From a virus: 64,000 nt of DNA. Shown here in pieces: positions 1 to 64,000 of the stretch. The stretch's first letter is position 1; each line of letters begins with the position of its first letter. The DNA lies in IMG/VR virus record IMGVR_UViG_3300021091_000012; one strand, given 5' to 3'. The notes below the pieces were generated by a model, which did no database searches, was not told the origin of the DNA, and saw only the letters and a list, made by a program, of their open reading frames with translations. The position numbers and the translations under genes were made by a program.

Positions 1-546
1 ACAAGCTCTAAATCCTTCTGGTCTATACTCTTCAGGATTTGTTAATACTCTCTCTAATAAGTCACGAATCATCTGTTTATCATCTTCATATGTTCTTTCA
101 GGAGCATCAATGTCTTGTGGAAAATCAGGTGACCAAGTAATTGTAATGCTTTGTTTTGGTTCAAAGGTTGCAGGGTCATATACTGTTGGCGCAAAAACAC
201 AACCATCTTTTACTGGGGCATGTAGTTCTATTGGGTCATACATAACTGGAGTGAATAATACCTTATAAACATATCCTACCTTACCTGGATGTTTGGGATC
301 TTCTTCACCTGCTAATTTGACTGATTTAACTACTATTGGTTCATTATTTTCAGATAGTCCTGAAGGCAATTCCATCCATACAATTCTATCAAAACCGAAG
401 TGCTTAATAAGCTCAGCTTCTACTTGTATTCTTTGCTCTTCTGTTAGATTATCAATACCGAAAGTATTATCTAAACTGTGGTTGTTTTCAAGTGGAGCAT
501 TTGGAGCACAAATACTCATTAGTTTTTTTGTTAATTCTGTTGTCAT
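1..546 (-). CDS. hypothetical protein, 3'-truncated by window edge (MTTELTKKLMSICAPNAP...)
   Basis: Manual translation: ATG at 546, open for 182 codons to base 1; follows thyA on the same strand; absent from the ORF track. Confidence 0.75.
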   Translation of the reverse strand, partial: MTTELTKKLMSICAPNAPLENNHSLDNTFGIDNLTEEQRIQVEAELIKHFGFDRIVWMELPSGLSENNEPIVVKSVKLAGEEDPKHPGKVGYVYKVLFTPVMYDPIELHAPVKDGCVFAPTVYDPATFEPKQSITITWSPDFPQDIDAPERTYEDDKQMIRDLLERVLTNPEEYRPEGFRAC

Positions 547-559
547 AACTTATATTTTT

Positions 560-1660
560 TTAATTAGATAAAGGTGCTTTAATTGTTGGGTGTGATTCGT
601 AATCTTCAATCTGAAAGTCTTCTATAAGCATCGTTAAAATCTCAGTACTAACGGTAAGCTCTTTAGTGTCATTCGCAGTGATCCAAAACTCATCATTTAT
701 AAATAGTTTAGGTAATGCATGCGGTTCTCTTACTATCTGTTCACGTGCTTGTGGTAAGTGATTTTCATATAAATGCACATCGCCTAAGTTACCAACAAGC
801 TCATCAGGAACCATGTTGGTCATTTTAGCTAATATCTCAAGTAATAAACCATAAGAAGCAATGTTGAATGGTAATCCTAAAAATGTATCTACTGAACGTT
901 GATTCCACATTAGAGAGATTGCTCTTTTTGGAGTTGTATCTTTAGCAATCTCCTCTACTATGTAGAGATTCTCCATCTCAACATTAGTATTCTTCATTAC
1001 CCACTGAACCTGCTCTTCCCAAGACAGTTCTCTTGTATAAACTTGAAATCCATAATGACAAGGTGGAAGAACCATTTGGTCTAATTCACCTACATTCCAA
1101 GCATTAACCATTAGTCGTCTTGAGTCTGGGTTTGTTTTAAGTTCGTTGATTAGGTTTGCGATTTGGTCTGTTACTTTAACTGCAACTTTGCAGTTTTCTT
1201 CTGTGACATTGTAAGGGATAAATTGTATCCAACTTCTCCATTGCTTGCCATACACAGGTCCGAGGTCACCCCATTTCTTAGCAAACTCATCATCTGTTTT
1301 GATTTTGTTGATGAACCATTCTTTTATATTTACCATCTGACTAGCATCGCTAATCATTTGTTCATCTGCGTTTGGATTATGTTTTATGTAGTTGGCAAAA
1401 CAATCACCATCCCAAATATGACAATCGTTGTCTATAAGATATTTGATATTGGTATCACCCCTTAAAAACCATAACAACTCTGTTACAATTCCTTTCCAAT
1501 ACATTTTCTTTGTGGTAAGCAACGGAAACCCATCTTTCATCTTGTGTCGGATCTGACGTCCGAACAATGATACGGTTTTGCCATTGCGTGTATCTTTCAC
1601 GGTGCCGGATGTTATTATTTCAAATAAAAGATCCTGGTATTGCTTGTCTAGTTGGTTCAT
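560..1660 (-). CDS. thyA: thymidylate synthase
   Basis: Motifs FPLLTTKK, ELLWFLRG, GPVYGKQWR, LPPCH and QRSVDTFLGLPFNIASY (Asn indicates dUMP specificity); carries phage-type insertions. Confidence 0.97.
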   Translation of the reverse strand: MNQLDKQYQDLLFEIITSGTVKDTRNGKTVSLFGRQIRHKMKDGFPLLTTKKMYWKGIVTELLWFLRGDTNIKYLIDNDCHIWDGDCFANYIKHNPNADEQMISDASQMVNIKEWFINKIKTDDEFAKKWGDLGPVYGKQWRSWIQFIPYNVTEENCKVAVKVTDQIANLINELKTNPDSRRLMVNAWNVGELDQMVLPPCHYGFQVYTRELSWEEQVQWVMKNTNVEMENLYIVEEIAKDTTPKRAISLMWNQRSVDTFLGLPFNIASYGLLLEILAKMTNMVPDELVGNLGDVHLYENHLPQAREQIVREPHALPKLFINDEFWITANDTKELTVSTEILTMLIEDFQIEDYESHPTIKAPLSN

Positions 1661-1669
1661 ATGTTTATT

Positions 1670-2314
1670 CTATTTATTTGTAACTATTATATTTGCTAAC
1701 ACTTTTGAATCACTAATTAGCATTTCTGTAGGTACCTTTATCATAACAGCTTTACCGCTTTTTGATTTTGTAATTAATTCATTTGAACATGATTTAACGG
1801 TACTGCCAAACCTAGTAATCGATATATAACACCCATTATCTGCACCTTCTGTTATAAATTTTGACAAGTAATCAGATTGTATAGCTGGTATATTTTTACT
1901 TAGTGTATTGTTCTTATATGATATCCAATCCAAATTATATTTTTCGCTTTCATAGAAGGTTTTGAAAATACTCTTAATAGCCAACTCTAAATTTTCAACA
2001 TCATCAAAATCAAACTGTAACTTAACAATATAATTGTCGTAGTCTTCTACAATTGATACCTTACTTATTCCTCGACTTCGTATCAACTGCAGTCTGGCTT
2101 GTTGTATTTTTTGTTTCAATTCAGGTTCCTTTATGATTGATTCTCCATTGTAGCTATCTAAAGCCAATATTGATCGCACCTTTAATTTACTAGAACTCAG
2201 GTTTACGCTATATTTGAATGTTCCTGATCCATCTGTGTTGAGATTCAAGTCTTCTACAATTTCAATACAAGAAGTTAAACAAAAAACCAAAATTAAATAT
2301 GCATACTTCACCAT
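1670..2314 (-). CDS. putative lipoprotein
   Basis: Signal peptide with lipobox LTS-C followed by IEIVEDLNLNTDGSG. Confidence 0.65.
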   Translation of the reverse strand: MVKYAYLILVFCLTSCIEIVEDLNLNTDGSGTFKYSVNLSSSKLKVRSILALDSYNGESIIKEPELKQKIQQARLQLIRSRGISKVSIVEDYDNYIVKLQFDFDDVENLELAIKSIFKTFYESEKYNLDWISYKNNTLSKNIPAIQSDYLSKFITEGADNGCYISITRFGSTVKSCSNELITKSKSGKAVMIKVPTEMLISDSKVLANIIVTNK

Positions 2315-2421
2315 TGGTTTATTAAAAATTAATTTCTTTTTCTAATTCGTTCATAACCTTTATTTTTTAAGTATTTAAGTATTATTTCTCACACTACCAA
2401 ATATTTTGCATGCTTTTTTGA

Positions 2422-2511
2422 TTATTTACGGATTGCATCTATCGCCATGACTAGTAGTACTACTATACCTACTAACATAACGATCCCTAATATTGCTTTT
2501 ACTATGATCAT
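2422..2511 (-). CDS. small membrane peptide, 29 aa (MIIVKAILGIVMLVGIVVLLVMAIDAIRK)
   Basis: Manual translation; single TM helix; fills the gap after 2515..2772. Confidence 0.5.
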   Translation of the reverse strand: MIIVKAILGIVMLVGIVVLLVMAIDAIRK

Positions 2512-2514
2512 GGT

Positions 2515-2772
2515 CTATTTATATTTTATAATTCTCTGATATTCATAATGTACTGGAATGCACACTTCAACTCCATCTTTAATGTAAACAATCTCCTTAG
2601 GAAAGTATAGATGTAGGTTCTTATTCCTTTTATACTCCAAAGGCATTACATGATACTCAGACACCACAATTGAATCTGTGTACGGTATTCTGTAGGCACC
2701 ATATGCATCACAACTCTGCTTTGAAGTTTTGCATCCAAATACTAGTGGAAGCATTAGTATTAGTTTTTTCAT
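2515..2772 (-). CDS. putative small lipoprotein
   Basis: MKKLILMLPLVFG-C lipobox-like N-terminus. Confidence 0.55.
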   Translation of the reverse strand: MKKLILMLPLVFGCKTSKQSCDAYGAYRIPYTDSIVVSEYHVMPLEYKRNKNLHLYFPKEIVYIKDGVEVCIPVHYEYQRIIKYK

Positions 2773-2773
2773 A

Positions 2774-2893
2774 TTATTCTTTATCTTCGTTATTTTTTTG
2801 TAAAATAAAATGAGCTACGAAGCAAACAACAACTACAGAAATTGCTAGTAGTTGTAGCTGACCCTCTAATGGGTGCGTCATTAGTTGTATCAT
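2774..2893 (-). CDS. small membrane peptide, 39 aa
   Basis: Manual translation MIQLMTHPLEGQLQLLAISVVVVCFVAHFILQKNNEDKE; directly behind promoter 2896-2927. Confidence 0.5.
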   Translation of the reverse strand: MIQLMTHPLEGQLQLLAISVVVVCFVAHFILQKNNEDKE

Positions 2894-2895
2894 GT

Positions 2896-2927
2896 TTGAA
2901 TATACAAATTAAAAAAGAAAAAGCCAA
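2896..2927 (-). promoter_or_regulatory. Bacteroidota sigma70-like promoter
   Basis: TTG-N20-TATATTCAA. Confidence 0.5.
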
Positions 2928-2940
2928 CAGTTGTTGGCTT
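2911..2940 (-). terminator. intrinsic terminator
   Basis: AAGCCAACA/TGTTGGCTT inverted repeat followed by a U-tract on the minus strand, at the end of 2939..4171. Confidence 0.65.
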
Positions 2941-4171
2941 ATTTTATTCCTAGATCGGATAATTCTTTTAGCGTTTTCTCAACACTAATGTGGTGTATTC
3001 CAATACCACCTCTAGCTCTCCACTGATCGATGTTTCTCTTTAGGTCATCGATAAGGATCTTATTAGGTCCTGAGAACTCTTGCTTCTTTGAAGACTTACG
3101 AAATATCACTTCAGTGTTTGAGAGGTTCTTTTTTACCCAATCTAACTTACCAGCAGGCGAGTCTGGATTATCGGCAGGTGCACTAAGTATCTTAGCACCA
3201 TGTCTACTGATAACATTCCACACTCTCTGCATTCCTGGCATCCACTTCATTGTGTTCCAAAACTTTCTATCCATCCCATCTAGTATGTCATCAAATGCAG
3301 ACTTACCAATACGACGTCTCATTGTATCCGGATCTTTCCCTTTATTGTAATCTTTCCACTGCTGCACAAAGTCACAAAGAACACCATCCATATCGCAGAA
3401 GATTTCATACTGACCTTGTTCTTCTTTTAGGTTGGATGATTTCTTAGCAGCTAGTGCTTTTTGTATCCACTCTTTACCTATTGGATTTTCTACCGGCTTG
3501 CGAACCCATCCATCTACTTTCTTTTGTACTTCTTTATCTATCAATATAGGTTCACCTGGTGCTAAGTCTTTTTCGTTGATTACTTCGAAGAAATCTTTAC
3601 CAAAATACGCTTTGTGCTTTTCTTTTGCCTTCTGAGCTTCATTCCAAATATCGATAACTAACTTCTCTGGTAACTTTCTTTCTCGGTGGTTATTTCTGTC
3701 AATAGCCTTTTCTAGTGATGTGTTAACAAACACCATACAAACATCATATCCAAAGTCCTTTTTTAAGTCTTCAGCTTGCTTTCTTGTCTTTTCTGGATCA
3801 TCACCAGTACCATCTATGATCATACCCAAACGACCGGCGATGTAGTAGGTGTAGATCGTCTTCATTTGACCCTTTGCCTTTTCTCTCGGTGAGTTAGCTC
3901 CTTTTACTATCTTATCTAACTCAGCTTTAGGTAGTGATGCTAAATCAGTTGGAAGACTGTACTTGTGCAATAGAAACTCAAAAAACTTATCACTATTAAC
4001 CGGCTTTAAACCATCAATAGAAAAGCTATCAGAAGTAACTCCAAATAATTGATTTGCAGTAGTAGTCTTGCCTGAGCCAGGACCTCCTGCTAGAAATACA
4101 CACTTCAAAATTCCGGGATCATAAACCCCTTCAGATAGTACTTCGTTGAGTATTTCTTTAAGTTTTATCAT
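2939..4171 (-). CDS. P-loop kinase (zeta-toxin/AAA_33-like) fused to a HAD 5'(3')-nucleotidase
   Basis: N-domain: FLAGGPGSGKT, VNSD, IIDGTG. C-domain: IFCDMDGVLCDF, ILIDD...NIDQW..RGGIGIHH. Confidence 0.8.
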   Translation of the reverse strand: MIKLKEILNEVLSEGVYDPGILKCVFLAGGPGSGKTTTANQLFGVTSDSFSIDGLKPVNSDKFFEFLLHKYSLPTDLASLPKAELDKIVKGANSPREKAKGQMKTIYTYYIAGRLGMIIDGTGDDPEKTRKQAEDLKKDFGYDVCMVFVNTSLEKAIDRNNHRERKLPEKLVIDIWNEAQKAKEKHKAYFGKDFFEVINEKDLAPGEPILIDKEVQKKVDGWVRKPVENPIGKEWIQKALAAKKSSNLKEEQGQYEIFCDMDGVLCDFVQQWKDYNKGKDPDTMRRRIGKSAFDDILDGMDRKFWNTMKWMPGMQRVWNVISRHGAKILSAPADNPDSPAGKLDWVKKNLSNTEVIFRKSSKKQEFSGPNKILIDDLKRNIDQWRARGGIGIHHISVEKTLKELSDLGIK

Positions 4172-4192
4172 TTAGTATAAGTATGCTTAGAT

Positions 4193-4570
4193 TTAACATC
4201 CATCAAAATAGTCTGGGAAAATATCGTCTTGCAAGGTGCTAACCGCTTCTTCTGCAGAAAGATCACCTATGACCCATTGATTAACTATATTTGAAATGTC
4301 TTCTACAAGAAACTTGTTAGAGCAATTGGGGTTCAAATTATCAGCAATATACTGCATCTTTTTATCATCACTATTACCACCATACTCTAGCAATACATTT
4401 GGTACTCTATCATGCAAGACATCGCGAAGATGTTGACCATGCTCTGTCCATTCTAAAAGAGTATTCCACATAGCGTTCCAGTCTTCATCGCCAGTTAAGC
4501 TTTCATTTGCTTGACCTTCTTCATCTTCAAAAAAGAATAGGTCTTCTTTTTCATTTATTTCATCAATCAT
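4193..4570 (-). CDS. acidic hypothetical protein
   Basis: ORF with ATGA overlap to the upstream gene. Confidence 0.65.
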   Translation of the reverse strand: MIDEINEKEDLFFFEDEEGQANESLTGDEDWNAMWNTLLEWTEHGQHLRDVLHDRVPNVLLEYGGNSDDKKMQYIADNLNPNCSNKFLVEDISNIVNQWVIGDLSAEEAVSTLQDDIFPDYFDGC

Positions 4571-5247
4571 AACGTTGGTATTAATTTATAAGCGTTTTGT
4601 CCAAATAATAACTGAGCTCTAGTATCTGCTTGAGAAAAAGCATCTACCGAGTTCTGCTTGGCAATGTCGTTGTACCGTATTATAGTTGGTACTATTTGTT
4701 GCCAGTTGGCTTGTTGAAGTATGCCTTCAACTCTTTCAGCTTCACTTGTCATATGAATTTGACAAGTAAAGTCCCATTCTATATGTACGATAGGTTGTAC
4801 TGTTTTTTTCTTCTTATCGATATAATCAATACAAAGATCTAATCCACATTTGAATTCTGCTGATAAAATTCTATATAGCTCAGGTCTACGAATTGCATAC
4901 TCTTCAACTTGCTCTGCAGCATTACCCCTAATAGGGTGTCTAAATACATAGTGGCTATGGTCTATAATCAAATCACTATGATCAGTCTGTACTATCCAAG
5001 GAAGAATAATAGCATTAGCTCCTGATACGCCTTGACCATCTTTATACCATGTCGGATCGTTTGATAGTGCTATGTTATTGTGCTTGTGGTATTCCTGCTC
5101 TACTTCATTAAGATCAAACCCTTCGTGATCAACATGACAGCTTTTGTTTAGAAGGACATCTTCTGCAACCTCCTTAGGTAGAGCGTAATGAATAGCTCCG
5201 CTAACAGATTCAATATTTAGACGGTGTGTTTTGTAATTTAGCTGCAT
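4567..5247 (-). CDS. hypothetical protein
   Basis: 226-aa ORF abutting its neighbours. Confidence 0.75.
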   Translation of the reverse strand: MQLNYKTHRLNIESVSGAIHYALPKEVAEDVLLNKSCHVDHEGFDLNEVEQEYHKHNNIALSNDPTWYKDGQGVSGANAIILPWIVQTDHSDLIIDHSHYVFRHPIRGNAAEQVEEYAIRRPELYRILSAEFKCGLDLCIDYIDKKKKTVQPIVHIEWDFTCQIHMTSEAERVEGILQQANWQQIVPTIIRYNDIAKQNSVDAFSQADTRAQLLFGQNAYKLIPTL

Positions 5248-5772
5248 TCACCAATTAGGAACATAATTATAAACTCTATGTGCATAACTATTAACACACG
5301 GACGACCGGTATTATATTCACCAAAGGCAAGTTTCCAATCCCCGTTTTTATTAAATAGTTTGCGAAGCAGCTTCATAGACGTATACACGTTATATTTTAT
5401 ATTAGTTTTTAGTTTTTCTTTAGTTACACTATCTTTATTGATCCATCGAGCTGTAGAAACCATAACCTGCATTGGACCAACTGCGCCAGCACTTGAAGTT
5501 AGTGCAGGGTTGTAATTCCAGTCTAATGGACCATTGTATGAGGTTTCTGTGTTTGCTATACCAAAAGCGTATGTTAATGGTATGTTAAATGTATCTGCGT
5601 ATGTTTTTATGTAATAGTACATTTGCAAGCATGGCGGAGACTTTTCAGTTACAAGTTGTGGAACACGCATAGTGGTTTGATTACTAGCTTGCTGCTCTTG
5701 CTCCTCTGTTAGAGTAAAAGTAGCAACAGCTAGTGCACCAATTGCAATTCCTATTTTTAGGTTACTTACCAT
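5248..5772 (-). CDS. lytic transglycosylase (SLT domain) with N-terminal membrane anchor
   Basis: IANTETSY (catalytic Glu), SSAGAVGPMQVM, AFGEYNTG. Confidence 0.88.
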   Translation of the reverse strand: MVSNLKIGIAIGALAVATFTLTEEQEQQASNQTTMRVPQLVTEKSPPCLQMYYYIKTYADTFNIPLTYAFGIANTETSYNGPLDWNYNPALTSSAGAVGPMQVMVSTARWINKDSVTKEKLKTNIKYNVYTSMKLLRKLFNKNGDWKLAFGEYNTGRPCVNSYAHRVYNYVPNW

Positions 5773-6088
5773 TTGTTACTTCTTGGTGAATACGAGCAGC
5801 GTACATATTGAAGATTGTTTGACCAATTGTATCACTGTACACAATATAACTTCCAGTTGCTCTTTCGATCATTATCAACTCACGACTCTCATTTACTGCG
5901 ATTGATATTTCTTTTGGTGAAAACGCATGAGCATATGGATTAGAGGGTTTTTTATCTGTAGTAGTGTTTCCATACTTAGCTCCTAATTTGAAAGAAGCTG
6001 TAGCAACGGCTGCAACTATGATAAGATTTAATGCAGTTTTAGCATTCTTTGCAACATACTGTGATACTGATTGAATTGTTGATTTCAT
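5762..6088 (-). CDS. membrane-anchored hypothetical protein
   Basis: Single TM segment; overlaps the SLT gene start. Confidence 0.65.
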   Translation of the reverse strand: MKSTIQSVSQYVAKNAKTALNLIIVAAVATASFKLGAKYGNTTTDKKPSNPYAHAFSPKEISIAVNESRELIMIERATGSYIVYSDTIGQTIFNMYAARIHQEVTNGK

Positions 6089-6098
6089 AACTTGTATT

Positions 6099-6362
6099 TT
6101 ATTTTTTATTTGATTTAACTGATTTTATTTTTTTATCCCAATCTTTTTTATATTCTTTATATACATGCATCTCAGAAGCAAAGGAGTCTTTGTTGAGAGG
6201 TTGAGACTTTAGTGGTTCGGTATAGTGTGTTTCTGTACCATCTGGCCACACCGTCTTACTTACCCTAATTCTTTTAATAACTGTAGGCTTCTTACAGAGG
6301 TAGCCTGCTTTACGTAGCCGCAACATGATGGCTGTCTTAATGCTGTTTTTCTTTAGTCTCAT
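6099..6362 (-). CDS. basic hypothetical protein
   Basis: ORF behind promoter 6378-6409. Confidence 0.6.
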   Translation of the reverse strand: MRLKKNSIKTAIMLRLRKAGYLCKKPTVIKRIRVSKTVWPDGTETHYTEPLKSQPLNKDSFASEMHVYKEYKKDWDKKIKSVKSNKK

Positions 6363-6377
6363 AATATTATTTTTAAG

Positions 6378-6409
6378 GTTAATATACGAAAGAAAAATTT
6401 AAAATCCAA
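6378..6409 (-). promoter_or_regulatory. Bacteroidota sigma70-like promoter
   Basis: TTG-N20-TATATTAAC. Confidence 0.55.
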
Positions 6410-6440
6410 GAAAAAACGTAAGAGTCTTTAACGGGTTATT

Positions 6441-6866
6441 TTATCCTTTTAATATTTGTTTATCGTTATCCCAAGATCCTTTTACTACGACCTTGTCAAT
6501 TCTAGAGTCGATATAACGTCTTGTGTCGTCAATTTCACGATGAATATTTTCTTCGTGCTTGTGTATCTGTTCAATCTCATTGTGAAGTGAACGGTGAGTA
6601 TCTTCCAACTCCTTATCAATCCGCTGCATGACTGTTCGTTCAACCATTGTTACGTCTTTACCGCATGCTTCGAACTGTCGCCAGATGTCATCGTGTTCAG
6701 ATTGCATATTGCGATATATGTTATCTGTTTCTCGATCTATTCTTAATGTTAGATCTTGTACTTGTTGTGTTAACTTACTTATCTTAGTCATACCTGCAAC
6801 AATAGCAATTGATATAAACGTTGCTACAATCACAAGCACACCTAAAACGAATGATGTTATTTCCAT
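6441..6866 (-). CDS. membrane-anchored coiled-coil protein
   Basis: N-terminal TM helix followed by heptad-like helical region. Confidence 0.7.
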   Translation of the reverse strand: MEITSFVLGVLVIVATFISIAIVAGMTKISKLTQQVQDLTLRIDRETDNIYRNMQSEHDDIWRQFEACGKDVTMVERTVMQRIDKELEDTHRSLHNEIEQIHKHEENIHREIDDTRRYIDSRIDKVVVKGSWDNDKQILKG

Positions 6867-6905
6867 GTTTTCTAATTTTTAATATGTCAAAGAACTCCTA
6901 CGTTG

Positions 6906-7027
6906 TAGTCAGGACAGGATTCGAACCTGTAATGGTTTATCAGTTCTTTCTTTTTGGTGGGCGGCATGGATTCCACTCCATGTCTCCCTTACTACTGATA
7001 TAGCGTCTAACATTCCGCCACCTGACT
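6906..7027 (-). ncRNA. tRNA-like RNA with a 51-nt insert replacing the anticodon loop
   Basis: Acceptor stem AGTCAGG/CCTGACT; Leu-like D arm TGGCGGAATGTTAGACGC; T arm ACAGG-TTCGAAT-CCTGT; stem TATCAG/CTGATA enclosing the insert. Confidence 0.7.
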
Positions 7028-7087
7028 ATATTGCAGGACCCGCACCCTGCTCTGGATTTGTACTTCATCCTATTTCAAGCGTTTTTG

Positions 7088-7160
7088 TTGCGGAGGCAGG
7101 ACTCGAACCTGCGATCCTAGCTTATGAGACTAGGCGGATAACCAACTTCCACACTCCGCG
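7088..7160 (-). tRNA. tRNA-Met(CAT), initiator-like C1:A72
   Basis: Acceptor CGCGGAG...CTCCGCA; anticodon arm CTAGT-CTCATAA-GCTAG; T loop GTTCGAGTC. Confidence 0.9.
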
Positions 7161-7167
7161 ATGTTTG

Positions 7168-7239
7168 TAGTCCCACGGAGAATCGAACTCCGCTTTTCAG
7201 GATGAAAACCTGGCGTCCTAACCGATAGACGATGGGACC
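7168..7239 (-). tRNA. tRNA-Glu(TTC)
   Basis: Acceptor GGTCCCA/TGGGACT; anticodon arm CCAGG-TTTTCAT-CCTGA; T arm CGGAG-TTCGATT-CTCCG. Confidence 0.92.
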
Positions 7240-7246
7240 TTATTAA

Positions 7247-7254
7247 TATAAATA
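7247..7254 (-). promoter_or_regulatory. TATTTATA motif (putative late promoter) upstream of the tRNA cluster
   Basis: Same octamer recurs in intergenic positions across the window. Confidence 0.45.
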
Positions 7255-7256
7255 TA

Positions 7257-7415
7257 TTACTGGTTTGTTTTCTGAAATCTAGGTCTCTTACCTTGGTATG
7301 TAGATTTCTCTTTTGTATTCTTAGGTGCTTGTCCGTTCTTTCCTGATACGGCACCAATCCAACTGATCCACTGCTTAAGTTGATCAACTCTTTGTTTTAC
7401 TGAAACTTTACTCAT
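7257..7415 (-). CDS. small basic hypothetical protein, 52 aa (MSKVSVKQRVDQLKQWISW...)
   Basis: Manual translation; overlaps the upstream stop and ends before the tRNAs. Confidence 0.55.
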   Translation of the reverse strand: MSKVSVKQRVDQLKQWISWIGAVSGKNGQAPKNTKEKSTYQGKRPRFQKTNQ

Positions 7416-7806
7416 TTTGTATTTGTTTATCTATTATAACTACTTCTTTTATTTCTCCGTCAATGTATTGAGAGTATCCTGCAAAGGCGACGTTGACACT
7501 GATATTTTTCATTAAATTTTCAAATTCCTCTGCAGCTCCTGCATGGGTAAAAGATCCATACTCCCAGCGTCCTGCTCCTAACATCTGAACTCTATAAGCA
7601 CCATAGCCTTTGATCTCTTCCAACTTTACAGATCCATCAACCATTGATAATCTTCTCGAATAACCACAGTTGTGACATTGTATATTTTCTTCACCAGTGG
7701 CAAACACCGTTTCCATCATTGCCTCAGTTCCGCAGTTAGGACATGCTATAATGTCTACTGTAGAAAATGGATCTTCTTGGGATTCATGCACATTCGTCAT
7801 CTCCAA
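7408..7806 (-). CDS. Zn-ribbon hypothetical protein
   Basis: CPNC...CHNC. Confidence 0.65.
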   Translation of the reverse strand: MEMTNVHESQEDPFSTVDIIACPNCGTEAMMETVFATGEENIQCHNCGYSRRLSMVDGSVKLEEIKGYGAYRVQMLGAGRWEYGSFTHAGAAEEFENLMKNISVNVAFAGYSQYIDGEIKEVVIIDKQIQNE

Positions 7807-8164
7807 ATGTTTTTATAAAATGAACTAATTTAATTAAAGTATCAAAAGTCGATATTCGAGCTTTCACTACTTCCATATATTCACAAACCCACTCCTCCAT
7901 TGGCAACCCTATATCATATAGATGAGCTACAATAGTCGAGGCAGTGAATATATCGTCTTTATCTATCTTCCTTATATACTGCTTAAGCTTTACGTCTTGT
8001 GTAAACCTATGCTTAAGGAATGCACTGAATGATAGTCGGAATACAGTGTCACGAGTCTTGTCAAAGGTTATATTAAAATAACCATCTAGCACTCCTGGTT
8101 CATATTCCGGAATGACACTAGTTACTCGTGTCTGAGTATCTTGTTGTGAGTGTTGTTCGAACAT
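7784..8164 (-). CDS. hypothetical protein
   Basis: ORF in tight minus-strand array. Confidence 0.65.
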   Translation of the reverse strand: MFEQHSQQDTQTRVTSVIPEYEPGVLDGYFNITFDKTRDTVFRLSFSAFLKHRFTQDVKLKQYIRKIDKDDIFTASTIVAHLYDIGLPMEEWVCEYMEVVKARISTFDTLIKLVHFIKTFGDDECA

Positions 8165-8333
8165 CTTGTATTATTTTTAATGTTAGTTTTTCTGGATCTC
8201 GCTTCGCCTGTTCTATGCAGTTTTGTATGAAAAGTAGTTGAAGCAATGTTGGTTCTGGTCCAACATCTGACAACGCTTTTTGCAGTTGATATCTTTCATT
8301 CATTTCGCGAAAAGCTACAAAGCGGTCTTCCAT
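8118..8333 (-). CDS. hypothetical protein
   Basis: TAATG-coupled to the upstream gene. Confidence 0.55.
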   Translation of the reverse strand: MEDRFVAFREMNERYQLQKALSDVGPEPTLLQLLFIQNCIEQAKRDPEKLTLKIIQDVRTTLTTRYSDTSN

Positions 8334-8563
8334 TATTTGTATGATCCTATTTGCTTACCATATTCGTCACACTTTTTAATCATAGCCTCATCACGTAATA
8401 TCTCAATCTTAGCAGTCAGATCTCCTGCTTCCGCGTTTCCAAAGTTTACTACGTTAGCTGCAAACTTCGATACAGTGGAATGGTTTACGCAAGTTACCGC
8501 TGTCGGTAACGCTTTTAATCTTGCTTCAGGTATCTCAATCCCGCAAACTTTACAGTATCTCAT
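8333..8563 (-). CDS. DksA/TraR-type zinc-finger protein
   Basis: CKVCGIEIPEARLKALPTAVTCVNH matches the zf-dskA_traR pattern. Confidence 0.8.
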   Translation of the reverse strand: MRYCKVCGIEIPEARLKALPTAVTCVNHSTVSKFAANVVNFGNAEAGDLTAKIEILRDEAMIKKCDEYGKQIGSYK

Positions 8564-8577
8564 ATCTTGTGCGTTTA

Positions 8578-8805
8578 TTATCTATAAGTATTAGCTCTCT
8601 GTATTATCTGTTTAATCTTCTCTAAGTATAGGATACCGTCATGCAACTCATCTTGTGCATGTCGAATCCACTCCTCCATTGATAGATCATTTCGGTCTAA
8701 GTCTGTTCCGTACTTATGTTTACCGAATTTTGCTCGGTCGACAAACCGTTCTATAACGGCTTGTACGACTGAGTCTGGTTTAAAATCCTCTTGATTAGTT
8801 ACCAT
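8578..8805 (-). CDS. phage protein, possible all-alpha (MazG-like) NTP pyrophosphatase
   Basis: G.HKYGT...W..HAQDELHD..LY acidic helix. Confidence 0.5.
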   Translation of the reverse strand: MVTNQEDFKPDSVVQAVIERFVDRAKFGKHKYGTDLDRNDLSMEEWIRHAQDELHDGILYLEKIKQIIQRANTYR

Positions 8806-9022
8806 AAACTTCTGGCGTTGTATCAGGAGCTACTACTTCAACGATTCGAGAAGTGCTTGCAGACACGATCTCAAATTCACTAGGACAATCTTCAAGAGCT
8901 TTGATAATTCTAGCCTCTGCTTCTGTTACAGACATTGCATCTACCAAGTAGCGCTGAGTTGTTTTTTTGATCTTTCCTTTGTCATCCTCGTGAGACATTT
9001 TTACTGAAACTGTAAAATACAT
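8795..9022 (-). CDS. DUF4494 family protein
   Basis: GKIKKTTQRYLVDAMSVTEAEARI pattern typical of Bacteroidota DUF4494. Confidence 0.75.
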   Translation of the reverse strand: MYFTVSVKMSHEDDKGKIKKTTQRYLVDAMSVTEAEARIIKALEDCPSEFEIVSASTSRIVEVVAPDTTPEVYGN

Positions 9023-9042
9023 ATTATTTGTTTTATTGATTA

Positions 9043-9960
9043 CTATACTAATATACTCTGTTTTTTTCTATATTGCAACAAAGCTAGTTCTTTTGCTTTA
9101 CACTCTAACATAATATCTACATCGAATCCAAAGGTTTCAATATCCTCGTAGATGTAATCAGCATGTGCTTGTATTTTAACTTTTACATCCTCATTAAGTC
9201 TTCGAGAAGAGGAGTAATGCACTACTGGTTTGATTCCTGCTGGCCATGTAGCAATAGCCCATTCTAACGCAGTCTTGTGTAACATTCCATCAGGATGGCA
9301 AGAGTGGTGATGAAAGTCAAATACTAATGGAACTCCCGTACGTTCGTGAATATATTGCAAATCAGCAATACTATACATACTCTCTTTGTCATCGTTCTCT
9401 AGTGTAATGCGCTTGCGAGTATTATCGTTAAGTCGTTGAAAGTTCTGTATCCATCTATCAACTGTACCCTCCTTATCACCATACGTAGCACCTACGTGTA
9501 TGTTAATCTTGTTGTATGGGCTAGGTTCGAATCCCATAAGGTCAAATATCTCTGAGTGGTTTTGCAAGTCCACAATAGTACGTTCTACTACTTCCGGCTT
9601 AGTTGATCCTAAGATGTTAAACGGACCTGGATGAAAGCTAAGACGTTGACCATCTTGAGTAACAAAGTCTCCAATCTCACTAAGCACTGACAATATCTCT
9701 GTATACTGAGGTAGTTGCTCTAACTTATATTCGCTTTGCCATGGAAAGATATCTGAACCTATACGATAGAGTTTGATTCCGTTAGCACTATTCCACTTGA
9801 CAATAGTAAGTAGATCTTTGATGTTTTGTAATCCTAACTCTCCTACGTAAGGTAATCCTTTCTCAAGGAATGTAGCTTTTCGACAAGTTCTACCAGCAAA
9901 GATGTCTTTCTTGCGGAGCTGCATATTAATGCATGCGTATCCTAAATTAGGTTGTGTCAT
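9043..9960 (-). CDS. uvsE: UV-damage endonuclease
   Basis: LGYACIN, RLSFHPGPF, INIHVG, LENDD, VFDFHHH, HYS, HAD, MLECKAKE. Confidence 0.95.
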   Translation of the reverse strand: MTQPNLGYACINMQLRKKDIFAGRTCRKATFLEKGLPYVGELGLQNIKDLLTIVKWNSANGIKLYRIGSDIFPWQSEYKLEQLPQYTEILSVLSEIGDFVTQDGQRLSFHPGPFNILGSTKPEVVERTIVDLQNHSEIFDLMGFEPSPYNKINIHVGATYGDKEGTVDRWIQNFQRLNDNTRKRITLENDDKESMYSIADLQYIHERTGVPLVFDFHHHSCHPDGMLHKTALEWAIATWPAGIKPVVHYSSSRRLNEDVKVKIQAHADYIYEDIETFGFDVDIMLECKAKELALLQYRKKQSILV

Positions 9961-9975
9961 ATCTTTTTGTTATGC

Positions 9976-10007
9976 CTAAAGATACTACAATGCAATCGAT
10001 TTTGCAA
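9976..10007 (-). promoter_or_regulatory. Bacteroidota sigma70-like promoter for uvsE
   Basis: TTG-N20-TATCTTTAG. Confidence 0.65.
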
Positions 10008-10010
10008 CAG

Positions 10011-10259
10011 TTATAGTGGAATTATTTTTGCTACTAATCCGTTTGTCAAAAGTAGATTTCTATATGCTTCTAGTTTTTCTCTATCTTTTGCTGGAAGACT
10101 TTTAACGATGTACTTGCCTTTGTTGTGTATCATCTCAGCACACTGGTGAGCTTGAGTTAAATGATATCCAAAAGTTGTAGATAGCAATTCAACTACAAAC
10201 TTTATATGATTAACCTCATCGTTATATACGAGAATACCTAATCTCTTACCACTTCCCAT
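10011..10259 (-). CDS. clpS: ATP-dependent Clp protease adaptor ClpS-like protein
   Basis: LVYNDEVNHIKFVV...QAHQCAEMIHNKGKYIVK; start reassigned to ATG 10259. Confidence 0.8.
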   Translation of the reverse strand: MGSGKRLGILVYNDEVNHIKFVVELLSTTFGYHLTQAHQCAEMIHNKGKYIVKSLPAKDREKLEAYRNLLLTNGLVAKIIPL

Positions 10260-10722
10260 CTGGACAGCTATCGTTTTTACTTCGAACCTTAGCACTTAAA
10301 GAACAGCCACATAGATTACACTTCATACCTTGAATGCTTTTAGTCTTGTTATCTACAATCACGCTATATGCACCAAACGACTTAGCATGCGAACAGCCAG
10401 CACAAATTTCAGCACGCTTAGTAGCCATCTCTTCTGTTTGCTTGTTTGGAAAGGCCAATCCAGCAAAGCCGTCAATAATGTTTGTAATCTTTATTTTATA
10501 TTCAGGATTTTTTTCCGACTTCTTTTTTTGTTTTCGTCTAAAGTATTTTGATATACTCTGGCCCTTAATCTCAAGCCACTCTAAAGCCGCTACAATTAAC
10601 ATTGCTGGTAACAAAAACCAAAACTTAAAGGTCTGATATCCTTTTTTACGTCGAGCTTTTCGTATATTAAGTATCTTTTCTACATTACGAACGCCTTTTA
10701 AAAAATATGTTCGAACACCCAT
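10246..10722 (-). CDS. membrane-anchored Cys-rich hypothetical protein
   Basis: TM segment; C-terminal RAEICAGC...CNLCGC...CP..KW. Confidence 0.65.
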   Translation of the reverse strand: MGVRTYFLKGVRNVEKILNIRKARRKKGYQTFKFWFLLPAMLIVAALEWLEIKGQSISKYFRRKQKKKSEKNPEYKIKITNIIDGFAGLAFPNKQTEEMATKRAEICAGCSHAKSFGAYSVIVDNKTKSIQGMKCNLCGCSLSAKVRSKNDSCPDGKW

Positions 10723-10723
10723 A

Positions 10724-11347
10724 TTATAGATTGTTTAGATTATCTAATATAGCCTTTTTTTCTTCATCCGACAACAGATCCAAGTCTGATAGAGCATCTA
10801 AAGTTTCTTGCTTTCCTTCAAATAGCTCAGAGGTATATTGTTCTGGTCTTTCTGTAGAATCTCTTAGTAGTGTTTTCTTTAAATCACCTACGTGAATAAA
10901 GTAGCAATTATAACATAGCACTTCTAAATTATCAAATTTGTGATTAGTCTTATCTCCATCTACATGATTCAATACTAGTGGAGTCTTTAAGTCTGTGGGT
11001 CTTTTTTGGTGAAATCCACAACTCTTACATTTCTCTTCAATGTATCCACTCTGCAGTAACCTTTTGAATAGTTTGTGAGCTGGATAGTTTGGATGCTTTC
11101 CAAGAACTATATCATCAACTTTGTGTCGAGAATCTGCTACTCTATTTTTGGTTACTCCAACTCCAGCTTGATTCTTGTGAGCGTCAAAAAGCGATACACC
11201 AAACCCATTTTTATAGGCTTTAGCATATCTCTTGTACATATTAAAGCTAACACGCAAGTACTCGGCAGCTGCCCTATTTGATCGTGTAACCTTCATCGCT
11301 GCTTCTATCTGAGATTGAAGCAACATTGTTGTTCTAAACTTTTTCAT
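10724..11347 (-). CDS. HNH endonuclease
   Basis: CKSCG...LNHVDGDKTNHKFDNLEVLCYNCY. Confidence 0.85.
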   Translation of the reverse strand: MKKFRTTMLLQSQIEAAMKVTRSNRAAAEYLRVSFNMYKRYAKAYKNGFGVSLFDAHKNQAGVGVTKNRVADSRHKVDDIVLGKHPNYPAHKLFKRLLQSGYIEEKCKSCGFHQKRPTDLKTPLVLNHVDGDKTNHKFDNLEVLCYNCYFIHVGDLKKTLLRDSTERPEQYTSELFEGKQETLDALSDLDLLSDEEKKAILDNLNNL

Positions 11348-11349
11348 AA

Positions 11350-11826
11350 CTATAATTTTGTAATCAACTGCTTAATGCTGATACATTTTTCGTATGCTTC
11401 TATGTCAATAAAGTGTTGCAATGCCTGTTCTAGTCCACTCTTCCAATGTACTTTTTTAGAAGTCATATACACACCAGTGCCATTCAACTCAAATAATCGA
11501 ATTTCACCTCGATTAATGTGAACACCCTCTTTTACAGCTTGTAGGATTCTATCGTAAACAAAGTCCTTATTATCTTCGAAGTATTTTACAGCTTCTTCTT
11601 CATCTAGTACTGGTATCACAGGAATCTCTGAAAACTTGAACTCTTCTATACTTGGTTCAATGATCTCAATATCTAGTGCATTGTATAGATCAGCTAGCTT
11701 CCATACAACCTCATCACGCTTTGCAACACCGTCAACAGACTCTTTATGAATACAGTTGCCACTGTCCACAACAGCAATTACATAGAATTGCTTTTTGGTT
11801 GCAGATTTGGTCACTACTATTTTCAT
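11350..11826 (-). CDS. hypothetical protein with UVR-like C-terminal helix
   Basis: Ends ALQHFIDIEAYEKCISIKQL; start set at MKIVVTKS. Confidence 0.65.
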   Translation of the reverse strand: MKIVVTKSATKKQFYVIAVVDSGNCIHKESVDGVAKRDEVVWKLADLYNALDIEIIEPSIEEFKFSEIPVIPVLDEEEAVKYFEDNKDFVYDRILQAVKEGVHINRGEIRLFELNGTGVYMTSKKVHWKSGLEQALQHFIDIEAYEKCISIKQLITKL

Positions 11827-11856
11827 TATCATCTGTTTACAATAAATAGTCACATA

Positions 11857-12012
11857 CTAGCGGCTCACAGCATAAATTGTGAGGAAGGTTTTAAGATCCA
11901 TACTCTTCGTGGTAGCAAACTGCTTTGCAGCTGCTAATCGAGATAATGCTACCAGTTTGCTAATTGGTTCTTTTGTTTTGTCATTTCTCGAGTAGAAGTA
12001 ATAGCTTTTCAT
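11857..12012 (-). CDS. small hypothetical protein, 51 aa (MKSYYFYSRNDKTKEPI...)
   Basis: Manual translation; ATGA overlap with 12009..12254. Confidence 0.6.
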   Translation of the reverse strand: MKSYYFYSRNDKTKEPISKLVALSRLAAAKQFATTKSMDLKTFLTIYAVSR

Positions 12013-12254
12013 TTTATTCTTACTTTAAGTTTTTGTATCGCGGTAAGGAACTCTTCCACCGTGAATGTAGCTTTTGACATATCTGTAGCAATCTTAACGA
12101 GTGACAATAGTTCTGGTTCTCTGTCCACAATCTTCATTAAAGTAGTCAGTGCAGTACCCGCCCAAAAAGTTCCAAAAGAAGTTTCTCCAAGTAGATTCGC
12201 TTCATTAAGCGTATCCTCTTCTGTATCACCTGGCATCATCAAAAAGAATTGCAT
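12009..12254 (-). CDS. hypothetical protein
   Basis: ORF in array. Confidence 0.65.
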   Translation of the reverse strand: MQFFLMMPGDTEEDTLNEANLLGETSFGTFWAGTALTTLMKIVDREPELLSLVKIATDMSKATFTVEEFLTAIQKLKVRIK

Positions 12255-13468
12255 ATAGTCAAGTTTTGTTGATACTCTTCCATGCTATAAATATGGACGT
12301 TAAAAGCATCTAAAGTGAACTGACCAATCTCCCCATTATCCTTTATGATCTGAGAGAGTTGTTCTATATACGAGCTATTGTGGTTTCCTATTTGCCTTGC
12401 ATCGAACTCTACTACTATATCGTTTTCTCCATGCGGATCGTTATGGCCTATGCAAAATACCCTTTTTGTAAGATCAAACTTAGTATTAGGTTGCTCTTGT
12501 TCTAGATAGCTAGTAGTTAGCACACCCATATCATCTTCTATATATATTCTATCACACCAAGGTTCTAGAACGCTTAACATATGTAAATTACAATTGTGTA
12601 CAACAAATGCAATGTTATACTTTGGTGGTACAATAGGCATTAGTAGATTATCATGCAGTACATTACAACCCCACTTTCTCCACCACTCACGAAACTTGAT
12701 GGCTCGTAGTGCTTTATACTCTTCTGAGTCTTTTGGCTTGTACCAAATAGTTCCATCAGGTAGAGGTATTTCAGCTTCAATCTCAATGCCATCTTTGAAT
12801 CTACTTCCTCTACAAGTCATATGATATACAAAGGAATCTCGAGACTGAATGAGTGAGTATCCAGCTAAATGCATTCTGTTGAATATGTCCGAGTCTTCTA
12901 GTTCCATTGGTGCAAATAGTGGATCATGTCCTCCTATGGCTTGGAAGTCTTCTTTGTACATACACCACGGAGCAAATATACCATTAGTAGTCTTACCCTC
13001 ATCAAGATCTTCAAGTACAGCTACCTCCGCTGCAAACTCATCCTTTTTAAACTCTTCAGGTTCAAATCCATAAGCTCTAACGTGCTTCTCTGGACCTGGC
13101 GGATGTAATGGTGGTTCTATTCTAGTAGCTGCTACTACTGACTTCTTTGTTAGGTGTTTGAGTAGGTTAGGTATATGATTAGGAGTTGTAATCATATCTG
13201 CATGAAAGATTGTAAACACTTCTGTACGACTCAACTCTACTCCCTTGTCATACAGTATTGTATGTCCTACCCTCTCAGGTCCTTCATTTCTGTATTTGAT
13301 AATATGATCACCTTGCAGTGACTGTATCCATTCCCATGTGCCATCATCTGATGCATCGTCAAGTAGAACAATGTCGTGATTAGTATGATAACAATCGTGA
13401 ATTGAGTTTACAGCCTGGTGTAGATACTTTAGATTGTTTCGTGAAGGAATGATAAAACTTATTCGCAT
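12239..13468 (-). CDS. glycosyltransferase family 2
   Basis: ISFIIPSRN, LDDASDDGT, FHAD, GGHD...EDSD. Confidence 0.9.
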   Translation of the reverse strand: MRISFIIPSRNNLKYLHQAVNSIHDCYHTNHDIVLLDDASDDGTWEWIQSLQGDHIIKYRNEGPERVGHTILYDKGVELSRTEVFTIFHADMITTPNHIPNLLKHLTKKSVVAATRIEPPLHPPGPEKHVRAYGFEPEEFKKDEFAAEVAVLEDLDEGKTTNGIFAPWCMYKEDFQAIGGHDPLFAPMELEDSDIFNRMHLAGYSLIQSRDSFVYHMTCRGSRFKDGIEIEAEIPLPDGTIWYKPKDSEEYKALRAIKFREWWRKWGCNVLHDNLLMPIVPPKYNIAFVVHNCNLHMLSVLEPWCDRIYIEDDMGVLTTSYLEQEQPNTKFDLTKRVFCIGHNDPHGENDIVVEFDARQIGNHNSSYIEQLSQIIKDNGEIGQFTLDAFNVHIYSMEEYQQNLTICNSF

Positions 13469-13470
13469 AT

Positions 13471-14145
13471 TTATTTTGTTATAAACCAATGCACTCCGTT
13501 TGGATGCACTTCTAAATTCAATTCATGTTGTTTTGTAAAATCTTGAACAGCATCTTTAACTCCTGTACAAGTCCAATCGTCTCCGAAGATTATACCACCC
13601 TTTCTAGCTAACGGATAGAAGTTTGTTAAGTCTAATATCACATCCCAATATTCATGGCTACCATCAATATAGATCATATCAGCCTCAAGTTGATTGCTTT
13701 CAAAAACTCTTTGTAGGATTGACGCTGCTGTTACTGATGGATAAGCAAATGGAACGATAGTCTTATCCATCTGAGCATAACACATATTAGCTAAAAAGTT
13801 GTAATAAAATGTAGGATATCCGTTTTTTCTTTTAATCCGACTTTTAGGATCAAAAGTTGCTTCTTGCCAATGATCAGCACCACCCATCCAACTATCGACA
13901 CAAATTGTTACACCATCTGGATTTAGTTCTTTCATTTTAGATGACATTCCCCACGCACTCCATCCTAGAAAAGATCCTACCTCAACAATGAGGGAGGGTT
14001 TAACTTGACTGACAATGCTTTGAAGCAGTTCATTAGCAGGCATGGATCCTGGTGATAGTGTATTTTCATACTGCAAGTGATCAAAGTTCTCGTAAAGATC
14101 CAAAGAACCGTGTAGTAGATTTTTTATTTTTTCAAATTGACTCAT
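13471..14145 (-). CDS. class I SAM-dependent (O-)methyltransferase, Methyltransf_24-like
   Basis: IVEVGSFLGWS, DMIYIDGSHEY, GGIIFGDD. Confidence 0.9.
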   Translation of the reverse strand: MSQFEKIKNLLHGSLDLYENFDHLQYENTLSPGSMPANELLQSIVSQVKPSLIVEVGSFLGWSAWGMSSKMKELNPDGVTICVDSWMGGADHWQEATFDPKSRIKRKNGYPTFYYNFLANMCYAQMDKTIVPFAYPSVTAASILQRVFESNQLEADMIYIDGSHEYWDVILDLTNFYPLARKGGIIFGDDWTCTGVKDAVQDFTKQHELNLEVHPNGVHWFITK

Positions 14146-14153
14146 AGCTGTGT

Positions 14154-15134
14154 TTATTTAGTTAATAGGTTTGTCCAGTGTTCTATCATTTCGTCCATCA
14201 TACTTTCAAATGTATAGGTAGGTGTCCAACCCAACTCAGTTCGGATTCTTGTAGAATCTCCTTTGAGATATGGAAGTTCTTCGGGACGTAAAAATTTGTT
14301 ATTTTGTACGACGTATTGGTTGTAGTCTAATCCCAACTTAGTAAATACGTATTCACACATATCTCTTACTGATCGTGTCTCACCAGTTGCTACAACCCAA
14401 TCACCTGGTTCTTCTTGCTGTAAAATCAAGTGCATAGCTCGAACGTAATCGTAGGAATGACCCCAATCGCGATATGAGTCCATGTTACCTAACTCGAGTT
14501 TATCTTTGAGTCCTAACTTTATCTCAACCGCAGTCTTTACTACTTTGTTGGTTACAAAATTCGAACCTCGCCTTGGTGACTCGTGATTAAAGAGTATTCC
14601 ATTTGAGGCATGAAGCTTATAGGCATTTCTATAGTTACGAATAATATTGAACCCAAAAACCTTTGCGCATCCGTACGGTGATACGGGACTCATCTTTGTT
14701 GTCTCTCTCTGATATCCATCCTCATCTACAGAACTACCAAACATTTCAGAAGACGATGCCTGATATATCTTTGCATCTGGGCAGACTATTCTACACGCTT
14801 CAAGAAGGTTGAGAACTCCTATTGAGTTAGTTTGTACTGTGAATTGTGGAATATCGTAACTAATCCTCACATGAGATTGAGCTGCTAGGTTGTAAACCTC
14901 GTCAGGTTGAAATTCTCTAAGTGCTCTTTCAATTGATGATTGATCTAATAAATCTCCATACACAAGATTAACTCCCTCCAACTGATCAATTCTGCTTCTT
15001 TGATGCTCTACAGTTGAGTTTCTTCTAATGATTCCGGAAACTTCATAACCCAACGACAGTAGGTACTCTGCTAAGTAGCTTCCATCTTGTCCCGCTATTC
15101 CAGTTATAAAAGCCTTTTTTTTGTTATTTTTCAT
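14154..15134 (-). CDS. gmd: GDP-mannose 4,6-dehydratase (or GDP-heptose dehydratase)
   Basis: AFITGIAGQDGSYLAE, YNLAAQSHV, YQASSSEMFG, SPYGCAK, ILFNHESPRRG. Confidence 0.93.
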   Translation of the reverse strand: MKNNKKKAFITGIAGQDGSYLAEYLLSLGYEVSGIIRRNSTVEHQRSRIDQLEGVNLVYGDLLDQSSIERALREFQPDEVYNLAAQSHVRISYDIPQFTVQTNSIGVLNLLEACRIVCPDAKIYQASSSEMFGSSVDEDGYQRETTKMSPVSPYGCAKVFGFNIIRNYRNAYKLHASNGILFNHESPRRGSNFVTNKVVKTAVEIKLGLKDKLELGNMDSYRDWGHSYDYVRAMHLILQQEEPGDWVVATGETRSVRDMCEYVFTKLGLDYNQYVVQNNKFLRPEELPYLKGDSTRIRTELGWTPTYTFESMMDEMIEHWTNLLTK

Positions 15135-15717
15135 TTAATATTGTTTGGTTATTTAATTCAATATAGCAAGATTTTTGCATATTTTCAACAAAACTTTTTA
15201 TAGATTGAGCTACTTGGTTTGGATCCAAGCACTCCTTCCGATTAACTACTACTCCATCTAGCATAGGTGTATTCACCTTACTAGGATGTACTAGGCCTAG
15301 TATCAGGTTAGTGTCTGCTGTTGATTCAGCTGCACCTTCAAACATATTGTGTAAAGCAGCTTTTGATGCAGCGTATAGAATGTAATCGCGTCTTCCACTC
15401 CTATATGCACTAGATCCGATCATTATAAACTTTACCACTTTAGTAGGTGGGTTGTTTTTGTAGAATCTAATTATATTCCAGTTTGATCTTACATTAACAT
15501 TGAACATTAAATCAAACTCAGAAGTATTATCACCAAAGTAGCCAGCGGCATTAATCACTATATCAGGATCATTTTGTGCTACTATGGTCGCTGGATCTTC
15601 AGAAGATAGATCGAGTACGGATCTTGGTAATTCTACTACACGATCTTCAGGAAAGGATTGGACAATAGCGGAACCTATACCACCAGAAGAACCAAAGACT
15701 AAAATAGTACGGCTCAT
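15124..15717 (-). CDS. short-chain dehydrogenase/reductase
   Basis: GSSGGIG, INAAG, YAASK. Confidence 0.85.
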   Translation of the reverse strand: MSRTILVFGSSGGIGSAIVQSFPEDRVVELPRSVLDLSSEDPATIVAQNDPDIVINAAGYFGDNTSEFDLMFNVNVRSNWNIIRFYKNNPPTKVVKFIMIGSSAYRSGRRDYILYAASKAALHNMFEGAAESTADTNLILGLVHPSKVNTPMLDGVVVNRKECLDPNQVAQSIKSFVENMQKSCYIELNNQTILNEK

Positions 15718-16121
15718 TCTCTAATGATGCTAGGTACTCGGAAAGTATCTGACTCATAATCCATACCTCCGCGTACACCCTCCGAAAACACAATAAACTC
15801 ATTACCTTCCTGAGTTATCTTTAGCGCATGAATTTCTAAAGGAGGTGTAGATACTAGATCGCCAACAGTTGCAAGATACATTTGAGCCGGTTCATCTGAA
15901 TCAACTTGCTTGTACCAATATTCTAAAGATCCCTTTGTTATTAGAATGTGCTGAGTTGTTTCTTTATGATAGTGATTACCCCTCACTGCGTTGGGCTCTG
16001 AGTTGATGATTGCTACGTGGTTGATTGTTGTGCCATAAAATACATCTGCAATCACTCCACGATCATCTGCATGGACTTCTAAAGGCGGGTTTTGTTGAGT
16101 GTAAATGTTAATTACTTTCAT
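15714..16121 (-). CDS. cupin-fold NDP-sugar isomerase/epimerase
   Basis: HADDRG, RGNHYHK, EIHA. Confidence 0.8.
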   Translation of the reverse strand: MKVINIYTQQNPPLEVHADDRGVIADVFYGTTINHVAIINSEPNAVRGNHYHKETTQHILITKGSLEYWYKQVDSDEPAQMYLATVGDLVSTPPLEIHALKITQEGNEFIVFSEGVRGGMDYESDTFRVPSIIRE

Positions 16122-17359
16122 AGAGTAAGAAATTTAATATTAGGGTTTATATTGAGTAGTATGTCTTTGAGGTCGTTTGAAATATTCCATGACAGTATAA
16201 GCGCATACGCTTTTGGGTATTGAGCAAATACTTCATCACCAACAATTGGTATTCTTGTAAGTGGTGTATACTTTCCTTGTTTATGCTCCGAACTATCAGT
16301 AACATAGTCTAACACTGAACTATCTAGATTGTAGAAGTTCAAGAAGGTATTAGCCTTTGCAGCAGCACCTACTCCTATAATAGGGACTTCTGGTTCGAGG
16401 TACTTTATTGTATAGAGTTTACCTAAAAACTTATCACGCGATCTTACTAAATCAGCTTGCCATTGACGATAGGTGTCTGGATCAAATAAACCCATGCTAG
16501 TCTCCTCTTTGATAGTACGTTGTACTTTATCAACCATAACGATATCTTGTTTTGCTTTTTTAGCAAATACGCGAATAGATCCTCCATGATAATCCACCAC
16601 TTCAAAATCAACCAAGTTTAGACCAGCTTTTGCGAGCAAATTAAAAGATGATTTAATGGTAAAGTAACTAACATGCTCATGATACACTTGATCAAATTTG
16701 CCAGATTCCACAGAACACTTCCAGTATGGTAATTCAAAAACAAACACACCATTATCATCTAATAGGTTTGCAATACCAACAGCAAAGTCAACTGGATTGT
16801 TTGAGTGATTAAACACATTGTTTGCTATGATAAGACTTGCCTTGCCATAACCTTCTAACAACTCCGCAGCTGTATCACTATTAAAAACGCTATTAACCGT
16901 GGTAAGTCCCTTCTCCTCAGCAATTTTACACATAAGAGCTGACGAATCAACTCCTACTACGGTGTTACCGTCTTGTAAAAACTGATATGCTAAGTAACCG
17001 TCGTTTGATCCAATTTCAACTACCAAAGAGTCAGACACTCCTAAAGTCTGCTTTAGTTGCTTATAGTAGGCGTCCCAATGTGCTTTTGCAAATTTTGAAT
17101 TTGATGAAGTATAAGAATAAGTGTACAAATTGTATCTATCATAATCATGCGTCATGTATCCCAACTGAACTTGCCCTGAATCACTATTAAGATAACATTG
17201 TAATGGAAAAACTGGCTCAGTTAACCCAAGCATTTGTTTAGGTATAAAAGTATCTGCATAAGGATGCATGCCTAGATCTAAAATCTTGGTTACCGGTTTG
17301 TTGCTTATTAAGCATCGACGTGTTTCACTCGATGTGCTGCTTGTCGGTTTCTTGTCCAT
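16118..17359 (-). CDS. NDP-hexose C-methyltransferase (Methyltransf_13/14 architecture)
   Basis: LDLGMHPYAD, VEIGSNDG, ANNVFNH, YHEHVSYF, HGGSIR, GAAAKANT, KQGKYTP. Confidence 0.9.
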   Translation of the reverse strand: MDKKPTSSTSSETRRCLISNKPVTKILDLGMHPYADTFIPKQMLGLTEPVFPLQCYLNSDSGQVQLGYMTHDYDRYNLYTYSYTSSNSKFAKAHWDAYYKQLKQTLGVSDSLVVEIGSNDGYLAYQFLQDGNTVVGVDSSALMCKIAEEKGLTTVNSVFNSDTAAELLEGYGKASLIIANNVFNHSNNPVDFAVGIANLLDDNGVFVFELPYWKCSVESGKFDQVYHEHVSYFTIKSSFNLLAKAGLNLVDFEVVDYHGGSIRVFAKKAKQDIVMVDKVQRTIKEETSMGLFDPDTYRQWQADLVRSRDKFLGKLYTIKYLEPEVPIIGVGAAAKANTFLNFYNLDSSVLDYVTDSSEHKQGKYTPLTRIPIVGDEVFAQYPKAYALILSWNISNDLKDILLNINPNIKFLTL

Positions 17360-17735
17360 AGTATGGTCCTGTTTTGATTTCATATAAGATTGTATCTTCT
17401 TTTAGCGTAGTTAGCTTATGTCCACCTCGAAACAAAACAACACTATCACCTTGATTGAAAATTACTCGTTCAATAAGTCGATCATCTAGATCGTAAAAGC
17501 AGCCCTCTACGCTACCTTGCAAGATAATCCATGCCTCTTGGGTAATTTTTGTCTCCCGCAAAAAGGGTATATGTTTATGTGCTTTTATTGTTGTGTTGTT
17601 AGCAATACTCCTAGCACTTAGCTGCAAGTACTCCGTATCTGGACTTGCATCTGTTCTGTAGCTCGTTATGTCTTCTCGGCGAATAACTGAGTATAGTAGC
17701 TTTGTAGGTTCAATTTTTGAAAACTGCTGTCTCAT
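17325..17735 (-). CDS. WbuC-like cupin metalloprotein
   Basis: AHKH, TQEAWIILQG, GGH, EIKTGPY. Confidence 0.75.
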   Translation of the reverse strand: MRQQFSKIEPTKLLYSVIRREDITSYRTDASPDTEYLQLSARSIANNTTIKAHKHIPFLRETKITQEAWIILQGSVEGCFYDLDDRLIERVIFNQGDSVVLFRGGHKLTTLKEDTILYEIKTGPYYGQETDKQHIE

Positions 17736-18712
17736 AGTGGTTGCTGGAATTGTTTTAGTATAGTAGCCACATCAGCAGGCTTATAATCTTCATCAATCTC
17801 CTGCATGAGCTTATCCCACTGATGGTAGTTGGTATTAGTATTCCATAACCTACGTTGAGCTCGTAACTTCATCTGCTGATAGGCTTGTGTATTTGTGTTG
17901 TAGAATTTTATTTTATCAACAGCCTCTTCAGTGGTATTAAACTGAATAAACTCCTTGTCAGGTTCGTAGTATTCCTCTATATTGGGAAAAGGCTCACCCA
18001 CTATGACCGAGTAATATCCAATTTCAGCAATACGACCTTTTTTTTGCCTAAACTGACCGTCAGAGGCTTTAGTAAACGAAAGTGAAAATTTAGATCGGTT
18101 CCATAGTTCTAAAAGTTGCGCATACATTACTCTATTTGCTATACTCACCTGCACTCCCTGATCACAAAACTGTTGAATAAGTGCTGGCCGCTCTCCGTAT
18201 AAACTTCCTCCATGACTTATGAGTATGTCTTTCTCAGCGTAGGAATCTACGAGCATTGTGTTTGGATTAAAAGCACATCGCATTGTGTGTATCTGGTTCT
18301 CGCTCAAGCCATCTCTCTTGTACCAGTCTATTAGATCTCGACATCGAGTACCTACTGCTGCTTCCTTATCACCCTGTAAAGTGATAACTCCATCTACAAA
18401 CGGAATCCAATGTCGTGCAAACGAATCATATCTCCAGTCGTCATCCGACTGTATGACATAGACTTGAGTAAACTCTCGAAGTCTTAAAAATTCGGGATGC
18501 AAAGCCTCGTAGCATGCATGTAGTATGAAGTCGGGTTTATAAGCTTTCATATCCTGGTAAAAGCTTTCTGCATTATAATTCTCATAAGGATAATATATAA
18601 CATCATAACCTAAACCCTCAAGAGTCCCATACCAAAAATTAACCGCAGGACTATACTCTACCTGACCATAGTTGTTTTCATACTCTTTAAATAACCAAAC
18701 TATTTTTTTCAT
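17732..18712 (-). CDS. glycosyltransferase (GT-B, CgeB/Glyco_trans_1_2-like)
   Basis: SDDDWR; C-terminal KGRIAEI...IEEYYEPDKEFI..EEAVDKIKFY. Confidence 0.8.
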   Translation of the reverse strand: MKKIVWLFKEYENNYGQVEYSPAVNFWYGTLEGLGYDVIYYPYENYNAESFYQDMKAYKPDFILHACYEALHPEFLRLREFTQVYVIQSDDDWRYDSFARHWIPFVDGVITLQGDKEAAVGTRCRDLIDWYKRDGLSENQIHTMRCAFNPNTMLVDSYAEKDILISHGGSLYGERPALIQQFCDQGVQVSIANRVMYAQLLELWNRSKFSLSFTKASDGQFRQKKGRIAEIGYYSVIVGEPFPNIEEYYEPDKEFIQFNTTEEAVDKIKFYNTNTQAYQQMKLRAQRRLWNTNTNYHQWDKLMQEIDEDYKPADVATILKQFQQPL

Positions 18713-19605
18713 CGAATAATATTTAAAAACTGATTCATACGAACCTTCCAGGAATGTTTTTCTAAAACCGTTTTTTGTGCAACTTCTGCTAACTCAATTC
18801 TGATCCGATCATTATTCAAGTAATACTCAAACATATCTTCCCAATCTTGCATCGAACTATAAACTATCCCTTCTCCAAAGTATTCTAATACGTTAGGATG
18901 ATCACATAGCTGAAATCCACCACACATAGCTATTTCAAAAACTCTACCATTAAAGTCGAGCCTATCTTCTTGATCCGTGGATTGCTGCTTTTGGTTTTGA
19001 TAATGAAAATTTAAGTTGATTTTTGTAGTTGAATAAATTGATGGAATGTCCGAATGCTGAATATATTGATGGTTTCCAAATCCACTATAAAAGCCTTTAT
19101 AACCTTTTTGCATTAATGGATAGAGATAGCGATCCTCATGCCTATATCCATGTCCGTTTGATCCAAACTGTCCTATAAAACTCAAATCATATGTAGTATC
19201 TGCTTGAATTGGTTTAAATAAAGTGGTGCTCGCTGCCAAGGGTAAGAAGTGCAAGTTCATACCGTGGTGTTCAAATAGACTTGCTACTAGATCGTGTTTA
19301 TATGTATGTTCTAGCCATATATCTACACAATCCTTAATCAGAAGGTAGTCTTTAGAAAAACCAAAACATACAACTGCGATTTTGGTGCTTGGATTTAGTT
19401 GTTTAAATAGTAGCAGCTTTTGTACATCAGGCATGCCCATAAACACAGCCCAATCTATGTTAACTAAACTCATAGTGCTATAATCATGCTGACCAGTTGG
19501 AATTGTATACACTTCATGTCCTAGTTCAGTTAAACCTTCTATCCATCCAAATCCTGTAGGAATAAAATGATTGAAAGACTCTATGATTGTAAACTTCTTG
19601 CTCAT
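18709..19605 (-). CDS. glycosyltransferase (GT-B, CgeB/Glyco_trans_1_2-like)
   Basis: YDLSFIG, KINLNFH, NGRVFEIAMCGGFQL, HSWKVR. Confidence 0.85.
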   Translation of the reverse strand: MSKKFTIIESFNHFIPTGFGWIEGLTELGHEVYTIPTGQHDYSTMSLVNIDWAVFMGMPDVQKLLLFKQLNPSTKIAVVCFGFSKDYLLIKDCVDIWLEHTYKHDLVASLFEHHGMNLHFLPLAASTTLFKPIQADTTYDLSFIGQFGSNGHGYRHEDRYLYPLMQKGYKGFYSGFGNHQYIQHSDIPSIYSTTKINLNFHYQNQKQQSTDQEDRLDFNGRVFEIAMCGGFQLCDHPNVLEYFGEGIVYSSMQDWEDMFEYYLNNDRIRIELAEVAQKTVLEKHSWKVRMNQFLNIIR

Positions 19606-20102
19606 ACTACCGAGTGTAAAAATACATGATGAGCCATTTCAACTTCACCATAGTTTGTAGAATCTACCCAATAGCTCATTTTAATATTTCTAGTCTCTAG
19701 TAAGTTAAGATCATTCATAGGACTAAAACCACTTAACACTACAGTTGGTATTTGCAACTCATCACATTTATAAGCTGCGTTTATAATGTTTGCACTATTG
19801 CCTGATGATGATATTAGAATAGCTAATTGGTTAGGAGCATAGTTATACTCTATGAATTTGGAGTACATATTGTTTGCTCCGTAATCGTTGACTATCATGG
19901 TCATTAGATCAGATGCATTTGGCACATGACATTTTTTGCCAAAAAACTTTGCATAATCAACAGCCATATGAGATGCTATAGCATTACTCCCTCCATTCCC
20001 TATTAGTATGACCTCAGAAGCATTTAATATTAGCTGCCGCAGCGATTCTACATCATCTGAAGGTATGCTGTTAATTATGTTTGATAGCTTAGCTAAGTTC
20101 AT
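19602..20102 (-). CDS. gmhA: SIS-domain phosphoheptose isomerase
   Basis: IGNGGSNAIASH, NDYG, ISSSGNSANI, YGEVEMAH. Confidence 0.85.
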   Translation of the reverse strand: MNLAKLSNIINSIPSDDVESLRQLILNASEVILIGNGGSNAIASHMAVDYAKFFGKKCHVPNASDLMTMIVNDYGANNMYSKFIEYNYAPNQLAILISSSGNSANIINAAYKCDELQIPTVVLSGFSPMNDLNLLETRNIKMSYWVDSTNYGEVEMAHHVFLHSVV

Positions 20103-21270
20103 TTAAAACATCTTTTAGAGTGTCAATAATATATTCTTGCTCTGCTGGGGTAATCTCTGCAAAGAATGGTAGCCACAACCCTTGGTTGTGAAATTTCATA
20201 GTTTGGGGCAAATCTATACCACTAAATTCGTTTTCAAATACGGGCTCCATGTGAATTGCTTGAATATCCCACTTACATCCAATGCCTCTCTTTCTGAGTG
20301 CGTCTACAACTTGATCTCTATCAAATTTATCATTTAAGATTAGGTGGTAGTTTTGCCAATTATATCTTGTGCAATAGTCTGGTATTAAATTGGATGCTTG
20401 AGCATAGTCGCCTAAACAAAAACTAACTAAATGATTATAATATCTACCTGCTACACTTCGTAGTTCAACCTCTTCATTAAAAACAGTCAGCTGAGCAATT
20501 CCAACTGCTGCAGTAATATCTGAAATCTTGTAGTTGCCACTGATCTTATCAAAGGACTCTTTTAACAAATAAGTTGCTTTATCTCTTTCAAGTGGACTGA
20601 TTGTGGTTCCAAAAGCTCTATACGACCGTAACCACTCTGCTTGTTTAGCGTCACGTGTTACAATCATACCACCTTCCCCAGTAGTTAAACATTTTCTAGC
20701 TTGAAAGGAGTATGTAACTAGATTTCTTCCTTTGCCAATCTTATTCCCTTTATATTCGGTACCTAATGCGCACGCTGAATCTTCAACAACTGGAATACCA
20801 TATTTTTCTGATATGACGTTAATTGCATCCATATCACATGGGACTCCCATTTGATGGACTACAATAATAGCTTTTACTGAGTTTGGATTAGATTGGATGA
20901 GTCGTTCGATTTCGTGAGCTTCGGGTACTCCAAATTCATTCACATCACACCATAGTGGCGTAGCACCAACGAGTATTGGAGCAAATCCAGTTGCAACCCA
21001 AGACCAGGATGGACATATTATCAAGTCGCTCTTGTCGTAGCGCTTTCCACCATTAAGACATGCTAGAGACATCTCAATAGCACAAGTACCATCTGAAACA
21101 GCAACGTAGTGTCCTTCCGGATCTTCGTTGTAGTCTTTAATTGCTTCCTCAAACTTAGCGATTGTTGGACCACCAGAAATCCAGCGAGTATCGAGTACTT
21201 TTGATATTTCATCTAAAATTGCTTCCTTATTTAGAAAAGGACGACCTAACGGTATTGATTTGTTCTGCAT
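20089..21270 (-). CDS. DegT/DnrJ/EryC1/StrS PLP aminotransferase
   Basis: VVHQMG, VEDSACALG, YSFQARKCLTTGEGGM; start reassigned to MQNKSIP. Confidence 0.92.
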   Translation of the reverse strand: MQNKSIPLGRPFLNKEAILDEISKVLDTRWISGGPTIAKFEEAIKDYNEDPEGHYVAVSDGTCAIEMSLACLNGGKRYDKSDLIICPSWSWVATGFAPILVGATPLWCDVNEFGVPEAHEIERLIQSNPNSVKAIIVVHQMGVPCDMDAINVISEKYGIPVVEDSACALGTEYKGNKIGKGRNLVTYSFQARKCLTTGEGGMIVTRDAKQAEWLRSYRAFGTTISPLERDKATYLLKESFDKISGNYKISDITAAVGIAQLTVFNEEVELRSVAGRYYNHLVSFCLGDYAQASNLIPDYCTRYNWQNYHLILNDKFDRDQVVDALRKRGIGCKWDIQAIHMEPVFENEFSGIDLPQTMKFHNQGLWLPFFAEITPAEQEYIIDTLKDVLNELS

Positions 21271-21280
21271 GTTTTTATTT

Positions 21281-22186
21281 TCAATATAGTAACTTTTCTT
21301 TAATATCCCAAATGAATTGGTTAGTGTTTGTGAATATTTCTCTTCTATTAACCTTATTAATAAAGTCATCTAGCTGCAAATGTAGATTAGAAGAGGTAAG
21401 CGACATTGTTGCTTTTTTTATATCGTCCGTGATTAGTCGATATCCCACATTTCTATAATCATCCAATCCTTCTATAGAAGCGTAGCGGGATCCGTTCAAG
21501 TATATGTCATCGTCTTCCCAAATTAGACTACCCTTATCTCCAATGATTTCAATTTTTCGTACTCTATTTGGGTGTCTCCACGAACTAAAAAATGTTGTGG
21601 TGTGATGTTGACTACTTACGTTTAAAAACAAAGTGTCTGGCTGGATAGGGTATCCAAAGGAAGATATAAGCTGGCCTCCAACTATATTTACGTCATTAGG
21701 CTCGAAGAGTGCTTGATACAAATACAAGTCATGAATTGCGTAATCTTCTATAATAGAAACGTCTGTCCTAATTCTAGGACCCATTGATGCTCTCTCAAAT
21801 CGACTATAAATTATATCACCCAGAAAATGTTGATTAAGTCGTTCTTTAATGAACTTATATTGTGGAGAGCTTAAAAAGATATATCCAGGAAAGCAGTGAG
21901 CAAACTCTAATTTATTAGAGTCAATTCCACAAGGTTTTTCTACAAGAATGTTAGAGTCGGGTATAGGTAGCTGGTTCTTTAAGTCTAGGTGAAGTTCTGC
22001 ATTTGTAGCTATAATAGCGTGCGTATATTCTACATCTACTTCACTTAAATCACTATATAAAGGAACATCAACTTGTATTACTGGGTTGGGATCAACCACT
22101 CCTACTAACTCGTAGAGTGATGTTTTAATTGTTTTATACCAATTCTTTCCCCAGTAACCACAACCGATCAACAATATCTTATTCAT
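21281..22186 (-). CDS. Gfo/Idh/MocA oxidoreductase
   Basis: IGCGYWG, LVEKP, DYAIHD. Confidence 0.88.
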   Translation of the reverse strand: MNKILLIGCGYWGKNWYKTIKTSLYELVGVVDPNPVIQVDVPLYSDLSEVDVEYTHAIIATNAELHLDLKNQLPIPDSNILVEKPCGIDSNKLEFAHCFPGYIFLSSPQYKFIKERLNQHFLGDIIYSRFERASMGPRIRTDVSIIEDYAIHDLYLYQALFEPNDVNIVGGQLISSFGYPIQPDTLFLNVSSQHHTTTFFSSWRHPNRVRKIEIIGDKGSLIWEDDDIYLNGSRYASIEGLDDYRNVGYRLITDDIKKATMSLTSSNLHLQLDDFINKVNRREIFTNTNQFIWDIKEKLLY

Positions 22187-22187
22187 A

Positions 22188-23090
22188 TCAAAACTCTATT
22201 ACACTAAAACCCTGTCCAATACTTATTGGAATACCATTTTTTATTTTTTTATCCTTCTCCACTACAACTAAGAAATAACCTCCAGCACCTGCTCCTATCA
22301 ATCTCTTAGCTAATACGTCACTTAGTTTGCCTTCTAAAGTGAGTATCTTGGTATTGAGTATTTCAGATGACGTTTGCTTTTTGAGCTCCCACCCTCTGTT
22401 TATTTCATCAAAAACCAATCCAAACTCATTCCGATGCAGATAGTCGTCCATGTTTTGCAAAGGTTTAATTAGATTGTGAATCTTATCTACATCTAGCGAT
22501 GATAGTACGTTAGTTGATGATCTAGTAACTCCCGTAGAAACTAAATACATACTATATTGATCAAATAACAAAGGATCGTAGTAATGTACACCATCCAATC
22601 CTGCAGAATTAAACTCAAGTTTTTTAAAGCCATTAAACACACAACCGTAGATATCCTGATACCCAGTTAACGGATTAAACGTATGTTCAAGACTTATTGC
22701 CAACTTAGCTAGCTCAAGTGCTTCTAGTTTTTCACCCTTAAAAGCTAGCGCTGCATTAATCATTGCAATTAGATAGGAGGAGGAGGAAGCAAGTCCAGAT
22801 CCGGTGGATGGTATGTCGGACGTAAATATAACCTCAACTGGTGGTAGGTTAAAATGTTTTATGACCTCTCTAGCTATGTCGTTTTTAATCTCATCTGGAT
22901 CTAAGCAATTATCTATGCTTGAGTATATTATTCTATAGTACTTAGTGCTGCTAGGTTTTATAGTGATGTATGTGTATAAATTAGAGGTAAAAGTAATCAC
23001 AGCTCCTCTTCTGTACTTGTCTAAGTAGGCTTTTAGATCCGTAGACCCTCCTGCTAAGGATACTCTCAAAGGGCATTTACTAATTATCAT
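22188..23090 (-). CDS. hddA: GHMP sugar kinase, heptose-7-phosphate kinase-like
   Basis: CPLRVSLAGGSTD, GSGLASSSS, GYQD, GAGAGGY. Confidence 0.85.
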   Translation of the reverse strand: MIISKCPLRVSLAGGSTDLKAYLDKYRRGAVITFTSNLYTYITIKPSSTKYYRIIYSSIDNCLDPDEIKNDIAREVIKHFNLPPVEVIFTSDIPSTGSGLASSSSYLIAMINAALAFKGEKLEALELAKLAISLEHTFNPLTGYQDIYGCVFNGFKKLEFNSAGLDGVHYYDPLLFDQYSMYLVSTGVTRSSTNVLSSLDVDKIHNLIKPLQNMDDYLHRNEFGLVFDEINRGWELKKQTSSEILNTKILTLEGKLSDVLAKRLIGAGAGGYFLVVVEKDKKIKNGIPISIGQGFSVIEF

Positions 23091-23536
23091 AACCTTTTTA
23101 TAACTTTACATGGATTACCCACAGCAATGCAGTTATCAGGAATGTCCGAGTTAACAAGAGACAACGCTCCAATGATTACATTACTACCTATGCTAACCCC
23201 TTTTAGCACAACACTATTTGCGCCTATCTGCACATTGTCTCCAATAGTTACTGGAGCTCTATCAATGTGTGTGCCGTTTTTGGTATCTTTTTGGGTATTT
23301 TGCAATCGATAATTGCTAGAGTCGTGAGTATATATATGTACTCCTGAGCTAATAGACACCTGACTTCCAATCTTTAGTCCACCACTACCGTCTAGTAGAC
23401 AAAAATACCCTATCCAAACATCATCACCTAACTCAATAAAATCTTTTCCTCTTAGAATGCAAAAGTCATTATACTGACTTCCTATTTCGTTTTTTAGTAG
23501 CTTCCAGTCTGGGAGGGTTGTAGTGCTTGTATCCAT
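23087..23536 (-). CDS. hexapeptide-repeat acetyltransferase
   Basis: LbH repeats; YTHD; AVGNPCKVI. Confidence 0.88.
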   Translation of the reverse strand: MDTSTTTLPDWKLLKNEIGSQYNDFCILRGKDFIELGDDVWIGYFCLLDGSGGLKIGSQVSISSGVHIYTHDSSNYRLQNTQKDTKNGTHIDRAPVTIGDNVQIGANSVVLKGVSIGSNVIIGALSLVNSDIPDNCIAVGNPCKVIKRL

Positions 23537-24447
23537 TTGTAAGTTTTTAGTATACCTTGATTGATTGTATTTTTAGGTTTCCAACCAATGCTTTTTAATT
23601 TTTCAACTGAACCTACTCTCTTCTTCTCTATATCAGTTCTGTTTTCGGGTAATATACTAACTTCTAACTTAACATCCAACTCATCTTCAATAACTCTAAT
23701 CAGCTGAGTAATTGATATCCCAGTTTCCGTTGATACGTTATACATTTCGTTATTCCAGTCTTCCGTTGCTTTCAATATTGCAGACACAACATCTTCCACA
23801 TAGACAAGATCTAATATTTTTTCATCCGGATTTCCGTAAACGGTGATGTTGTTATTACCATCACTGACGTTGTTTAACCAGTTATATACGATTTCGGTAT
23901 ATGCTCCTTCGCAATCCATTCGCACACCATATACAGAGAAAAATCTACATATAGAATATTTGAGTCCGTGGGATTTTGCAAAAGTGCGCATCAGTCCTTC
24001 TGTATAGTACTTTGCAGCACCATATAATGTATGCGGTTCGCAGGGATCAGTTTCTTCAATAGGAAACCTTTTTGGATTATTATACACAGATGCAGTAGAT
24101 GCAAAAAACAGCTTTATATCGTTTTCTGCACAGAACTTAACTACTTCAAGTCCAGCAGTTGCGAGCATTGTATGTCCTTCTTGAGGAAACTTCGCGCAGC
24201 GGTTAATTCTAGTAGCAGCTAAATGGTAGACGGCCGACACATTTTGTAAAGTGCTAAAGTCAAACGTTGACAACTCAGCTTGTATAAATTCGTATTTTGG
24301 ATTATCTAATAAATGTTTTATGTTTCGAAGATTGCCAGTTCGAACTAGATTATCTATTAGATAAATCTTGTCATACTTTTCGCAGATCGCCTCTGCTAAA
24401 TGGCTTGCTATAAAACCCGCTCCACCTGTAATTACTGCGCTACTCAT
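23494..24447 (-). CDS. NAD-dependent NDP-sugar epimerase/dehydratase
   Basis: ITGGAGFIASH, FASTASVY, YGAAK, RFFSVYG. Confidence 0.92.
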   Translation of the reverse strand: MSSAVITGGAGFIASHLAEAICEKYDKIYLIDNLVRTGNLRNIKHLLDNPKYEFIQAELSTFDFSTLQNVSAVYHLAATRINRCAKFPQEGHTMLATAGLEVVKFCAENDIKLFFASTASVYNNPKRFPIEETDPCEPHTLYGAAKYYTEGLMRTFAKSHGLKYSICRFFSVYGVRMDCEGAYTEIVYNWLNNVSDGNNNITVYGNPDEKILDLVYVEDVVSAILKATEDWNNEMYNVSTETGISITQLIRVIEDELDVKLEVSILPENRTDIEKKRVGSVEKLKSIGWKPKNTINQGILKTYKWIQALQPSQTGSY

Positions 24448-25219
24448 TGTCTATTAGTTTTTGGTATTTTTGTCTCATTAAGCTGTGGTAATGCTCTGCT
24501 AAATCTCTTTCATTAACCTTTCCATCAATAACCTCTAAGGTGGTCGTGTATTCAGATAAGCGATACAACCAAGTTGGATTGGGTAGATAGGTTACTTTCT
24601 TATTATAGAATAAAACTCTTGCCCAATATTCAAAATCACAAACACCTCTAAAAGTATCTACATCTGGAGTTCCTATCTCATCGTGTAGCTTAGTCTTGTA
24701 TACGGTTCCTGGGGCTGGGATGTAGTTGTTGCTTCTTGTGATTTGTTTGTTTTTTACACCAAACCATTCGTTAAAAACTCCTCGAGGATTCGAATAATCC
24801 CAAACTTGCTGAAGTGGTCCCATTAACTCTCCGTTAGCAGTTAAATCACTTCCCACTTTCATACCATTTGAGTATACGAGATCACAATCGGTATTGTGAA
24901 AAGCTTCAAGTGTGCGTTTATAGAACAAAGTGCTAAATACATCGTCCTGTCCTGTGTTGTGTATTAAATCTCCTTTGATAAGAGGAATAGCCCCAATCCA
25001 ACCACCACTACACATTCGATGTCCGTAGTTTACATCACTATAATAGTATTCAACATCTAATCCCTCAACTTGACTTTTTATGTTTAAGTCACCATTATCA
25101 TTAAAAACAATATACTGGTAATCGGCATTTGCTTCTTGCAAAGCTTTGAGATTTAAAGCCACAGATTCTCGAATATATGGATTGTCTCTAAATGTATTGT
25201 GAATTACTGTTATCTTCAT
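24440..25219 (-). CDS. glycosyltransferase, GT-A/GT2-like
   Basis: IVFNDNG, GQDD, CDFEYWAR, LYR. Confidence 0.75.
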   Translation of the reverse strand: MKITVIHNTFRDNPYIRESVALNLKALQEANADYQYIVFNDNGDLNIKSQVEGLDVEYYYSDVNYGHRMCSGGWIGAIPLIKGDLIHNTGQDDVFSTLFYKRTLEAFHNTDCDLVYSNGMKVGSDLTANGELMGPLQQVWDYSNPRGVFNEWFGVKNKQITRSNNYIPAPGTVYKTKLHDEIGTPDVDTFRGVCDFEYWARVLFYNKKVTYLPNPTWLYRLSEYTTTLEVIDGKVNERDLAEHYHSLMRQKYQKLIDNE

Positions 25220-25623
25220 CTTGCTGGGTTTCCTTTTACAGTTGCGTTATCAGGCACATCTTTAGTGACTACTGCACCAGCTCCTATAGTTACGTTGTTC
25301 CCTATTCTAACTGGTAGTATTGTTGCATTTGATCCTATTCGAACATTGTTACCTATGATTGTCATTCTTTCAACCCAACTATCTCTATCTTCAGTGAATT
25401 TATCATTTGTAAACATAACTCCATGAGCTATGAAACAATCATCACCTATTTCTACACTTGAACAAATAAAGGAATGTGATGATACTCTAGATCGGTTGCC
25501 AATTCGTACGTTTGATTGTATTTCAACAAAAGGACCTATAAAAACATCATCACCTAGCTCACATCCATATAGGTTAGTGTAGTGTGATATAGTTGCATTT
25601 TTACCTACTTTTACGTTTTTCAT
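25216..25623 (-). CDS. hexapeptide N-acetyltransferase (WbpD/FdtC-like)
   Basis: NLYGCELG, GPFVEIQ, HGVMFTND, GNPAR. Confidence 0.9.
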   Translation of the reverse strand: MKNVKVGKNATISHYTNLYGCELGDDVFIGPFVEIQSNVRIGNRSRVSSHSFICSSVEIGDDCFIAHGVMFTNDKFTEDRDSWVERMTIIGNNVRIGSNATILPVRIGNNVTIGAGAVVTKDVPDNATVKGNPAR

Positions 25624-26600
25624 ACTCCTAATATACTAATCATTTTATCAACAAACAACTCCTTATGGTAGTGCTTTTGGTATTCACGATTAGCGTATTC
25701 GCTTGTCATTTGGTAGAAGTCAGGATCTGTAGCTAGCTTTTTGGCTAATTGCTTTGCTTGATGCACATCATCTACGTCTACAGATAAGTGTGGGTGACAT
25801 ATTGATTGAGTATCAACTTTAGCATTACCGATACATGGAATACCTAAGTAGGCACAATTAAGACTAAAAGTTCCAGCTGCTACTGTAGGCATTAAATGAA
25901 CGGCATATTTGAATTGTGATAGTTGATGCATCCACTCTACCCAAGTAACTCTTGGTAGGTGATTAATTAGCTGCTCTTCGTGGTCTCTTTTTGAGTGCGA
26001 AGTCATTGTCCAAATATCAACATCAAACTCCTGAGCTACTATCCATGATTGCATGCCTCCATACCATCTACTAAAGTTTCCTCCTACGATTGCTTTGTCT
26101 TGTGGATTCCATTGCAAGCCCTCTATAGAATCTGCAATCATTAGAGTTGGAATTACATGAACTTTGTTGTGATCCAAGAAGCCACTCCAAAACTTAACAT
26201 CAGCATGATTGTGAGCAAACATACCATCTGACTCTCGTATCATGTTAATAAAGTTAATTTGATCTGCTAGTTCGTAATCATTAAACCACCAACAAGGACC
26301 TTCTTGAATAAAGAATACCTTTTTGTTGTTTTGTTTAAGACGTACTACCATCTCGCTACTCATTAAACCAGATACTGGATTGGGTTGATCAACTAATTTA
26401 GACCCTTCAGCGCTTAGAAATGTTTTTCCTTTTGGAAAAATAATCATAACTACATCGTAGTCCTTAATGTTGTTTGCATCGTGTAGGTTGTGGTGATTGG
26501 CATCAAGAGCGTGCATCCACGCAAACTCTGTACGCATGTTGGGATGATTAGCAGGTATCTTACCTACAAACGGCATCTCGGTTAGGAAAGCTATTTTCAT
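25620..26600 (-). CDS. putative GT-B glycosyltransferase
   Basis: MKIAFLT N-terminus; C-terminal FSLNCAYLGIPCIG resembles the GT-B donor-binding motif; island context. Confidence 0.6.
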   Translation of the reverse strand: MKIAFLTEMPFVGKIPANHPNMRTEFAWMHALDANHHNLHDANNIKDYDVVMIIFPKGKTFLSAEGSKLVDQPNPVSGLMSSEMVVRLKQNNKKVFFIQEGPCWWFNDYELADQINFINMIRESDGMFAHNHADVKFWSGFLDHNKVHVIPTLMIADSIEGLQWNPQDKAIVGGNFSRWYGGMQSWIVAQEFDVDIWTMTSHSKRDHEEQLINHLPRVTWVEWMHQLSQFKYAVHLMPTVAAGTFSLNCAYLGIPCIGNAKVDTQSICHPHLSVDVDDVHQAKQLAKKLATDPDFYQMTSEYANREYQKHYHKELFVDKMISILGV

Positions 26601-27220
26601 AGAGTACTATAGTATGCGTTTTGCTTTTCTTGTTTTTGTATTGTTTTTGGATGGTACAACGAGTAGTCTTCTTCCATTGGTAGATATGCAAACTGTTTGT
26701 GCCCTTCAAGCCGCTCGTGCACCTTATTTACCCACTTAATCTCAGGAATGTTTCTATAAATTCGAGTTTGATAATCAGGCCAATTCACCCATCCTTCTGA
26801 ATTTACATTCCATCTCCACTTCGCTACGTGTTCCGGAGTCAAGCCATCGACTGTGTTTACTCTAGGCACTGCATATAAATCAACTGCAGAATTATGCTCT
26901 AATATAGCGGGTAGTGATTCTATCACAGGAGTACATGGCAGTTCATCGGCATCTATTTGGAAGATGTAATCTCCAGTACAGAGTGAAGTTAATTTGTTTT
27001 TCCAGTTTGCAAAGTGGCCATCAAATTCAGCTTTATGCCAACTAAACTCACCATAGAGAGAATGCGACCGCAGATACGCTTCGATTTCGGGATCACCGTT
27101 TTTAGAGTCGTAGAGTATGACAATATTATCTTGCTGTCTTTTGTTCTTCAGCAAAAAATTAACCAACCTTTGTATCTCCACAAACTCATTGCAGACTGTA
27201 ATAGCGTAACTGATTTTCAT
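26597..27220 (-). CDS. glycosyltransferase family 2
   Basis: ISYAITVCNE, YIFQIDADE, WPDYQTR, VHERL. Confidence 0.9.
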   Translation of the reverse strand: MKISYAITVCNEFVEIQRLVNFLLKNKRQQDNIVILYDSKNGDPEIEAYLRSHSLYGEFSWHKAEFDGHFANWKNKLTSLCTGDYIFQIDADELPCTPVIESLPAILEHNSAVDLYAVPRVNTVDGLTPEHVAKWRWNVNSEGWVNWPDYQTRIYRNIPEIKWVNKVHERLEGHKQFAYLPMEEDYSLYHPKTIQKQEKQNAYYSTL

Positions 27221-27223
27221 AAA

Positions 27224-27721
27224 TTAAGTTGTTTGAATAAACCCAATAAAGTGGCAGGCGGTGTAGAAGTCCTTAGAGTCAAACTTTCGTCCAAGTGACA
27301 TATCGATTCTACGAGTATAGTATTGATCCTTCTGGCCAGGAATTGGATAGTTGTTTTGCTCTTCTTGAGGAATCTCAACAGCAGGAGCTGCAGTCCAATT
27401 CCAATCATCCTTACTTGTACCATCTGGAAAGATGATACCAAAGCTAGGAAAGTTAAGAACAATTGGATACCAAACTAAATTGGTTTCAGGATCAATCCAC
27501 TTTAGATCTTTAATGATCTCTGCTGTAGTTTCTTCGTACCCAGCAATAATATCGGATCCATCCTTGTTTAAGGTTGTTGACGTGTATCCACAATCAATAC
27601 ACATCCAACTAGTAACGAGCTGATCTGTATCTCCTGTTCCTGATATTGATTGATTTTCTTCAAAGCATTGCTCCCCACCACAGTGTGGGCATGTTATCTT
27701 ATTTGGTTCAGTATGTTCCAT
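27224..27721 (-). CDS. Zn-binding hypothetical protein
   Basis: CPHC...CIDC. Confidence 0.75.
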   Translation of the reverse strand: MEHTEPNKITCPHCGGEQCFEENQSISGTGDTDQLVTSWMCIDCGYTSTTLNKDGSDIIAGYEETTAEIIKDLKWIDPETNLVWYPIVLNFPSFGIIFPDGTSKDDWNWTAAPAVEIPQEEQNNYPIPGQKDQYYTRRIDMSLGRKFDSKDFYTACHFIGFIQTT

Positions 27722-27941
27722 ATTCTAAAGTAAATGATGCTCCGTTATTGTCTTTAGACGCTTCCCTCAGCCATTCGTAGTTTTCTCTCAGACTGGTAAT
27801 TTCAAACCTACTATGTACTTCTTCCGACTCAACCATTTCAAAACGGTATGCTATACCTCGAGATGATAAAAGAGCTATTAAGTAGTTGTGGCTAAAGTGT
27901 GTATGCGTTTGTGCATAAAATCTCATTGTTGGATTTTCCAT
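27708..27941 (-). CDS. hypothetical protein
   Basis: ORF in array. Confidence 0.55.
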   Translation of the reverse strand: MENPTMRFYAQTHTHFSHNYLIALLSSRGIAYRFEMVESEEVHSRFEITSLRENYEWLREASKDNNGASFTLEYGTY

Positions 27942-27943
27942 TG

Positions 27944-29278
27944 TTATACTTTTTTAAGTTTAGGTAATTCTATTTTTTTTAATTTAGGTAGCTCAACCTT
28001 CTTTAGTTGAGGTAATTTGAGCTGCACTTGCTTTGGAAATTCCGGAACGTATTGATCTAGAAGTTGAACCAACTTATCACTCATATGATCAAGAGTATAG
28101 TATTTCTGAATAACCTTAGCCTGCTTACGACCCATTTCTTCGTAGTTTTTATAGTTGTCAGCAACATCTTTCATTATGCTAGCTGCATATCCATAGTCTA
28201 CAGAAAACCACTGAGACTCAGTTAGTATCATATTTTCAGCAGCGGCCGTTGGGTGTACGTTTGTAAGCTGACCTGGAAGTAGTACTGCCTCTTTGAGGAA
28301 GTCTACATGACCAGACCAGTTTGGTGCAATAATAGGTTTGCGTGATGTACCAGCCTCAGCTAACGGTCGACCGTATCCTTCACCTTTTGTCAAGGTAATA
28401 TGTGCTTTAATTTTTGGGTGATTATAAAGAGAGTTCATCTCCTCATCAGTCAAGTCGCCATGCAACAAGTAAACGCTAGGTAATCGCTTACCACCACTAA
28501 CAGACTTTCTAATTAAGTCAATACGTCTAATCATTTCTTGCTTATCAAGTGGACTAAAGTCTGCACGAGATGATTTCAATATTAGTGCTGGCTGATTTTG
28601 TACTGACTTATTTTTAAAGGCTTCTAAGAAGGTACGAATAAGTGCACCTACATTTTTTCGATCCTCACCAAAATCTCCATTCAACCAATGGCCAACAAAC
28701 AAAAATGCAAAGCTCTCTTTAATTCCTTGTAGCTCATCTATAATAGACTTGTTGATTGTTTTTGTAGCAAAATATTTTTCTACATCTACGCCTTCAAACA
28801 ACACTTCAATAGGCTTGTTAAGTTTAATCTCACCAATTGGTTGCTTTGTGTTTTGGTCGTGTTGCATCCAAGCCGACTCTTGAAGCACCTTCTTAGAGTG
28901 CTCAGATGACGTCAACACTAAGTCCATTCGGTTACAACCTTCTATCCATGGAGCTGCTGCAATTGTTGTTTCAATTCCTGCAGTGACTCCAATATTATAC
29001 TTACCAATTCGTTGGAACTCGTTGGGTACTGTAATTTGGATAAAAATGTCAGGTTGAGCTTGTAATTTAGGTTCCGGTAAAAGTCTATCCAAGATAGCTT
29101 TGTGTTCTGGGTTTTCTGGACTTAATGCATTCATTGGAGTCGAACCCCAACGCGTATTCCATATTAAAATCTCGTATTTATCTGACTTAATTAGGCTAGT
29201 TGCAATGTCTCGAGATCGAGCTCCGTAACCTGATACGGTTGCAACTGGTGCCATTAATAGTAATGTTGGTTTTGACAT
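27944..29278 (-). CDS. GT-B (GT4-like) glycosyltransferase
   Basis: SGYGARSR, FLFVGHW, RKNV, KGEGYGRPLAEA, WSGHVDF. Confidence 0.88.
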   Translation of the reverse strand: MSKPTLLLMAPVATVSGYGARSRDIATSLIKSDKYEILIWNTRWGSTPMNALSPENPEHKAILDRLLPEPKLQAQPDIFIQITVPNEFQRIGKYNIGVTAGIETTIAAAPWIEGCNRMDLVLTSSEHSKKVLQESAWMQHDQNTKQPIGEIKLNKPIEVLFEGVDVEKYFATKTINKSIIDELQGIKESFAFLFVGHWLNGDFGEDRKNVGALIRTFLEAFKNKSVQNQPALILKSSRADFSPLDKQEMIRRIDLIRKSVSGGKRLPSVYLLHGDLTDEEMNSLYNHPKIKAHITLTKGEGYGRPLAEAGTSRKPIIAPNWSGHVDFLKEAVLLPGQLTNVHPTAAAENMILTESQWFSVDYGYAASIMKDVADNYKNYEEMGRKQAKVIQKYYTLDHMSDKLVQLLDQYVPEFPKQVQLKLPQLKKVELPKLKKIELPKLKKV

Positions 29279-29288
29279 ATGTAACTTA

Positions 29289-30767
29289 TTATAATGTTAT
29301 TCCTGTTTTTCTATCTTTAACTCTAGCAACTTCCTCTGCAACATTGTACAAAGCAAATCTTTTTGGAGCAACAAATGTAGATATAGTGTTATCAATTGCG
29401 TTGATAAATCTATCAGCCATCTTTTGCGCTGTAAATCCTGCCTCTTCGGATAAAGCCCATTCACGACCTAAACCACCACAGTATGCTCGTACTTGTGAAC
29501 CAGCATCATACCAATAGTAGATAGCTGCTGCAACATCACAAACATCACATCGATCGTCAAAAATGTAAGGAGTTGGAATAGAGCCTTGCAAGTTGATCGC
29601 AGCTGGGAATACTGGACGTACCCATTCGCCATGTTTTTTATATCGACCGGCATGGTTTGACGCAAATTCCTCATCAAACTCAATCCAGTTACCTTTCTCA
29701 TCCTCAAAACGACATTGATCTTGAAGACCACCAGTAACATTGTTGATTAGAACTCGACCGGATAGCATGGCCTCTGTACTACTCAATCCCCAACCTTCGT
29801 TAGATGCAATGTTGATAACAACGTCACAGGCATTGTATAGTAAGTTCATACCTTTTGAATCATATCTATGATCGTTGAAATGAATTTTATTAACTAACTC
29901 AGGACATAACGCATCAATCACTGCTGGTAAGTCGGTTCCATTTTCATCTACTAGTTGTGTTTTCAGTACTAACCTTACATCACCAATATCTCCAGAAGCT
30001 TTAAGTTTATCACAGAATAGCTTGAATGCTAGTATAACGTCAGACGTCATTTTTCTGCGAATGTTTCGGTTATTGTAGAGTAATACTAAATCAGGATTGG
30101 CATCACCAAACATTGATTTTCTAATCTGTTGCACTTCTTCGTCTTGTCTATCGATTGGAAAAAAGTACTTTTCGTTGATTCCATGAGGTACATAACATAC
30201 CTTAGGTAGATTAGAAGTAGTATCCCAATTCTCGCTATCAAGGTCTAAGTAATTGCCTTTACCAAGTACCAACTTAGCAATGTTATTAGATTGCTTACTA
30301 ATTCCCATTAACAAGTCACAAGACTCATAATACGGTTTGTTATAATGTGGTGCTGGAAGATCATCCCAGATATGGTAATAGAAGATCGGAATATTCTGTC
30401 TAATCTCGGCAGACATTTGGTAGAGCCAAATCCAGTATCTTGGATCCGTAAAGTGAACAATGCCATCTATCTTATGGCGTGTCATTAGTAGTCTAATCAA
30501 GTCTGGATCTCCGTAGCCGTTATTTGGATACAATAGTACGCTGGCATCCTCTATACCAACCTCTCTATTGATATCAGCACTAAGGTCGTATATCTGACCA
30601 AGCTCAGGGTGATTAATTGCTGCTGCTACGTGAACAAAATTATATCGATGAGCGCTGCCTAATACGAGCTCTCGAGTCATTGTTCCTATTCCAGATGGAA
30701 GTCTTAAATCGTCTGCTAGAAAAAGTATAGTCTTTCTCTTGTCTTTTGGAATGTAACCTTCTTTCAT
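29289..30767 (-). CDS. GT-B (GT4-like) glycosyltransferase
   Basis: PSGIG, VPHGI, NRNIRRK, SNEGWGLSSTEAM, TGGLQD. Confidence 0.9.
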   Translation of the reverse strand: MKEGYIPKDKRKTILFLADDLRLPSGIGTMTRELVLGSAHRYNFVHVAAAINHPELGQIYDLSADINREVGIEDASVLLYPNNGYGDPDLIRLLMTRHKIDGIVHFTDPRYWIWLYQMSAEIRQNIPIFYYHIWDDLPAPHYNKPYYESCDLLMGISKQSNNIAKLVLGKGNYLDLDSENWDTTSNLPKVCYVPHGINEKYFFPIDRQDEEVQQIRKSMFGDANPDLVLLYNNRNIRRKMTSDVILAFKLFCDKLKASGDIGDVRLVLKTQLVDENGTDLPAVIDALCPELVNKIHFNDHRYDSKGMNLLYNACDVVINIASNEGWGLSSTEAMLSGRVLINNVTGGLQDQCRFEDEKGNWIEFDEEFASNHAGRYKKHGEWVRPVFPAAINLQGSIPTPYIFDDRCDVCDVAAAIYYWYDAGSQVRAYCGGLGREWALSEEAGFTAQKMADRFINAIDNTISTFVAPKRFALYNVAEEVARVKDRKTGITL

Positions 30768-30819
30768 TTGTTTTGTTTATGTTATAACTTATTATACTAA
30801 ATCTTATTAACAATTCCTA

Positions 30820-31194
30820 CTATCTAGGTCTGTTTCTGCAATGACTTTTTCCTGTAAGATATGGTTTTGGACATGAAGTTCCCTTAACATGGAAGTGTCC
30901 ACACTTACCGCAGCAAGTACTCTTTTCTTCATTTAATCCATCACCACAACTATCGCACTCGCTATCAAACATATAGTTATCATATACAGCATTGATATAG
31001 TCTGCTGATTTTGTAATCTTAGCTTGAACCCACCCTTCTAACTCTTGTACATTATTTTCCTCCATGTACTTTGCTAGTTCAGATGCTCTGTGAGCTATCG
31101 ATCGTAAGTCAGTAAGCGCCATTGATGCTTCGTGATCATCACCTACATTCAATAGCTTGTTACTAAGGTCCTCAAAGATATTCTTTAACTTCAT
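30820..31194 (-). CDS. hypothetical protein with C-terminal Cys/His cluster, possibly head-associated
   Basis: EASMA...LEGWVQAKITKSADYI; CCGKCGHFH...C. Confidence 0.7.
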   Translation of the reverse strand: MKLKNIFEDLSNKLLNVGDDHEASMALTDLRSIAHRASELAKYMEENNVQELEGWVQAKITKSADYINAVYDNYMFDSECDSCGDGLNEEKSTCCGKCGHFHVKGTSCPKPYLTGKSHCRNRPR

Positions 31195-31583
31195 TTTGTT
31201 TTTCTTTTATCTGCCCAATCACGAAATAGCATATTACCTTCTTTGAAGGCATCTTCCTCTAGCTTTCGTAAATGTTCGTTGTTCTGTGCGTAGTTTGGAT
31301 CTGTAGCGTTTTCTACCTCATCCATATTCAACATTCCAGTTAAGTTTTGGTGATGGTGTCTCATCTCGTGAGAGAAACTTCTTAGTATATCTTTAGGGTG
31401 TCTGTTAGCCACATAGAGTACTATAACCTTGTTCTGAGGATCGTAATGACCGGTTGGAGTAAGTATTCCGTTTGTCATCTGCGGATCGTTGTTTAACTTA
31501 ACTCCCGGAAGTGGATATGTTGACCATCCCTGATCTGACATGCACTCCACCAACTCAGCCATACACTGTTTCATCTCTTTCAT
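31191..31583 (-). CDS. zincin-like metallopeptidase
   Basis: TGHYDP, RHPKDILRSFSHEMRHHHQ (HExxH), downstream E. Confidence 0.75.
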   Translation of the reverse strand: MKEMKQCMAELVECMSDQGWSTYPLPGVKLNNDPQMTNGILTPTGHYDPQNKVIVLYVANRHPKDILRSFSHEMRHHHQNLTGMLNMDEVENATDPNYAQNNEHLRKLEEDAFKEGNMLFRDWADKRKTK

Positions 31584-31586
31584 ACT

Positions 31587-31594
31587 TATAAATA
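31587..31594 (-). promoter_or_regulatory. TATTTATA motif (putative late promoter)
   Basis: 3 nt upstream of ATG 31583. Confidence 0.55.
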
Positions 31595-31597
31595 GTA

Positions 31598-31996
31598 CTA
31601 ATTAATGAGAACTGTACGCTTTCGGGCTTTTGTCATTGCATTTACAATAGCAACTATCTTAGAGTCTTTAAGGTTTGTATCATCAAACACTACGCATTTC
31701 TCTACATACTGAGCATATATCTTGTTTCTTGTGAAAAAGTTTTTTGGACTGTAGGGTTTGTTGTAGTGCTGCTCAGATAGTAAGCTGTATAGGTTTTGTG
31801 GTGTATGGGGTGGGTTGGCTTCTTTGTATGTATAGCCAAACTCTAATGCATATCTCTTAATGTACTTGTCTGCACCATCCTTCTCTCCTAGACCTATAAC
31901 CGTAACGTCGTCGCTATATTCTTTTAGCTTGAACATAAAGCTTTTGATCTTAGTCTTATTTTCAAAAGTTTTAGTTCCTGTAATTCCTATCTTCAT
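31598..31996 (-). CDS. SLOG/YspA-like (DUF2493-like) protein
   Basis: MKIGITGT..., GEKDGADKY, RNKIYA; start reassigned. Confidence 0.6.
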   Translation of the reverse strand: MKIGITGTKTFENKTKIKSFMFKLKEYSDDVTVIGLGEKDGADKYIKRYALEFGYTYKEANPPHTPQNLYSLLSEQHYNKPYSPKNFFTRNKIYAQYVEKCVVFDDTNLKDSKIVAIVNAMTKARKRTVLIN

Positions 31997-32444
31997 CTGA
32001 CGTATACTTTTTGTGTAAGTCTCCAATGGTAAGTCCCATAAGATTCTCTAAATGTCCTGGTTCAAAGCTAGGCCATCTCCAGCCTGCTGTCCAACCTTCT
32101 GCTTCAAATACTTTAACTACTCTCATCCACTTTTCGTGCAAAGACTCAACTGGATAGCAGTCTTCCCATGATAGTAGTTTTTTACCATCAAGCAAGCAGA
32201 AGTCTAAAGCTAGTCCATAGTTGTGTGGACTGTATCCTGGTCTACGATGGGTTACAATAGGTCCTGGCAAGGATCTGCCAAAACGATACAACAGTTCTTG
32301 CTCTTGCATCGTTCTACTACCCCACGTAATATAGATTGGTATTCTTTGAGAAATACATTTTTGAAAAGCGTTTGTTGCAGATGCAACATGTATAGAATTG
32401 AGAGTAGCTATTCTACTCATAGAAACATCTACAAACTCTATCAT
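31971..32444 (-). CDS. M15 family peptidase (L-Ala-D-Glu peptidase-like endolysin)
   Basis: R...EQ..LY..GR...G.IVT, SPHNYGLALD, EPGHLE. Confidence 0.88.
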   Translation of the reverse strand: MIEFVDVSMSRIATLNSIHVASATNAFQKCISQRIPIYITWGSRTMQEQELLYRFGRSLPGPIVTHRRPGYSPHNYGLALDFCLLDGKKLLSWEDCYPVESLHEKWMRVVKVFEAEGWTAGWRWPSFEPGHLENLMGLTIGDLHKKYTSDEDRNYRN

Positions 32445-33328
32445 CCTTTAAGTCTGTCTTTTTTGTTACACTTATCGGTTCCGTTAAATGGACAATACCT
32501 GCATGCACTAGTCTCAATAGCAGGATAAGTAGCTTCTATGTTATATTGACCATCCTCTGTAAAGCATGTATCTAAAAAATCTTGAAACATTCTTCCTATT
32601 TTGTTTCTAGTCACCTTACCACTAGCAGGAGCAAACAGCTGTATGCGTTTCGGAATAAACTCTGCGTTTTCATTTATCCTACGTCTCACTATTAAATACT
32701 CAACATCGATCATCTCTGGATCCCAATTAAACTGCTTTGCATAAAACTCCTTGTAGAGTATCAACTGGGCTGTTTTACTTTGATCTGTTTTTTGATATTT
32801 ATTCCATCCACTAGTGGACGTTTTGATATCCCACACCTTGATACGATTAGTACGCTCATCAAGTATAACAATATCAATAAATCCAACAAAGCGAATGTTA
32901 TTTTTGAGGTCAATGCTCAATGGAATCTCGACACCCATTAGTTTGTGTTGCTTGCTAGGAAAATAAACCCTCCTATGTCTTTTAAGATATTTTAATATCT
33001 CGATTCCATCGTGCAAAAACTCAGCTAGCTCTTTAGGAGTGCTGAAATGTTGTCCATCCCTTTTATTAACAGCTTTTTTATATTCAGCATACATCTGCTC
33101 TTGTAGATACAAATGTAGATCGATTAAATCTGCTTTCTTAGCGGACTCGGAATATAGTACTTGTAGGTAATGCTGAACTGTGTTATGAAACGCTGTTCCA
33201 AATAAAGTATTAATATTATCTTCGTATGTACGTAAGTTATCAATATAGTCAAGCTTCCATCTTAATGGACACTTGGCATATAGTGAAAACTGAGAATACG
33301 AAACTGTTTTTTGCTTTATCTCACTCAT
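32441..33328 (-). CDS. PD-(D/E)XK nuclease (Cas4/RecB-like)
   Basis: SYSQ...CP, FGTAFH, GFIDIV, WDIKTS, QLILY, CRYCPF...C. Confidence 0.9.
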   Translation of the reverse strand: MSEIKQKTVSYSQFSLYAKCPLRWKLDYIDNLRTYEDNINTLFGTAFHNTVQHYLQVLYSESAKKADLIDLHLYLQEQMYAEYKKAVNKRDGQHFSTPKELAEFLHDGIEILKYLKRHRRVYFPSKQHKLMGVEIPLSIDLKNNIRFVGFIDIVILDERTNRIKVWDIKTSTSGWNKYQKTDQSKTAQLILYKEFYAKQFNWDPEMIDVEYLIVRRRINENAEFIPKRIQLFAPASGKVTRNKIGRMFQDFLDTCFTEDGQYNIEATYPAIETSACRYCPFNGTDKCNKKDRLKG

Positions 33329-33331
33329 AAC

Positions 33332-33363
33332 CTAAAGGTACTCAACTTTAATCAAATATGCAA
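33332..33363 (-). promoter_or_regulatory. Bacteroidota sigma70-like promoter
   Basis: TTG-N20-TACCTTTAG. Confidence 0.65.
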
Positions 33364-33368
33364 CTTGA

Positions 33369-33587
33369 TTACTGATTTTCTGGTAAAAAATCTGCATTAA
33401 TATGTCCGCATTTTGCACACGCAAATGCTTGGATTGGTGTGAGCATTTCATTGCCGGTAGGCGATACTAATGCAGAAAATTTTTTAATTTGGTAATTTAC
33501 TACGAAGCGATCGTGTCCACACTCTTCGCAAGTATAGTTAGTTGCCATAGAAAAGTCAACTTCTTGTTGTATTGGTTTTTGATTCAT
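33369..33587 (-). CDS. small Zn-ribbon protein
   Basis: CEEC...SALVSPTG...CAKCGH; start reassigned to MNQKPIQ. Confidence 0.7.
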   Translation of the reverse strand: MNQKPIQQEVDFSMATNYTCEECGHDRFVVNYQIKKFSALVSPTGNEMLTPIQAFACAKCGHINADFLPENQ

Positions 33588-33599
33588 ATCTAAAGGATT

Positions 33600-33626
33600 A
33601 AAAAAAAAGGGGAGCGAACTCCCCTT
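33600..33626 (-). terminator. intrinsic terminator after groEL
   Basis: AAGGGGAG-TTCG-CTCCCCTT hairpin followed by a U-tract. Confidence 0.85.
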
Positions 33627-33633
33627 AACGTAA

Positions 33634-35277
33634 CTAGTAGTAGCTTGGAACTGAGGATTCTTTTTCTTCTTTTTCTTCAGGATCAAAACTGATAACGCAC
33701 TCTGTGGTAAGCAGTGTTCCAGCTACTGAGTTTGCTAGCTCTAATGCTGTACGTGTGACTTTGGTTGGATCCACAATTCCAGCCTCAAACATATTACATA
33801 CAGTGTTTTGTCTAGCGTCGTAACCGACAAATGCTGTATCCTCTTTCTTATCCTTAATAGTATGCTCAATCAAGTGAGCAACTGTATTAGGACTTTGTCC
33901 AGCATTTTCTACGATAGCACCAAATGGCGCTGCGCAGGCCTTTTTGATAATCTTTACTCCTAATGCTTGGTCGTCATTTTCTGTCTCAACTTCCAAGTTT
34001 TCACTAGCATGTAGTAGTGCCATCCCACCTCCTGCAACAATACCCTCTTCAACAGCAGCGCGGGTTGCATGTAGAGCATCATCAACTCTATCTTTTTTTT
34101 CTTTTAATTCGATCTCAGTAGCCGCACCAATATTCAGTACTGCAACTCCACCGATAAGTTTGCTTAAGCGCTCTTTTAGGAATTGCTTCTCGTAGTCGCT
34201 ATCAGCTGCTTCGTATTGATCTTTGATATATTGGATGCGCTCTTTGATTGCCTCAGAGTCTCCAGCTCCATCAACTATTACAGTCTCATCCTTATTTACT
34301 GTAACCATTCTTGCTGTTCCTAACTGGTTAGCTGCAAGTTTCTCTAACTTCATTCCTTTTTGAGTTGCTATCACTTCGCCTCCGGTTAGAATAGCCATAT
34401 CCTCTAGCATGTGAATTTTACGATCACCAAATCCTGGTGACTTAATTGCACAGATGTTCAAGATGCCTCGAGCTTTGTTTACAACCATAGTTGCAAGCGC
34501 TTCCCCATCAACATCATCTGCTACAATTAAAAGTGGCTTACCTTGCTTGCTACAACTCTCTAATAAAGCTAGTACTTCCTTAATGCTACTGATTTTTTTA
34601 TCGTAGAATAGGATTAGCGGATTCTCCAAAGTTGTACTCATTGTACTTTGATTTGATACAAAGTATGGTGAAATAAATCCACGATCAACTTGCATACCTT
34701 CAACGATCTCTAAAGTTGTCTCAGAGGTCTTACTTTCATCAACTTGGATTACACCATCCTTACCAACGCTATCCATGGCCTCAGCGATTATGTTTCCTAC
34801 GCTTGTATCATTGTTTGCAGAAATAGTTGCTACTTGACGAATTTCGTCAATAGACTTTACATCACGGCTAATTTCACGCAAAGACTCGATAACATGAGTA
34901 GTAGCTTTGTCCATTCCACGCTTTAACTCTACTGGATTAACTCCTGCATTAATAGCTTTCAATCCCTCGTTATACATGACGGAGGCTAATACTGTTGCCG
35001 TAGTTGTACCATCTCCAGCCATCTTAGCTGCCTTCATAGAAACTTCTTTGATAGCTTGTGCTCCCATATTCTCAATTGGGTCTGTAAGATAAATCTCCTT
35101 TGCAACAGTTACACCATCTTTTGTAGATATTGGTGCGCCATTCTCTTTTTCGATTAATACATTGCGACCCTTAGGGCCTAATGTGGACTTAACTGCAGAA
35201 GATAGTTTGTTTATTCCGTTGCGCACTCTATCTCGTGCTTCCACATCATAACTGATAATTCTTGACTTATTGCTCAT
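33634..35277 (-). CDS. groL: chaperonin GroEL
   Basis: [46 protein letters not shown]. Confidence 0.98.
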
Positions 35278-35278
35278 G

Positions 35279-35578
35279 TTACTTGTTAATTTTTGTTATT
35301 ACATCTCGTTCCTGTACCGAGTGATACTCTACACCCTCGTATTCAAATGTTTGTGCGGCAAAGCGTTGATAAAGAATTATATCTCCAGGCTTAACTGTTG
35401 TTTCAATAAACAATCCAGGTGCTGCCCAAAAACCCTTCCCTACATACTGTACTTTTGCTTTAAGTAGTTTTTGTTCACTAATTTCAGGAAGTATAATACC
35501 TCCTTCACTCATTTCGTCTTGCTCTACCGGAAGACAAATCAGCTTATCGCTGATTGGACTAAATAAATTGTTGCTCAT
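35279..35578 (-). CDS. groS: co-chaperonin GroES
   Basis: PISDK, SEGGIILP, VGKG, VKPGD; abuts groEL. Confidence 0.92.
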   Translation of the reverse strand: MSNNLFSPISDKLICLPVEQDEMSEGGIILPEISEQKLLKAKVQYVGKGFWAAPGLFIETTVKPGDIILYQRFAAQTFEYEGVEYHSVQERDVITKINK

Positions 35579-35596
35579 AATTTTATAACTGTTTTA

Positions 35597-35627
35597 TTTA
35601 ATATAAGAAAAAAAGACCCAAGAACAA
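35597..35627 (-). promoter_or_regulatory. sigma70-like promoter for groES-groEL
   Basis: TTG-N19-TATATTAAA. Confidence 0.45.
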
Positions 35628-35636
35628 CCGCTAAAG

Positions 35637-36047
35637 CTATTTAATTTGTAACTTTTTTGGTTTTGCTTCTTCAGCAAACGGCACCGTAATGATTAACAAA
35701 CCGTTTTCCATTGTAGCACTGCAGTTTGCTAAATTATACTTAGATGCAATCTTATAAGCAAGATCAAATGAGCGTCGAGCTACTCCGCGACATTGGTATG
35801 TGCGAGCTTCTTCGTCTCCTTCGTTTGATTTAGGTTTATCGTATGAGATACGAATCACATCCATTTCAATATCAATATCAACTTCATCCTTAGTTAGACC
35901 GGTGCATGCGATCTCAAGGACTAGGCCGTCTGAATGTTCATAGATGTCTACTGGGTGGGGTATTTTGACTTCTCGTAGAATATTGAAGTCGGAATGGCTG
36001 TCGAATACATTTCGGAACAGCACATCAAAGTGTGATAGTTTGTTCAT
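35637..36047 (-). CDS. small heat-shock protein Hsp20
   Basis: PVDIYE, EIACTG, RGVARRSF, ATMENGLLIITVP. Confidence 0.92.
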   Translation of the reverse strand: MNKLSHFDVLFRNVFDSHSDFNILREVKIPHPVDIYEHSDGLVLEIACTGLTKDEVDIDIEMDVIRISYDKPKSNEGDEEARTYQCRGVARRSFDLAYKIASKYNLANCSATMENGLLIITVPFAEEAKPKKLQIK

Positions 36048-36052
36048 AATTT

Positions 36053-36061
36053 ACCTCCTTA
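36053..36061 (-). promoter_or_regulatory. perfect Shine-Dalgarno sequence TAAGGAGGT
   Basis: 5 nt upstream of the hsp20 ATG. Confidence 0.75.
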
Positions 36062-36111
36062 GATGGTTAATAATTAATAAAAAATATAACTAGGTTGCCC
36101 TAGGGTCTGTA

Positions 36112-36119
36112 TATAAATA
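36112..36119 (-). promoter_or_regulatory. TATTTATA motif (putative late promoter)
   Basis: Upstream of hsp20. Confidence 0.5.
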
Positions 36120-36137
36120 TATCTGTTTTTGATTAAA

Positions 36138-36818
36138 CTACGCTTGCTTAAGCAACTTTAATAAAGCACCGCGATTAATCCATCTAGATTTTGCGGTTCT
36201 GTTGGCTTCTGTGATTATATTTGACTGTGCTTGAAGAGCTTGTATTGTAGTGTCTGGCAGTCCTTGTTCCTTTATTACGCCACTAGATGGAGCAAACTGA
36301 GTAGACGTATGCTCATCATCAAAGAATGGAATTTGAAACTTGCGTCCTTTTACTTTAGTATAATAGTCGTCAGCATTATTCATATTAATAAAAACGTCTC
36401 TTTGCGCTAAAACCTGCCCATATCGATTGTCTGTGTATATTAAACTGAAAGTCATACCATCATATGTTTTGCCACCTTTAGTATCTGTAAGCTTTTCACC
36501 AAAGATTATAGACTCTTGACTAAATTGTTTTCCTAATTCTAGAGCTTCTTTTTTGGTTATATTTGGAATAAAAAAAGAATTTTCTGGACCACCATAGTGT
36601 CCTTTTACCTTCTTAAAGCCCAAATTCATTACACGTAATCGCTTTTCTAGCTCATTGTTTGCTTGTTTATTTGTAGCTGTGTCTGCGGCTTGTCCGTTTG
36701 GGTTTTCTGCTGTGAGGAAAGCTAGTGTTTGTACAGTAGGAACTAGTCCGCGCATAATATTAACTACACGAGCATATCCTGCTTCATTAAGTATCTGTTT
36801 AAGTTTTAAATTATTCAT
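36138..36818 (-). CDS. DUF3293-like hypothetical protein
   Basis: FLTAENP, GHYGGPENSFFI, LGKQFSQESI. Confidence 0.65.
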   Translation of the reverse strand: MNNLKLKQILNEAGYARVVNIMRGLVPTVQTLAFLTAENPNGQAADTATNKQANNELEKRLRVMNLGFKKVKGHYGGPENSFFIPNITKKEALELGKQFSQESIIFGEKLTDTKGGKTYDGMTFSLIYTDNRYGQVLAQRDVFINMNNADDYYTKVKGRKFQIPFFDDEHTSTQFAPSSGVIKEQGLPDTTIQALQAQSNIITEANRTAKSRWINRGALLKLLKQA

Positions 36819-36829
36819 GTTAATTATAA

Positions 36830-39070
36830 TTATTGATGTCCTTCTCCAAAATTATCCGCAATGTTTGGCTCTGCTACTAGTCCAGTTGCTATTTGTACAG
36901 TATTCTCCATACATTCTTTTGTGATAGCACAAGCTCTCTGTGCATGTTCTGCTTTGGCGTTAATCACAAACTCGTCGTGAATCTGCAACATGATACATGC
37001 ATCTAGTCCTTCTTCCTTAAAGCGCTTGTGAATTTGTATTGCTGATCTATTCATAATGGATGCTGCTAGAGATTGTATTTGAAAGTTCTTACAGTTGTTA
37101 AGACCATTCTTGTACTCCATACGAAGCTTCATTAGCTGTTGAGTTTGTTCGGGTGTCTTGGCCATTCGCTTCATTTGAGAAAACGGACCTGGTTCAATAA
37201 GACTGTTCTCAAACTTCTCGTAGATTCTCTTTACTCGATCTAAGTGACGAATACGTCCAGTTTGGTTTTTAACATATCCAAACGTCTGAGCTTTAAGATG
37301 ACTATCGCTCATCCACTTTGCCAATTCAGGGAAACCTTCTAAGTATCCATCGATCATCTTCTGTGCTTCTCTAATCTCGATATTGAGCGATTGACCAATT
37401 TGCCACGCACCTGCTCCATAAGGAATAGCAAGTGCAATACTTTTTGCTCTTTGTCTAAGCTCTGGTCGCAAGTTCTTAACATAGTTGTCATCACTTTTTT
37501 TTGCCGACATGCCTCTAAGCTTAAACGCTTGAATAGCCACTCTACAATATAAATCCTCATTGTTGATAAATACGTTAATCAAATTTGGGTCATTACTTAC
37601 TGATGCGAACACTCGAGGCTCCAAAGACGACTGATCACAGATAATAAACTTTCTACCATCCTCAGCTTTCAAAAAGCTACGAATAATGTTGTTGTATCTA
37701 AGTACTAACTCACTTTGCTCTCCTTCTTCCAACACACGAGGTAGCTGTTGGCAGTCGGAGCTAAAACGACCTGAGGTAGTTCCATGTTGTTTGAAGTACC
37801 AGTAATATCTTCCGTCTTCATTTCCGTCTAGGAAACGATCGACGTATGCAGATTGTATCTTGTTGAGTTTGTTGTAGTCTCTTAGTTTAGCAGCCCAAGC
37901 ATGGTCTTTATGTATATGTTCGATGAAGTCATCGTCAAACTGATCTGTTCCTTTCTTTGTTTGGCTAATAGGCTTTATGCCCATATATTTAAAACACATC
38001 TCAGAAAGCTGTTGCTTACTACTAATATTGATGAATGCACCTTCTTTTTGCTTAAGGAGCTCAAGACTAATAGCAATCTTATCTTGATCATTAAGGTCCT
38101 TATCATCTCCTGTCTGCAAAAACTTCTGTCCAGCAGCTGGATCAATAAGCTGTGGTAGCTTCTCTTCAATTAGCTTTCCGTAATGTCCTCTTTTCTTTGG
38201 AGGATGGTTTGTTAATGCCTTAGCTACAACCCACTGTTGCACTTGACCATTCTTCATTAAGTCCGAAATGATTTCTTGCTCAAGTCTTAGAATATTTGCG
38301 TTGATGTCTTTCTTTGTTTTCTCGATTAGTGGAATATCTAACTCTGTACCGGTCTCTTCCATTTGTATAGTTACCGTCTTGTAGAGTGGCATCACCTCAT
38401 CGTTGAAAAAGAAATCCCACAATCCCTGCTCTTTAAGTACTGGCAGGTAGTATGTCATAACTCGAAGTGTCAAATCGGTATCTGCTGCTGCGTACTCTCC
38501 TAACAAGCTCATATTTGCTTTAAAAATTTCAAAGTTGGTCTTTGTAATACTACCACCATTCCTTTGAATAGACTCTTTTAGTTTTACTTGCTCTTCGTTA
38601 GCTTCTTTCTCAGCATCTAGTCCTAATTCATTTTGAATCTCAATAGCAATGTCTTTCAAACCAAAAGGACCATCCTCTTGTAGAGTATGGCGTAGTAACA
38701 TCGTATCACAATACAGATCATCTCGCAAATCAACACCATAAAAGTTTTTAGTGTACCGGACGTCAAACGAGGCGTTATGCATTACTAGCTTTTTGCCTTT
38801 TAGCATGTTGATAAGTTGGCGTGCAATGTCGTCGCACTTCTTGCCACCAATATAAGAATCTATAAGCGATTGACTATCAACATCCCAATATCTAGTTGGA
38901 AAGTAATAACCTTCTCCAATATCTGCAGAAACAGAAAAACCAATGATCATTCCATTTCTTGGATTAACACTAGTCGTCTCAGTATCGTATGCGATAATGT
39001 TTCCGTTCTTAATATAGTTGGCCAGCTCTACGACACCAGCTTCGTCGGTTATGATTTTATATTTTTTCAT
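36830..39070 (-). CDS. polA: family A DNA polymerase (3'-5' exonuclease plus polymerase)
   Basis: ExoI YDTETT, ExoII HNASFD, ExoIII YAAADT; TTSGRFSS; motif A CDQSSLEPR; motif B RQRAKSIALAIPYG; motif C IHDE. Confidence 0.96.
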   Translation of the reverse strand: MKKYKIITDEAGVVELANYIKNGNIIAYDTETTSVNPRNGMIIGFSVSADIGEGYYFPTRYWDVDSQSLIDSYIGGKKCDDIARQLINMLKGKKLVMHNASFDVRYTKNFYGVDLRDDLYCDTMLLRHTLQEDGPFGLKDIAIEIQNELGLDAEKEANEEQVKLKESIQRNGGSITKTNFEIFKANMSLLGEYAAADTDLTLRVMTYYLPVLKEQGLWDFFFNDEVMPLYKTVTIQMEETGTELDIPLIEKTKKDINANILRLEQEIISDLMKNGQVQQWVVAKALTNHPPKKRGHYGKLIEEKLPQLIDPAAGQKFLQTGDDKDLNDQDKIAISLELLKQKEGAFINISSKQQLSEMCFKYMGIKPISQTKKGTDQFDDDFIEHIHKDHAWAAKLRDYNKLNKIQSAYVDRFLDGNEDGRYYWYFKQHGTTSGRFSSDCQQLPRVLEEGEQSELVLRYNNIIRSFLKAEDGRKFIICDQSSLEPRVFASVSNDPNLINVFINNEDLYCRVAIQAFKLRGMSAKKSDDNYVKNLRPELRQRAKSIALAIPYGAGAWQIGQSLNIEIREAQKMIDGYLEGFPELAKWMSDSHLKAQTFGYVKNQTGRIRHLDRVKRIYEKFENSLIEPGPFSQMKRMAKTPEQTQQLMKLRMEYKNGLNNCKNFQIQSLAASIMNRSAIQIHKRFKEEGLDACIMLQIHDEFVINAKAEHAQRACAITKECMENTVQIATGLVAEPNIADNFGEGHQ

Positions 39071-39080
39071 TAACTAATAT

Positions 39081-39112
39081 CTAAATATAAGAAGAATCTC
39101 TCACGCTACCAA
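39081..39112 (-). promoter_or_regulatory. Bacteroidota sigma70-like promoter for polA
   Basis: (T)TTG-N20-TATATTTAG. Confidence 0.65.
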
Positions 39113-39133
39113 ATGCTTTTGCTTTATTTGTTA

Positions 39134-39439
39134 CTAAATTAATTCTTGTTCTAGTTGTTGTTTTACTTCTTCGCGTAGTAACTCTATTAATATATCCATT
39201 GCATCGCGACTGAATCTCCATCCGTTCGGACCTTCCGCACTTCGCAAGCAAACATCGTAGCATGTCCTCATAGCTAACAGCTCCTCTTCATTCTCGCAGA
39301 AGGAGGCTTTCTTCATTACGTCAGCCTTCATAGTAGCTCCGTGCATTATTCCACCGGTTTCCTTAACCCACTGCTTATACTCATCTTGATAGTTTTCGTG
39401 CAGCATTAATGCAGCTGCTTGTATTTGATCTTTATTCAT
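39134..39439 (-). CDS. hypothetical protein
   Basis: ORF. Confidence 0.65.
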   Translation of the reverse strand: MNKDQIQAAALMLHENYQDEYKQWVKETGGIMHGATMKADVMKKASFCENEEELLAMRTCYDVCLRSAEGPNGWRFSRDAMDILIELLREEVKQQLEQELI

Positions 39440-39534
39440 TTTTTATTAATTTTATATGATAAATAAGTAAACATTACAATACCAACCAAAACGACTGGTA
39501 CTACCAAAGCAGTTAAAATTTCTGTGTTATTCAT
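39436..39534 (-). CDS. small membrane peptide, 32 aa
   Basis: Manual translation MNNTEILTALVVPVVLVGIVMFTYLSYKINKK; ATGA overlap with the next gene. Confidence 0.55.
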   Translation of the reverse strand: MNNTEILTALVVPVVLVGIVMFTYLSYKINKK

Positions 39535-39551
39535 TGTTTTCAAGTTTCAAA

Positions 39552-39800
39552 CTAATTAGGACTCATCATTAAGAATTGTTTATATTGCTCATGCTCTGTA
39601 AGCATGATCATTTCTTGTTCATAGGTGAACTCTGTAGATAGAGTTGTTGTGTCCGATACTAACTCTACATAATACTCAGCCCACACTCTTCGAGCTTCCT
39701 CATAGAACTCTTGTGTAGTTTCTGACTCTACAAGCTCCATGTCGTAGGTCTTGATGATTTTTCCGTGATCATCTTTCACGTTGATTGTTACTTTATTCAT
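39552..39800 (-). CDS. acidic hypothetical protein
   Basis: ORF. Confidence 0.6.
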   Translation of the reverse strand: MNKVTINVKDDHGKIIKTYDMELVESETTQEFYEEARRVWAEYYVELVSDTTTLSTEFTYEQEMIMLTEHEQYKQFLMMSPN

Positions 39801-39803
39801 ATC

Positions 39804-40130
39804 TTATTGCATTTCAATAAACTGTAGTGGAACATTCCATCCTTGGTCAAATCGACTGGTAGCACCTTGTACTTGAACAACTCCACGAGTCTTGTTAATC
39901 TTGGTTAGTACTAGGTTCTTTCTGAAAGATAGTTGAGGGTGATTAACAAACACTGGAGATCCTTCTCTCAGTTCTTGTTTAGCTTGAGCAAGTTTTGAAG
40001 CTTTCCTAGTTTTTAGGATTCCAACAACGTAACTGTTGATAGCTCTTAATTCCTCTGTCGTCATAGCTCCTAGAGCCATCCTTGTTTCGTAATCGTTAAT
40101 GTCGATTGCTTTGTTGATTGTATTATTCAT
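39804..40130 (-). CDS. hypothetical protein (SH3/KOW-like C-terminus)
   Basis: LREGSPVFV...KINKTRGVV...WNVP; has its own promoter. Confidence 0.7.
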   Translation of the reverse strand: MNNTINKAIDINDYETRMALGAMTTEELRAINSYVVGILKTRKASKLAQAKQELREGSPVFVNHPQLSFRKNLVLTKINKTRGVVQVQGATSRFDQGWNVPLQFIEMQ

Positions 40131-40149
40131 ATCTCTCTTAATTTTATAT

Positions 40150-40181
40150 CTAAAGGTACGTACTTAATTCCATTTATGCAA
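40150..40181 (-). promoter_or_regulatory. strong sigma70-like (early) promoter
   Basis: TTG-N20-TACCTTTAG. Confidence 0.7.
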
Positions 40182-40197
40182 CAGTTGTGCAAAACTT

Positions 40198-40479
40198 TTA
40201 GATGAAATATATATATCTGTAACCACAGTCATCATCGTAGTCCGCATATTCTTCAAGATCCAACTCAACCATGTCGTCAAACGATATTGGTAAGGATCTC
40301 CAGTATCTATATCGAATATATCGACGTGTGTGACCATAACCACCTGAAAACTCCAGGTCTTCGCGATCAACTCCCAATTCTACTAAAGCATTCTCAATCG
40401 ACTGTTCAGTCATGTCTTGTGGTAATTCACTTTCATGTCTCATCTTAACGTACTCTCCATTAATAATTTGGTAACTCAT
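40198..40479 (-). CDS. acidic hypothetical protein
   Basis: ORF behind its own promoter. Confidence 0.65.
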   Translation of the reverse strand: MSYQIINGEYVKMRHESELPQDMTEQSIENALVELGVDREDLEFSGGYGHTRRYIRYRYWRSLPISFDDMVELDLEEYADYDDDCGYRYIYFI

Positions 40480-40501
40480 ATCTCTCTTTTTTTATTTATA
40501 C

Positions 40502-40533
40502 CTAAAGGTCGTGACTATATTTCGTATTTGCAA
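40502..40533 (-). promoter_or_regulatory. sigma70-like (early) promoter
   Basis: TTG-N20-GACCTTTAG. Confidence 0.65.
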
Positions 40534-40542
40534 CAGTTTAGT

Positions 40543-40573
40543 AAAAAAAAAAGCCAACTTTTTTTAGTTGGCT
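40543..40573 (-). terminator. intrinsic terminator closing the deazaguanine operon
   Basis: AGCCAACT/AGTTGGCT stem followed by a long U-tract. Confidence 0.75.
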
Positions 40574-40594
40574 CTTATTGTCTGGGAGGCGTGT

Positions 40595-41419
40595 TTATAT
40601 AATTGTTATTGGTCGATGGCATTGTGAGCTGAGAAAGGCAACATTGCTCTTTACAAGATCCATATCAATATTGCTCATGTCGTAAGTCTCCAAAAAGCTA
40701 TGTGGAGTTGGGATACGAGTAGTATGGTCTACACTAAAGTCCTGTCCATGTGCAGCTGCTAGTACTGGGAACACTGAGTCAGTGCTTCGTATCATTGGAT
40801 GATCGTAGTATGCAAATTCAGTTGGATCTCCTTGACCTAGGCAGTGGATTGGCTTCTTGAGCATGTCTCTTTCCTTCAAATAATCATATGCTGCATGACG
40901 AGCTTCTTTAATGTATTGATCATCTTGATAAGTTCTAAGGTTGCTGAAGTGATCATCTGACATCCATGCACTCGGAATTGCAATCTTAGAGAATCCGATT
41001 ACATCAATCCAATCTTGATTAATACCCCACTCATAGGCTTCCAACCAATCCTCCTTAGTTTTACCTTGAGGACAGAAAAAGAGGTCTATGTGAAAAAGAT
41101 CAGACAACCCTTCTGCTCGCAGTCTTTCTCTAAAAGAGATGGCGTTAGCAATTGTAGCGTCCTTATCAAATAAAACATCTGGTGCAATTACTTCATCAGG
41201 TAACAACTCCTTGCAGATATCTATTAAAACGTCCTCAGTAACCAAAGCTCTTTCTGCTGCTGAGTTATCTAATGTGATCCAATAACCCTCTTCTTTGCGA
41301 GCTTTAATGAACTCTCGGTACTCAGGAAACTGCACCCATAAGTGAGCCAATGCAAAGATTCGATCTCCCAGCTTCATTGGCTCTAAGTTGCTAACTGGTG
41401 ATATAACGTAAAAATCCAT
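40595..41419 (-). CDS. dpdA: TGT/DpdA-like guanine transglycosylase
   Basis: TIM-barrel-like motifs ITLDNSAAE (cf. DSGAF), APDV, PQG, IHCLG, IRSTDS; adjacent to folE2/queD/queE. Symbol inferred from motifs plus context. Confidence 0.7.
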   Translation of the reverse strand: MDFYVISPVSNLEPMKLGDRIFALAHLWVQFPEYREFIKARKEEGYWITLDNSAAERALVTEDVLIDICKELLPDEVIAPDVLFDKDATIANAISFRERLRAEGLSDLFHIDLFFCPQGKTKEDWLEAYEWGINQDWIDVIGFSKIAIPSAWMSDDHFSNLRTYQDDQYIKEARHAAYDYLKERDMLKKPIHCLGQGDPTEFAYYDHPMIRSTDSVFPVLAAAHGQDFSVDHTTRIPTPHSFLETYDMSNIDMDLVKSNVAFLSSQCHRPITII

Positions 41420-41437
41420 TACTTATTGTGTATTTTT

Positions 41438-42439
41438 TTAACAAACTAAACTTCTATAAACTTCTACAGGAACATCAGATGTTAAGCCACCCTCAACTCC
41501 CTTCACAATAACCGATATAGCATCGTGTGAGTGTAGCGATTCCAAATGTGAACATATCACTTTAAAGTCTAAAACCCTTGAGTGTTCATCTAATCTCTGA
41601 TGTAACAGTCTAGCAGCATCCTCAACAAACTTCAGATTTGCACCATTTAGTTCAGCAAAAGCCTGCTCATCCTCACGTTTAACCATTACTTGTGTTTCTG
41701 TCTGTAAAGCTTCAATACATAGGTCTCTCACATCCTCAATCCAAATCATATCGTCAAACTCTATTGTAATTCGTGTTTTTGATCGTTGAGAGTGTGATAC
41801 AACTGCCTTATTGCGCTCCTCCATCGCTTGCATAGCCAGCTCAAAGCTGCAAGGACATGCTGATGAATATACAAAATCGAAGTGTAGGTATTTCTTGAGA
41901 TCACCGTTTTGTTTGTGATGAGCTTCTAACGATACGTTATAGTATTGGTAACCAGATAGACCACTTCTCAGTGAGTTTTGGATTATTGGAAATGAGAAGT
42001 TTAATATAATGTGTGCATCATATGATCCTAATTTCTCTTTGTACGATTTTAATACAGTCTCTAGTAAATCAATCGAGAACGTATTATCTTTGTATTCATA
42101 GAATGTTCTCATAATTCTTGACATGTTAATGCCCTTCTTCTCAGCCTCTAATGATACAGTTCCCGTTACAGAAGTCTCTAACTCGATCTCTCCGCCTTCC
42201 TTTAATTTATACTTAATAGGAAGTCTGAAATTATGAATACCTACTTGTTGTATTTTTACATGCGAACCTTGTATGTTAGAGGATGGTCCATTTTGTAAAT
42301 CGTGCAATGTACACACATACTCTTCATTGGATTTGAAATCCTTATCATACGATCTGTCTAGTTTGTTAGAAAGTGAATTAGGATTGTCTTTGTATGGGAT
42401 ACCGCAATCGTCTCCCAACCACTCGTAGTTTCCTGCCAT
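41438..42439 (-). CDS. folE2: GTP cyclohydrolase I type B
   Basis: IQQVGI, KGINMSR, SSACPCS, HSQRS, VKREDEQAFA, FVEDAAR, HLESLHSHDA. Confidence 0.95.
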   Translation of the reverse strand: MAGNYEWLGDDCGIPYKDNPNSLSNKLDRSYDKDFKSNEEYVCTLHDLQNGPSSNIQGSHVKIQQVGIHNFRLPIKYKLKEGGEIELETSVTGTVSLEAEKKGINMSRIMRTFYEYKDNTFSIDLLETVLKSYKEKLGSYDAHIILNFSFPIIQNSLRSGLSGYQYYNVSLEAHHKQNGDLKKYLHFDFVYSSACPCSFELAMQAMEERNKAVVSHSQRSKTRITIEFDDMIWIEDVRDLCIEALQTETQVMVKREDEQAFAELNGANLKFVEDAARLLHQRLDEHSRVLDFKVICSHLESLHSHDAISVIVKGVEGGLTSDVPVEVYRSLVC

Positions 42440-42457
42440 AGTTGTTTTTTTGCTTTA

Positions 42458-42937
42458 TTAATAGTTGTGTATAATTTGTAACCTTTCTTCGAATATATTA
42501 AAAATCTTTTGACATTCCAACTCGATTGGCATATTGTCTGCTAAATCGAAAGGCTCAACGTCTTTTTCTGCATTGCGTGTTTCGTATCGTCGTTTACGTG
42601 TTTCGGTAGGAACTTCTATCCATATTAGTTCGCTTTTTGGATAATACTCCAGCACTTTTTCAACAATACTAGCTTGTCGGATCCCGTCAACAATAATTGT
42701 TTTTCTTTCAATGAGATTTTTTTCTATTGCTGTTGTTAATGCATCTAAGCAGCTAATAATCTCTTCAGCAATTCGCTCATCCAAATGCATTGTTTGTTGT
42801 AGTTTGTTGCGATCTTTGCTTTGTATTAAATCGCGAACAATATTAGATACCACTATACGATAGCTAGTAGTGTCATTAAAGGACGACTTTCCGCTACATA
42901 TTCGTCCAAACAAAAAAAGTATATCTGATTTTTTCAT
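42458..42937 (-). CDS. P-loop nucleoside-monophosphate kinase-like protein
   Basis: GRICSGKS, IIVDGIR, IEVP.E.RKRR..R lid; start reassigned (ATGA overlap). Confidence 0.75.
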   Translation of the reverse strand: MKKSDILFLFGRICSGKSSFNDTTSYRIVVSNIVRDLIQSKDRNKLQQTMHLDERIAEEIISCLDALTTAIEKNLIERKTIIVDGIRQASIVEKVLEYYPKSELIWIEVPTETRKRRYETRNAEKDVEPFDLADNMPIELECQKIFNIFEERLQIIHNY

Positions 42938-43275
42938 AACTCTACTATACCAAAAAATTCTCCATCTTCCGACACTGAGCATCGACAAAGTCCAAAGTAA
43001 TTTAATAAATCTTCTGCTATCATTTCACAAGACATAGCTCCAAAGTTGCAGCAACCGTAGGCTGGATCGTACCAAGTGCTTGCAATATATTTCTTGATCT
43101 TGTGCTTGAAGTCAATGAACTCAATATCACGATCACCATGACTTACCTCTGCTCTACAAACAATCTGAAAGGTGTGTCTATGTAGATGTGCTAAATAATC
43201 TACGTGTGGCAAGTTGCAATCTGGCCAGTGATGCAATCCTTCTACATCTATTCTTATTTCTACAAACTTCTTCAT
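42934..43275 (-). CDS. dpdL: QueD paralog (T-fold), DpdL-like CDG decarboxylase
   Basis: EGLHHWP, LAHLHRHTF (LxxxHRHxF instead of QueD CxxxHGH), DRDIEF, SCEMIA, VSEDGE. Confidence 0.72.
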   Translation of the reverse strand: MKKFVEIRIDVEGLHHWPDCNLPHVDYLAHLHRHTFQIVCRAEVSHGDRDIEFIDFKHKIKKYIASTWYDPAYGCCNFGAMSCEMIAEDLLNYFGLCRCSVSEDGEFFGIVEL

Positions 43276-43757
43276 TACTTCTTATCTTTATCTTTTTGCC
43301 ATTGACCATCGTACAAATCCGCTGGAGTATTCTCTAGCATGATTATCTGAGCTACTCGTGCTCCTTTCTCAATGTGCATTTTATTGTTAACAAACATAAC
43401 TCCACCCATCTCATCTACTTCAAATCCTGGATCATAAACTCCAGATGTGATGATTGCTCCACAGCGTAGAATGGATGATCTGTGTCGAATAAATGCCGTC
43501 CTATTCTCAGGAAGCTTGCAGCCTTGATCGAACGTCAACGAATATACTCCCGGCTCGAGTGTAAAGATATATTTACCGGTTGGTGATAGGGTTGGTTGAA
43601 CTAGCTCGTAATCTTCTACGACGGTTTTGTCTTTGAGGACCATGCCTCCATAAACCCTATTGACTGCTTTTAGTGTGAGGTCGTAACCTACTTGAGCTTT
43701 TGCTCCTTTGTTATTTGTCTGTAGCAACTCGGCTACTTGATCTGCGTTTAATAACAT
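43275..43757 (-). CDS. dCTP deaminase/dUTPase family protein
   Basis: GYDLT, RSSILRCG, GVYDPGF, GARVAQ, YDGQWQ. Confidence 0.85.
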   Translation of the reverse strand: MLLNADQVAELLQTNNKGAKAQVGYDLTLKAVNRVYGGMVLKDKTVVEDYELVQPTLSPTGKYIFTLEPGVYSLTFDQGCKLPENRTAFIRHRSSILRCGAIITSGVYDPGFEVDEMGGVMFVNNKMHIEKGARVAQIIMLENTPADLYDGQWQKDKDKK

Positions 43758-43881
43758 AACTTCTGATTGATTTTAAATTAATATATGATAAGCTTTCGTA
43801 ATTTGCAACTACTAAATCTAGTAAGTCTAGGTGGCCTACATTGTCTGGGCATAGGCCTATAATATGTAACAGTTCGTGCAT
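43711..43881 (-). CDS. small hypothetical protein (MHELLHIIGLCPD...)
   Basis: Starts just after the queE stop; overlaps the next gene by ~47 nt. Confidence 0.4.
   Translation of the reverse strand: MHELLHIIGLCPDNVGHLDLLDLVVANYESLSYINLKSIRSYVIKRRSSSRVATDK
43777..43808 (-). promoter_or_regulatory. sigma70-like promoter for the dcd/dut-dpdL-kinase-folE2-dpdA unit
   Basis: TTG-N20-TATATTAAT. Confidence 0.55.
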
Positions 43882-43882
43882 G

Positions 43883-44659
43883 CTAAACTCCTCTCTTTGT
43901 ATCGTAAGCAATAATATGATCTCGTCCAGTCATGTTGTAACCCTTTTCAGCACACATCTCAAAAACAATAGGATACATCTTGATAAGCTCTTCTCTTGTA
44001 TCGCCAGCTGGCATAATATACGTCTTTTCTTTTGGAATCAAAAGCTCTAGTCTAAAATTTTCTATTTCTTTAAGATTGGATTCTGTACCATCCCATACCG
44101 GCTTGTAGTGATAATCTGAATGGTAGGTCAATGTTTCTTTTATTGCTGATATGTTTAACCTAAACTTGTTATGCTGCGCAACCATCCTTTCATCCGTAAT
44201 CGTGCCTTGCGGCGTAGGAGTACCCACAACGGGAACGCTATTGCTAAACTTAGGACTAAGACTGATAAGCCCAATAGGATAATCGGTAGCAATAAAATGC
44301 GAGCCCTCAGTTTCAATTGTGATAAGAATGTCTTTTTCATGTGCAAAATGGGTTAGCTCGTTTACTAATGCTGGATGCATTGTAGGTGATCCACCAGTAA
44401 GCATCATCTCCTTAACGTGTGGATTCTCGTCATATATCCTTATGATATCATTAAACGTGAAGGTCCCCTTCTCTGGATGAATACTAGTGTACCAGCTGTC
44501 GCACCATCCTCCTTCTCCAAAGAAGCATCTGTGAGTGCATCCGGTTGTTCGTACTGCGATTGTTGGTCGGCCAAATCTTGACCCTTCTGATTGTACACAT
44601 CGATAGAGTTCAACTATCGGTAGTATTTTATTGTAATCTGTAACTCTTCCTGGTTTCAT
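43883..44659 (-). CDS. queE: 7-carboxy-7-deazaguanine synthase (radical SAM)
   Basis: VQSEG, RTTGCTHRC...WCDS, LTGGSP, IETEG, SLSPK. Confidence 0.93.
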   Translation of the reverse strand: MKPGRVTDYNKILPIVELYRCVQSEGSRFGRPTIAVRTTGCTHRCFFGEGGWCDSWYTSIHPEKGTFTFNDIIRIYDENPHVKEMMLTGGSPTMHPALVNELTHFAHEKDILITIETEGSHFIATDYPIGLISLSPKFSNSVPVVGTPTPQGTITDERMVAQHNKFRLNISAIKETLTYHSDYHYKPVWDGTESNLKEIENFRLELLIPKEKTYIMPAGDTREELIKMYPIVFEMCAEKGYNMTGRDHIIAYDTKRGV

Positions 44660-44660
44660 A

Positions 44661-44894
44661 TTAAAAAGGTAAATCGTCGTCTAAGATTTCTTGAACTGTT
44701 TGATTTGGTTTTTTAAAGTACTCATCCAAAAAAGTTGCTGGATACTTTAAAACTAAACCTGAGTAATTTGGATTCTCAACTTCGTGTGATGTTGCCCTTA
44801 TTCCCTTAGCTTTTGCAGCGGCATAAACTTCTTTTCCTAGTTTGGAACCAGCAGGTTTGCCAAGGTACTCGTACAGTGATAAATAGTTTTCCAT
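44661..44894 (-). CDS. hypothetical protein ending DDDLPF
   Basis: SLYEYLGKPAG; SSB-like acidic tail. Confidence 0.7.
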   Translation of the reverse strand: MENYLSLYEYLGKPAGSKLGKEVYAAAKAKGIRATSHEVENPNYSGLVLKYPATFLDEYFKKPNQTVQEILDDDLPF

Positions 44895-44961
44895 GTAACC
44901 TTATTTTGTGATTGTGTAAATTATTTTAACATCTCCTACTGTGCTTGTAGTAGTCCAGTAA

Positions 44962-45438
44962 TTATTCTTCATAGATACTTGAGTTTTTATCGTTTTCAAA
45001 ACATTCAACTTTAATGCACTTGCAACGTCCTGCATCTGTTTTAGACAACACGTCGTTGAATTTATCGTACACTAGCTTTGCACAAGACTCTGCTCCCATC
45101 TTCTCCATGAAGTGAACTTTAGCAAGTCCCATCTGGCCTAGCTGTTCAAATATATCTGCATACGGATCATCCTTTTGAATTAGTAAAGTGTGATCCCACA
45201 TATGATCCATCCACGACTTTAAGCCGTTGCCTACTGGAGCATCTTTGAAACCTCCATAGTCCACAATCCAATTCATATCATCTAGTTGATTTTCTTCTAG
45301 TGGTTCGTTGGATGCAAACCAAACTTTAAACTTTAGAGCATATCCGTGTAGCAATTCACAATGTGAGTGTGATGCTTTCCATTGACGGATTGCAACTGAG
45401 TAATTGTCAAATAACTTTGTTGAAATGTATCTACCCAT
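44962..45438 (-). CDS. queD: 6-carboxy-5,6,7,8-tetrahydropterin synthase
   Basis: SHCELLHGY, WIVDYGG, WDHT, GAE, ECFEND. Confidence 0.93.
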   Translation of the reverse strand: MGRYISTKLFDNYSVAIRQWKASHSHCELLHGYALKFKVWFASNEPLEENQLDDMNWIVDYGGFKDAPVGNGLKSWMDHMWDHTLLIQKDDPYADIFEQLGQMGLAKVHFMEKMGAESCAKLVYDKFNDVLSKTDAGRCKCIKVECFENDKNSSIYEE

Positions 45439-45613
45439 TTTTCTTTGATTTTTTAGATGTTTTAATCTCTGTATCTATTTTAGTAGGAAGTTGTATTGTA
45501 ACATATTCCGGAAAGAACATATTTAAACCTACTCCCGTACAGACTGTAATTGTACTTTTTTTTGCCATAACTTTTTGATGTAATTCCCAATCTATAATAC
45601 AACTGTCTTTCAT
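45431..45613 (-). CDS. small hypothetical protein
   Basis: Overlaps both neighbours in a coupled array. Confidence 0.5.
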   Translation of the reverse strand: MKDSCIIDWELHQKVMAKKSTITVCTGVGLNMFFPEYVTIQLPTKIDTEIKTSKKSKKNG

Positions 45614-46062
45614 GTGCTTTGTAATTGTTTTTCACTTACTGTACTATACAAAAAATAAAACTCTCTAGCACCAGGAATGTCCTTTTTTATTGCCTCTTGA
45701 AAAGTCTCTTCCCAAACGTCAATACCAAACTCTCGAATTAAACAGAATCTTAATTCCATTAGACGTGAAGCTTCCTCATTATAGTAATCCTCCATCAGCC
45801 TATTGTAGCGCTTACGGTACTTACGTTCAATCTCTAGATATCGCTCATCGTTTTGTGGATCACTTCCTTTGTAGTTTTTAGTGAACTGCTGTAGCTCTTT
45901 CTCGCAACGATTTAATTCTTCCTCAGCTTGTCTTTTGTAGTCTGAGTGATCGAAGTCTCCGTGATCTATTTGTTGAAGTAAAAAGGGAATGCCTTTCTTA
46001 GCATTCTTACGTTGTAACCTAGCTTTGGGACGATAACGTCTCCACCAATTGAATTTACTCAT
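45610..46062 (-). CDS. hypothetical protein
   Basis: ORF. Confidence 0.7.
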   Translation of the reverse strand: MSKFNWWRRYRPKARLQRKNAKKGIPFLLQQIDHGDFDHSDYKRQAEEELNRCEKELQQFTKNYKGSDPQNDERYLEIERKYRKRYNRLMEDYYNEEASRLMELRFCLIREFGIDVWEETFQEAIKKDIPGAREFYFLYSTVSEKQLQST

Positions 46063-46063
46063 A

Positions 46064-46252
46064 TTATTCTATAACTTGTGCGTCTTCTATTATTCGACAA
46101 AGATACAAAAGCCCATCTTTTCTTAATACCGTATCACACATATAGTATTCCTTTGCTTCCTCAGTTGGAAAGTTTGGGTGATCTCTAAATGTTCGATATA
46201 CTATGAATAGGTTGCCTCGAAATGTAACTATTTGTTTCTCTCTAAATGACAT
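46064..46252 (-). CDS. hypothetical protein
   Basis: ORF behind promoter. Confidence 0.65.
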   Translation of the reverse strand: MSFREKQIVTFRGNLFIVYRTFRDHPNFPTEEAKEYYMCDTVLRKDGLLYLCRIIEDAQVIE

Positions 46253-46255
46253 AAA

Positions 46256-46287
46256 TTAAATATACTAAAAAAGGCTTACATTTGCAA
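46256..46287 (-). promoter_or_regulatory. sigma70-like promoter overlapping a terminator hairpin
   Basis: TTG-N20-TATATTTAA; AAGGCTT/AAGCCTT stem with U-tract at 46266-46294. Confidence 0.6.
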
Positions 46288-46300
46288 GCCTTTTAGAAAT

Positions 46301-47665
46301 TTAATACTCCTCTTCTTCCGAGACTAACCCAGACATTCTGCCTAATTTAAGAGCAAAAGCTACACCCTGAATACCTGCCTTTTCGCGATAAGATGGAATT
46401 GTTAATCCTATGTTTGTAAAAATATGTGGCATAAGTCCTTCTGAAGTTGCTGGAAAGACTAGTGCGCTAAAGTCACCCTTACTGGGTGCTTCGTCGGCTA
46501 CTGAAGCATCTGTGACGATAAACATTTTACCTGCATCTGCTTCCATACTCATATAGTAATCTAAATACTTACCAGCAAACTCTGCTAAGAAGTTCTTTCG
46601 ATTTAATGTTCCGTCTTTTTTTAGATGGTTAGCAATCCACATCCAATTACTCGGTGACTTCCAATTTGACAGCGCACTACCAAAACCCACTGCCATAGCT
46701 CCTATCAACTCCTCCTGTGTTACCGGTTCGGAGTCTTCTTTTGTCTTCTCGATTAGTTGCCTATTCATCTCCTCCAACGCCGACATCCAACCTTTATTCC
46801 AGTCAGATCCATAACGTGCATCGTCCTCAATCACATTAAAAACACCCACTTCATCACCTCCCAGAGGCTTGGCGCCACCAGATAATGATACTCCCTTCAC
46901 GATGAGCCCCTTACTCTTAGCCAATTCCTCGTAGCCACGTTTAAATCCTGCCTGAGCTTCTCCAGAGCTTCCTAACCCTTTTTGGGAGCGAAGACGTTTG
47001 TTGAACCCACCCACCTCAAACGGCTGACCACCTACAACCAAGTCTCCGGACTTTGTAGGTCGTTGACCCCCTTTTAGGAGGACTGCTAATAACACCTCGA
47101 TTGTACCTAGTTGTGGTGTTGCACTCCAACGATACAATGCCAAGTCTCCTAGGGTGCTTGCAGATAATCCGGTATCTTTAAACGCATCCGATAACTTAAC
47201 AGGACTTCCTTGAAATACTGCAACATCTACCGTTGGATCTAAGAGATAGGTATGTAGCTTCATTTGATCAGTATCTTCAGCAAGTAGGATGTCCACAACC
47301 TCATCTGTGTGACTTTTGTCGTTACCAAGATGTTCCGCCACCGCCTGCTCGATAGGTACTTCAAAGTTTGCATTTCGACGAATGAGTTTCTGAATTTTTG
47401 TAATAGTTTTTGGAGACATTACAACTTTAGGATCTGACAGAGCAGCTATTAGTTGCTCTTTTGTCATTTGTACAACTTGTGACACCTCCTCAGGTTCTAC
47501 TTTCTTCTTCGCTTCGAGATTAAGTGGTTCATCAAATCCATACTCAGCCATAACCTCTTGAAGAACTTTTAGCTCTTTCTTGTTAGTGAACTTACCATCC
47601 TTCATTGTAGGATAGCCTTTTGGTAGTCTGTACGACCACTCTACTACTATTTCATCCCAATTCAT
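46301..47665 (-). CDS. hypothetical protein, possible degenerate PD-(D/E)XK fold
   Basis: EWSYRLPKGYP N-terminus; IEVLLA...GDLVVGGQPFEVG. Confidence 0.7.
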   Translation of the reverse strand: MNWDEIVVEWSYRLPKGYPTMKDGKFTNKKELKVLQEVMAEYGFDEPLNLEAKKKVEPEEVSQVVQMTKEQLIAALSDPKVVMSPKTITKIQKLIRRNANFEVPIEQAVAEHLGNDKSHTDEVVDILLAEDTDQMKLHTYLLDPTVDVAVFQGSPVKLSDAFKDTGLSASTLGDLALYRWSATPQLGTIEVLLAVLLKGGQRPTKSGDLVVGGQPFEVGGFNKRLRSQKGLGSSGEAQAGFKRGYEELAKSKGLIVKGVSLSGGAKPLGGDEVGVFNVIEDDARYGSDWNKGWMSALEEMNRQLIEKTKEDSEPVTQEELIGAMAVGFGSALSNWKSPSNWMWIANHLKKDGTLNRKNFLAEFAGKYLDYYMSMEADAGKMFIVTDASVADEAPSKGDFSALVFPATSEGLMPHIFTNIGLTIPSYREKAGIQGVAFALKLGRMSGLVSEEEEY

Positions 47666-47958
47666 TACTTACCTGATTTTGGACGCTCAAATGGTGTACC
47701 GTCTTGTACTTTACCATCGCCATCACCATCCCTTGCGTCTTCTTTAAACGTGATCTTAGGTTGCTCTGTTGATTCTATACAACCTAGCTCGTCCCACATT
47801 GCCTGATCGACGTATCCTGTGTTAGGAAGTCCTCGGCTCATTTGCCACGATAATACTGCATGATATGTTTGCTGATCAAACCATCCGTCCGGATGCAATC
47901 CCAATGCCAACTGTACTGCTTTGATCTGTTTGCTTTTTTGTCCAAATTCTAATTTCAT
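47665..47958 (-). CDS. peptidoglycan-binding domain protein
   Basis: VQLALG..PDGWFD..T..AV..WQ...GL..TG.VD; C-terminal DGDGDG. Confidence 0.8.
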   Translation of the reverse strand: MKLEFGQKSKQIKAVQLALGLHPDGWFDQQTYHAVLSWQMSRGLPNTGYVDQAMWDELGCIESTEQPKITFKEDARDGDGDGKVQDGTPFERPKSGK

Positions 47959-47972
47959 GTTGTATGTTTTTA

Positions 47973-48581
47973 TTAAAATTCATTAATTAAACAATAAGTC
48001 ACGTGGGTTTGTGTCTTATCCTTTGCTGCTTTGCGGTACCATTTCATTTGCTCCATATACTTTGCTCTGTCATTTACTACCTGACATCCAGCACTCCACG
48101 CATCAATAGTTGCCTTTTTCATTTTCAAACTTGCATCCGAAAAGTCATAAGTGTTGGTGTGATAGTTGATACCATACCAACCTGCGATTGGCTTTCCTAA
48201 TTCTTCACTCTTACCGTCATTATCTCCGTCTCGATATACGTCTATTGTTGCACCAGTTTGTAATAGTGCTGGCATTTTTCCTCTATGAGAACCAAACTGC
48301 CAAACATTATAATACCACTTATCGGCTGCAACAACTGCAGCGCCTACTGAGTTGAAAGACTTGTAACCTCCTTTAAGTATTGTAAGTCCTGGATGGGTTG
48401 TTGCTGAAACGACTGTAAGAAATTTCTCACTCTCAAACTGATAAATCTTGTCGTCGAATAGATTTGGTTGATCTTCTTTTGATCTTACTCCAATGTGCCA
48501 TCTGCCTTTTGGAATTTCTTTGAAACTAGGCAAGCTCTTTACCTTGTCTAATAACTCTTTGTCTGTGTAATTTCGTACCAT
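47973..48581 (-). CDS. putative cell-wall enzyme, L,D-transpeptidase-like catalytic motif
   Basis: ATTHPG, GINYH...WSAGCQV (H...SxGC); adjacent to the PG-binding gene. Confidence 0.55.
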   Translation of the reverse strand: MVRNYTDKELLDKVKSLPSFKEIPKGRWHIGVRSKEDQPNLFDDKIYQFESEKFLTVVSATTHPGLTILKGGYKSFNSVGAAVVAADKWYYNVWQFGSHRGKMPALLQTGATIDVYRDGDNDGKSEELGKPIAGWYGINYHTNTYDFSDASLKMKKATIDAWSAGCQVVNDRAKYMEQMKWYRKAAKDKTQTHVTYCLINEF

Positions 48582-48590
48582 ACTTTAAAT

Positions 48591-48803
48591 TTAATCAATA
48601 CTATTAGCTCCCTTTGTGTGCTTTGGTTCGTAAGGACAATGCCTACAACCATTTCCGCAACACTGACCTCTACGTTTATGGTAAGATTCAGTGAAAACTA
48701 ACTTACCATCTTCGTAGTAAAAGTCAGTAGGAAGAAGCTTAGGTTTACTAACCTCCTTCACATACTGTTGAAATATCCAATCCTGTGATGGGTTTCTGAT
48801 CAT
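48591..48803 (-). CDS. DUF5522-like Cys-rich protein
   Basis: VFTESYHKRRGQCCGNGCRHCPY. Confidence 0.8.
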   Translation of the reverse strand: MIRNPSQDWIFQQYVKEVSKPKLLPTDFYYEDGKLVFTESYHKRRGQCCGNGCRHCPYEPKHTKGANSID

Positions 48804-48805
48804 AG

Positions 48806-50662
48806 TTATACTATTTCACATGCACCACCTGCACAAGCTGCTTCTCCTTTAAGGTTGGTAGTGTCATCAAGTTCAACAACTTTACTCAAATCTACGTCCT
48901 TCAAAGAGTCCATCATTCTATTATAAGTATCTTCGTCAATGTCTTCAAATGGTGCTTGAATGTAGGTTCCTCCGTTATATGGTAGTACAGACAAACCGTT
49001 GTAGTGTTCGCGGTTATTCCACATCCACTCACCAGCTAGATCCCACTCATCCTCTTTCAGAGATACTGTAGCTGATACGTTGTGTGAGTTGTTACCCGAC
49101 CTATGTCCTGGTTTAACCCACTCCAAGTGTACTCTCTTGATTCGCTCTAATAAAGCAAAAGGAGATTCTGTACGTAAGATCGCGCCTTCGGGTGCTTTCT
49201 GTGGAATAGAGATTACTGCAGTATCGTGTGGACGGAAGTACTCATCCTCAACAAGCTCAGGGTGATTAATTGATAGGTATGTGTAGATTGCTTCATTCTT
49301 TCCTACTCGGATTCTACGAATGTAGAAATCGTTATGCCAAGCGTGGATACCTGACGAAGTGCCCAATGTAAGTGATGTTGTTCCTGCCGGCTTAACAGTC
49401 GTAGCTCTTGCAGACTTGTTGATACCAATAAGCTCAGCCACTCTAGCATTTTCATCCTTAACAACCTTCGCGGCTGCTTTCATATCATATCCCAACACTG
49501 TACCTGATCCGATACCAGTCATTGAAACTCCAATCAAAGCATCTTTTTCAGTTGTTCTTTTCCACACATCTCTCAAGTAATGGAAATCTGTATAACCTGC
49601 TTGAAGTGTTCCAATGAACGCAGCAGCACGTACTCTACTTTCGAAGTCTTGTTGATCTACAATGTCCGACACATTAACCTCGCAGAGGTTACAGAACTGG
49701 AAAGGTCGTAGTGCAATCTCACAGCATGGATTAGTTCCCCAATCTTTATCGTTTGTTAGGTAGATTCCTGGTTCACCTGCTCCTGATAATTCAACACGCT
49801 TCCAAAGATCCATGAAGAACTCCTTGGTAAGTTTGTGTCTCATTAACACAGCTGAGTTATTTGCTCTACCTCTTTGTGCGTTTTGCTCCCACCAGTTACC
49901 TGACTTACAAGAAATCATCTCCTCATCGTCAGCACTAAACAAGCTAATAAGAGCTGCTCTGCGAATACCACCGGCCAATACTGCATCCGCAATATGACAT
50001 ACCATGTCGTGTACTTCAATTGATGATAGTTTATCTCCATCTTCTTTTGAGTCTAAAATTCCTTGTAATTTTATTAAACATTCTTTTAGTGGCTGAGGAC
50101 CTGGTGCTTTCCCTCCTGACGTCACTAGACGTGCACCTTTTGGTCGAATGTCACTAAAATCAAACTCTAATCGAGATCCTCCAGTGAAGTAAGACTTAAT
50201 ACAATACTTAACTGCATCTGCCCATCCTTCAATAGAGTCCGCTATCAAGTAGCGTCTTTTTCTTTTTGAGACCGGTTTACGGATCTCAGGTAATCTTTCT
50301 ACGTGATGTGTTTGCACTGAGTAACCAACTCCTGTTCCTCCTAACAATAAAAACATAGCTTCGCCAAAAGCACGAACATCGTCGATTGGTAGGTAAGCAC
50401 AGTTGTAAATTCTATTAGGTGAGATCTCGACTGGCTTTCCAGCAAACTGCATACTGCGCATTGAAGGTAAAACCTTCTTACCATACACAAACTGGTAGAC
50501 GTCTTCGATTTCTTTTGCCAATTGTGGATACTTTCGAATGTGCATTTCTTTGTTTCTTATAACTAATTCCTGCCAAGTTTCTCTTCTTTGCAGTTTGGGT
50601 AAGTACTTTGCGTACTTCATAAAGACAGTGATCTCGCTTAGGATTTCATTCGAAAGTGTCAT
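48806..50662 (-). CDS. nrdJ: class II (B12-dependent) ribonucleotide reductase
   Basis: PSMRSMQ, YNCA, GGTGVG, GGIRRAA, TNPCCEI, CNL, TVKPAGT, C-terminal CAGGAC. Confidence 0.92.
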   Translation of the reverse strand: MTLSNEILSEITVFMKYAKYLPKLQRRETWQELVIRNKEMHIRKYPQLAKEIEDVYQFVYGKKVLPSMRSMQFAGKPVEISPNRIYNCAYLPIDDVRAFGEAMFLLLGGTGVGYSVQTHHVERLPEIRKPVSKRKRRYLIADSIEGWADAVKYCIKSYFTGGSRLEFDFSDIRPKGARLVTSGGKAPGPQPLKECLIKLQGILDSKEDGDKLSSIEVHDMVCHIADAVLAGGIRRAALISLFSADDEEMISCKSGNWWEQNAQRGRANNSAVLMRHKLTKEFFMDLWKRVELSGAGEPGIYLTNDKDWGTNPCCEIALRPFQFCNLCEVNVSDIVDQQDFESRVRAAAFIGTLQAGYTDFHYLRDVWKRTTEKDALIGVSMTGIGSGTVLGYDMKAAAKVVKDENARVAELIGINKSARATTVKPAGTTSLTLGTSSGIHAWHNDFYIRRIRVGKNEAIYTYLSINHPELVEDEYFRPHDTAVISIPQKAPEGAILRTESPFALLERIKRVHLEWVKPGHRSGNNSHNVSATVSLKEDEWDLAGEWMWNNREHYNGLSVLPYNGGTYIQAPFEDIDEDTYNRMMDSLKDVDLSKVVELDDTTNLKGEAACAGGACEIV

Positions 50663-50708
50663 GTAGCTAAATTTTTAATAAGTTTGTAAATTGTTTTGAG
50701 GCTGTAAC

Positions 50709-50716
50709 TATAAATA
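50709..50716 (-). promoter_or_regulatory. TATTTATA motif (putative late promoter)
   Basis: Upstream of nrdJ. Confidence 0.45.
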
Positions 50717-50732
50717 GTTTATAAGCTCACGA

Positions 50733-52103
50733 TTATTTTGTTAAATTTTGTAATTCTGAAAATTTATTTGCAAGTGCTTTTCTTACAACCTCAGAATCAC
50801 TTTGCATCATTGCTTTTGCTTCTTTACCCATTACAGTGCTTTCAGCAAAAATTTCTATCTTTGAAGCCGACATATTCATTCGGCTCGGAAAGGTCAGTCC
50901 ATCCGGACCAAATCGATTCTTAATAACGTGCCATCTACCAGTACCTGCTAACTTATCTGTTACCTTTCTTGATAGTGATACGACAAAATCAGCTACCATC
51001 ACCTTTGAGTATGATTCTGCAATCTTGTCTGCTTCAATGATATCTTCCTCAAGAGCTGATCTATTTGCTTGCGATGCGGTGTAGATTGGTATTTGATATG
51101 TACCAGCCATTCCTCGCAAATCTTCGTAGATGTTTCCTAACATGATATCATTTCGAACAGCACCTTTTGAACTAGTATCTCTTAGCAAGTCTGCGTAGTC
51201 TACTAGTATTAGATCTGGTTGAAATCCTTGCATGATGCATTTATCAAGATGTGCTGACAGCATTGTTACTGTAGCAGCTTTGGTTGGATAGTATTTTATA
51301 ATTAACTTTCCTTTAAGCTTTTTGAGTTTATCCACAACTTCGTCTTGATGAAACTTCAAGTCTTGTGAAGGAATACCTGTATAATGTGAATCGAACCGAG
51401 CACCTACGTAGGTCTCCGAAAGTTCAAGAGTATAGTAAACTACGTTAAGTCCACTTTTAACTGCAGCTGCTGCTATATTAACTAAAGCCATTGACTTACC
51501 AATACCAGCTGGTGCTACAAATACTCCCATCTCACCGCTACCTAAACCACCATCCATGATTTCGTTGATCACATCCCATGGCGTTGGAATTGTATTCCTC
51601 TTATTTTCAACAAATCTTGCACCTATATCATCTACGTATTCGTGACCTATGTTTCGATCGGTCCCAGCCTTCATAGCTTCATCAATAGCAGTCTTAATGT
51701 CATCATACTTTCCTGACTGCAATAACTGAACTGATCGTAAGATAGCTTCTTTGATCTTTTGATTTTTACAGAACTCTAGGGTACGATCTTTAATGAAATC
51801 TAAATCAGTTGATTCAGTATATCTAACTACCTCCTTTAAAGTTTCTATAATAGCCGTTCTTAATACTGGTTCCTTTTCTTCGTCTATGTGTATTTTCAAT
51901 ACCTCCAGTGTTGGTGGAGTTTTGTACTTATCAAAGTACTCTAAAAGAGTTTGAGCTATCCACTGCGATGAGTCTGAGGAGAAGTATTTAGGATCTATGA
52001 TATCATGTATCTGTTGTAAAAAGATTCTATCCTTAATAAGGATTGTAAGCACCTTATTCTGAAACGCTGTTCCGTAAAACTGTAATGTGTCTTGTTCTTG
52101 CAT
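50733..52103 (-). CDS. DnaB/gp41-like replicative helicase
   Basis: APAGIGKS, YTLELS, LVDYADLL, TASQANR, KNRFG. Confidence 0.93.
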   Translation of the reverse strand: MQEQDTLQFYGTAFQNKVLTILIKDRIFLQQIHDIIDPKYFSSDSSQWIAQTLLEYFDKYKTPPTLEVLKIHIDEEKEPVLRTAIIETLKEVVRYTESTDLDFIKDRTLEFCKNQKIKEAILRSVQLLQSGKYDDIKTAIDEAMKAGTDRNIGHEYVDDIGARFVENKRNTIPTPWDVINEIMDGGLGSGEMGVFVAPAGIGKSMALVNIAAAAVKSGLNVVYYTLELSETYVGARFDSHYTGIPSQDLKFHQDEVVDKLKKLKGKLIIKYYPTKAATVTMLSAHLDKCIMQGFQPDLILVDYADLLRDTSSKGAVRNDIMLGNIYEDLRGMAGTYQIPIYTASQANRSALEEDIIEADKIAESYSKVMVADFVVSLSRKVTDKLAGTGRWHVIKNRFGPDGLTFPSRMNMSASKIEIFAESTVMGKEAKAMMQSDSEVVRKALANKFSELQNLTK

Positions 52104-52108
52104 ATTGA

Positions 52109-52140
52109 TTAACTATACTTAATTCATTTTAATCTAGCAA
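52109..52140 (-). promoter_or_regulatory. sigma70-like promoter for the helicase
   Basis: TTG-N20-TATAGTTAA. Confidence 0.55.
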
Positions 52141-53184
52141 GGTATATTGATCTAATTTCTGAGTGACTTCTCTTATCCACACTTCCACGTTCCTGATGGC
52201 GTTTGTCATTCCATCTTCAAAAATCATTTGATGAAACTTTATCTTACTCAGCTTTACGACAGGAGTTTCAAGTGTGGTTATAATTTTAAGTCTTGTGCTT
52301 GTTGGTATTCCGCTTTCAGAAAGTTGCATGATTTGATGAAACAAGCGAATGTTAGATTCTGCTTGAACTACTTTTTCGTATAACTTAACTTTAGGATGCT
52401 CAGCAGCTAGTTCTTTTGCATATTCTATAAAACCATCAACACTCATATACTCTGACCGTGTCAGCTTTGGAAACCTACTTGCTATTGTCTTTACTCCTAA
52501 CCCTGACACTCCTGGAATGTTATCACTATCATCACCTAGCAATGCTCTATAAAGAGCAAAGTTATATGGCATAATACCATACGTCTCATACACATCGGTT
52601 GTATAAAATAACTGCTTTTTGATTGGACTCCAAATATGAATACGGTCATTAACAAGTTGCATAAAATCCTTATCGGAAGACATGATAAACACCTGAGAGT
52701 CTCGCTCTTTGAGGTAGTCTTCTGAGACGTACGCTATCACGTCGTCGGCTTCAACTCCATCAGAAACAACAGTAGTGAAAGGCATTACCTCGATGTACTC
52801 GACAAGCCTCATTAACTGCTCTCGTTGATTATCCTCTTTATCCACAGTTTCAGCTCGATTCAGTCTTATCTTAAATGTACGATTAGCTTTATACTCAGGA
52901 AAGAGTTTTTTGCGCTTTGCCGATCCATCCTTACCATCAAACACAATAATAACCCTTGTAGGGTTGATTGCCTTGATTGCATGCCCAACGCTTAATAGAA
53001 ATCCAGAAATACCGCCTACATGCTCTCCATTAGTATTTGTAGTAGGACTTGCTGCATAAGCTCTAATAAAGGTGTTGAGGCCGTCAACAATTAACACTCG
53101 AGAATTCTTCGTGTCTTGTTGACTAGCCCCTTCGCCCCTGAGTTTTACCTCATTAAAGTATGCTAGATACTTTTTGTTGATCAT
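52129..53184 (-). CDS. 5'-3' exonuclease/flap endonuclease (T4 RNase H-like)
   Basis: IVDGLN, VFDG, YKANR, EADDVI, SSDKDFMQL, GDDSDNIPGV.G.G.KT. Confidence 0.93.
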   Translation of the reverse strand: MINKKYLAYFNEVKLRGEGASQQDTKNSRVLIVDGLNTFIRAYAASPTTNTNGEHVGGISGFLLSVGHAIKAINPTRVIIVFDGKDGSAKRKKLFPEYKANRTFKIRLNRAETVDKEDNQREQLMRLVEYIEVMPFTTVVSDGVEADDVIAYVSEDYLKERDSQVFIMSSDKDFMQLVNDRIHIWSPIKKQLFYTTDVYETYGIMPYNFALYRALLGDDSDNIPGVSGLGVKTIASRFPKLTRSEYMSVDGFIEYAKELAAEHPKVKLYEKVVQAESNIRLFHQIMQLSESGIPTSTRLKIITTLETPVVKLSKIKFHQMIFEDGMTNAIRNVEVWIREVTQKLDQYTLLD

Positions 53185-53188
53185 AACC

Positions 53189-54334
53189 TTAATCTTCTAA
53201 CTCTCCTTCATCTACCAATATTTCATCCGGATCAACTAAGTTTTGATCTCGATATTTCATAACATAGATGTCGCAGATTTTCTTGTAACAATAATTCTTC
53301 AACTCCTCATCTTGCTCGAGCATTCCTCTCCAATCTTTTGACTGGAACTTAATCTCTTCACCAGTCTCCTCGTTCACCATTGCGTACCAAGCTCCTGAGC
53401 CTTTAATCGTTCCGTAGTCTTTCATAAGAGTCAGCCAGCTATTATAGTCATCAATTCCTGAATTGAAATAAATGTCAAAGGTTGCTTTCTTGAATGGAGG
53501 ACCCATCCGGTTCTTGATAATCTGAGCTTCTGTCTGTACTCCGATAATCTGTTCAGTCTTTCCTGATCCGCTTTTCAATTTACCCACTCCCTTCAATCGA
53601 ATTCGGCAGCTTGCATGAAATCCTAGAGCCTTACCTCCGGAAGTAGTGTATTTATCTCCAAACATCACACCCATTTTTTCACGTAACTGAGATGTACAAA
53701 GTAAAAGTACTCGCTGCTTTCCAATAATATTCGTAATCTTACGCATTGCTTTTGACATTAGGATAGCCTTAGAAGTGGCCCATCCATCCTTCTCGTAGTC
53801 TGCGTCTTGTTCAATCTTAGTTGTTGCTGCCGATACTGAATCAAGTGCAATTGTAACTAGTCTATTTTTACTACTCTTACGAACGGTCTCAATAATGTTT
53901 TCAATAGCATCAAACGAATCCTCTATTGTTTCTAGTGGAACGTATAGCATATTACTAACATCAACACCTACTGCTCTCAAGAACTCCTCACTTAATGCAT
54001 TTTCAGTATCAATATAAACTGCAAGTCCACCTTTTTTCTGAGTATTAGCTAGTGTGTGTGCTACAATTAAACTCTTACCAGATGCTTCCATTCCTTGGAG
54101 TTCAACAATTCGACCTACTGGGAATCCTCCGTTCGGTCGATTTGAGATAGCCAAGTCTAACAAAGATGATCCAGTTGATACCCATTCGGTTAAATCTGTT
54201 GGAGTATCCTCTTCACCATTTAAAAAGTGAGCTGCTTTGAAGTCTTTGAATTTCTTATTTAGACTGTCCGCTAACATTGAAGCGAGCTCGTCCCTTCCCG
54301 AAATCTCATCGGGCGTCTTCGTCGACTTTGCCAT
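53189..54334 (-). CDS. recA: RecA/UvsX recombinase
   Basis: STGSSLLD, GRIVEL.GMEASGKS, YIDTE, LDSV, TSGGKALGFHAS.R, KNR. Confidence 0.95.
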   Translation of the reverse strand: MAKSTKTPDEISGRDELASMLADSLNKKFKDFKAAHFLNGEEDTPTDLTEWVSTGSSLLDLAISNRPNGGFPVGRIVELQGMEASGKSLIVAHTLANTQKKGGLAVYIDTENALSEEFLRAVGVDVSNMLYVPLETIEDSFDAIENIIETVRKSSKNRLVTIALDSVSAATTKIEQDADYEKDGWATSKAILMSKAMRKITNIIGKQRVLLLCTSQLREKMGVMFGDKYTTSGGKALGFHASCRIRLKGVGKLKSGSGKTEQIIGVQTEAQIIKNRMGPPFKKATFDIYFNSGIDDYNSWLTLMKDYGTIKGSGAWYAMVNEETGEEIKFQSKDWRGMLEQDEELKNYCYKKICDIYVMKYRDQNLVDPDEILVDEGELED

Positions 54335-54339
54335 AACTA

Positions 54340-55116
54340 TTAAGAATTAAATAGTGAATCAAATGCAGACGAAATGTCATCAGTATTTGTTGCTGTAGTT
54401 GCTCCTGTGATTGGGGTTATTGCAGGCTTTGTACCTTGCTCATCAGTTTCTGTTTCAGGATCTAACCACTTTTGCAATACTTCTGTCATGTCTTCATAAG
54501 TCGGCTCTGTAAACAGCTCAGTGATGTTTTTTTGATTATTTACAATCATCTCAGCAATCTCTTTGTCAGTTGTTGCAGGATTTGTGTTAGGTTTTACTCT
54601 CACTGTAAATGATGGAAATGCACCTTCTTTTTCTGCAGCAATATGCTCTACAGTAATGTCGCGTCCATTCATTAAATCTGTGATGTCACCATAGTCTGGA
54701 TCTGCAATTACACTTAAAAGTTCTGTATAAATTTGCTTACCAAAAGCCCAAAACTTAACCCCTTCGTGTTCTGCACCTCTTACAATAATTGGAGCATAAA
54801 CTCGAAACTTTGGTTCGATTTTCTTTCCTAGTTTCCAATCATCCTTGTCTCCTGACTTTTTAAGCTTTTCAGCAAACTCTACTATTGGATCGGGACGTCC
54901 AAAAGATATCGGAGATATCATTGTACGTTTTCCAATCTCATAGTGGAAGTACATTTCTAAGAATGGATTGTTTTTGTCAAATGCGTAGGGTACAATACGT
55001 ACTTGAGATTTTCCTACTGGTGGTTTCCAGATAAAGTCACTTGACTTGTTACCACCTCCTGTTGATTGTTGCATTGCTTGCAACTTTGCTTTAATCGCGT
55101 CTAAATTAATCGCCAT
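54340..55116 (-). CDS. gp32-like single-stranded DNA-binding protein
   Basis: WKPPVG..VRIVP, DPI.E, YGDITD...GRDI; acidic tail DDISSAFDSLF. Confidence 0.8.
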   Translation of the reverse strand: MAINLDAIKAKLQAMQQSTGGGNKSSDFIWKPPVGKSQVRIVPYAFDKNNPFLEMYFHYEIGKRTMISPISFGRPDPIVEFAEKLKKSGDKDDWKLGKKIEPKFRVYAPIIVRGAEHEGVKFWAFGKQIYTELLSVIADPDYGDITDLMNGRDITVEHIAAEKEGAFPSFTVRVKPNTNPATTDKEIAEMIVNNQKNITELFTEPTYEDMTEVLQKWLDPETETDEQGTKPAITPITGATTATNTDDISSAFDSLFNS

Positions 55117-55185
55117 CTTTGCTCTTTTTTAAGTTAAACATTAAATACTGGCCCTATGTGGATTATATCCTTGACTGGCCTTACT

Positions 55186-55217
55186 CTTACTATACTACTT
55201 TTTTCTTCTGTTGGCAA
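55186..55217 (-). promoter_or_regulatory. sigma70-like promoter for ssb-recA
   Basis: TTG-N20-TATAGTAAG. Confidence 0.5.
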
Positions 55218-55220
55218 CGC

Positions 55221-55601
55221 TTATCGCGACAGCTCTTGTATTTTTATTAACCTGCAGTTAAATTCTGAATCTGACAATAAAAGCGTATCTTGGTAGTTAC
55301 TCCAATCAACCCTAAAAGTCTTATCCAGAACTCCATTGTTAAGGGATTGTATTAAGCTGTTGAGAGCATTAATACTATAAAACGTATTTGTTTCTTTTTT
55401 TCTATTAATAGAGATTGTATCTTTCATTCTTCTACCATCACCAGATACATTGTAAATGCACACTACATTACTGGGTGTCTCAGTGTATGAATAACACTTC
55501 ATGTTAGATATATTATCTGTTGTGTAGGTTTTATAAACTTCACCTATACATAAGGCTAATTTGTCTAAATAAGTAAATGTGCATAGTAGCTGTGGCTTCA
55601 T
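55221..55601 (-). CDS. conserved phage hypothetical protein
   Basis: QLLCTF, RKKETNTFYSINALN. Confidence 0.75.
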   Translation of the reverse strand: MKPQLLCTFTYLDKLALCIGEVYKTYTTDNISNMKCYSYTETPSNVVCIYNVSGDGRRMKDTISINRKKETNTFYSINALNSLIQSLNNGVLDKTFRVDWSNYQDTLLLSDSEFNCRLIKIQELSR

Positions 55602-55602
55602 A

Positions 55603-55836
55603 CTACTTCTTCTCTATTGCGTCAATCTGCTGTTTTAGTTTGGCAATGTCCCCATCCATCTTAGCTGCTTGTTTTTCTTTATCTGCCTTTTGCTGCTTCA
55701 GTGCTGATGCCTTTTGATCATCTTGAGCATTTGCTGTTGATTCAAGCTCTTTTAAAGTTTTTCTACGTTTAAATTTAATTTTATTCTCACGTAAATAAGA
55801 TTCGATCTCTGCTCTAATAAATTGTTTTAGTCCCAT
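55603..55836 (-). CDS. small coiled-coil protein
   Basis: Behind a TATTTATA motif. Confidence 0.65.
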   Translation of the reverse strand: MGLKQFIRAEIESYLRENKIKFKRRKTLKELESTANAQDDQKASALKQQKADKEKQAAKMDGDIAKLKQQIDAIEKK

Positions 55837-55853
55837 TGTACGGATAAGTTTAT

Positions 55854-55861
55854 TATAAATA
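55854..55861 (-). promoter_or_regulatory. TATTTATA motif (putative late promoter)
   Basis: 17 nt upstream of ATG 55836. Confidence 0.55.
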
Positions 55862-55870
55862 GTCTACTTA

Positions 55871-57175
55871 TTAACAAAGTTTCATTTCTGAGTAATTTGA
55901 TCCCTTCTTTAACTTTACTGGGAATTTATCCAGGTCTATGTTTTGCGGAATTACCTCTTGCAATAGATAATCTAACTCATTAGACGGTACATCAAATAAT
56001 ATACTATCGTATGTGTATAATATTGGGACAGCTTTTTTTGTTTGTAAACAATCCAAGATAGGTTGTAGCGTAATCACATTAAATTCAGTTTCATACATCT
56101 GCAAAAAATAATTGAAAAGAGTGTATAAACTTATATCTTGATAGTTTGCTATCATAAGTTTTCTACCTGATATGGGGCTTTCAACGTATCCATACTGCGT
56201 AGCATAAGACCATAGCTGCTCTGCTAAATCTTTTGCTGCTTTGAAAAAAGGCACATGCAGATATTGCTTACTAATACCTCCATATATTTGTCTAAACGTA
56301 GATTCTTTTGCTTGTATGATTTGAGTTTTTGTAGGTGCTGGTGTGTTGTGGTAATGCTTTGCTAGATGTTCGTATACATCTTCCTTTCCAAAATCATAAC
56401 CCATTAAAGATGCAATAAGTCTAGGGTGGTAGGAGTTAAAATCTAATTCTACTAAACAACCATCATCAAATCTACTAACAAAGCAATCTCGTGAACCATC
56501 ATCCTTATTGAGAGCTGCAAAGTTGATTCCACCAAACCTATTACTAGGTCGGCCTGTAGTTGTGTAGTAATTATATTGTGTGTAGCTTTTGGTATTATTG
56601 ACCGAAAACGACTGACCAAAAGCTTTAGTAAAATAGTCTATGTTAATTTGCAATCCATTTTTTTCTATGTTGTAGAATAAGGAAAGAAGTTGGTTTTGAT
56701 AAAAATCCAGACCGGGCTGCTTGTCTGCTAGATAAATTCTCTGAAACAGCTCATAGGCAATATGCTCATGCTTAGGTAAACTGACTAACGATCCAAGAAC
56801 ACTACAATCTGATATATATCGAGCATAGTGGTTAAGTATTCCTGGTGTTTCAAAATTACACGGTTGATTAAGTTTCAAATAATACTGCAACTGAGCATCT
56901 ACAAAATTAGATGTATCATAACCTGCATACTTTAGTAATATGGTATCATAGCTGTATACGTTGCATTTATATAAAAAGTTAAAGTTATTAACTTTGAAAA
57001 CACCATCTGGATGTGTCCTGCTTATAGAATAAGTTTTGTGTGTATTAACATCGACCATAACTAACGCTACAACCTCACTCACTACTCGATGTCTACGACT
57101 ATCTTGCAATACTGGATAAACGAATAAAGTTTTTCCAGACAAAGACTCAAGTTGATGTATGTTATCTATAACCAT
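55871..57175 (-). CDS. divergent, compact family A polymerase-like protein
   Basis: TTTGRPSN; motif A LDFNSYHPR; motif B AKESTFRQIYGG; NYFLQ; motif C YTYDSILFD; N-domain lacks clear exonuclease acidic residues. Confidence 0.85.
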   Translation of the reverse strand: MVIDNIHQLESLSGKTLFVYPVLQDSRRHRVVSEVVALVMVDVNTHKTYSISRTHPDGVFKVNNFNFLYKCNVYSYDTILLKYAGYDTSNFVDAQLQYYLKLNQPCNFETPGILNHYARYISDCSVLGSLVSLPKHEHIAYELFQRIYLADKQPGLDFYQNQLLSLFYNIEKNGLQINIDYFTKAFGQSFSVNNTKSYTQYNYYTTTGRPSNRFGGINFAALNKDDGSRDCFVSRFDDGCLVELDFNSYHPRLIASLMGYDFGKEDVYEHLAKHYHNTPAPTKTQIIQAKESTFRQIYGGISKQYLHVPFFKAAKDLAEQLWSYATQYGYVESPISGRKLMIANYQDISLYTLFNYFLQMYETEFNVITLQPILDCLQTKKAVPILYTYDSILFDVPSNELDYLLQEVIPQNIDLDKFPVKLKKGSNYSEMKLC

Positions 57176-57204
57176 ACATCTAATATACAAAATTTATTTA
57201 GATT

Positions 57205-57885
57205 TTAAAGCCCATTAAATCCAGCAAATCGACCAAACTCTGTAAAACTTTTAACTGCAAACAATATGCCAGGAATTTTTGCTTGAGCTTTGAACAACGC
57301 TAGTTCGTTTTGTTGGGCTATGTAGTCGTAAGGTCCAACTAGTTTCCATGTTACTTTTGCATAAGAATATATCAATGGGTCTATTCCTGTAACCTGACCT
57401 ATCAACTCCCACTGACTACCATCTATTTCAATTGGATAGCTTTCGATTGTGTTTCGTTTTTCAACAAAATACCTTTCATCTTCTCCAACATCAAATGCTG
57501 CATCCTTAGGTTTGTAATTATACAATCTTGGTTCTGAGTATTGAAGTTGTTTGATTTCAAACTTTTTAATAAACTCATAATCGTATTGACTTTTGATAGG
57601 ATATACTCTTCGTAGTACTTTGTTTGTATTGTAAAATTTTTCTGAGTAAATTTTTTGTCCTGTTATAATAGTGGGATCTCCAATGGTATTAATGTTATCT
57701 TGTGGCTTGAGTGGTGTTGGACCAGTCCAAGCTAATCCGTCCTTTAAATGGTACTCTCCTATATAATCCTTACCATCTAAAGTAAATTCACCACCTTTTG
57801 TGTACTTATGTGTTTGTGTCCTGCTTCGTGGTGAATAACCACTTATGCTACCTTTACGATTCTTTTTTTTTAACCTCTTACCCAT
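57205..57885 (-). CDS. hypothetical protein (tail/baseplate region)
   Basis: YTKGGEF...YIGEYH; TAATG-coupled to the upstream structural gene. Confidence 0.7.
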   Translation of the reverse strand: MGKRLKKKNRKGSISGYSPRSRTQTHKYTKGGEFTLDGKDYIGEYHLKDGLAWTGPTPLKPQDNINTIGDPTIITGQKIYSEKFYNTNKVLRRVYPIKSQYDYEFIKKFEIKQLQYSEPRLYNYKPKDAAFDVGEDERYFVEKRNTIESYPIEIDGSQWELIGQVTGIDPLIYSYAKVTWKLVGPYDYIAQQNELALFKAQAKIPGILFAVKSFTEFGRFAGFNGL

Positions 57886-59813
57886 TACTGCGATTTTTTA
57901 TATCGTGCCACTGTATTTACAGATGTTGACCAGTCTTGAGCTGTAACACTATGCTCTACCGCTGTGATTTGAAAATCAAAACTATTTGCAACAGACGATG
58001 GTATTCTGTCCGAGGAAATTATTTGCCCAAACGCAAAGCCACCTATACCATCTACAGTGAAACCGAAATCAAAAGGCAACGGCAATCCTTTACATTTGTC
58101 TTCCTCAACACCATTTACTGCCTCGGTAATAGCTGTGATTGCTGCTGCTGTGGTTGAATTATCCACAACACCATACATTTCTTCAAAGATTTCATCCATA
58201 CTTTTTTCTTCACTTTCCACTGACGATGGTGCTTCCTTACATTTACATGGAGGCGGAGTCTCAGCTTTGGGCCTGCAAGCATCTGTGACAGATGCACCAG
58301 TGCCAAAAGCCCTAAATGGTATTCCCTTACATTTAGTACCCTTTCCTACTCCTTTTGCTCCGTTTGCATATAGAGCTTGGGATTTCATTGCTCCAGTCAG
58401 TTTCATGTCTAGTTTGAGGTCGCGAATTACTGAGTTGTTGGCGAGACTCGGAACCTTAAAGGTCGATCCGGGTTCATACTTTCTAACATCAATTAGCGAT
58501 ATGGTTGGTACACTGTTTGGATTCTCGCAGTCTTCTGTTGTTGATACAATCTCAAGCATTCCGTCCCAATAACCTCCACACGCATTATTTACTTTTTTAA
58601 GTACGTTTCTTAAAAATGTACTTATCTTATTATCACCATCCTCTACAGCCTTAAGCTCTACCATTAAAAATATACAATTCAATAGAATAGAACTTCCGAA
58701 TTCAATCTCAGTCGCATCCCACATTGATCCTGGATCGTTTTGATCCCATACAAAATCACCTTCACTAATAGCTGCTTCTAATCTTGGAGATCCTGGAATA
58801 ATACATATCCGCGGATCACCTGACTCTAGGTCGGGGTGCGATGGTACATACACATCAGTACTCATTACCCTTCCAATTGTATATTTTCCACCATTAGATG
58901 GTATAGAAAGTGTGTTTATTGCTGCTTCCAACGCACTCCACGAAACATAACCTTCATGCGCATCGTAGTTTGGATTCATAGAACTTTGGCTTGACCCACC
59001 ATCCTGGTTTCGGTCTTCTCCTTCATAACTTGCAGCTGAAACAATAATATCTCTTTCGCTTCCTCCTGACACTTGACCTCCTAAATATACGCAATCCTCT
59101 TCAGCTTGTGCTTGTGAATTTATATCAAATAACCAAGTATATAGTAAACTTCTTTTTGCTGTTACTTCTTCACCTTCATTGTCTTCAAACACCCGAGCAC
59201 AGTTGCAATCTCCTGTCACAGCAACCTCACGATCACCTACAGACTCAGTAGCAGCTACAATTTCTATACTACAATCCCAATAACCATCATTAGCAAGTTT
59301 ATATCCAAAATTAGTTACTAACCCTTGTAGCCCATCCATACATGGAAAACTTGCTGCCCGTTTTTGAATCAAACATATAGCCTTACCATCATCCATTGGG
59401 CCAGTTACCGGTGACGGTGCAGTTGCTCCAGTGGCCGATACTGACCAACCAAACTGAACTCGAACAGTCATTCCTGATATAAAGTAGCACTTTTGTAACT
59501 CTACAAGCTGACTATCAGTAAATGCTCTCAGGCTCACTGTGGCTGATCTTGTGGTTCCTAATTCCCCTTGTTTTTTGACTTGAACTTCTGTGATTACAGG
59601 CTTTGTTCGCACAAAACCAGCTTCATATCTTGGGTCCGTGAGCTTACTAGATAGTTGTGAGTATTCTCCACAACTACTAGCAAAAGCACTCAAATGCACC
59701 CATGGGAAGCGTTTTGCTGCCCATTCAGCTCCCTTATTTGTACTTCTCGCTTGAAGTTCTGCTGATACAGTTCCTGGAACGTTTTTAGCTCCGAATGGGT
59801 TCTCGCCAGCCAT
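57885..59813 (-). CDS. putative baseplate hub/tail protein
   Basis: Position after the LysM-like gene; C-terminal GIGGFAFG...FQITAVEHSV...WST pattern of hub-like proteins. Confidence 0.6.
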   Translation of the reverse strand: MAGENPFGAKNVPGTVSAELQARSTNKGAEWAAKRFPWVHLSAFASSCGEYSQLSSKLTDPRYEAGFVRTKPVITEVQVKKQGELGTTRSATVSLRAFTDSQLVELQKCYFISGMTVRVQFGWSVSATGATAPSPVTGPMDDGKAICLIQKRAASFPCMDGLQGLVTNFGYKLANDGYWDCSIEIVAATESVGDREVAVTGDCNCARVFEDNEGEEVTAKRSLLYTWLFDINSQAQAEEDCVYLGGQVSGGSERDIIVSAASYEGEDRNQDGGSSQSSMNPNYDAHEGYVSWSALEAAINTLSIPSNGGKYTIGRVMSTDVYVPSHPDLESGDPRICIIPGSPRLEAAISEGDFVWDQNDPGSMWDATEIEFGSSILLNCIFLMVELKAVEDGDNKISTFLRNVLKKVNNACGGYWDGMLEIVSTTEDCENPNSVPTISLIDVRKYEPGSTFKVPSLANNSVIRDLKLDMKLTGAMKSQALYANGAKGVGKGTKCKGIPFRAFGTGASVTDACRPKAETPPPCKCKEAPSSVESEEKSMDEIFEEMYGVVDNSTTAAAITAITEAVNGVEEDKCKGLPLPFDFGFTVDGIGGFAFGQIISSDRIPSSVANSFDFQITAVEHSVTAQDWSTSVNTVARYKKSQ

Positions 59814-59816
59814 AAC

Positions 59817-60113
59817 TTATTCATTTAATAGTTGATACTCTGATAAAATGTTAGAATAATCCTGAGGTATTCTAAGTAGTGTTCCTGGAGGGATGGCAAA
59901 GGTACCCTTACCAATTCCATTTGCTTCTGCTATTAGCCACCATAAACTAACATCCCCATAGTATTGATGTGCTATTAGTTCGACGCGGTCTTGCGGAGCA
60001 GTTCTAATGTAAATATCAGATTCTTTTCTTGGAATAGGTGGATAAAGTACTGACCTAATAACTCGTTTTCCGTCTTCTGACTTTTTTTGTGGTATGTTTT
60101 CGTATCTATTCAT
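59817..60113 (-). CDS. LysM/tail-X-like baseplate protein
   Basis: DRVELIAHQYYGDVSLWWLIAEAN...PGTLLRIP. Confidence 0.8.
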   Translation of the reverse strand: MNRYENIPQKKSEDGKRVIRSVLYPPIPRKESDIYIRTAPQDRVELIAHQYYGDVSLWWLIAEANGIGKGTFAIPPGTLLRIPQDYSNILSEYQLLNE

Positions 60114-60126
60114 ATTTTACTTTATA

Positions 60127-60134
60127 TATAAATA
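60127..60134 (-). promoter_or_regulatory. TATTTATA motif (putative late promoter)
   Basis: 13 nt upstream of the baseplate gene ATG. Confidence 0.6.
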
Positions 60135-60192
60135 CTACATTAGTGTTCCAATCAAACTTTTGTGGTAGCACTGGTTATATTTGCGACCGTTA

Positions 60193-62103
60193 TTATCCGT
60201 AATAAGTATTTGACTTTGCATTGAATAGCTGCCCTTTGTTATCTGTTAGCATTGCAAGGTCTAACGATATATCTGCTATCATTGGGTGTCCTGAGAGATC
60301 CCAGGTATACTCTGCTGGATTAGTATCTATCTTAAGCGATGTACATACGCATGTTACGTTCCTAAACAAGCCACCAACTGTTAGTTTTACTATTGGACCT
60401 TTTACATAATTTCCAGCTGGCTCACCTACTGCGGTTACCTTAATAAGCTTATCAAGTTTTGTCCACATACCTTGTGCTCCTCCACTCCAAGCTACAACCT
60501 TAAATCCCATACTAACACTTCTGGTTACTCCTTTAAAGTTTTTAAACGTATCTTGACGACCTATAAAGTTTTGATCGCTCCAACTTGGACTCCAGCTATC
60601 GCTCAATGATGTGAGTAATGCTGGAAAGGTAACACCACTGATTTTTAGTTCGATAAAATCTCTTCCAATATTATAGTGTGGTGTTGGCGGTTGTCCTGAT
60701 TCTCTAAAGCTACCAGCACGCCTAATTCTACCCGTTGTTGGTGACGGTCTTGTGTTTCCGGAAACCCCAGTACCTTGTCGTCTACCTGCTCTCTGGTATT
60801 GAAAACTCTGAATACTTCTTAGTAACTCTTCTGTAGTTGGAAACCGTGTTGCTGGTGGTTGGTTTTGTTGAAAGTAATTTTCACCTTGCACTGTCTCCAA
60901 CTTCTGACCATCAAAATTTTTATTCTGAAAGTTCTTTATTGGTAAAATTTGACTGCTTTCAGTACCTTCTGGACTAATTCCTTGCAATCCTTGAATAAAC
61001 TGTACAAAGCTATTGTCACCAAAATTAGTGCGCTGAATGTTGATTGTGCCGTGGTTAAATATTATTTGACCAAAGTCTGGTCTCTGTAAAAATACAGTGC
61101 CGTGCTTAACTCTTGGTAGTAATATTGATAATGAACGATCACTAAAATATTGTGCTTTATTTGGTTCTTGAGTTGGCTTTGATACGATTCCTGGTAATGT
61201 TATGGTTGTAATGCTGACAGCGGTACCTGCGTTGTTAATTAATACCCCCTGCATTAGGGTTATTACGTTTGAAGACTTAGCTGCAAATGCCTTTTGTCCA
61301 CCTTGAGCAACTACTTCAACTGCATCTTCTATATTTGTTTGTGATATAAACTCCCCGTTTCTAAAAAACGTTCCTTGTAGTGTGAGTATAATTGACTGTC
61401 CTGTTGCCTCTTGAGTTTGCGTTTGAGATATGAACGCTCCGTTTGTAAAAAATGTTCCTTGTAATGTTAGGACGTTTTGTGTTGGAGTCTTGGGGTCAAT
61501 TAAAGATATAAATTGACCATTTGTTAGTTTTACACCATGAAATATGATTGGATCAAAATTGTAAGGCAGTATATTTTGACCGTCCCGATTTGAATTAGTT
61601 ATAAACTTATTAACTTTTGTTATAGAGGTATGATTAAATATCCCAAATTTGGTTATTGTAATGTAGTCTGTATAAAAGTCGGATAAGAAAAAATGAGGTA
61701 AGTGTCTAGTTGACTTTGCAATATTTGGTTGTGCTAATCTATTTTCAAGATTTATAACTGATGCAAAGTTTTCATTAGGCTTGGGTAATAAAAACGATAC
61801 CAACGGCTTTGTTGCAAACGCACTTGGTTCTATTAGTTTTTGGTTTGATCGAGGCCCTCTAATTATTTTGAGAATTTCTATATTACGTTTTACCTGATCT
61901 TGAAGCTTTTTTAGTTCAACTATCTGAGGCGGTGGGGTTGGTGTTGATAGTTTTAATTCTTCGGCTTGAGCTGCTTTTGGTGGATGCGGCAAATCTGTTC
62001 CACTTGGAGCTCCTGGTACTGCCTTTCCTTTGAGCTCTGATACCTCGTCGTATGTGCTAGCTTTAAGTCTATCAACCAAACTTATAGTTTTGAATGGCTT
62101 CAT
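60193..62103 (-). CDS. putative tail/baseplate protein (tube-initiator-like C-terminus)
   Basis: C-terminal FPALLTSLSDSWSPSW...IGR...RSVSMGFKV...LTVG; follows the tape measure gene. Confidence 0.6.
   Translation of the reverse strand: MKPFKTISLVDRLKASTYDEVSELKGKAVPGAPSGTDLPHPPKAAQAEELKLSTPTPPPQIVELKKLQDQVKRNIEILKIIRGPRSNQKLIEPSAFATKPLVSFLLPKPNENFASVINLENRLAQPNIAKSTRHLPHFFLSDFYTDYITITKFGIFNHTSITKVNKFITNSNRDGQNILPYNFDPIIFHGVKLTNGQFISLIDPKTPTQNVLTLQGTFFTNGAFISQTQTQEATGQSIILTLQGTFFRNGEFISQTNIEDAVEVVAQGGQKAFAAKSSNVITLMQGVLINNAGTAVSITTITLPGIVSKPTQEPNKAQYFSDRSLSILLPRVKHGTVFLQRPDFGQIIFNHGTINIQRTNFGDNSFVQFIQGLQGISPEGTESSQILPIKNFQNKNFDGQKLETVQGENYFQQNQPPATRFPTTEELLRSIQSFQYQRAGRRQGTGVSGNTRPSPTTGRIRRAGSFRESGQPPTPHYNIGRDFIELKISGVTFPALLTSLSDSWSPSWSDQNFIGRQDTFKNFKGVTRSVSMGFKVVAWSGGAQGMWTKLDKLIKVTAVGEPAGNYVKGPIVKLTVGGLFRNVTCVCTSLKIDTNPAEYTWDLSGHPMIADISLDLAMLTDNKGQLFNAKSNTYYG
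61337..61470. repeat. imperfect tandem repeat with 84-nt period inside the CDS
   Basis: LTLQGTFFTNGAFISQT / LTLQGTFFRNGEFISQT. Confidence 0.7.
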
Positions 62104-62104
62104 G

Positions 62105-64000
62105 CTATCTCACATTTGATGTATTCATTCCCAGACGAAGCACTTCGCCAACTTTTTTGCCATCCAGCTTAACTTCACCACCCGATGAAGCAACTGCAAT
62201 GAGTGCATCTAACCTTTCTACAACCTTGTCTATCTTTTCGCTTTGTTCTCTCTCTACACTACTACCACCACCTAAATCATAGCTAATAGATTCACCTAGT
62301 GCTATCAATATTGGTGCTACCAACGATAGTGCAATCAATCCTGCTATTGTTGGTAGTGTAAATAAACCTGCTGTAGCAAATGCTATAAGTCCAGCTCCCA
62401 TTGCACTAAAGGCTGCCGCTAGTTCCCAGAACATTGGAGCCATTGATGCTAGTGCAATTAGTACTTCAACGTGAGGAGTTGCCAACATACCAGCTGCTGC
62501 TACCACTGCCAAACCTGCCCCTAGTACAATTAATGCGGCGCCTCCTAATAAGATGCCAGGAGCTGCAATAAGTGATGAGACTCCTAATGAGATCATTCCA
62601 AGCCCAAGTACTACTAAGCTAGCTCCAAGTACTACTAGATCTAGTGCCATTGGCACCAACTCTACTAGGGTTGGTACAAATAATGCAAACCCTTTTGCAA
62701 TTTCTTGAATAGCTAATCCTAATACATATAAAGCTGCAGCCATGATTAGCATAGCAGCTGCTCCTGCCAGAATAGCTAACGCTCCAACTCCACTCATCAT
62801 AATCAGACCAATCAACGCTAAGGCACCCACTAAGGCTAGCATTGCTACAATTGCTTTACCAATAGCTCCCCACGATACAGACATAAACTCTTGCGCTGCT
62901 TTTGCAAATACAAACACGGCTGCTGCCACTAGTACCAATGCCGCCGCTCCGGCAAGTAGTTTTCCTGGATTGATCTTCTCGATTGCTTTTGTCAATCCAC
63001 CCGTACTTTTACCTGCACCTGCTGGAACTTTTGAGGCAGCTCCTGCTGCTCCTGACATAGCCTCTGCTCCTTTGGAAGCTGCTCCTGCTGCTGCTCCAGC
63101 AACACCTCCTCCCATTCCTAATGCTGATTGTGCTTTTTTCCATAGCATGTGAGCTTTTTCAGCAGCCCACTGAGCTTTTTCTTTAATCCACAATCCCATC
63201 TTAGTTTGACCTAGTGTATTTTCTAGAAACAAACGAGCTTGCGTTATTCCAAGTCCAACTAACGCTAATGCATTTTTACCCTGCTCTATTACAAAGTCTT
63301 TAATGTTTGCAAGTAGTTTTGAGTTCATTAAAGTGTTAATAAAGGCTAACACTCCTTTATATGCCATTGCTAATCCATTTTGCAGTTTTTGCAGTATTCC
63401 AAATTGAGACATGAACTGAATCGATGTCATCAACAACATACCATTCTCCTTGAAGAAACCAACAGCAGCACCGCCGTACTGCATCATATAGCCCATTGCA
63501 TTCATTGCTAGGCTGGATCCTTCTCCAAAATACTTGTTTTGTTCTTCTTGAGCATCAATAGATTTAGCCAACTCCTCTACTGTCATTCCAGCGGCTTCGG
63601 CCAATGCTTTCTTTTGAAGAACATTCATCTTATCAAACTCAGCAGAACCTCCTATGTTTTTAAGAACCTCTGCTGTTGATCCCTCAAGATCACCATTCAA
63701 AGCTAACTCACGTGCTTTGTCTAGGTTTATTTCTTTACCCAGTAATACAGATGCTTCCATCTGCTTGTTGATACTATTTTCAAAATCCAATAAACCATCA
63801 GCCATCTTAGCAGCAGTAGCAATCTCGACTCCCATCTTGTGAAGAGCAATTGCTGATTTACCAAAAGCCTCAGCACCGCCTTTACTATATAGTGCCATGG
63901 CTCCTGAGTTCTTGGCCATATCCTTCATTATCTTGCCTGGGGCGATTCCTTGCATTTTTGCCATGGCGCCTACATGCTCCATAGCGTTTGCAGCTGATTC
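62105..64000 (-). CDS. tail tape measure protein (5'-truncated)
   Basis: Long helical Ala/Gly/Leu-rich repeats; SINKQMEASVLLGKEINLDKARELAL; ends VKLDGKKVG; frame stays open past 63982. Confidence 0.85.
   Translation of the reverse strand, partial: ESAANAMEHVGAMAKMQGIAPGKIMKDMAKNSGAMALYSKGGAEAFGKSAIALHKMGVEIATAAKMADGLLDFENSINKQMEASVLLGKEINLDKARELALNGDLEGSTAEVLKNIGGSAEFDKMNVLQKKALAEAAGMTVEELAKSIDAQEEQNKYFGEGSSLAMNAMGYMMQYGGAAVGFFKENGMLLMTSIQFMSQFGILQKLQNGLAMAYKGVLAFINTLMNSKLLANIKDFVIEQGKNALALVGLGITQARLFLENTLGQTKMGLWIKEKAQWAAEKAHMLWKKAQSALGMGGGVAGAAAGAASKGAEAMSGAAGAASKVPAGAGKSTGGLTKAIEKINPGKLLAGAAALVLVAAAVFVFAKAAQEFMSVSWGAIGKAIVAMLALVGALALIGLIMMSGVGALAILAGAAAMLIMAAALYVLGLAIQEIAKGFALFVPTLVELVPMALDLVVLGASLVVLGLGMISLGVSSLIAAPGILLGGAALIVLGAGLAVVAAAGMLATPHVEVLIALASMAPMFWELAAAFSAMGAGLIAFATAGLFTLPTIAGLIALSLVAPILIALGESISYDLGGGSSVEREQSEKIDKVVERLDALIAVASSGGEVKLDGKKVGEVLRLGMNTSNVR

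Follow-up and report, generated by a model that had tools for sequence, protein, structure and literature searches.

A predicted QueC-less 7-deazaguanine DNA-modification cluster in a phage pairs a DpdA3-type transglycosylase with an NMP-kinase-fold protein and a dNTP pyrophosphatase-like protein, suggesting a pre-replicative route to modified G

In the DNA of Cellulophaga phage phiST, 100% of G is replaced by dDG (Cui et al. 2023, PMC10516641), and replacement was likewise 100% in all of the DpdA3 phages tested, namely phiST, immuto, and CP220. The phiST cluster encodes FolE, QueD, QueE, the MazG-like protein CGPG_00068, DpdL (CGPG_00067), CGPG_00066, and DpdA3 (CGPG_00065); CGPG_00066 was treated as unrelated to the modification, and post-replicative insertion was proposed (PMC10516641). 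Heterologous tests for the insertion of 7-deazaguanine into DNA by any DpdA3, including those in E. coli, have failed. For the Campylobacter phages, a modified-dGTP route was proposed in 2019 (PMC6884629).

Herein, we analyzed a 64,000-nucleotide stretch of viral DNA (the window), whose gene content points to a QueC-less 7-deazaguanine (dDG) DNA-modification cluster of the phiST type. The genes lie on the minus strand in the order QueD, orf77, QueE, small ORF, Dut, DpdL, kinase, FolE2, and DpdA3, and are densely packed, with a widest gap of 67 nt. The QueD-like 6-carboxytetrahydropterin synthase (44962..45438) matched Pfam PTPS (2.3e-11) and the QueD-like phrog_2389 (5.5e-32). QueE, a radical SAM 7-carboxy-7-deazaguanine synthase (43883..44659), matched the QueE-like phrog_2076 (6.4e-48) and the NCBIfam QueE models, and shared 77% nucleotide identity with the QueE of Flavobacterium phage immuto. 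Between the two lies a conserved 77-aa ORF (44661..44894), for which the family search gave no match and whose homologues in relatives occupy the same position with 45-74% identity. FolE2, the GTP cyclohydrolase IB of the first step from GTP (41438..42439), was recognized by Pfam GCHY-1 (4.8e-70) and NCBIfam NF010200 (274 bits vs. a cut-off of 215); close relatives carry FolE of type IA at this position. No QueC was found in the 64-kb window or in four complete relatives (96-100% completeness). As assigned by family, FolE2, QueD, and QueE would convert GTP into 7-carboxy-7-deazaguanine (CDG), whose carboxyl group would be taken off by DpdL. The proposed CDG decarboxylase DpdL is a QueD paralogue in which the motif LxxxHRHxF replaces the QueD signature CxxxHGH (PMC10516641). 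The product of 42934..43275 carries this motif as LAHLHRHTF, matches phrog_17812 (3e-21), shares 37.5% identity with phiST DpdL, and gives a weak match to the PTPS-related TIGR03112 (0.0015); its context is also that of DpdL, with FolE, QueD, QueE, and DpdA present and QueC absent.

A sequence-only reading of this DNA had described dcd/dut, dpdL, an NMP-kinase-like gene, folE2, and a dpdA-like gene as a single transcription unit. All five genes are present, with family or motif matches, and the translational coupling that it described is visible in the sequence, as a TAATG overlap joining the Dut and DpdL genes and an ATGA overlap joining the DpdL and kinase genes, the ATG of the latter being the kinase start. 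The terminator that it placed at 40543-40573 also proved sound: at the end of the array, 3' of DpdA3, there is a strong intrinsic terminator on the minus strand (40549..40576, read from 40576 to 40549), with an 11-bp stem, a 6-nt loop, and a T run. However, the promoter that it placed at 43777-43808 found no support. The sigma-70-like hexamers there (43780..43808, minus strand) match at only 9 of 12 positions, and 9/12 matches showed no enrichment, with 22 observed against 26.5 expected from shuffles. Moreover, the hexamers fall within a conserved 56-aa small ORF (MHELLHIIGLCPDNVGH...; 43711..43881, minus strand), which starts 2 nt past the QueE stop, shares 47 nt with the beginning of the Dut gene, and shows a codon-type substitution pattern in five relatives (L015, L036, L020, L027, and L034). 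Since the putative promoter is unsupported and the small ORF begins so close to the QueE stop, the five-gene operon was rejected; the five genes are the distal part of a longer array, and the unit extends upstream at least to QueE. A putative family A DNA polymerase (PolA; 746-aa ORF, 36830..39070, minus strand) lies 1.5 kb downstream, and PolA also adjoins the DpdA3 clusters of immuto and BSTP10. A class II RNR is encoded at 48806-50662. Large phages cluster nucleotide-metabolism genes in any case.

The protein encoded at 40595..41419 (minus strand) is a DpdA3-type TGT-fold transglycosylase. It gave no match in a Pfam search, matched phrog_20335 (3e-50), and was 40% identical to the founding phiST protein CGPG_00065 over 89% of its length (E 3e-48) and 28% identical to the Campylobacter IBB_35 homologue. 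Its predicted model (pLDDT 94) has the (beta/alpha)8 fold of TGT, with Z scores of about 17 to TGT and ArcTGT and 16.7 to DpdA (7ui4). D51, D81, and D214 were invariant among 54 homologues, and correspond to the three Asp residues (nucleophile, general acid/base, and base-binding) that are invariant in the TGT/DpdA family (PMC10164549). Neither the isoelectric point nor loss of the Zn/Ins8 element separates DpdA3 from the DNA-acting phage DpdA1.

The P-loop protein encoded at 42458..42937 (minus strand; Pfam AAA_18) is a homologue of phiST CGPG_00066 (32% identity). Its predicted model (pLDDT 89) gave UMP-CMP kinase, adenylate kinase (AK1), and 3lw7 as top folds (E about 4e-7), and 3lw7 was also matched by the kinase profile at 1e-7. 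R43, R87, and R117 are invariant, and R114, R121, and the motif DGIRQ nearly so; R114, R117, and R121 are LID-like. The protein thus has the Walker A motif (GRICSGKS), the core fold, and the LID-type arginines of an NMP kinase, whereas dephospho-CoA kinase, an alternative named in the sequence-only reading, ranked no higher than 29 in the fold search. The model is unlike ParB, and a DNA-binding domain is absent. We propose that this protein is a 7-deaza-dGMP kinase.

The Dut-like protein (43275..43757, minus strand) scored above the cut-offs of both Pfam models of the trimeric dUTPase/dCTP deaminase superfamily, DCD (3.1e-12, 47.3 bits vs. 27) and dUTPase (1.7e-6, 28.3 bits vs. 22), and its best PDB match was 9w59, a probable dUTPase (2.3e-9). 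It remained below the cut-offs of the canonical dUTPase equivalogs NF002598 (88.8 bits vs. 130) and TIGR00576 (16.7 vs. 102.55). In the HMMER alignment, the catalytic Glu in the TLE motif of dCTP deaminase 4xjc (...ITLELFN...) faces a Val (...GGVMFVN...), so the protein looks like a hydrolase and not like a dCTP deaminase proper. Its proposed role is the conversion of dGTP into dGMP.

Conservation of the kinase beside dpd genes had been set as a check by the sequence-only reading. We examined 70 distinct DpdA3 loci that had sufficient flanking sequence, counting partners within 4.5 kb. A kinase was present in 65/70 and a dNTP pyrophosphatase in 65/70, with both in 60, although the loci are phylogenetically clustered and represent about a dozen independent lineages; the kinase is indeed conserved. 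The partner families vary, the kinases being AAA_18, AAA_28, or T4 gp1-like and the hydrolases Dcd/Dut, MazG, or PRA-PH, and DpdA3 is accompanied by both kinds of protein in unrelated phage lineages with non-orthologous replacement. Chryseobacterium phage MA9V-3 carries Dut, DpdL, kinase, and DpdA3; Bacillus phage BSTP10, kinase and DpdA3; the Campylobacter phages, DpdA3 and an AAA_28 kinase; Aeromonas phage Ahp1 and Vibrio phage D479, DpdL, DpdA3, a gp1-like DNMK, and Dcd/Dut; and immuto, a PRA-PH-type NTP pyrophosphatase, DpdA3, and an AAA_28 kinase. DpdL is fused to the kinase in three loci (L044, L045, and L041). In contig P0175, DpdA3 itself is fused to a kinase (kinase HMM 8e-15), in the order DCD/dUTPase, QueC, AAA_28, the fusion, FolE, QueE, and QueD. 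In the T4-like phage Ahp1, the divergent DNMK and dUTPase copies at the DpdA3 locus are additional to canonical ones located elsewhere (DNMK 167.8 bits, dUTPase 85 bits), and D479 also has a second, canonical dUTPase. An adjacent kinase was missing from four of five T4-like metagenomic loci and from Rhizobium phage RHph_I1_18, and no dNTPase was found within 5 kb of DpdA3 in the Campylobacter phages. Judged from these neighborhoods, DpdA3, the NMP-kinase-fold protein, and the dNTP pyrophosphatase make up a conserved three-enzyme core module.

By contrast, DpdA1-type clusters appear to have neither partner nearby. Among the 25 families listed, out of 30, for the 82 ORFs of seven DpdA1-type (9g-type) loci, there was no dUTPase, DCD, or MazG, and the only AAA_28 protein belonged to a set with a PnuC-like NMN transporter among its members. 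The gene after DpdA in Cellulophaga phage phi3ST:2 and in actinophages (Mycobacterium, Rhodococcus) encodes a ParB-like (DpdB-like) protein, and phiSM, a relative of phi3ST:2, has about 1% of its G modified. A tblastn search with the phi3ST:2 ParB-like protein for such a partner gave no match in the 64-kb window.

Because DpdA3 travels with a kinase and a dNTPase in nearly all related phages, modified G may form as a free nucleotide, and a pre-replicative route like that of T4 hmC is, on balance, probably the best explanation of the cluster. The nucleotide-pool route of the sequence-only reading is thereby strengthened by the conservation of both partners, the fusions, and the paralogues, and loses its promoter and five-gene unit. 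With gene identities, folds, catalytic residues, coupling, and module conservation established, we infer every substrate as follows. The Dut-like enzyme would convert dGTP into dGMP, removing the competitor and supplying the substrate. DpdA3 would then act on a free deoxynucleotide, dGMP being the likeliest, and replace its guanine with the 7-deazaguanine base; that the substrate of DpdA3 may be a nucleotide rather than DNA is argued from genomic context. The substrate of DpdL would be either the free base or the nucleotide, and a step next to the kinase is favored because DpdL-kinase fusions exist. The kinase would yield the diphosphate and the host NDP kinase the triphosphate, and incorporation by the phage PolA would lead to complete G replacement. 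This route contradicts the proposal of Cui et al. 2023 (PMC10516641). The strongest form of the reading, which we hold only tentatively and at close to even chances, is that DpdA3 is not DNA-modifying and would be the first TGT-fold transglycosylase acting on a free deoxynucleotide (dGMP + 7-deazaguanine base -> 7-deaza-dGMP + guanine), working before replication with a dedicated dGTP pyrophosphatase and 7-deaza-dGMP kinase. If true, modified G is made at the level of the free nucleotide, ahead of replication, against the current view in the literature that it is swapped into finished DNA.

In the published position (PMC10516641), DpdA3 would be a highly efficient DNA transglycosylase acting on replicated DNA, and the kinase and Dut-like genes would serve general nucleotide supply, as a dNMP kinase and a dUTPase, and share an early operon by chance. 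We regard this as unlikely, at about one chance in a handful or slightly better. To our knowledge, every characterized TGT/DpdA enzyme acts on polynucleotides and no nucleotide-level member has been described, and DpdA3 has the same Asp triad; DNA modification by DpdA3, however, has never been demonstrated, and the attempt in E. coli was unsuccessful. In four complete relatives, the sole PF00692 match is the Dut-like gene, which therefore could be an ordinary dUTPase, and Bacteroides phages without DpdA3 encode a homologue with 35% identity. Yet generic supply genes would not account for the additional divergent copies of DNMK and Dut that adjoin DpdA3 in Ahp1, for the recurrent substitution of both partners by non-orthologues in the same place, or for their absence from DpdA1-type and phi3ST:2 DpdA clusters. 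The DpdA3 loci without an adjacent kinase fit the published position, which leaves the DpdL-kinase and DpdA3-kinase fusions without a role.

The pathway might also be pre-replicative at another level, with DpdA3 acting on the deoxynucleoside or dGTP, or with the base converted into a ribonucleotide by the PRTase of many sister clusters and passed through the kinase and class II RNR, leaving DpdA3 an accessory function, for example the proofreading of G that remains in DNA. A type I PRTase occurs in 38/44 immuto-like loci, in 4/5 T4-like loci, and in L044 and L045, but there is none in the 64-kb window, and it is equally explained as salvage, returning released guanine to GTP, the pathway's own precursor. 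The ADG nucleoside reported in CP220-infected cells (cited in PMC10516641), the resemblance of AAA_28 kinases to NadR-type nucleoside kinases, the two kinases of the P0175 contig, and the window's class II RNR would fit such routes; a ribonucleotide route, however, would load RNA with 7-deazaguanine too, and we consider this group of explanations quite improbable. Bacterial DpdA depends on DpdB to hydrolyze ATP (PMC10164549), and the kinase is tightly coupled, even fused, to DpdA3, so the kinase-like protein might be conceived as a DpdB analogue, i.e. an ATPase cofactor for base exchange in DNA and not a kinase. But DpdB is ParB-like, whereas the present protein shows the NMP-kinase fold, carries arginines of the NMP-binding and LID types, and lacks a DNA-binding domain; a gp1-type dNMP kinase takes its place in T4-like phages, genuine ParB-like proteins pair with the phi3ST:2 and actinophage DpdAs and none was found in the window by the tblastn search, and the dNTPase is left unexplained. 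A cofactor role is therefore very improbable.

Compared with phiST, the gene set and local order (dNTPase, DpdL, kinase, DpdA3) are shared, and QueC is absent from both. The order is MazG-DpdL-kinase-DpdA3 in phiST and Dut-DpdL-kinase-FolE2-DpdA3 in the window, where the dNTPase is of the trimeric Dcd/Dut type instead of MazG and FolE2, between kinase and DpdA3, stands in for FolE; the window phage is also much larger, its close relatives being about 160 kb. Bacterial DpdA and phage DpdA1/DpdA2 have the TIM barrel and three Asp residues in common with DpdA3, and likewise obtain 7-deazaguanine bases via FolE, QueD, and QueE. However, their modification takes place at sequence motifs in finished DNA and affects 0.1-30% of G (PMC10164549, PMC6884629), whereas DpdA3 phages reach 100%. 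Bacterial DpdA needs the ParB-like DpdB, while the partners of DpdA3 are NMP kinases and dNTPases. In the hmC pathway of T4, the gp56 dCTPase, the gp42 dCMP hydroxymethylase, and the gp1 dNMP kinase bring about complete replacement, and SPO1 hmU and MazZ/PurZ/DatZ of cyanophage S-2L are kindred pre-replicative systems. The proposed route would share the T4 logic, i.e. a pyrophosphatase that turns the canonical dNTP into dNMP, a base-altering enzyme that works on the dNMP, and a dedicated dNMP kinase, and the partners in Ahp1 and D479 are themselves of the gp1 and Dcd/Dut families. It would differ in that the base is altered by a TGT-fold transglycosylase, which exchanges it as a whole, and not by a thymidylate-synthase-like or PurA-like enzyme.

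Ten features were mapped in the 40.5-45.5 kb region of the window, and all genes there lie on the minus strand. Read in that direction, the array encodes QueD (45438-44962; Pfam PTPS, QueD-like phrog), a 77-aa ORF kept in relatives and without a family match (44894-44661), QueE (44659-43883; QueE-like phrog, 6.4e-48), a 56-aa ORF kept in five relatives (43881-43711), a Dcd/Dut-like protein (43757-43275; Pfam DCD, 47.3 bits against a cut-off of 27), DpdL (43275-42934; motif LAHLHRHTF), a P-loop protein (42937-42458; Walker A GRICSGKS, AAA_18), FolE2 (42439-41438; NCBIfam, 274 bits against a cut-off of 215) and a 274-aa TGT-like protein, DpdA3 (41419-40595), which has no Pfam match and hit phrog_20335 at 3e-50. 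The widest intergenic gap from QueD to DpdA3 was 67 nt. The TAATG and ATGA gene overlaps described in the sequence-only reading are both present, and the terminator it placed 3' of the array was recovered as an 11-bp stem followed by a T run (40576-40549, minus strand). FolE2 occupies the position held by FolE type IA in all close relatives (loci L009-L039) and also occurs in some immuto-like loci (L075, L090) and T4-like metagenomic loci, indicating non-orthologous displacement within the operon.

Genes for a class II RNR, a DnaB-type helicase, FEN, a RecA-like protein and a gp32-like SSB lie upstream and PolA 1.5 kb downstream, which places the cluster among the replication genes of a large phage. 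The close relatives are 157-166 kb with terminal repeats and 96-100% complete. The ORF adjoining PolA (36138-36818, minus strand) matched DUF3293 (3e-14), gave a weak match to the S-adenosylmethionine lyase family (1e-4) and may be an anti-restriction SAM lyase.

A single unit starting at the Dcd/Dut-like gene from a promoter at 43777-43808 had been proposed, and this part was not supported. The sigma-70 hexamers at 43808-43780 match only 9 of 12 positions, and sites of this type are not above chance in the region (22 observed versus 26.5 expected from shuffles). Moreover, the spacer between QueE and the Dut-like gene showed codon-pattern conservation when aligned across five relatives, and the translation is a conserved small protein, MHE(L/V/I)LH(I/F)IG(L/I)CPD.... 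This is the 56-aa ORF (43711-43881, minus strand), which begins 2 nt past the QueE stop, overlaps the start of the Dut-like gene by 47 nt and spans the promoter site. Its N-terminus, MHELLH, is HExxH-like, and it has conserved Cys and His residues. The promoter was rejected on these two grounds, chance frequency and coding overlap. Since the site sits inside a coding ORF, the transcription unit extends upstream to at least QueE, and probably to QueD or beyond. The shared motif GTTGCAAAT...CGAAA was not repeated within the window. The hexamer pair of the proposed promoter, TTGCAA-17 nt-TATATT, recurs at 46259-46287 (minus strand) in a short gap upstream of small ORFs before QueD; it is statistically unremarkable and could be the true start of the unit.

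The 274-aa protein was 44% identical to a protein of Chryseobacterium phage MA9V-3 and 40% identical to CGPG_00065 of Cellulophaga phage phiST, the founding DpdA3. Its AlphaFold model (pLDDT 94) is a TGT-type barrel, for which bacterial TGT, archaeal TGT and the DNA preQ0 insertase DpdA (7ui4) tied at a Z of about 17. D51, D81 and D214 were invariant across 54 diverse homologues and are the counterparts of the invariant Asp triad described for TGT/DpdA (PMC10164549). The window DpdL carries LxxxHRHxF, the DpdL signature of Cui et al. 2023 (PMC10516641). QueC was found neither in the window nor in four complete relatives. By analogy with phiST, whose DNA contains 302,000 2'-deoxy-7-deazaguanosine (dDG) per 10^6 nt and undetectable dG (PMC10516641), dDG is the predicted product. 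A tRNA/queuosine-boosting role was rejected, because a cluster without QueC cannot make preQ0 and the DNA of sister phages is fully modified. Two structural proxies for action on DNA were also discarded. The pI/net charge was uninformative (4.76 for the window DpdA3, family median 5.8, 5.1-6.3 for the DNA-acting 9g-type DpdA1), and the lack of both the Zn site (CxCxxC...H) and the large Ins8 insertion for DNA/tRNA binding, noted in 54/54 DpdA3, was non-discriminating, being shared by 9g DpdA1 and the phi3ST:2 DpdA.

The P-loop protein keeps its Walker A, a DGIRQ motif and a LID-like arginine cluster in 33 homologues. A phmmer search of the PDB returned only noise; the profile search matched 3lw7, an AMP-bound adenylate-kinase-like protein (1e-7), and the fold search with the model (pLDDT 89) gave UMP-CMP kinase, adenylate kinase 1 and 3lw7 as nearest, with thymidylate kinase and dephospho-CoA kinase ranked lower. 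As modelled, this is an NMP-kinase-fold protein and not a ParB-like DpdB. The Dcd/Dut-like protein is nearest to the archaeal-type dUTPase 9w59 (2.3e-9) and scores under the equivalog cut-offs for dUTPase. The catalytic Glu of dCTP deaminases is missing, so the protein resembles a dNTP-to-dNMP pyrophosphatase. It may also be an ordinary dUTPase, since its gene is the sole dUTPase-family gene in complete relatives of the window clade. A homologue occurs in Bacteroides phages without DpdA3 as well.

To survey the neighbourhood, ORFs were called on 157 fetched metagenomic loci and classed with seed proteins, giving 70 distinct DpdA3 loci with adequate flanks. The kinase next to dpd genes, which the sequence-only reading had pointed out in the window, was conserved: within 4.5 kb of DpdA3, 65/70 loci had a kinase, 65/70 a dNTP pyrophosphatase and 60/70 both, the loci being phylogenetically clustered and amounting to about a dozen independent lineages. 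By clade, kinase and dNTPase were present in 16 and 15 of the 16 window-like loci, 2 and 2 of the 2 phiST-like, 43 and 43 of the 44 immuto-like, 1 and 5 of the 5 T4-like metagenomic, and 3 and 0 of the 3 Campylobacter loci. The same held in named phages. phiST carries MazG, DpdL, a kinase (CGPG_00066) and DpdA3; MA9V-3 carries Dut, DpdL, a kinase and DpdA3; Campylobacter IBB_35 and CP220-like phages carry DpdA3 and an AAA_28 kinase; and Flavobacterium immuto carries a PRTase, FolE, a PRA-PH-type NTP pyrophosphatase, DpdA3, DpdN, an AAA_28 kinase and QueF. Aeromonas Ahp1 and Vibrio D479 have DpdL, DpdA3, a T4 gp1-family dNMP kinase (DNMK) and a Dcd/Dut-like gene. In Bacillus BSTP10, a P-loop protein annotated as 'putative thymidylate kinase', without a significant Pfam match, overlaps DpdA3; an IMG/VR locus search with this DpdA3 gave no matches. 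The kinases beside DpdA3 come from three or more families, and the pyrophosphatases have two unrelated folds, the trimeric Dcd/Dut and the all-alpha MazG/PRA-PH type. This recurring non-orthologous displacement at the same position is the most persuasive feature of the neighbourhood data.

Some T4-like loci and Rhizobium phage RHph_I1_18 have DpdA3 and Dut with no adjoining kinase, and a DUF3310 (SaV-like) ORF or fusion instead. In RHph_I1_18 this domain is fused to the DpdA3 C-terminus (L179:8059-9327), and in T4-like metagenomic loci it forms a separate small ORF between DpdA3 and the Dut-like gene, where other phages carry the kinase (L131:5813-6202, L140:5842-6126). Type I phosphoribosyltransferases (HGPRT/XGPRT-like) recur in DpdA3/DpdL clusters of several clades (L001:6725-7120, L044:3043-3558, L131:1764-2267, L180:1447-1908); none was found in the window. 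DpdL homologues without a clear DpdA3 nearby were seen in Acidovorax phage ACP17 (L178), Synechococcus phage BUCT-ZZ01 (L180) and Pseudomonas PA5oct-like jumbo phages. In ACP17 and BUCT-ZZ01, two large unannotated ORFs flank DpdL, and ACP17 gp123 (424 aa) weakly matched the DpdA3 HMM (5.6e-6).

Clusters with other DpdAs served as controls. Seven 9g-type DpdA1 loci (82 ORFs) contained no dUTPase, DCD or MazG family among the 25 of 30 families listed, and the only AAA_28 protein among these belonged to a set in which a PnuC-like NMN transporter also occurs; no kinase was found in the phage 9g cluster. In the host-matched Cellulophaga phage phi3ST:2, a ParB-like gene overlaps DpdA, and no kinase or dNTPase was found nearby; about 1% of G is modified in its relative phiSM (PMC10516641). 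ParB-like proteins also adjoin mycobacteriophage and Rhodococcus phage DpdAs, which fits the bacterial DpdA/DpdB pair that modifies DNA (PMC10164549). The DpdAs fall into two groups: those of the DpdA1 type, of phi3ST:2 and of actinophages occur singly or beside a ParB-like protein, whereas DpdA3, linked to complete replacement, is accompanied by an NMP kinase and a dNTPase.

Gene fusions join the same partners. DpdL-kinase fusions were present in three viral contigs, L044 (304 aa), L045 (322 aa) and L041; the L041 QueE contains an intein. The DpdA3 homologue P0175 (408 aa) is a DpdA3-kinase fusion (kinase HMM 8e-15 over residues 267-394), in the order DCD/dUTPase, QueC, AAA_28 kinase, DpdA3-kinase, FolE, QueE, QueD. 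Other long DpdA3 homologues considered as kinase fusions mostly proved to be LAGLIDADG homing endonuclease or intein insertions, leaving P0175 as the only true one. The DpdA3 genes P0123, P0125, P0186 and P0181 are invaded by LAGLIDADG homing endonucleases or an HNH-bearing intein; such invasions are characteristic of essential replication and nucleotide genes in phages. In MA9V-3 (L003:4647-5204), the annotation makes DpdL the last third of a 293-aa protein; the first 186 residues of this protein are Cys-rich, match no Pfam family and may be an HNH-like insertion. Besides the divergent copies adjoining DpdA3, the Ahp1 genome encodes at other places a gp1 DNMK that is full-length and canonical (167.8 bits) and a canonical dUTPase (85 bits); D479 likewise has a second, canonical dUTPase. 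The DpdA3-linked copies of these phages are therefore distinct from the housekeeping enzymes.

In the scheme that we favour, modification would precede replication. The Dut-like enzyme would cleave dGTP to dGMP, DpdA3 would swap guanine for a 7-deazaguanine base on the deoxynucleotide, the kinase and then host NDP kinase would phosphorylate the product, and phage PolA would incorporate the modified triphosphate; 7-deaza-dGTP is a well-known polymerase substrate. More speculatively, DpdL may act directly before the kinase on a CDG (7-carboxy-7-deazaguanine) nucleotide, as its fusions with the kinase and the ATGA coupling suggest; Cui et al. proposed the free base as its substrate. The PRTases of many sister clusters could salvage released guanine into GMP and GTP, the latter being the pathway's own precursor. 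This scheme would explain why 100% replacement is confined to DpdA3 phages, and may explain why DpdA3 failed in E. coli, whether alone or together with DpdL (PMC10516641). The published reading, in which DpdA3 exchanges bases in DNA after replication, is in our view less likely, despite being favoured by the sole dUTPase-family gene of the window clade, the Bacteroides homologues without DpdA3 and the kinase-less T4-like and RHph_I1_18 loci. Other pre-replicative variants are less probable still, and a DpdB-like ATPase role for the kinase-fold protein is highly improbable, as its fold is that of NMP kinases and not ParB-like. In large phages, nucleotide-metabolism genes tend to cluster. This tendency, the sole dUTPase-family gene, the kinase-less loci and the failed structural proxies keep our confidence in a pre-replicative module of DpdA3, kinase and dNTPase, drawn by analogy, at a moderate level.

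We know of no TGT-fold enzyme that acts on nucleotides. For C, T and A, complete replacement relies on a modified nucleotide synthesized ahead of replication; for G, to our knowledge, post-replicative base exchange is assumed by the field even at 100%, and nobody has shown DpdA3 to act on DNA. A modified-dGTP route was proposed in 2019 for Campylobacter phages (PMC6884629) and abandoned after the discovery of DpdA3 (PMC10516641). In the literature searched, we found no DpdA3 paper later than 2023, none proposing nucleotide-level transglycosylation and no description of the module or its fusions, and the word 'kinase' is absent from PMC10516641; relative to that literature, both are new. The triad and its fusions offer a concrete, cheaply testable alternative to the post-replicative view, and the failure of DpdA3 and DpdL in E. 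coli may reflect omitted partner enzymes. If true, the scheme would imply a new enzymatic activity, nucleotide-level base exchange, and the smallest set of genes needed to produce 7-deaza-dGTP and fully 7-deaza-G DNA in vivo, with uses in restriction-resistant DNA and sequencing or PCR reagents.

Compared with the phiST-type dDG clusters, the window cluster is a further member in which two genes are replaced non-orthologously, MazG by Dcd/Dut and FolE by FolE2. Pre-replicative triads are known from T4 (gp56/gp42/gp1), the SPO1 hmU pathway and S-2L, in which MazZ feeds dGMP to PurZ. The scheme is favoured because this classic design pairs a dNTP pyrophosphatase and a dedicated dNMP kinase with an enzyme that alters the base, and it is in these three predicted components that the window cluster resembles the T4, SPO1 and S-2L pathways.

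Follow-up and report, generated by a model that had tools for sequence, protein, structure and literature searches.

The window analysed here is a 64,000-nucleotide stretch of viral DNA (IMG/VR record IMGVR_UViG_3300021091_000012) that encodes two family-A DNA polymerases: a canonical proofreading PolA, the phage's 'regular' polymerase, and a compact second enzyme—a new, divergent member of the published divPolA1 family—which heads a block of replication and recombination genes (Table 1). An in-frame TTG at 57190 would lengthen the second gene by five codons (open reading frame 55871..57190, minus strand); the ATG at 57175 is the start favoured by homologs, which are 433–437 aa long and align from there, and bears out the size of about 434 aa given in an earlier, sequence-only reading of this DNA. 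That reading also called the protein a paralog of the canonical PolA: it is a second family-A polymerase, but the term fits only loosely, as the two polymerases of the window show no significant BLASTP similarity to each other (best E = 2.2).

Table 1. Positions of divPolA1, its domains and motifs, and associated genes in the 64,000-nucleotide window.
Feature	Coordinates	Strand	Evidence or remarks
divPolA1 gene	55871..57175	−	434 aa + stop; 100% match to P0002 (434 aa)
3′–5′ exonuclease-like (DEDD/RNase H-like) N-terminal domain, degenerate active site	56711..57175	−	aa 1–155
Thumb remnant and TGRPSN hairpin	56540..56710	−	Profile alignment to Klenow; predicted model
TGRPSN	56540–56557	−	Translation
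Motif A, DFNSYHPR	56420..56443	−	Catalytic D245; Y249 (I709 position); H250 (E710 steric-gate position)
Motif B (O-helix), KESTFRQIYG	56279..56308	−	K290, F294, Y298, G299 retained
Helix-Q motif, NYFLQMYE	56090..56113	−	N355/Q359 = N845/Q849 minor-groove readers
Motif C, YDS (Klenow H881-D882-E883)	56003..56011	−	Catalytic D390; small residue replaces third carboxylate
orf126, conserved, no assigned family	55221..55601	−	Homologous to immuto gene 2
[quoted passage not shown]
RecA-type recombinase	53189..54334	−	PF00154, 2e-56
5′–3′ exonuclease/flap endonuclease (FEN)	52129..53184	−	PF02739, 7e-36; PF01367
DnaB-type replicative helicase	50733..52103	−	PF03796, 2.5e-15
Canonical proofreading PolA ('regular' DNA polymerase)	36830..39070	−	YDTET, DQSSLEPR (steric-gate Glu), RQRAK...Y, HDE

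The divPolA1 family was named by Yutin et al. (2024, Virol J 21:200; PMC11348598), who list 14 phage genomes carrying it and take gene 1 of the cultivable Flavobacterium phage vB_FspM_immuto (hereafter immuto) as the prototype. The product of that gene, annotated as 'DNA polymerase family A', matches the window protein by tblastn with 28.2% identity over residues 34–432 (91% of the protein; E = 5e-39). The family as assembled here holds >2,100 proteins in 984 clusters at 50% identity and is present at no fewer than 587 IMG/VR loci. One relative, known from a single 6-kb contig, is a fused protein of 935 aa (P0223), in whose N-terminal 485 residues the polymerase-like strings FDIVAAQPSLL and VHDSIYV can be picked out by eye; this segment gave no hhalign match to the divPolA1 profile and no hit in Pfam or PHROGs, and the protein, coming from one contig, was left out of the comparisons.

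Gene order around divPolA1 is strongly conserved. At all 80 IMG/VR loci compared, the gene follows tail genes and precedes orf126-SSB-RecA-FEN-DnaB-RNR, as far as the length of each contig allows this to be followed, and the order is identical in immuto and in Microcystis phage Mel-JY01. The small gene orf126 occurs at 71 of 80 related loci and in every case has its place between the genes for divPolA1 and the SSB. Its product belongs to no Pfam or PHROG family, and searches of its model returned no Foldseek match at E ≤ 0.001 and no usable ESM Atlas match; the model is ferredoxin-like, with only generic ferredoxin/ACT-like matches by VIA-align (Z ≤ 7.1, residues 1–65). A predicted complex of divPolA1 with orf126 scored 0.00, a value that counts neither for nor against binding. 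Also downstream of divPolA1 is orf77, a short protein without a family match; the nearest SSB is the gp32-like protein three genes away. Another product, orf454, matches only unnamed viral clusters. The octamer TATTTATA, tested as a candidate late promoter, was not enriched in the window (10 found against 6.9 expected), and a sigma-70 promoter scan around the divPolA1 gene stayed at chance level.

At the level of sequence, Klenow was reached only with a family profile. A phmmer search of the PDB with the single divPolA1 sequence found no match, and the Pfam family PF00476 scored it at 17.2 bits, below the cut-off of 34.3 that certain relatives exceed (P0220 with 37.9 bits). The family profile, built from 149 homologs (27–89% identity), aligned to the Klenow fragment of Pol I at E = 4e-12, and it is this profile-to-PDB match, together with the fold, rather than the Pfam score, that establishes membership of the superfamily. 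The predicted model (pLDDT 96.8, pTM 0.93) resembles a compacted Klenow fragment: Foldseek retrieved Klenow, Bst and Mycobacterium smegmatis Pol1 at E values of 1e-19 to 1e-17, and VIA-align superposed ~400 of the 434 residues on ten different PolA DNA polymerases with Z scores of 21–24. Against T7-like and mitochondrial RNA polymerases, the same model reached only Z 8–12 over ~255 residues.

Two parts of the Klenow architecture are degraded. The thumb, a point absent from the sequence-only reading, is almost wholly gone: just 35 residues separate G174 (in IEKNG) from R209, the model has a single short helix there (179–186), and ~72 Klenow thumb residues (chain 236–307) are without counterpart. 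Primases too may have a reduced thumb, which counts against the auxiliary-polymerase reading favoured below: that of the CcPol primases is truncated, and AEP-type primases such as PrimPol are not known to have one. The N-terminal domain retains its fold, residues 1–175 matching the DEDD exonucleases ExnV1, RNase D and WRN at Z 8–9. The loss of exonuclease acids claimed earlier holds at ExoI, where the window protein has P21 and L23; the ExoII position keeps its Asp in this protein (D77) and is D in 73 homologs and N in 52. As its residues read, the exonuclease of the N-terminal domain is dead and proofreading by this protein is absent.

The polymerase active site, by contrast with Klenow, is conserved in some positions and rebuilt in others. 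The profile equates D245 with D705, H250 with E710, I286 with R754, K290 with K758, F294 with F762, Y298 with Y766, N355 with N845, Q359 with Q849, Y389-D390-S391 with H881-D882-E883 and R209 with R668. D245, K290, D390, R209, N218 and E362 are invariant in all 149 homologs, E362 occupying the position of Klenow A852, and conservation is 95% or higher at F294, Y298, N355 and Q359, in a set whose identity falls as low as 27%. The retention of both catalytic Asp residues and of the motif-B Lys and Tyr, as first reported, thus extends across the family. So do the departures from the canonical set of a Glu gate, RxxxK and HDE: His stands at the steric-gate position in 147 of 149 homologs (Phe or Tyr in the other two); the residue four upstream of K290, I286 in the window, is Y, I, V or L across the family and R in only five; and motif C, YDS here, has Y389 in 148 homologs and S, A or G at position 391 (124, 23 and 2 sequences, respectively). 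The translation confirms the motif A and motif C strings, and the profile the missing R754 equivalent, as they were described from the letters alone, and their conservation across 149 diverse homologs marks them as the selected state of a whole family, not as chance. divPolA1 is therefore a derived, non-canonical member of the family-A fold.

The same data bear on the idea of a single-subunit RNA polymerase acting in transcription. T7 RNA polymerase has HDS as its motif C, and the Ser ending motif C of divPolA1 recalls it. The likeness to T7 RNA polymerase remarked on earlier is confined to that one Ser: the fold fits DNA polymerases far better, matches to T7-like RNA polymerases reach Z 10.7–11.8 over ~255 residues, and where a promoter-binding N-terminal domain would be expected there is an exonuclease fold. 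The Arg of RxxxK, common to T7 RNA polymerase and the TV-Pols (PMC2579912), is absent. Yutin et al. (PMC11348598) weigh an RNA polymerase role for divPolA2, the other divergent family; for divPolA1, such a role—or that of an inactive relic—appears exceedingly improbable. A relic, which variable catalytic Asp residues among homologs would have betrayed, is excluded by the invariance of these residues in 149 diverse sequences.

In Klenow, E710, R754 and E883 all touch the incoming nucleotide; since all three change together in divPolA1, its handling of substrates may genuinely differ. From the missing Glu, the sequence-only reading inferred an altered sugar specificity, but an absent Glu is no proof of an absent gate. 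A bulky residue always occupies position 250, and both homologs with Phe or Tyr there, and no others, also carry Phe in place of Y298—a covariation of two sequences among 149 that fits a gate retained rather than lost. On present evidence, altered sugar specificity seems somewhat less likely than a retained gate.

Another conceivable role is a specialisation for the modified DNA of the phage, with divPolA1 copying or incorporating 7-deazaguanine nucleotides or bypassing lesions or modified templates. QueD, QueE and a DpdA-like gene lie in the window at 40.6–45.4 kb, and the DNA of immuto carries fdPreQ1 in place of all its G (bioRxiv 10.1101/2023.04.13.536721). The changed residues, however, would line the sugar and triphosphate site and not the major-groove side on which 7-substituents project, and the dpd genes sit 11–16 kb away beside the regular PolA, with no adjacency to divPolA1. 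Among five large relatives, window-type DpdA was found in two and a strong QueE match in two, a weak argument given that DpdA types are divergent; Pfam TGT (PF01702) matched nothing in the relatives, even where window-type DpdA is present, and is uninformative for DpdA. We regard a specialisation for modified DNA as very unlikely.

A more serious alternative is that divPolA1 is a primase-polymerase or sugar-relaxed enzyme, able to start de novo or to use rNTPs, possibly aided by the gp32-like SSB or some other small protein. The model would be CcPol-MP of SCCmec, a PolA whose thumb is shortened and whose exonuclease domain is partial; according to published accounts (PMC7581432, PMC10061031, PMC10201439), it primes once bound to a small ssDNA-binding protein. 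divPolA1 is likewise thumb-truncated, its gene shares a block with those for an SSB and a helicase, and the three residues with which Klenow grips the dNTP are all replaced. The absence of a primase, noted earlier from the window, is an artefact of the window: it is true of these 64 kb only, whereas all seven complete or near-complete divPolA1 genomes tested encode a DnaG-type primase, so that no priming function is missing. In the three genomes for which its position was worked out (immuto, G002 and G004), the primase gene lies 40–56 kb upstream of divPolA1 and would therefore fall beyond the window's end here; a tblastn search of the 64-kb window with the immuto primase gave no match, as synteny predicts. 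This argument rests on the genomes of relatives rather than on that of the window phage itself.

Other features also speak against priming. Neither of the two genes directly downstream of divPolA1 encodes an OB fold, orf126 being ferredoxin-like; the bulky residue at position 250 covaries with Y298 as expected of a retained gate; the putative contacts to the primer terminus and minor groove (R209, N355, Q359) are invariant or nearly so; and loss of R754 should weaken the binding of NTPs, which de novo initiation requires to be strong. Taken together, these points make a primase-polymerase or sugar-relaxed enzyme rather unlikely. A specific form of the proposal is that divPolA1 represents a functionally new class of A-family enzyme, whose rebuilt pocket, with its His/Tyr sugar floor, no R754 and a third carboxylate on helix Q, accepts rNTPs or supports a de novo start, and which would, with the gp32-like SSB, provide a second, DnaG-independent system for priming or primer extension in a very abundant aquatic myovirus lineage; this we consider unlikely.

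The conserved context of divPolA1 might instead suggest that it is the true replicative polymerase, leaving the exchangeable regular PolA or PolB to repair or another task. Yutin et al. (PMC11348598) emphasise that the conserved replication context is that of divPolA1 and not of the regular polymerase, the latter being encoded among chaperonin and nucleotide-modification genes; in the window, too, the canonical PolA adjoins GroES/GroEL. An enzyme with neither thumb nor exonuclease would nevertheless have low processivity and fidelity and suit a ~160 kb genome poorly; no trans-acting DnaQ-type proofreader was observed (the exonuclease encoded beside the immuto primase is PD-(D/E)XK/Cas4-like and not DnaQ-like); and a full proofreading PolA or PolB is kept in every complete genome tested. 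Auxiliary status is supported by the standard proofreading PolA of the window and by the exchange of the main polymerase among relatives—PolA in G001 and G002, PolB in the complete genomes G004 and G005—all of which keep divPolA1. A replicative role for divPolA1 is, in our estimation, highly doubtful.

We therefore favour, with a probability of about 0.6, the reading that divPolA1 is a catalytically active, DNA-templated, primer-extending, non-proofreading and near-thumbless family-A polymerase that would serve as an auxiliary DNA polymerase of the SSB-RecA-FEN-DnaB module. This agrees with the earlier suggestion of a non-replicative polymerase insofar as the protein is a second, catalytically intact family-A enzyme that does not proofread, differs from the main replicase and is changed at the residues of its dNTP pocket. 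Judging by its motifs, the auxiliary polymerase would use two-metal catalysis through D245 and D390, and the alignment suggests that the lost third carboxylate (E883, replaced by Ser, Ala or Gly) is probably made good by E362 of helix Q. The incoming nucleotide would be held by K290, F294 and Y298 and the minor groove of the primer-template read by R209, N355 and Q359, while alignment and covariation indicate a sugar-pocket floor formed by H250, in place of Glu, packed on Y298.

With no thumb and no exonuclease, such an enzyme would be expected to be distributive and error-prone, and on that ground to be auxiliary rather than the replicase. Gene order points to short-patch synthesis at lagging-strand or recombination intermediates as its most likely role; possible tasks would be the extension of DnaG primers or of invading 3′ ends, and gap filling with the separately encoded FEN—in effect a Pol I-like task split between proteins.

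Whatever its precise task, divPolA1 belongs to the core genes of a large phage lineage that is abundant in the environment (no fewer than 587 IMG/VR contigs) and has Flavobacterium and Microcystis among its hosts; its place at the front of the replication module is constant even as the main polymerase changes family. The coordinated change of three nucleotide-contacting residues and the new invariant Glu have previously gone unremarked; Yutin et al. (PMC11348598) discuss neither the steric-gate His, nor the missing R754 and E883, nor the invariance of E362. If divPolA1 proves to be a plain dNTP-dependent gap filler, it would illustrate the extent to which a Pol I-type enzyme can be pared down; if it tolerates rNTPs or 2′-modified nucleotides, or primes, it would be both a natural scaffold of only 50 kDa, of interest to biotechnology, and a third example of an A-family primase.

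T7-like RNA polymerases share with divPolA1 the palm and fingers core and the Ser after the motif C Asp, but the match is limited (Z 10.7 over 253 residues), the promoter-binding N-domain and the RxxxK Arg are lacking in divPolA1, and a bulky His stands where T7 RNA polymerase has Gly. Klenow is much closer, with an exonuclease-like domain, palm and fingers (Z ~23), the catalytic Asp pair and counterparts for K758/F762/Y766, R668 and N845/Q849. divPolA1 differs from it in being ~170 residues shorter, in its nearly absent thumb and lost exonuclease acids, in the replacement of E710 by His, R754 by a hydrophobic residue, H881 by Tyr and E883 by Ser, and in the new invariant Glu on helix Q.

The TV-Pols (Iyer et al., 2008; PMC2579912) are likewise minimal PolA-like polymerases of viruses and mobile elements and are predicted prim-pols; they have a coiled-coil thumb, RxxxK, no exonuclease-like domain and a link to D5-type helicases, whereas divPolA1 has neither thumb nor Arg, possesses an exonuclease-like domain and is linked to DnaB. 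The CcPol-MP/PolA-SSB primases, described by Bebel et al. (2020; PMC7581432) and Rice (2023; PMC10061031) from SCCmec and other mobile elements of Bacillota, resemble divPolA1 as A-family enzymes in which the thumb is shortened—Rice remarks on its truncation—and the exonuclease domain is non-functional or partial, and whose genes likewise share a block with those for an ssDNA-binding protein and a helicase. CcPols keep part of the exonuclease fold and bind, through the truncated N-terminal region, a small OB-fold protein encoded immediately downstream. divPolA1, by contrast, has a complete exonuclease fold and no OB-fold protein as an immediate neighbour; the SSB is of the gp32 type, a DnaG primase co-exists and the carrier is a large lytic-type myovirus rather than an integrative element. 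With the immuto prototype, the window protein shares size, truncated thumb, dead exonuclease domain, a position ahead of SSB-RecA-FEN-DnaB and a co-occurring regular DNA polymerase; we found no essential difference between the two, and all the marks by which Yutin et al. (PMC11348598) recognise divPolA1—homology, palm catalytic residues, truncated thumb, dead exonuclease fold and context—are present in the window.

The protein is a newly recognised member of divPolA1, a known, uncharacterised family named by Yutin et al. 2024 (PMC11348598), who found the catalytic residues of its palm conserved, its thumb truncated and its exonuclease inactivated, with a conserved block of replication genes downstream, in genomes that carry a 'regular' DNAP as well (family A, B or C). 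In their view divPolA1 probably retains polymerase activity and participates in replication; the steric gate and ribonucleotides are absent from their treatment, and none of the later papers searched mentions the family. Their main points are reproduced independently here, to which we add a family-wide description of a rewired nucleotide pocket, covariation of its His/Tyr pair (positions 250 and 298), a far larger family and the co-occurrence of a conventional primase.

Features of the window around divPolA1 and the canonical PolA
Feature	Position	Strand	Remark
Four large ORFs upstream of divPolA1	57205-63982	-	tail genes
divPolA1 ORF	55871-57190	-	TTG start
TGRPSN	56540-56557	-	translation of exact coordinates
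Motif A DFNSYHPR	56420-56443	-	translation of exact coordinates
Motif B KESTFRQIYG	56279-56308	-	translation of exact coordinates
NYFLQMYE (helix Q)	56090-56113	-	translation of exact coordinates
Motif C YDS	56003-56011	-	translation of exact coordinates
orf126	55221-55601	-	conserved small protein
RNR	48806-50662	-	after DnaB
454-aa ORF	46301-47665	-	beyond RNR gene
QueD	44962-45438	-	cluster 40595-45438
QueE	43883-44659	-	cluster 40595-45438
Divergent DpdA-like gene	40595-41419	-	cluster 40595-45438; 27% identity to immuto DpdA
Canonical PolA	36830-39070		YDTET, DQSSLEPR, RQRAK...Y, HDE
GroEL and GroES homolog	33634-35578	-	~1.3 kb downstream of canonical PolA

Relatives are 433–437 aa long and their alignment begins at the ATG at 57175, giving a protein of 434 aa. 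As a single sequence it is weakly recognised (Pfam DNA_pol_A, 17.2 bits where the cut-off is 34.3; PHROG 17 'DNA polymerase', 1e-11), and phmmer found no match in the PDB. A profile of 149 homologs matches the Klenow fragment (E 4e-12), equating R209, D245, H250, I286, K290, F294, Y298, N355, Q359 and Y389-D390-S391 with Klenow R668, D705, E710, R754, K758, F762, Y766, N845, Q849 and H881-D882-E883. Translation and this alignment confirm the protein length, catalytic Asp pair, motif-B Lys/Tyr and motifs A and C described in the sequence-only reading. The thumb (Klenow chain residues 236–307) is unmatched, and only 35 residues lead from G174 to R209.

A word-indexed search returned 2,104 relatives and an exhaustive one 984 clusters at 50% identity (520 below 1e-30; nearly all 400–480 aa); at least 587 IMG/VR stretches encode one. 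Conservation was counted over 149 sequences, with identity down to 27%: R209, N218, D245, K290, E362 and D390 are invariant, H250 and Y298 occur in 147, Y389 and Q359 in 148 and F294 in 144, while position 391 is Ser in 124, Ala in 23 and Gly in 2. Neither catalytic Asp varies among homologs, and an inactive relic is therefore ruled out. The R754 equivalent is lost, as had been claimed, the position being occupied by Tyr, Ile, Val or Leu across the family (Arg in only 5/149). These counts indicate that the changed pocket is a selected state of the family, more than chance.

Loss of the gate Glu had been read as loss of the gate itself. The Glu is indeed gone, but every residue seen at position 250 is bulky and planar, and the sole Phe and sole Tyr found there belong to precisely those two sequences whose Y298 has become Phe. 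Klenow Y766 reportedly holds E710 beneath the sugar of the incoming nucleotide (Astatke et al. 1998, cited in PMC10201439). The adjoining residue, equivalent to I709, is aromatic too (Tyr/Phe in 144/149). In families B and Y and in reverse transcriptases the gate is Tyr or Phe. The covariation, seen in two sequences only, suggests a floor built from H250 and Y298 like that of Klenow E710/Y766, and the pocket as a whole leans toward a steric gate retained, perhaps tighter. R754 and E883 are lost together, and an invariant Glu occupies the place of A852 on helix Q; these changes are real, and the literature offers no explanation for them. We propose that E362 on this helix could be a relocated third carboxylate, accompanied by a small residue at 391.

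An AlphaFold2 model from the 149-homolog alignment (pLDDT 96.8, pTM 0.93) gave Klenow, M. smegmatis Pol1, Bst and Pol nu as top Foldseek matches (E 1e-19 to 1e-17). A search independent of Foldseek aligned ~400/434 residues with DNA polymerases at Z 21–24 (Pol1, Pol nu, DpoZ, Klenow, Aquifex Pol1, G20c polymerase, apicoplast polymerase, Taq, T7 DNAP and Pol theta), whereas RNA polymerases matched over only ~255 residues (yeast mitochondrial, Z 11.8; T7, 10.7; human mitochondrial, 9.7; N4 vRNAP, 7.6–7.7). The suggested likeness to T7-type RNA polymerases is not borne out, and a transcriptional RNAP is among the less likely readings. Residues 1–175 match DEDD exonucleases (Z 8–9), retaining the fold around a degenerate site: the acids claimed to be missing are absent from ExoI (P21/L23), but at ExoII 73 sequences have Asp and 52 have Asn. 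The modelled protein is best described as a thumbless, compacted Klenow fragment rather than as an enzyme of RNAP type.

All standard motifs are present in the canonical PolA, as had been stated. BLASTP found no significant similarity between it and divPolA1; the two are therefore not recent paralogs, and the earlier term 'paralog' is loose. The nearest cultured relatives, the Flavobacterium 'immuto' phages, also encode a canonical PolA (46% identical to that of the window). Two large IMG/VR relatives (G001, G002) have a regular PolA and two complete genomes (G004, G005) PolB instead; Pol III alpha was found in 0/5 large relatives. That divPolA1 is itself the main replicase is less likely; it co-exists with a proofreading replicase. 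Beside the canonical PolA lie a phage GroEL (547 aa, Cpn60 1.7e-73) and a GroES homolog, likewise in immuto, an adjacency reported for 'regular' DNAP neighbourhoods of divPolA1 phages (PMC11348598).

Gene order in 80 IMG/VR loci runs from tail genes (tape-measure homolog and followers) through divPolA1, a variable insert, orf126, gp32-like SSB, RecA, FEN and DnaB to RNR, as far as each contig extends, and is the same in immuto and Microcystis phage Mel-JY01; the place of divPolA1, leading the SSB-RecA-FEN-DnaB block, is fixed. Among the upstream ORFs, the 625-aa product matches the immuto tape-measure protein, the 636-aa product the hypothetical protein after it, and the 642-aa product the C-terminus of the 'carboxypeptidase'. 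As these four are tail genes, divPolA1, 29 nt from the preceding gene, sits exactly at the tail/replication junction.

Homologous to immuto gene 2 and always directly upstream of the SSB gene, orf126 has 49% mean column identity over 48 sequences (invariant L5, C7, F9, K68, Y75, N78, N81, G90, W100); in its model (pLDDT 91) the first half is ferredoxin/ACT-like, and no structural relative stands out. The protein may assist replication or recombination as an accessory factor that has so far escaped notice. In ~19 loci (among them L025, L026, L043 and L063, at +1319) a homolog of the 454-aa ORF comes immediately after divPolA1; the ORF belongs to no Pfam or PHROG family, and its ESM Atlas matches are unnamed viral clusters. 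One relative, P0223 (L091 2680-5487, Logan DRR438526, a single 6-kb contig), is a 935-aa in-frame fusion of a ~485-aa N-terminal domain to a complete divPolA1; the strings FDIVAAQPSLL and VHDSIYV recall polymerase motifs A and C, with no profile or family match for that domain backing a polymerase assignment.

The RNR looks B12-dependent class II (RNR-II insertion domain), whereas immuto has class I NrdA/NrdF genes at this position, a class swap within conserved synteny. With immuto proteins, tblastn found no QueC, QueF, FolE or DpdN homolog in the window; the que/dpd cluster is therefore a QueC-less 7-deazaguanine pathway different from immuto's fdPreQ1 route. A link between divPolA1 and the 7-deazaguanine DNA of these phages is again less likely.

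The earlier remark that no primase is visible is correct within the window (64 kb of a ~165-kb contig), which has no DnaG homolog, but fails as a premise for the lineage. A DnaG-type primase is annotated in immuto at 104.4 kb (zinc ribbon, DNAG_N and Toprim domains), with homologs in 5/5 large IMG/VR relatives (E 6e-60 to 4e-80) and Mel-JY01 (E 9e-61); none was found in three relatives' fragments, which at 28–37% completeness are uninformative on this point. Judged from relatives' genomes rather than the studied one, a conventional primase co-occurs with divPolA1 in 7/7. It lies 40–56 kb upstream in immuto, G002 and G004 (same strand in the latter two), a distance that would place it past the window's end here. 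In immuto (L003 44447-46151) the next gene after it encodes a PD-(D/E)XK/Cas4-like nuclease, and the pair lies well away from the helicase/SSB block; replication genes in this lineage are thus spread across three or more genome regions.

The original observation stands, then, and its interpretation in part. The two-Asp site and primer-template readers of divPolA1 are intact; the proofreading site and thumb are missing. It would probably act as an auxiliary, distributive DNA polymerase that synthesises short patches, perhaps extending primers or D-loops or, together with the separate FEN, filling gaps. The chief alternative, a primase-polymerase like the CcPol-MP PolA-SSB primases of SCCmec elements, is unlikely because relatives have DnaG, neither of the small neighbouring proteins is an OB fold, and without R754 nucleotide binding should be weaker, not stronger. 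In CcPol-MP the thumb is shortened, the exonuclease domain is crippled and an SSB serves as partner (PMC10061031, PMC10201439), features matched in divPolA1 by the missing thumb, the degenerate exonuclease site and an SSB in the same block.
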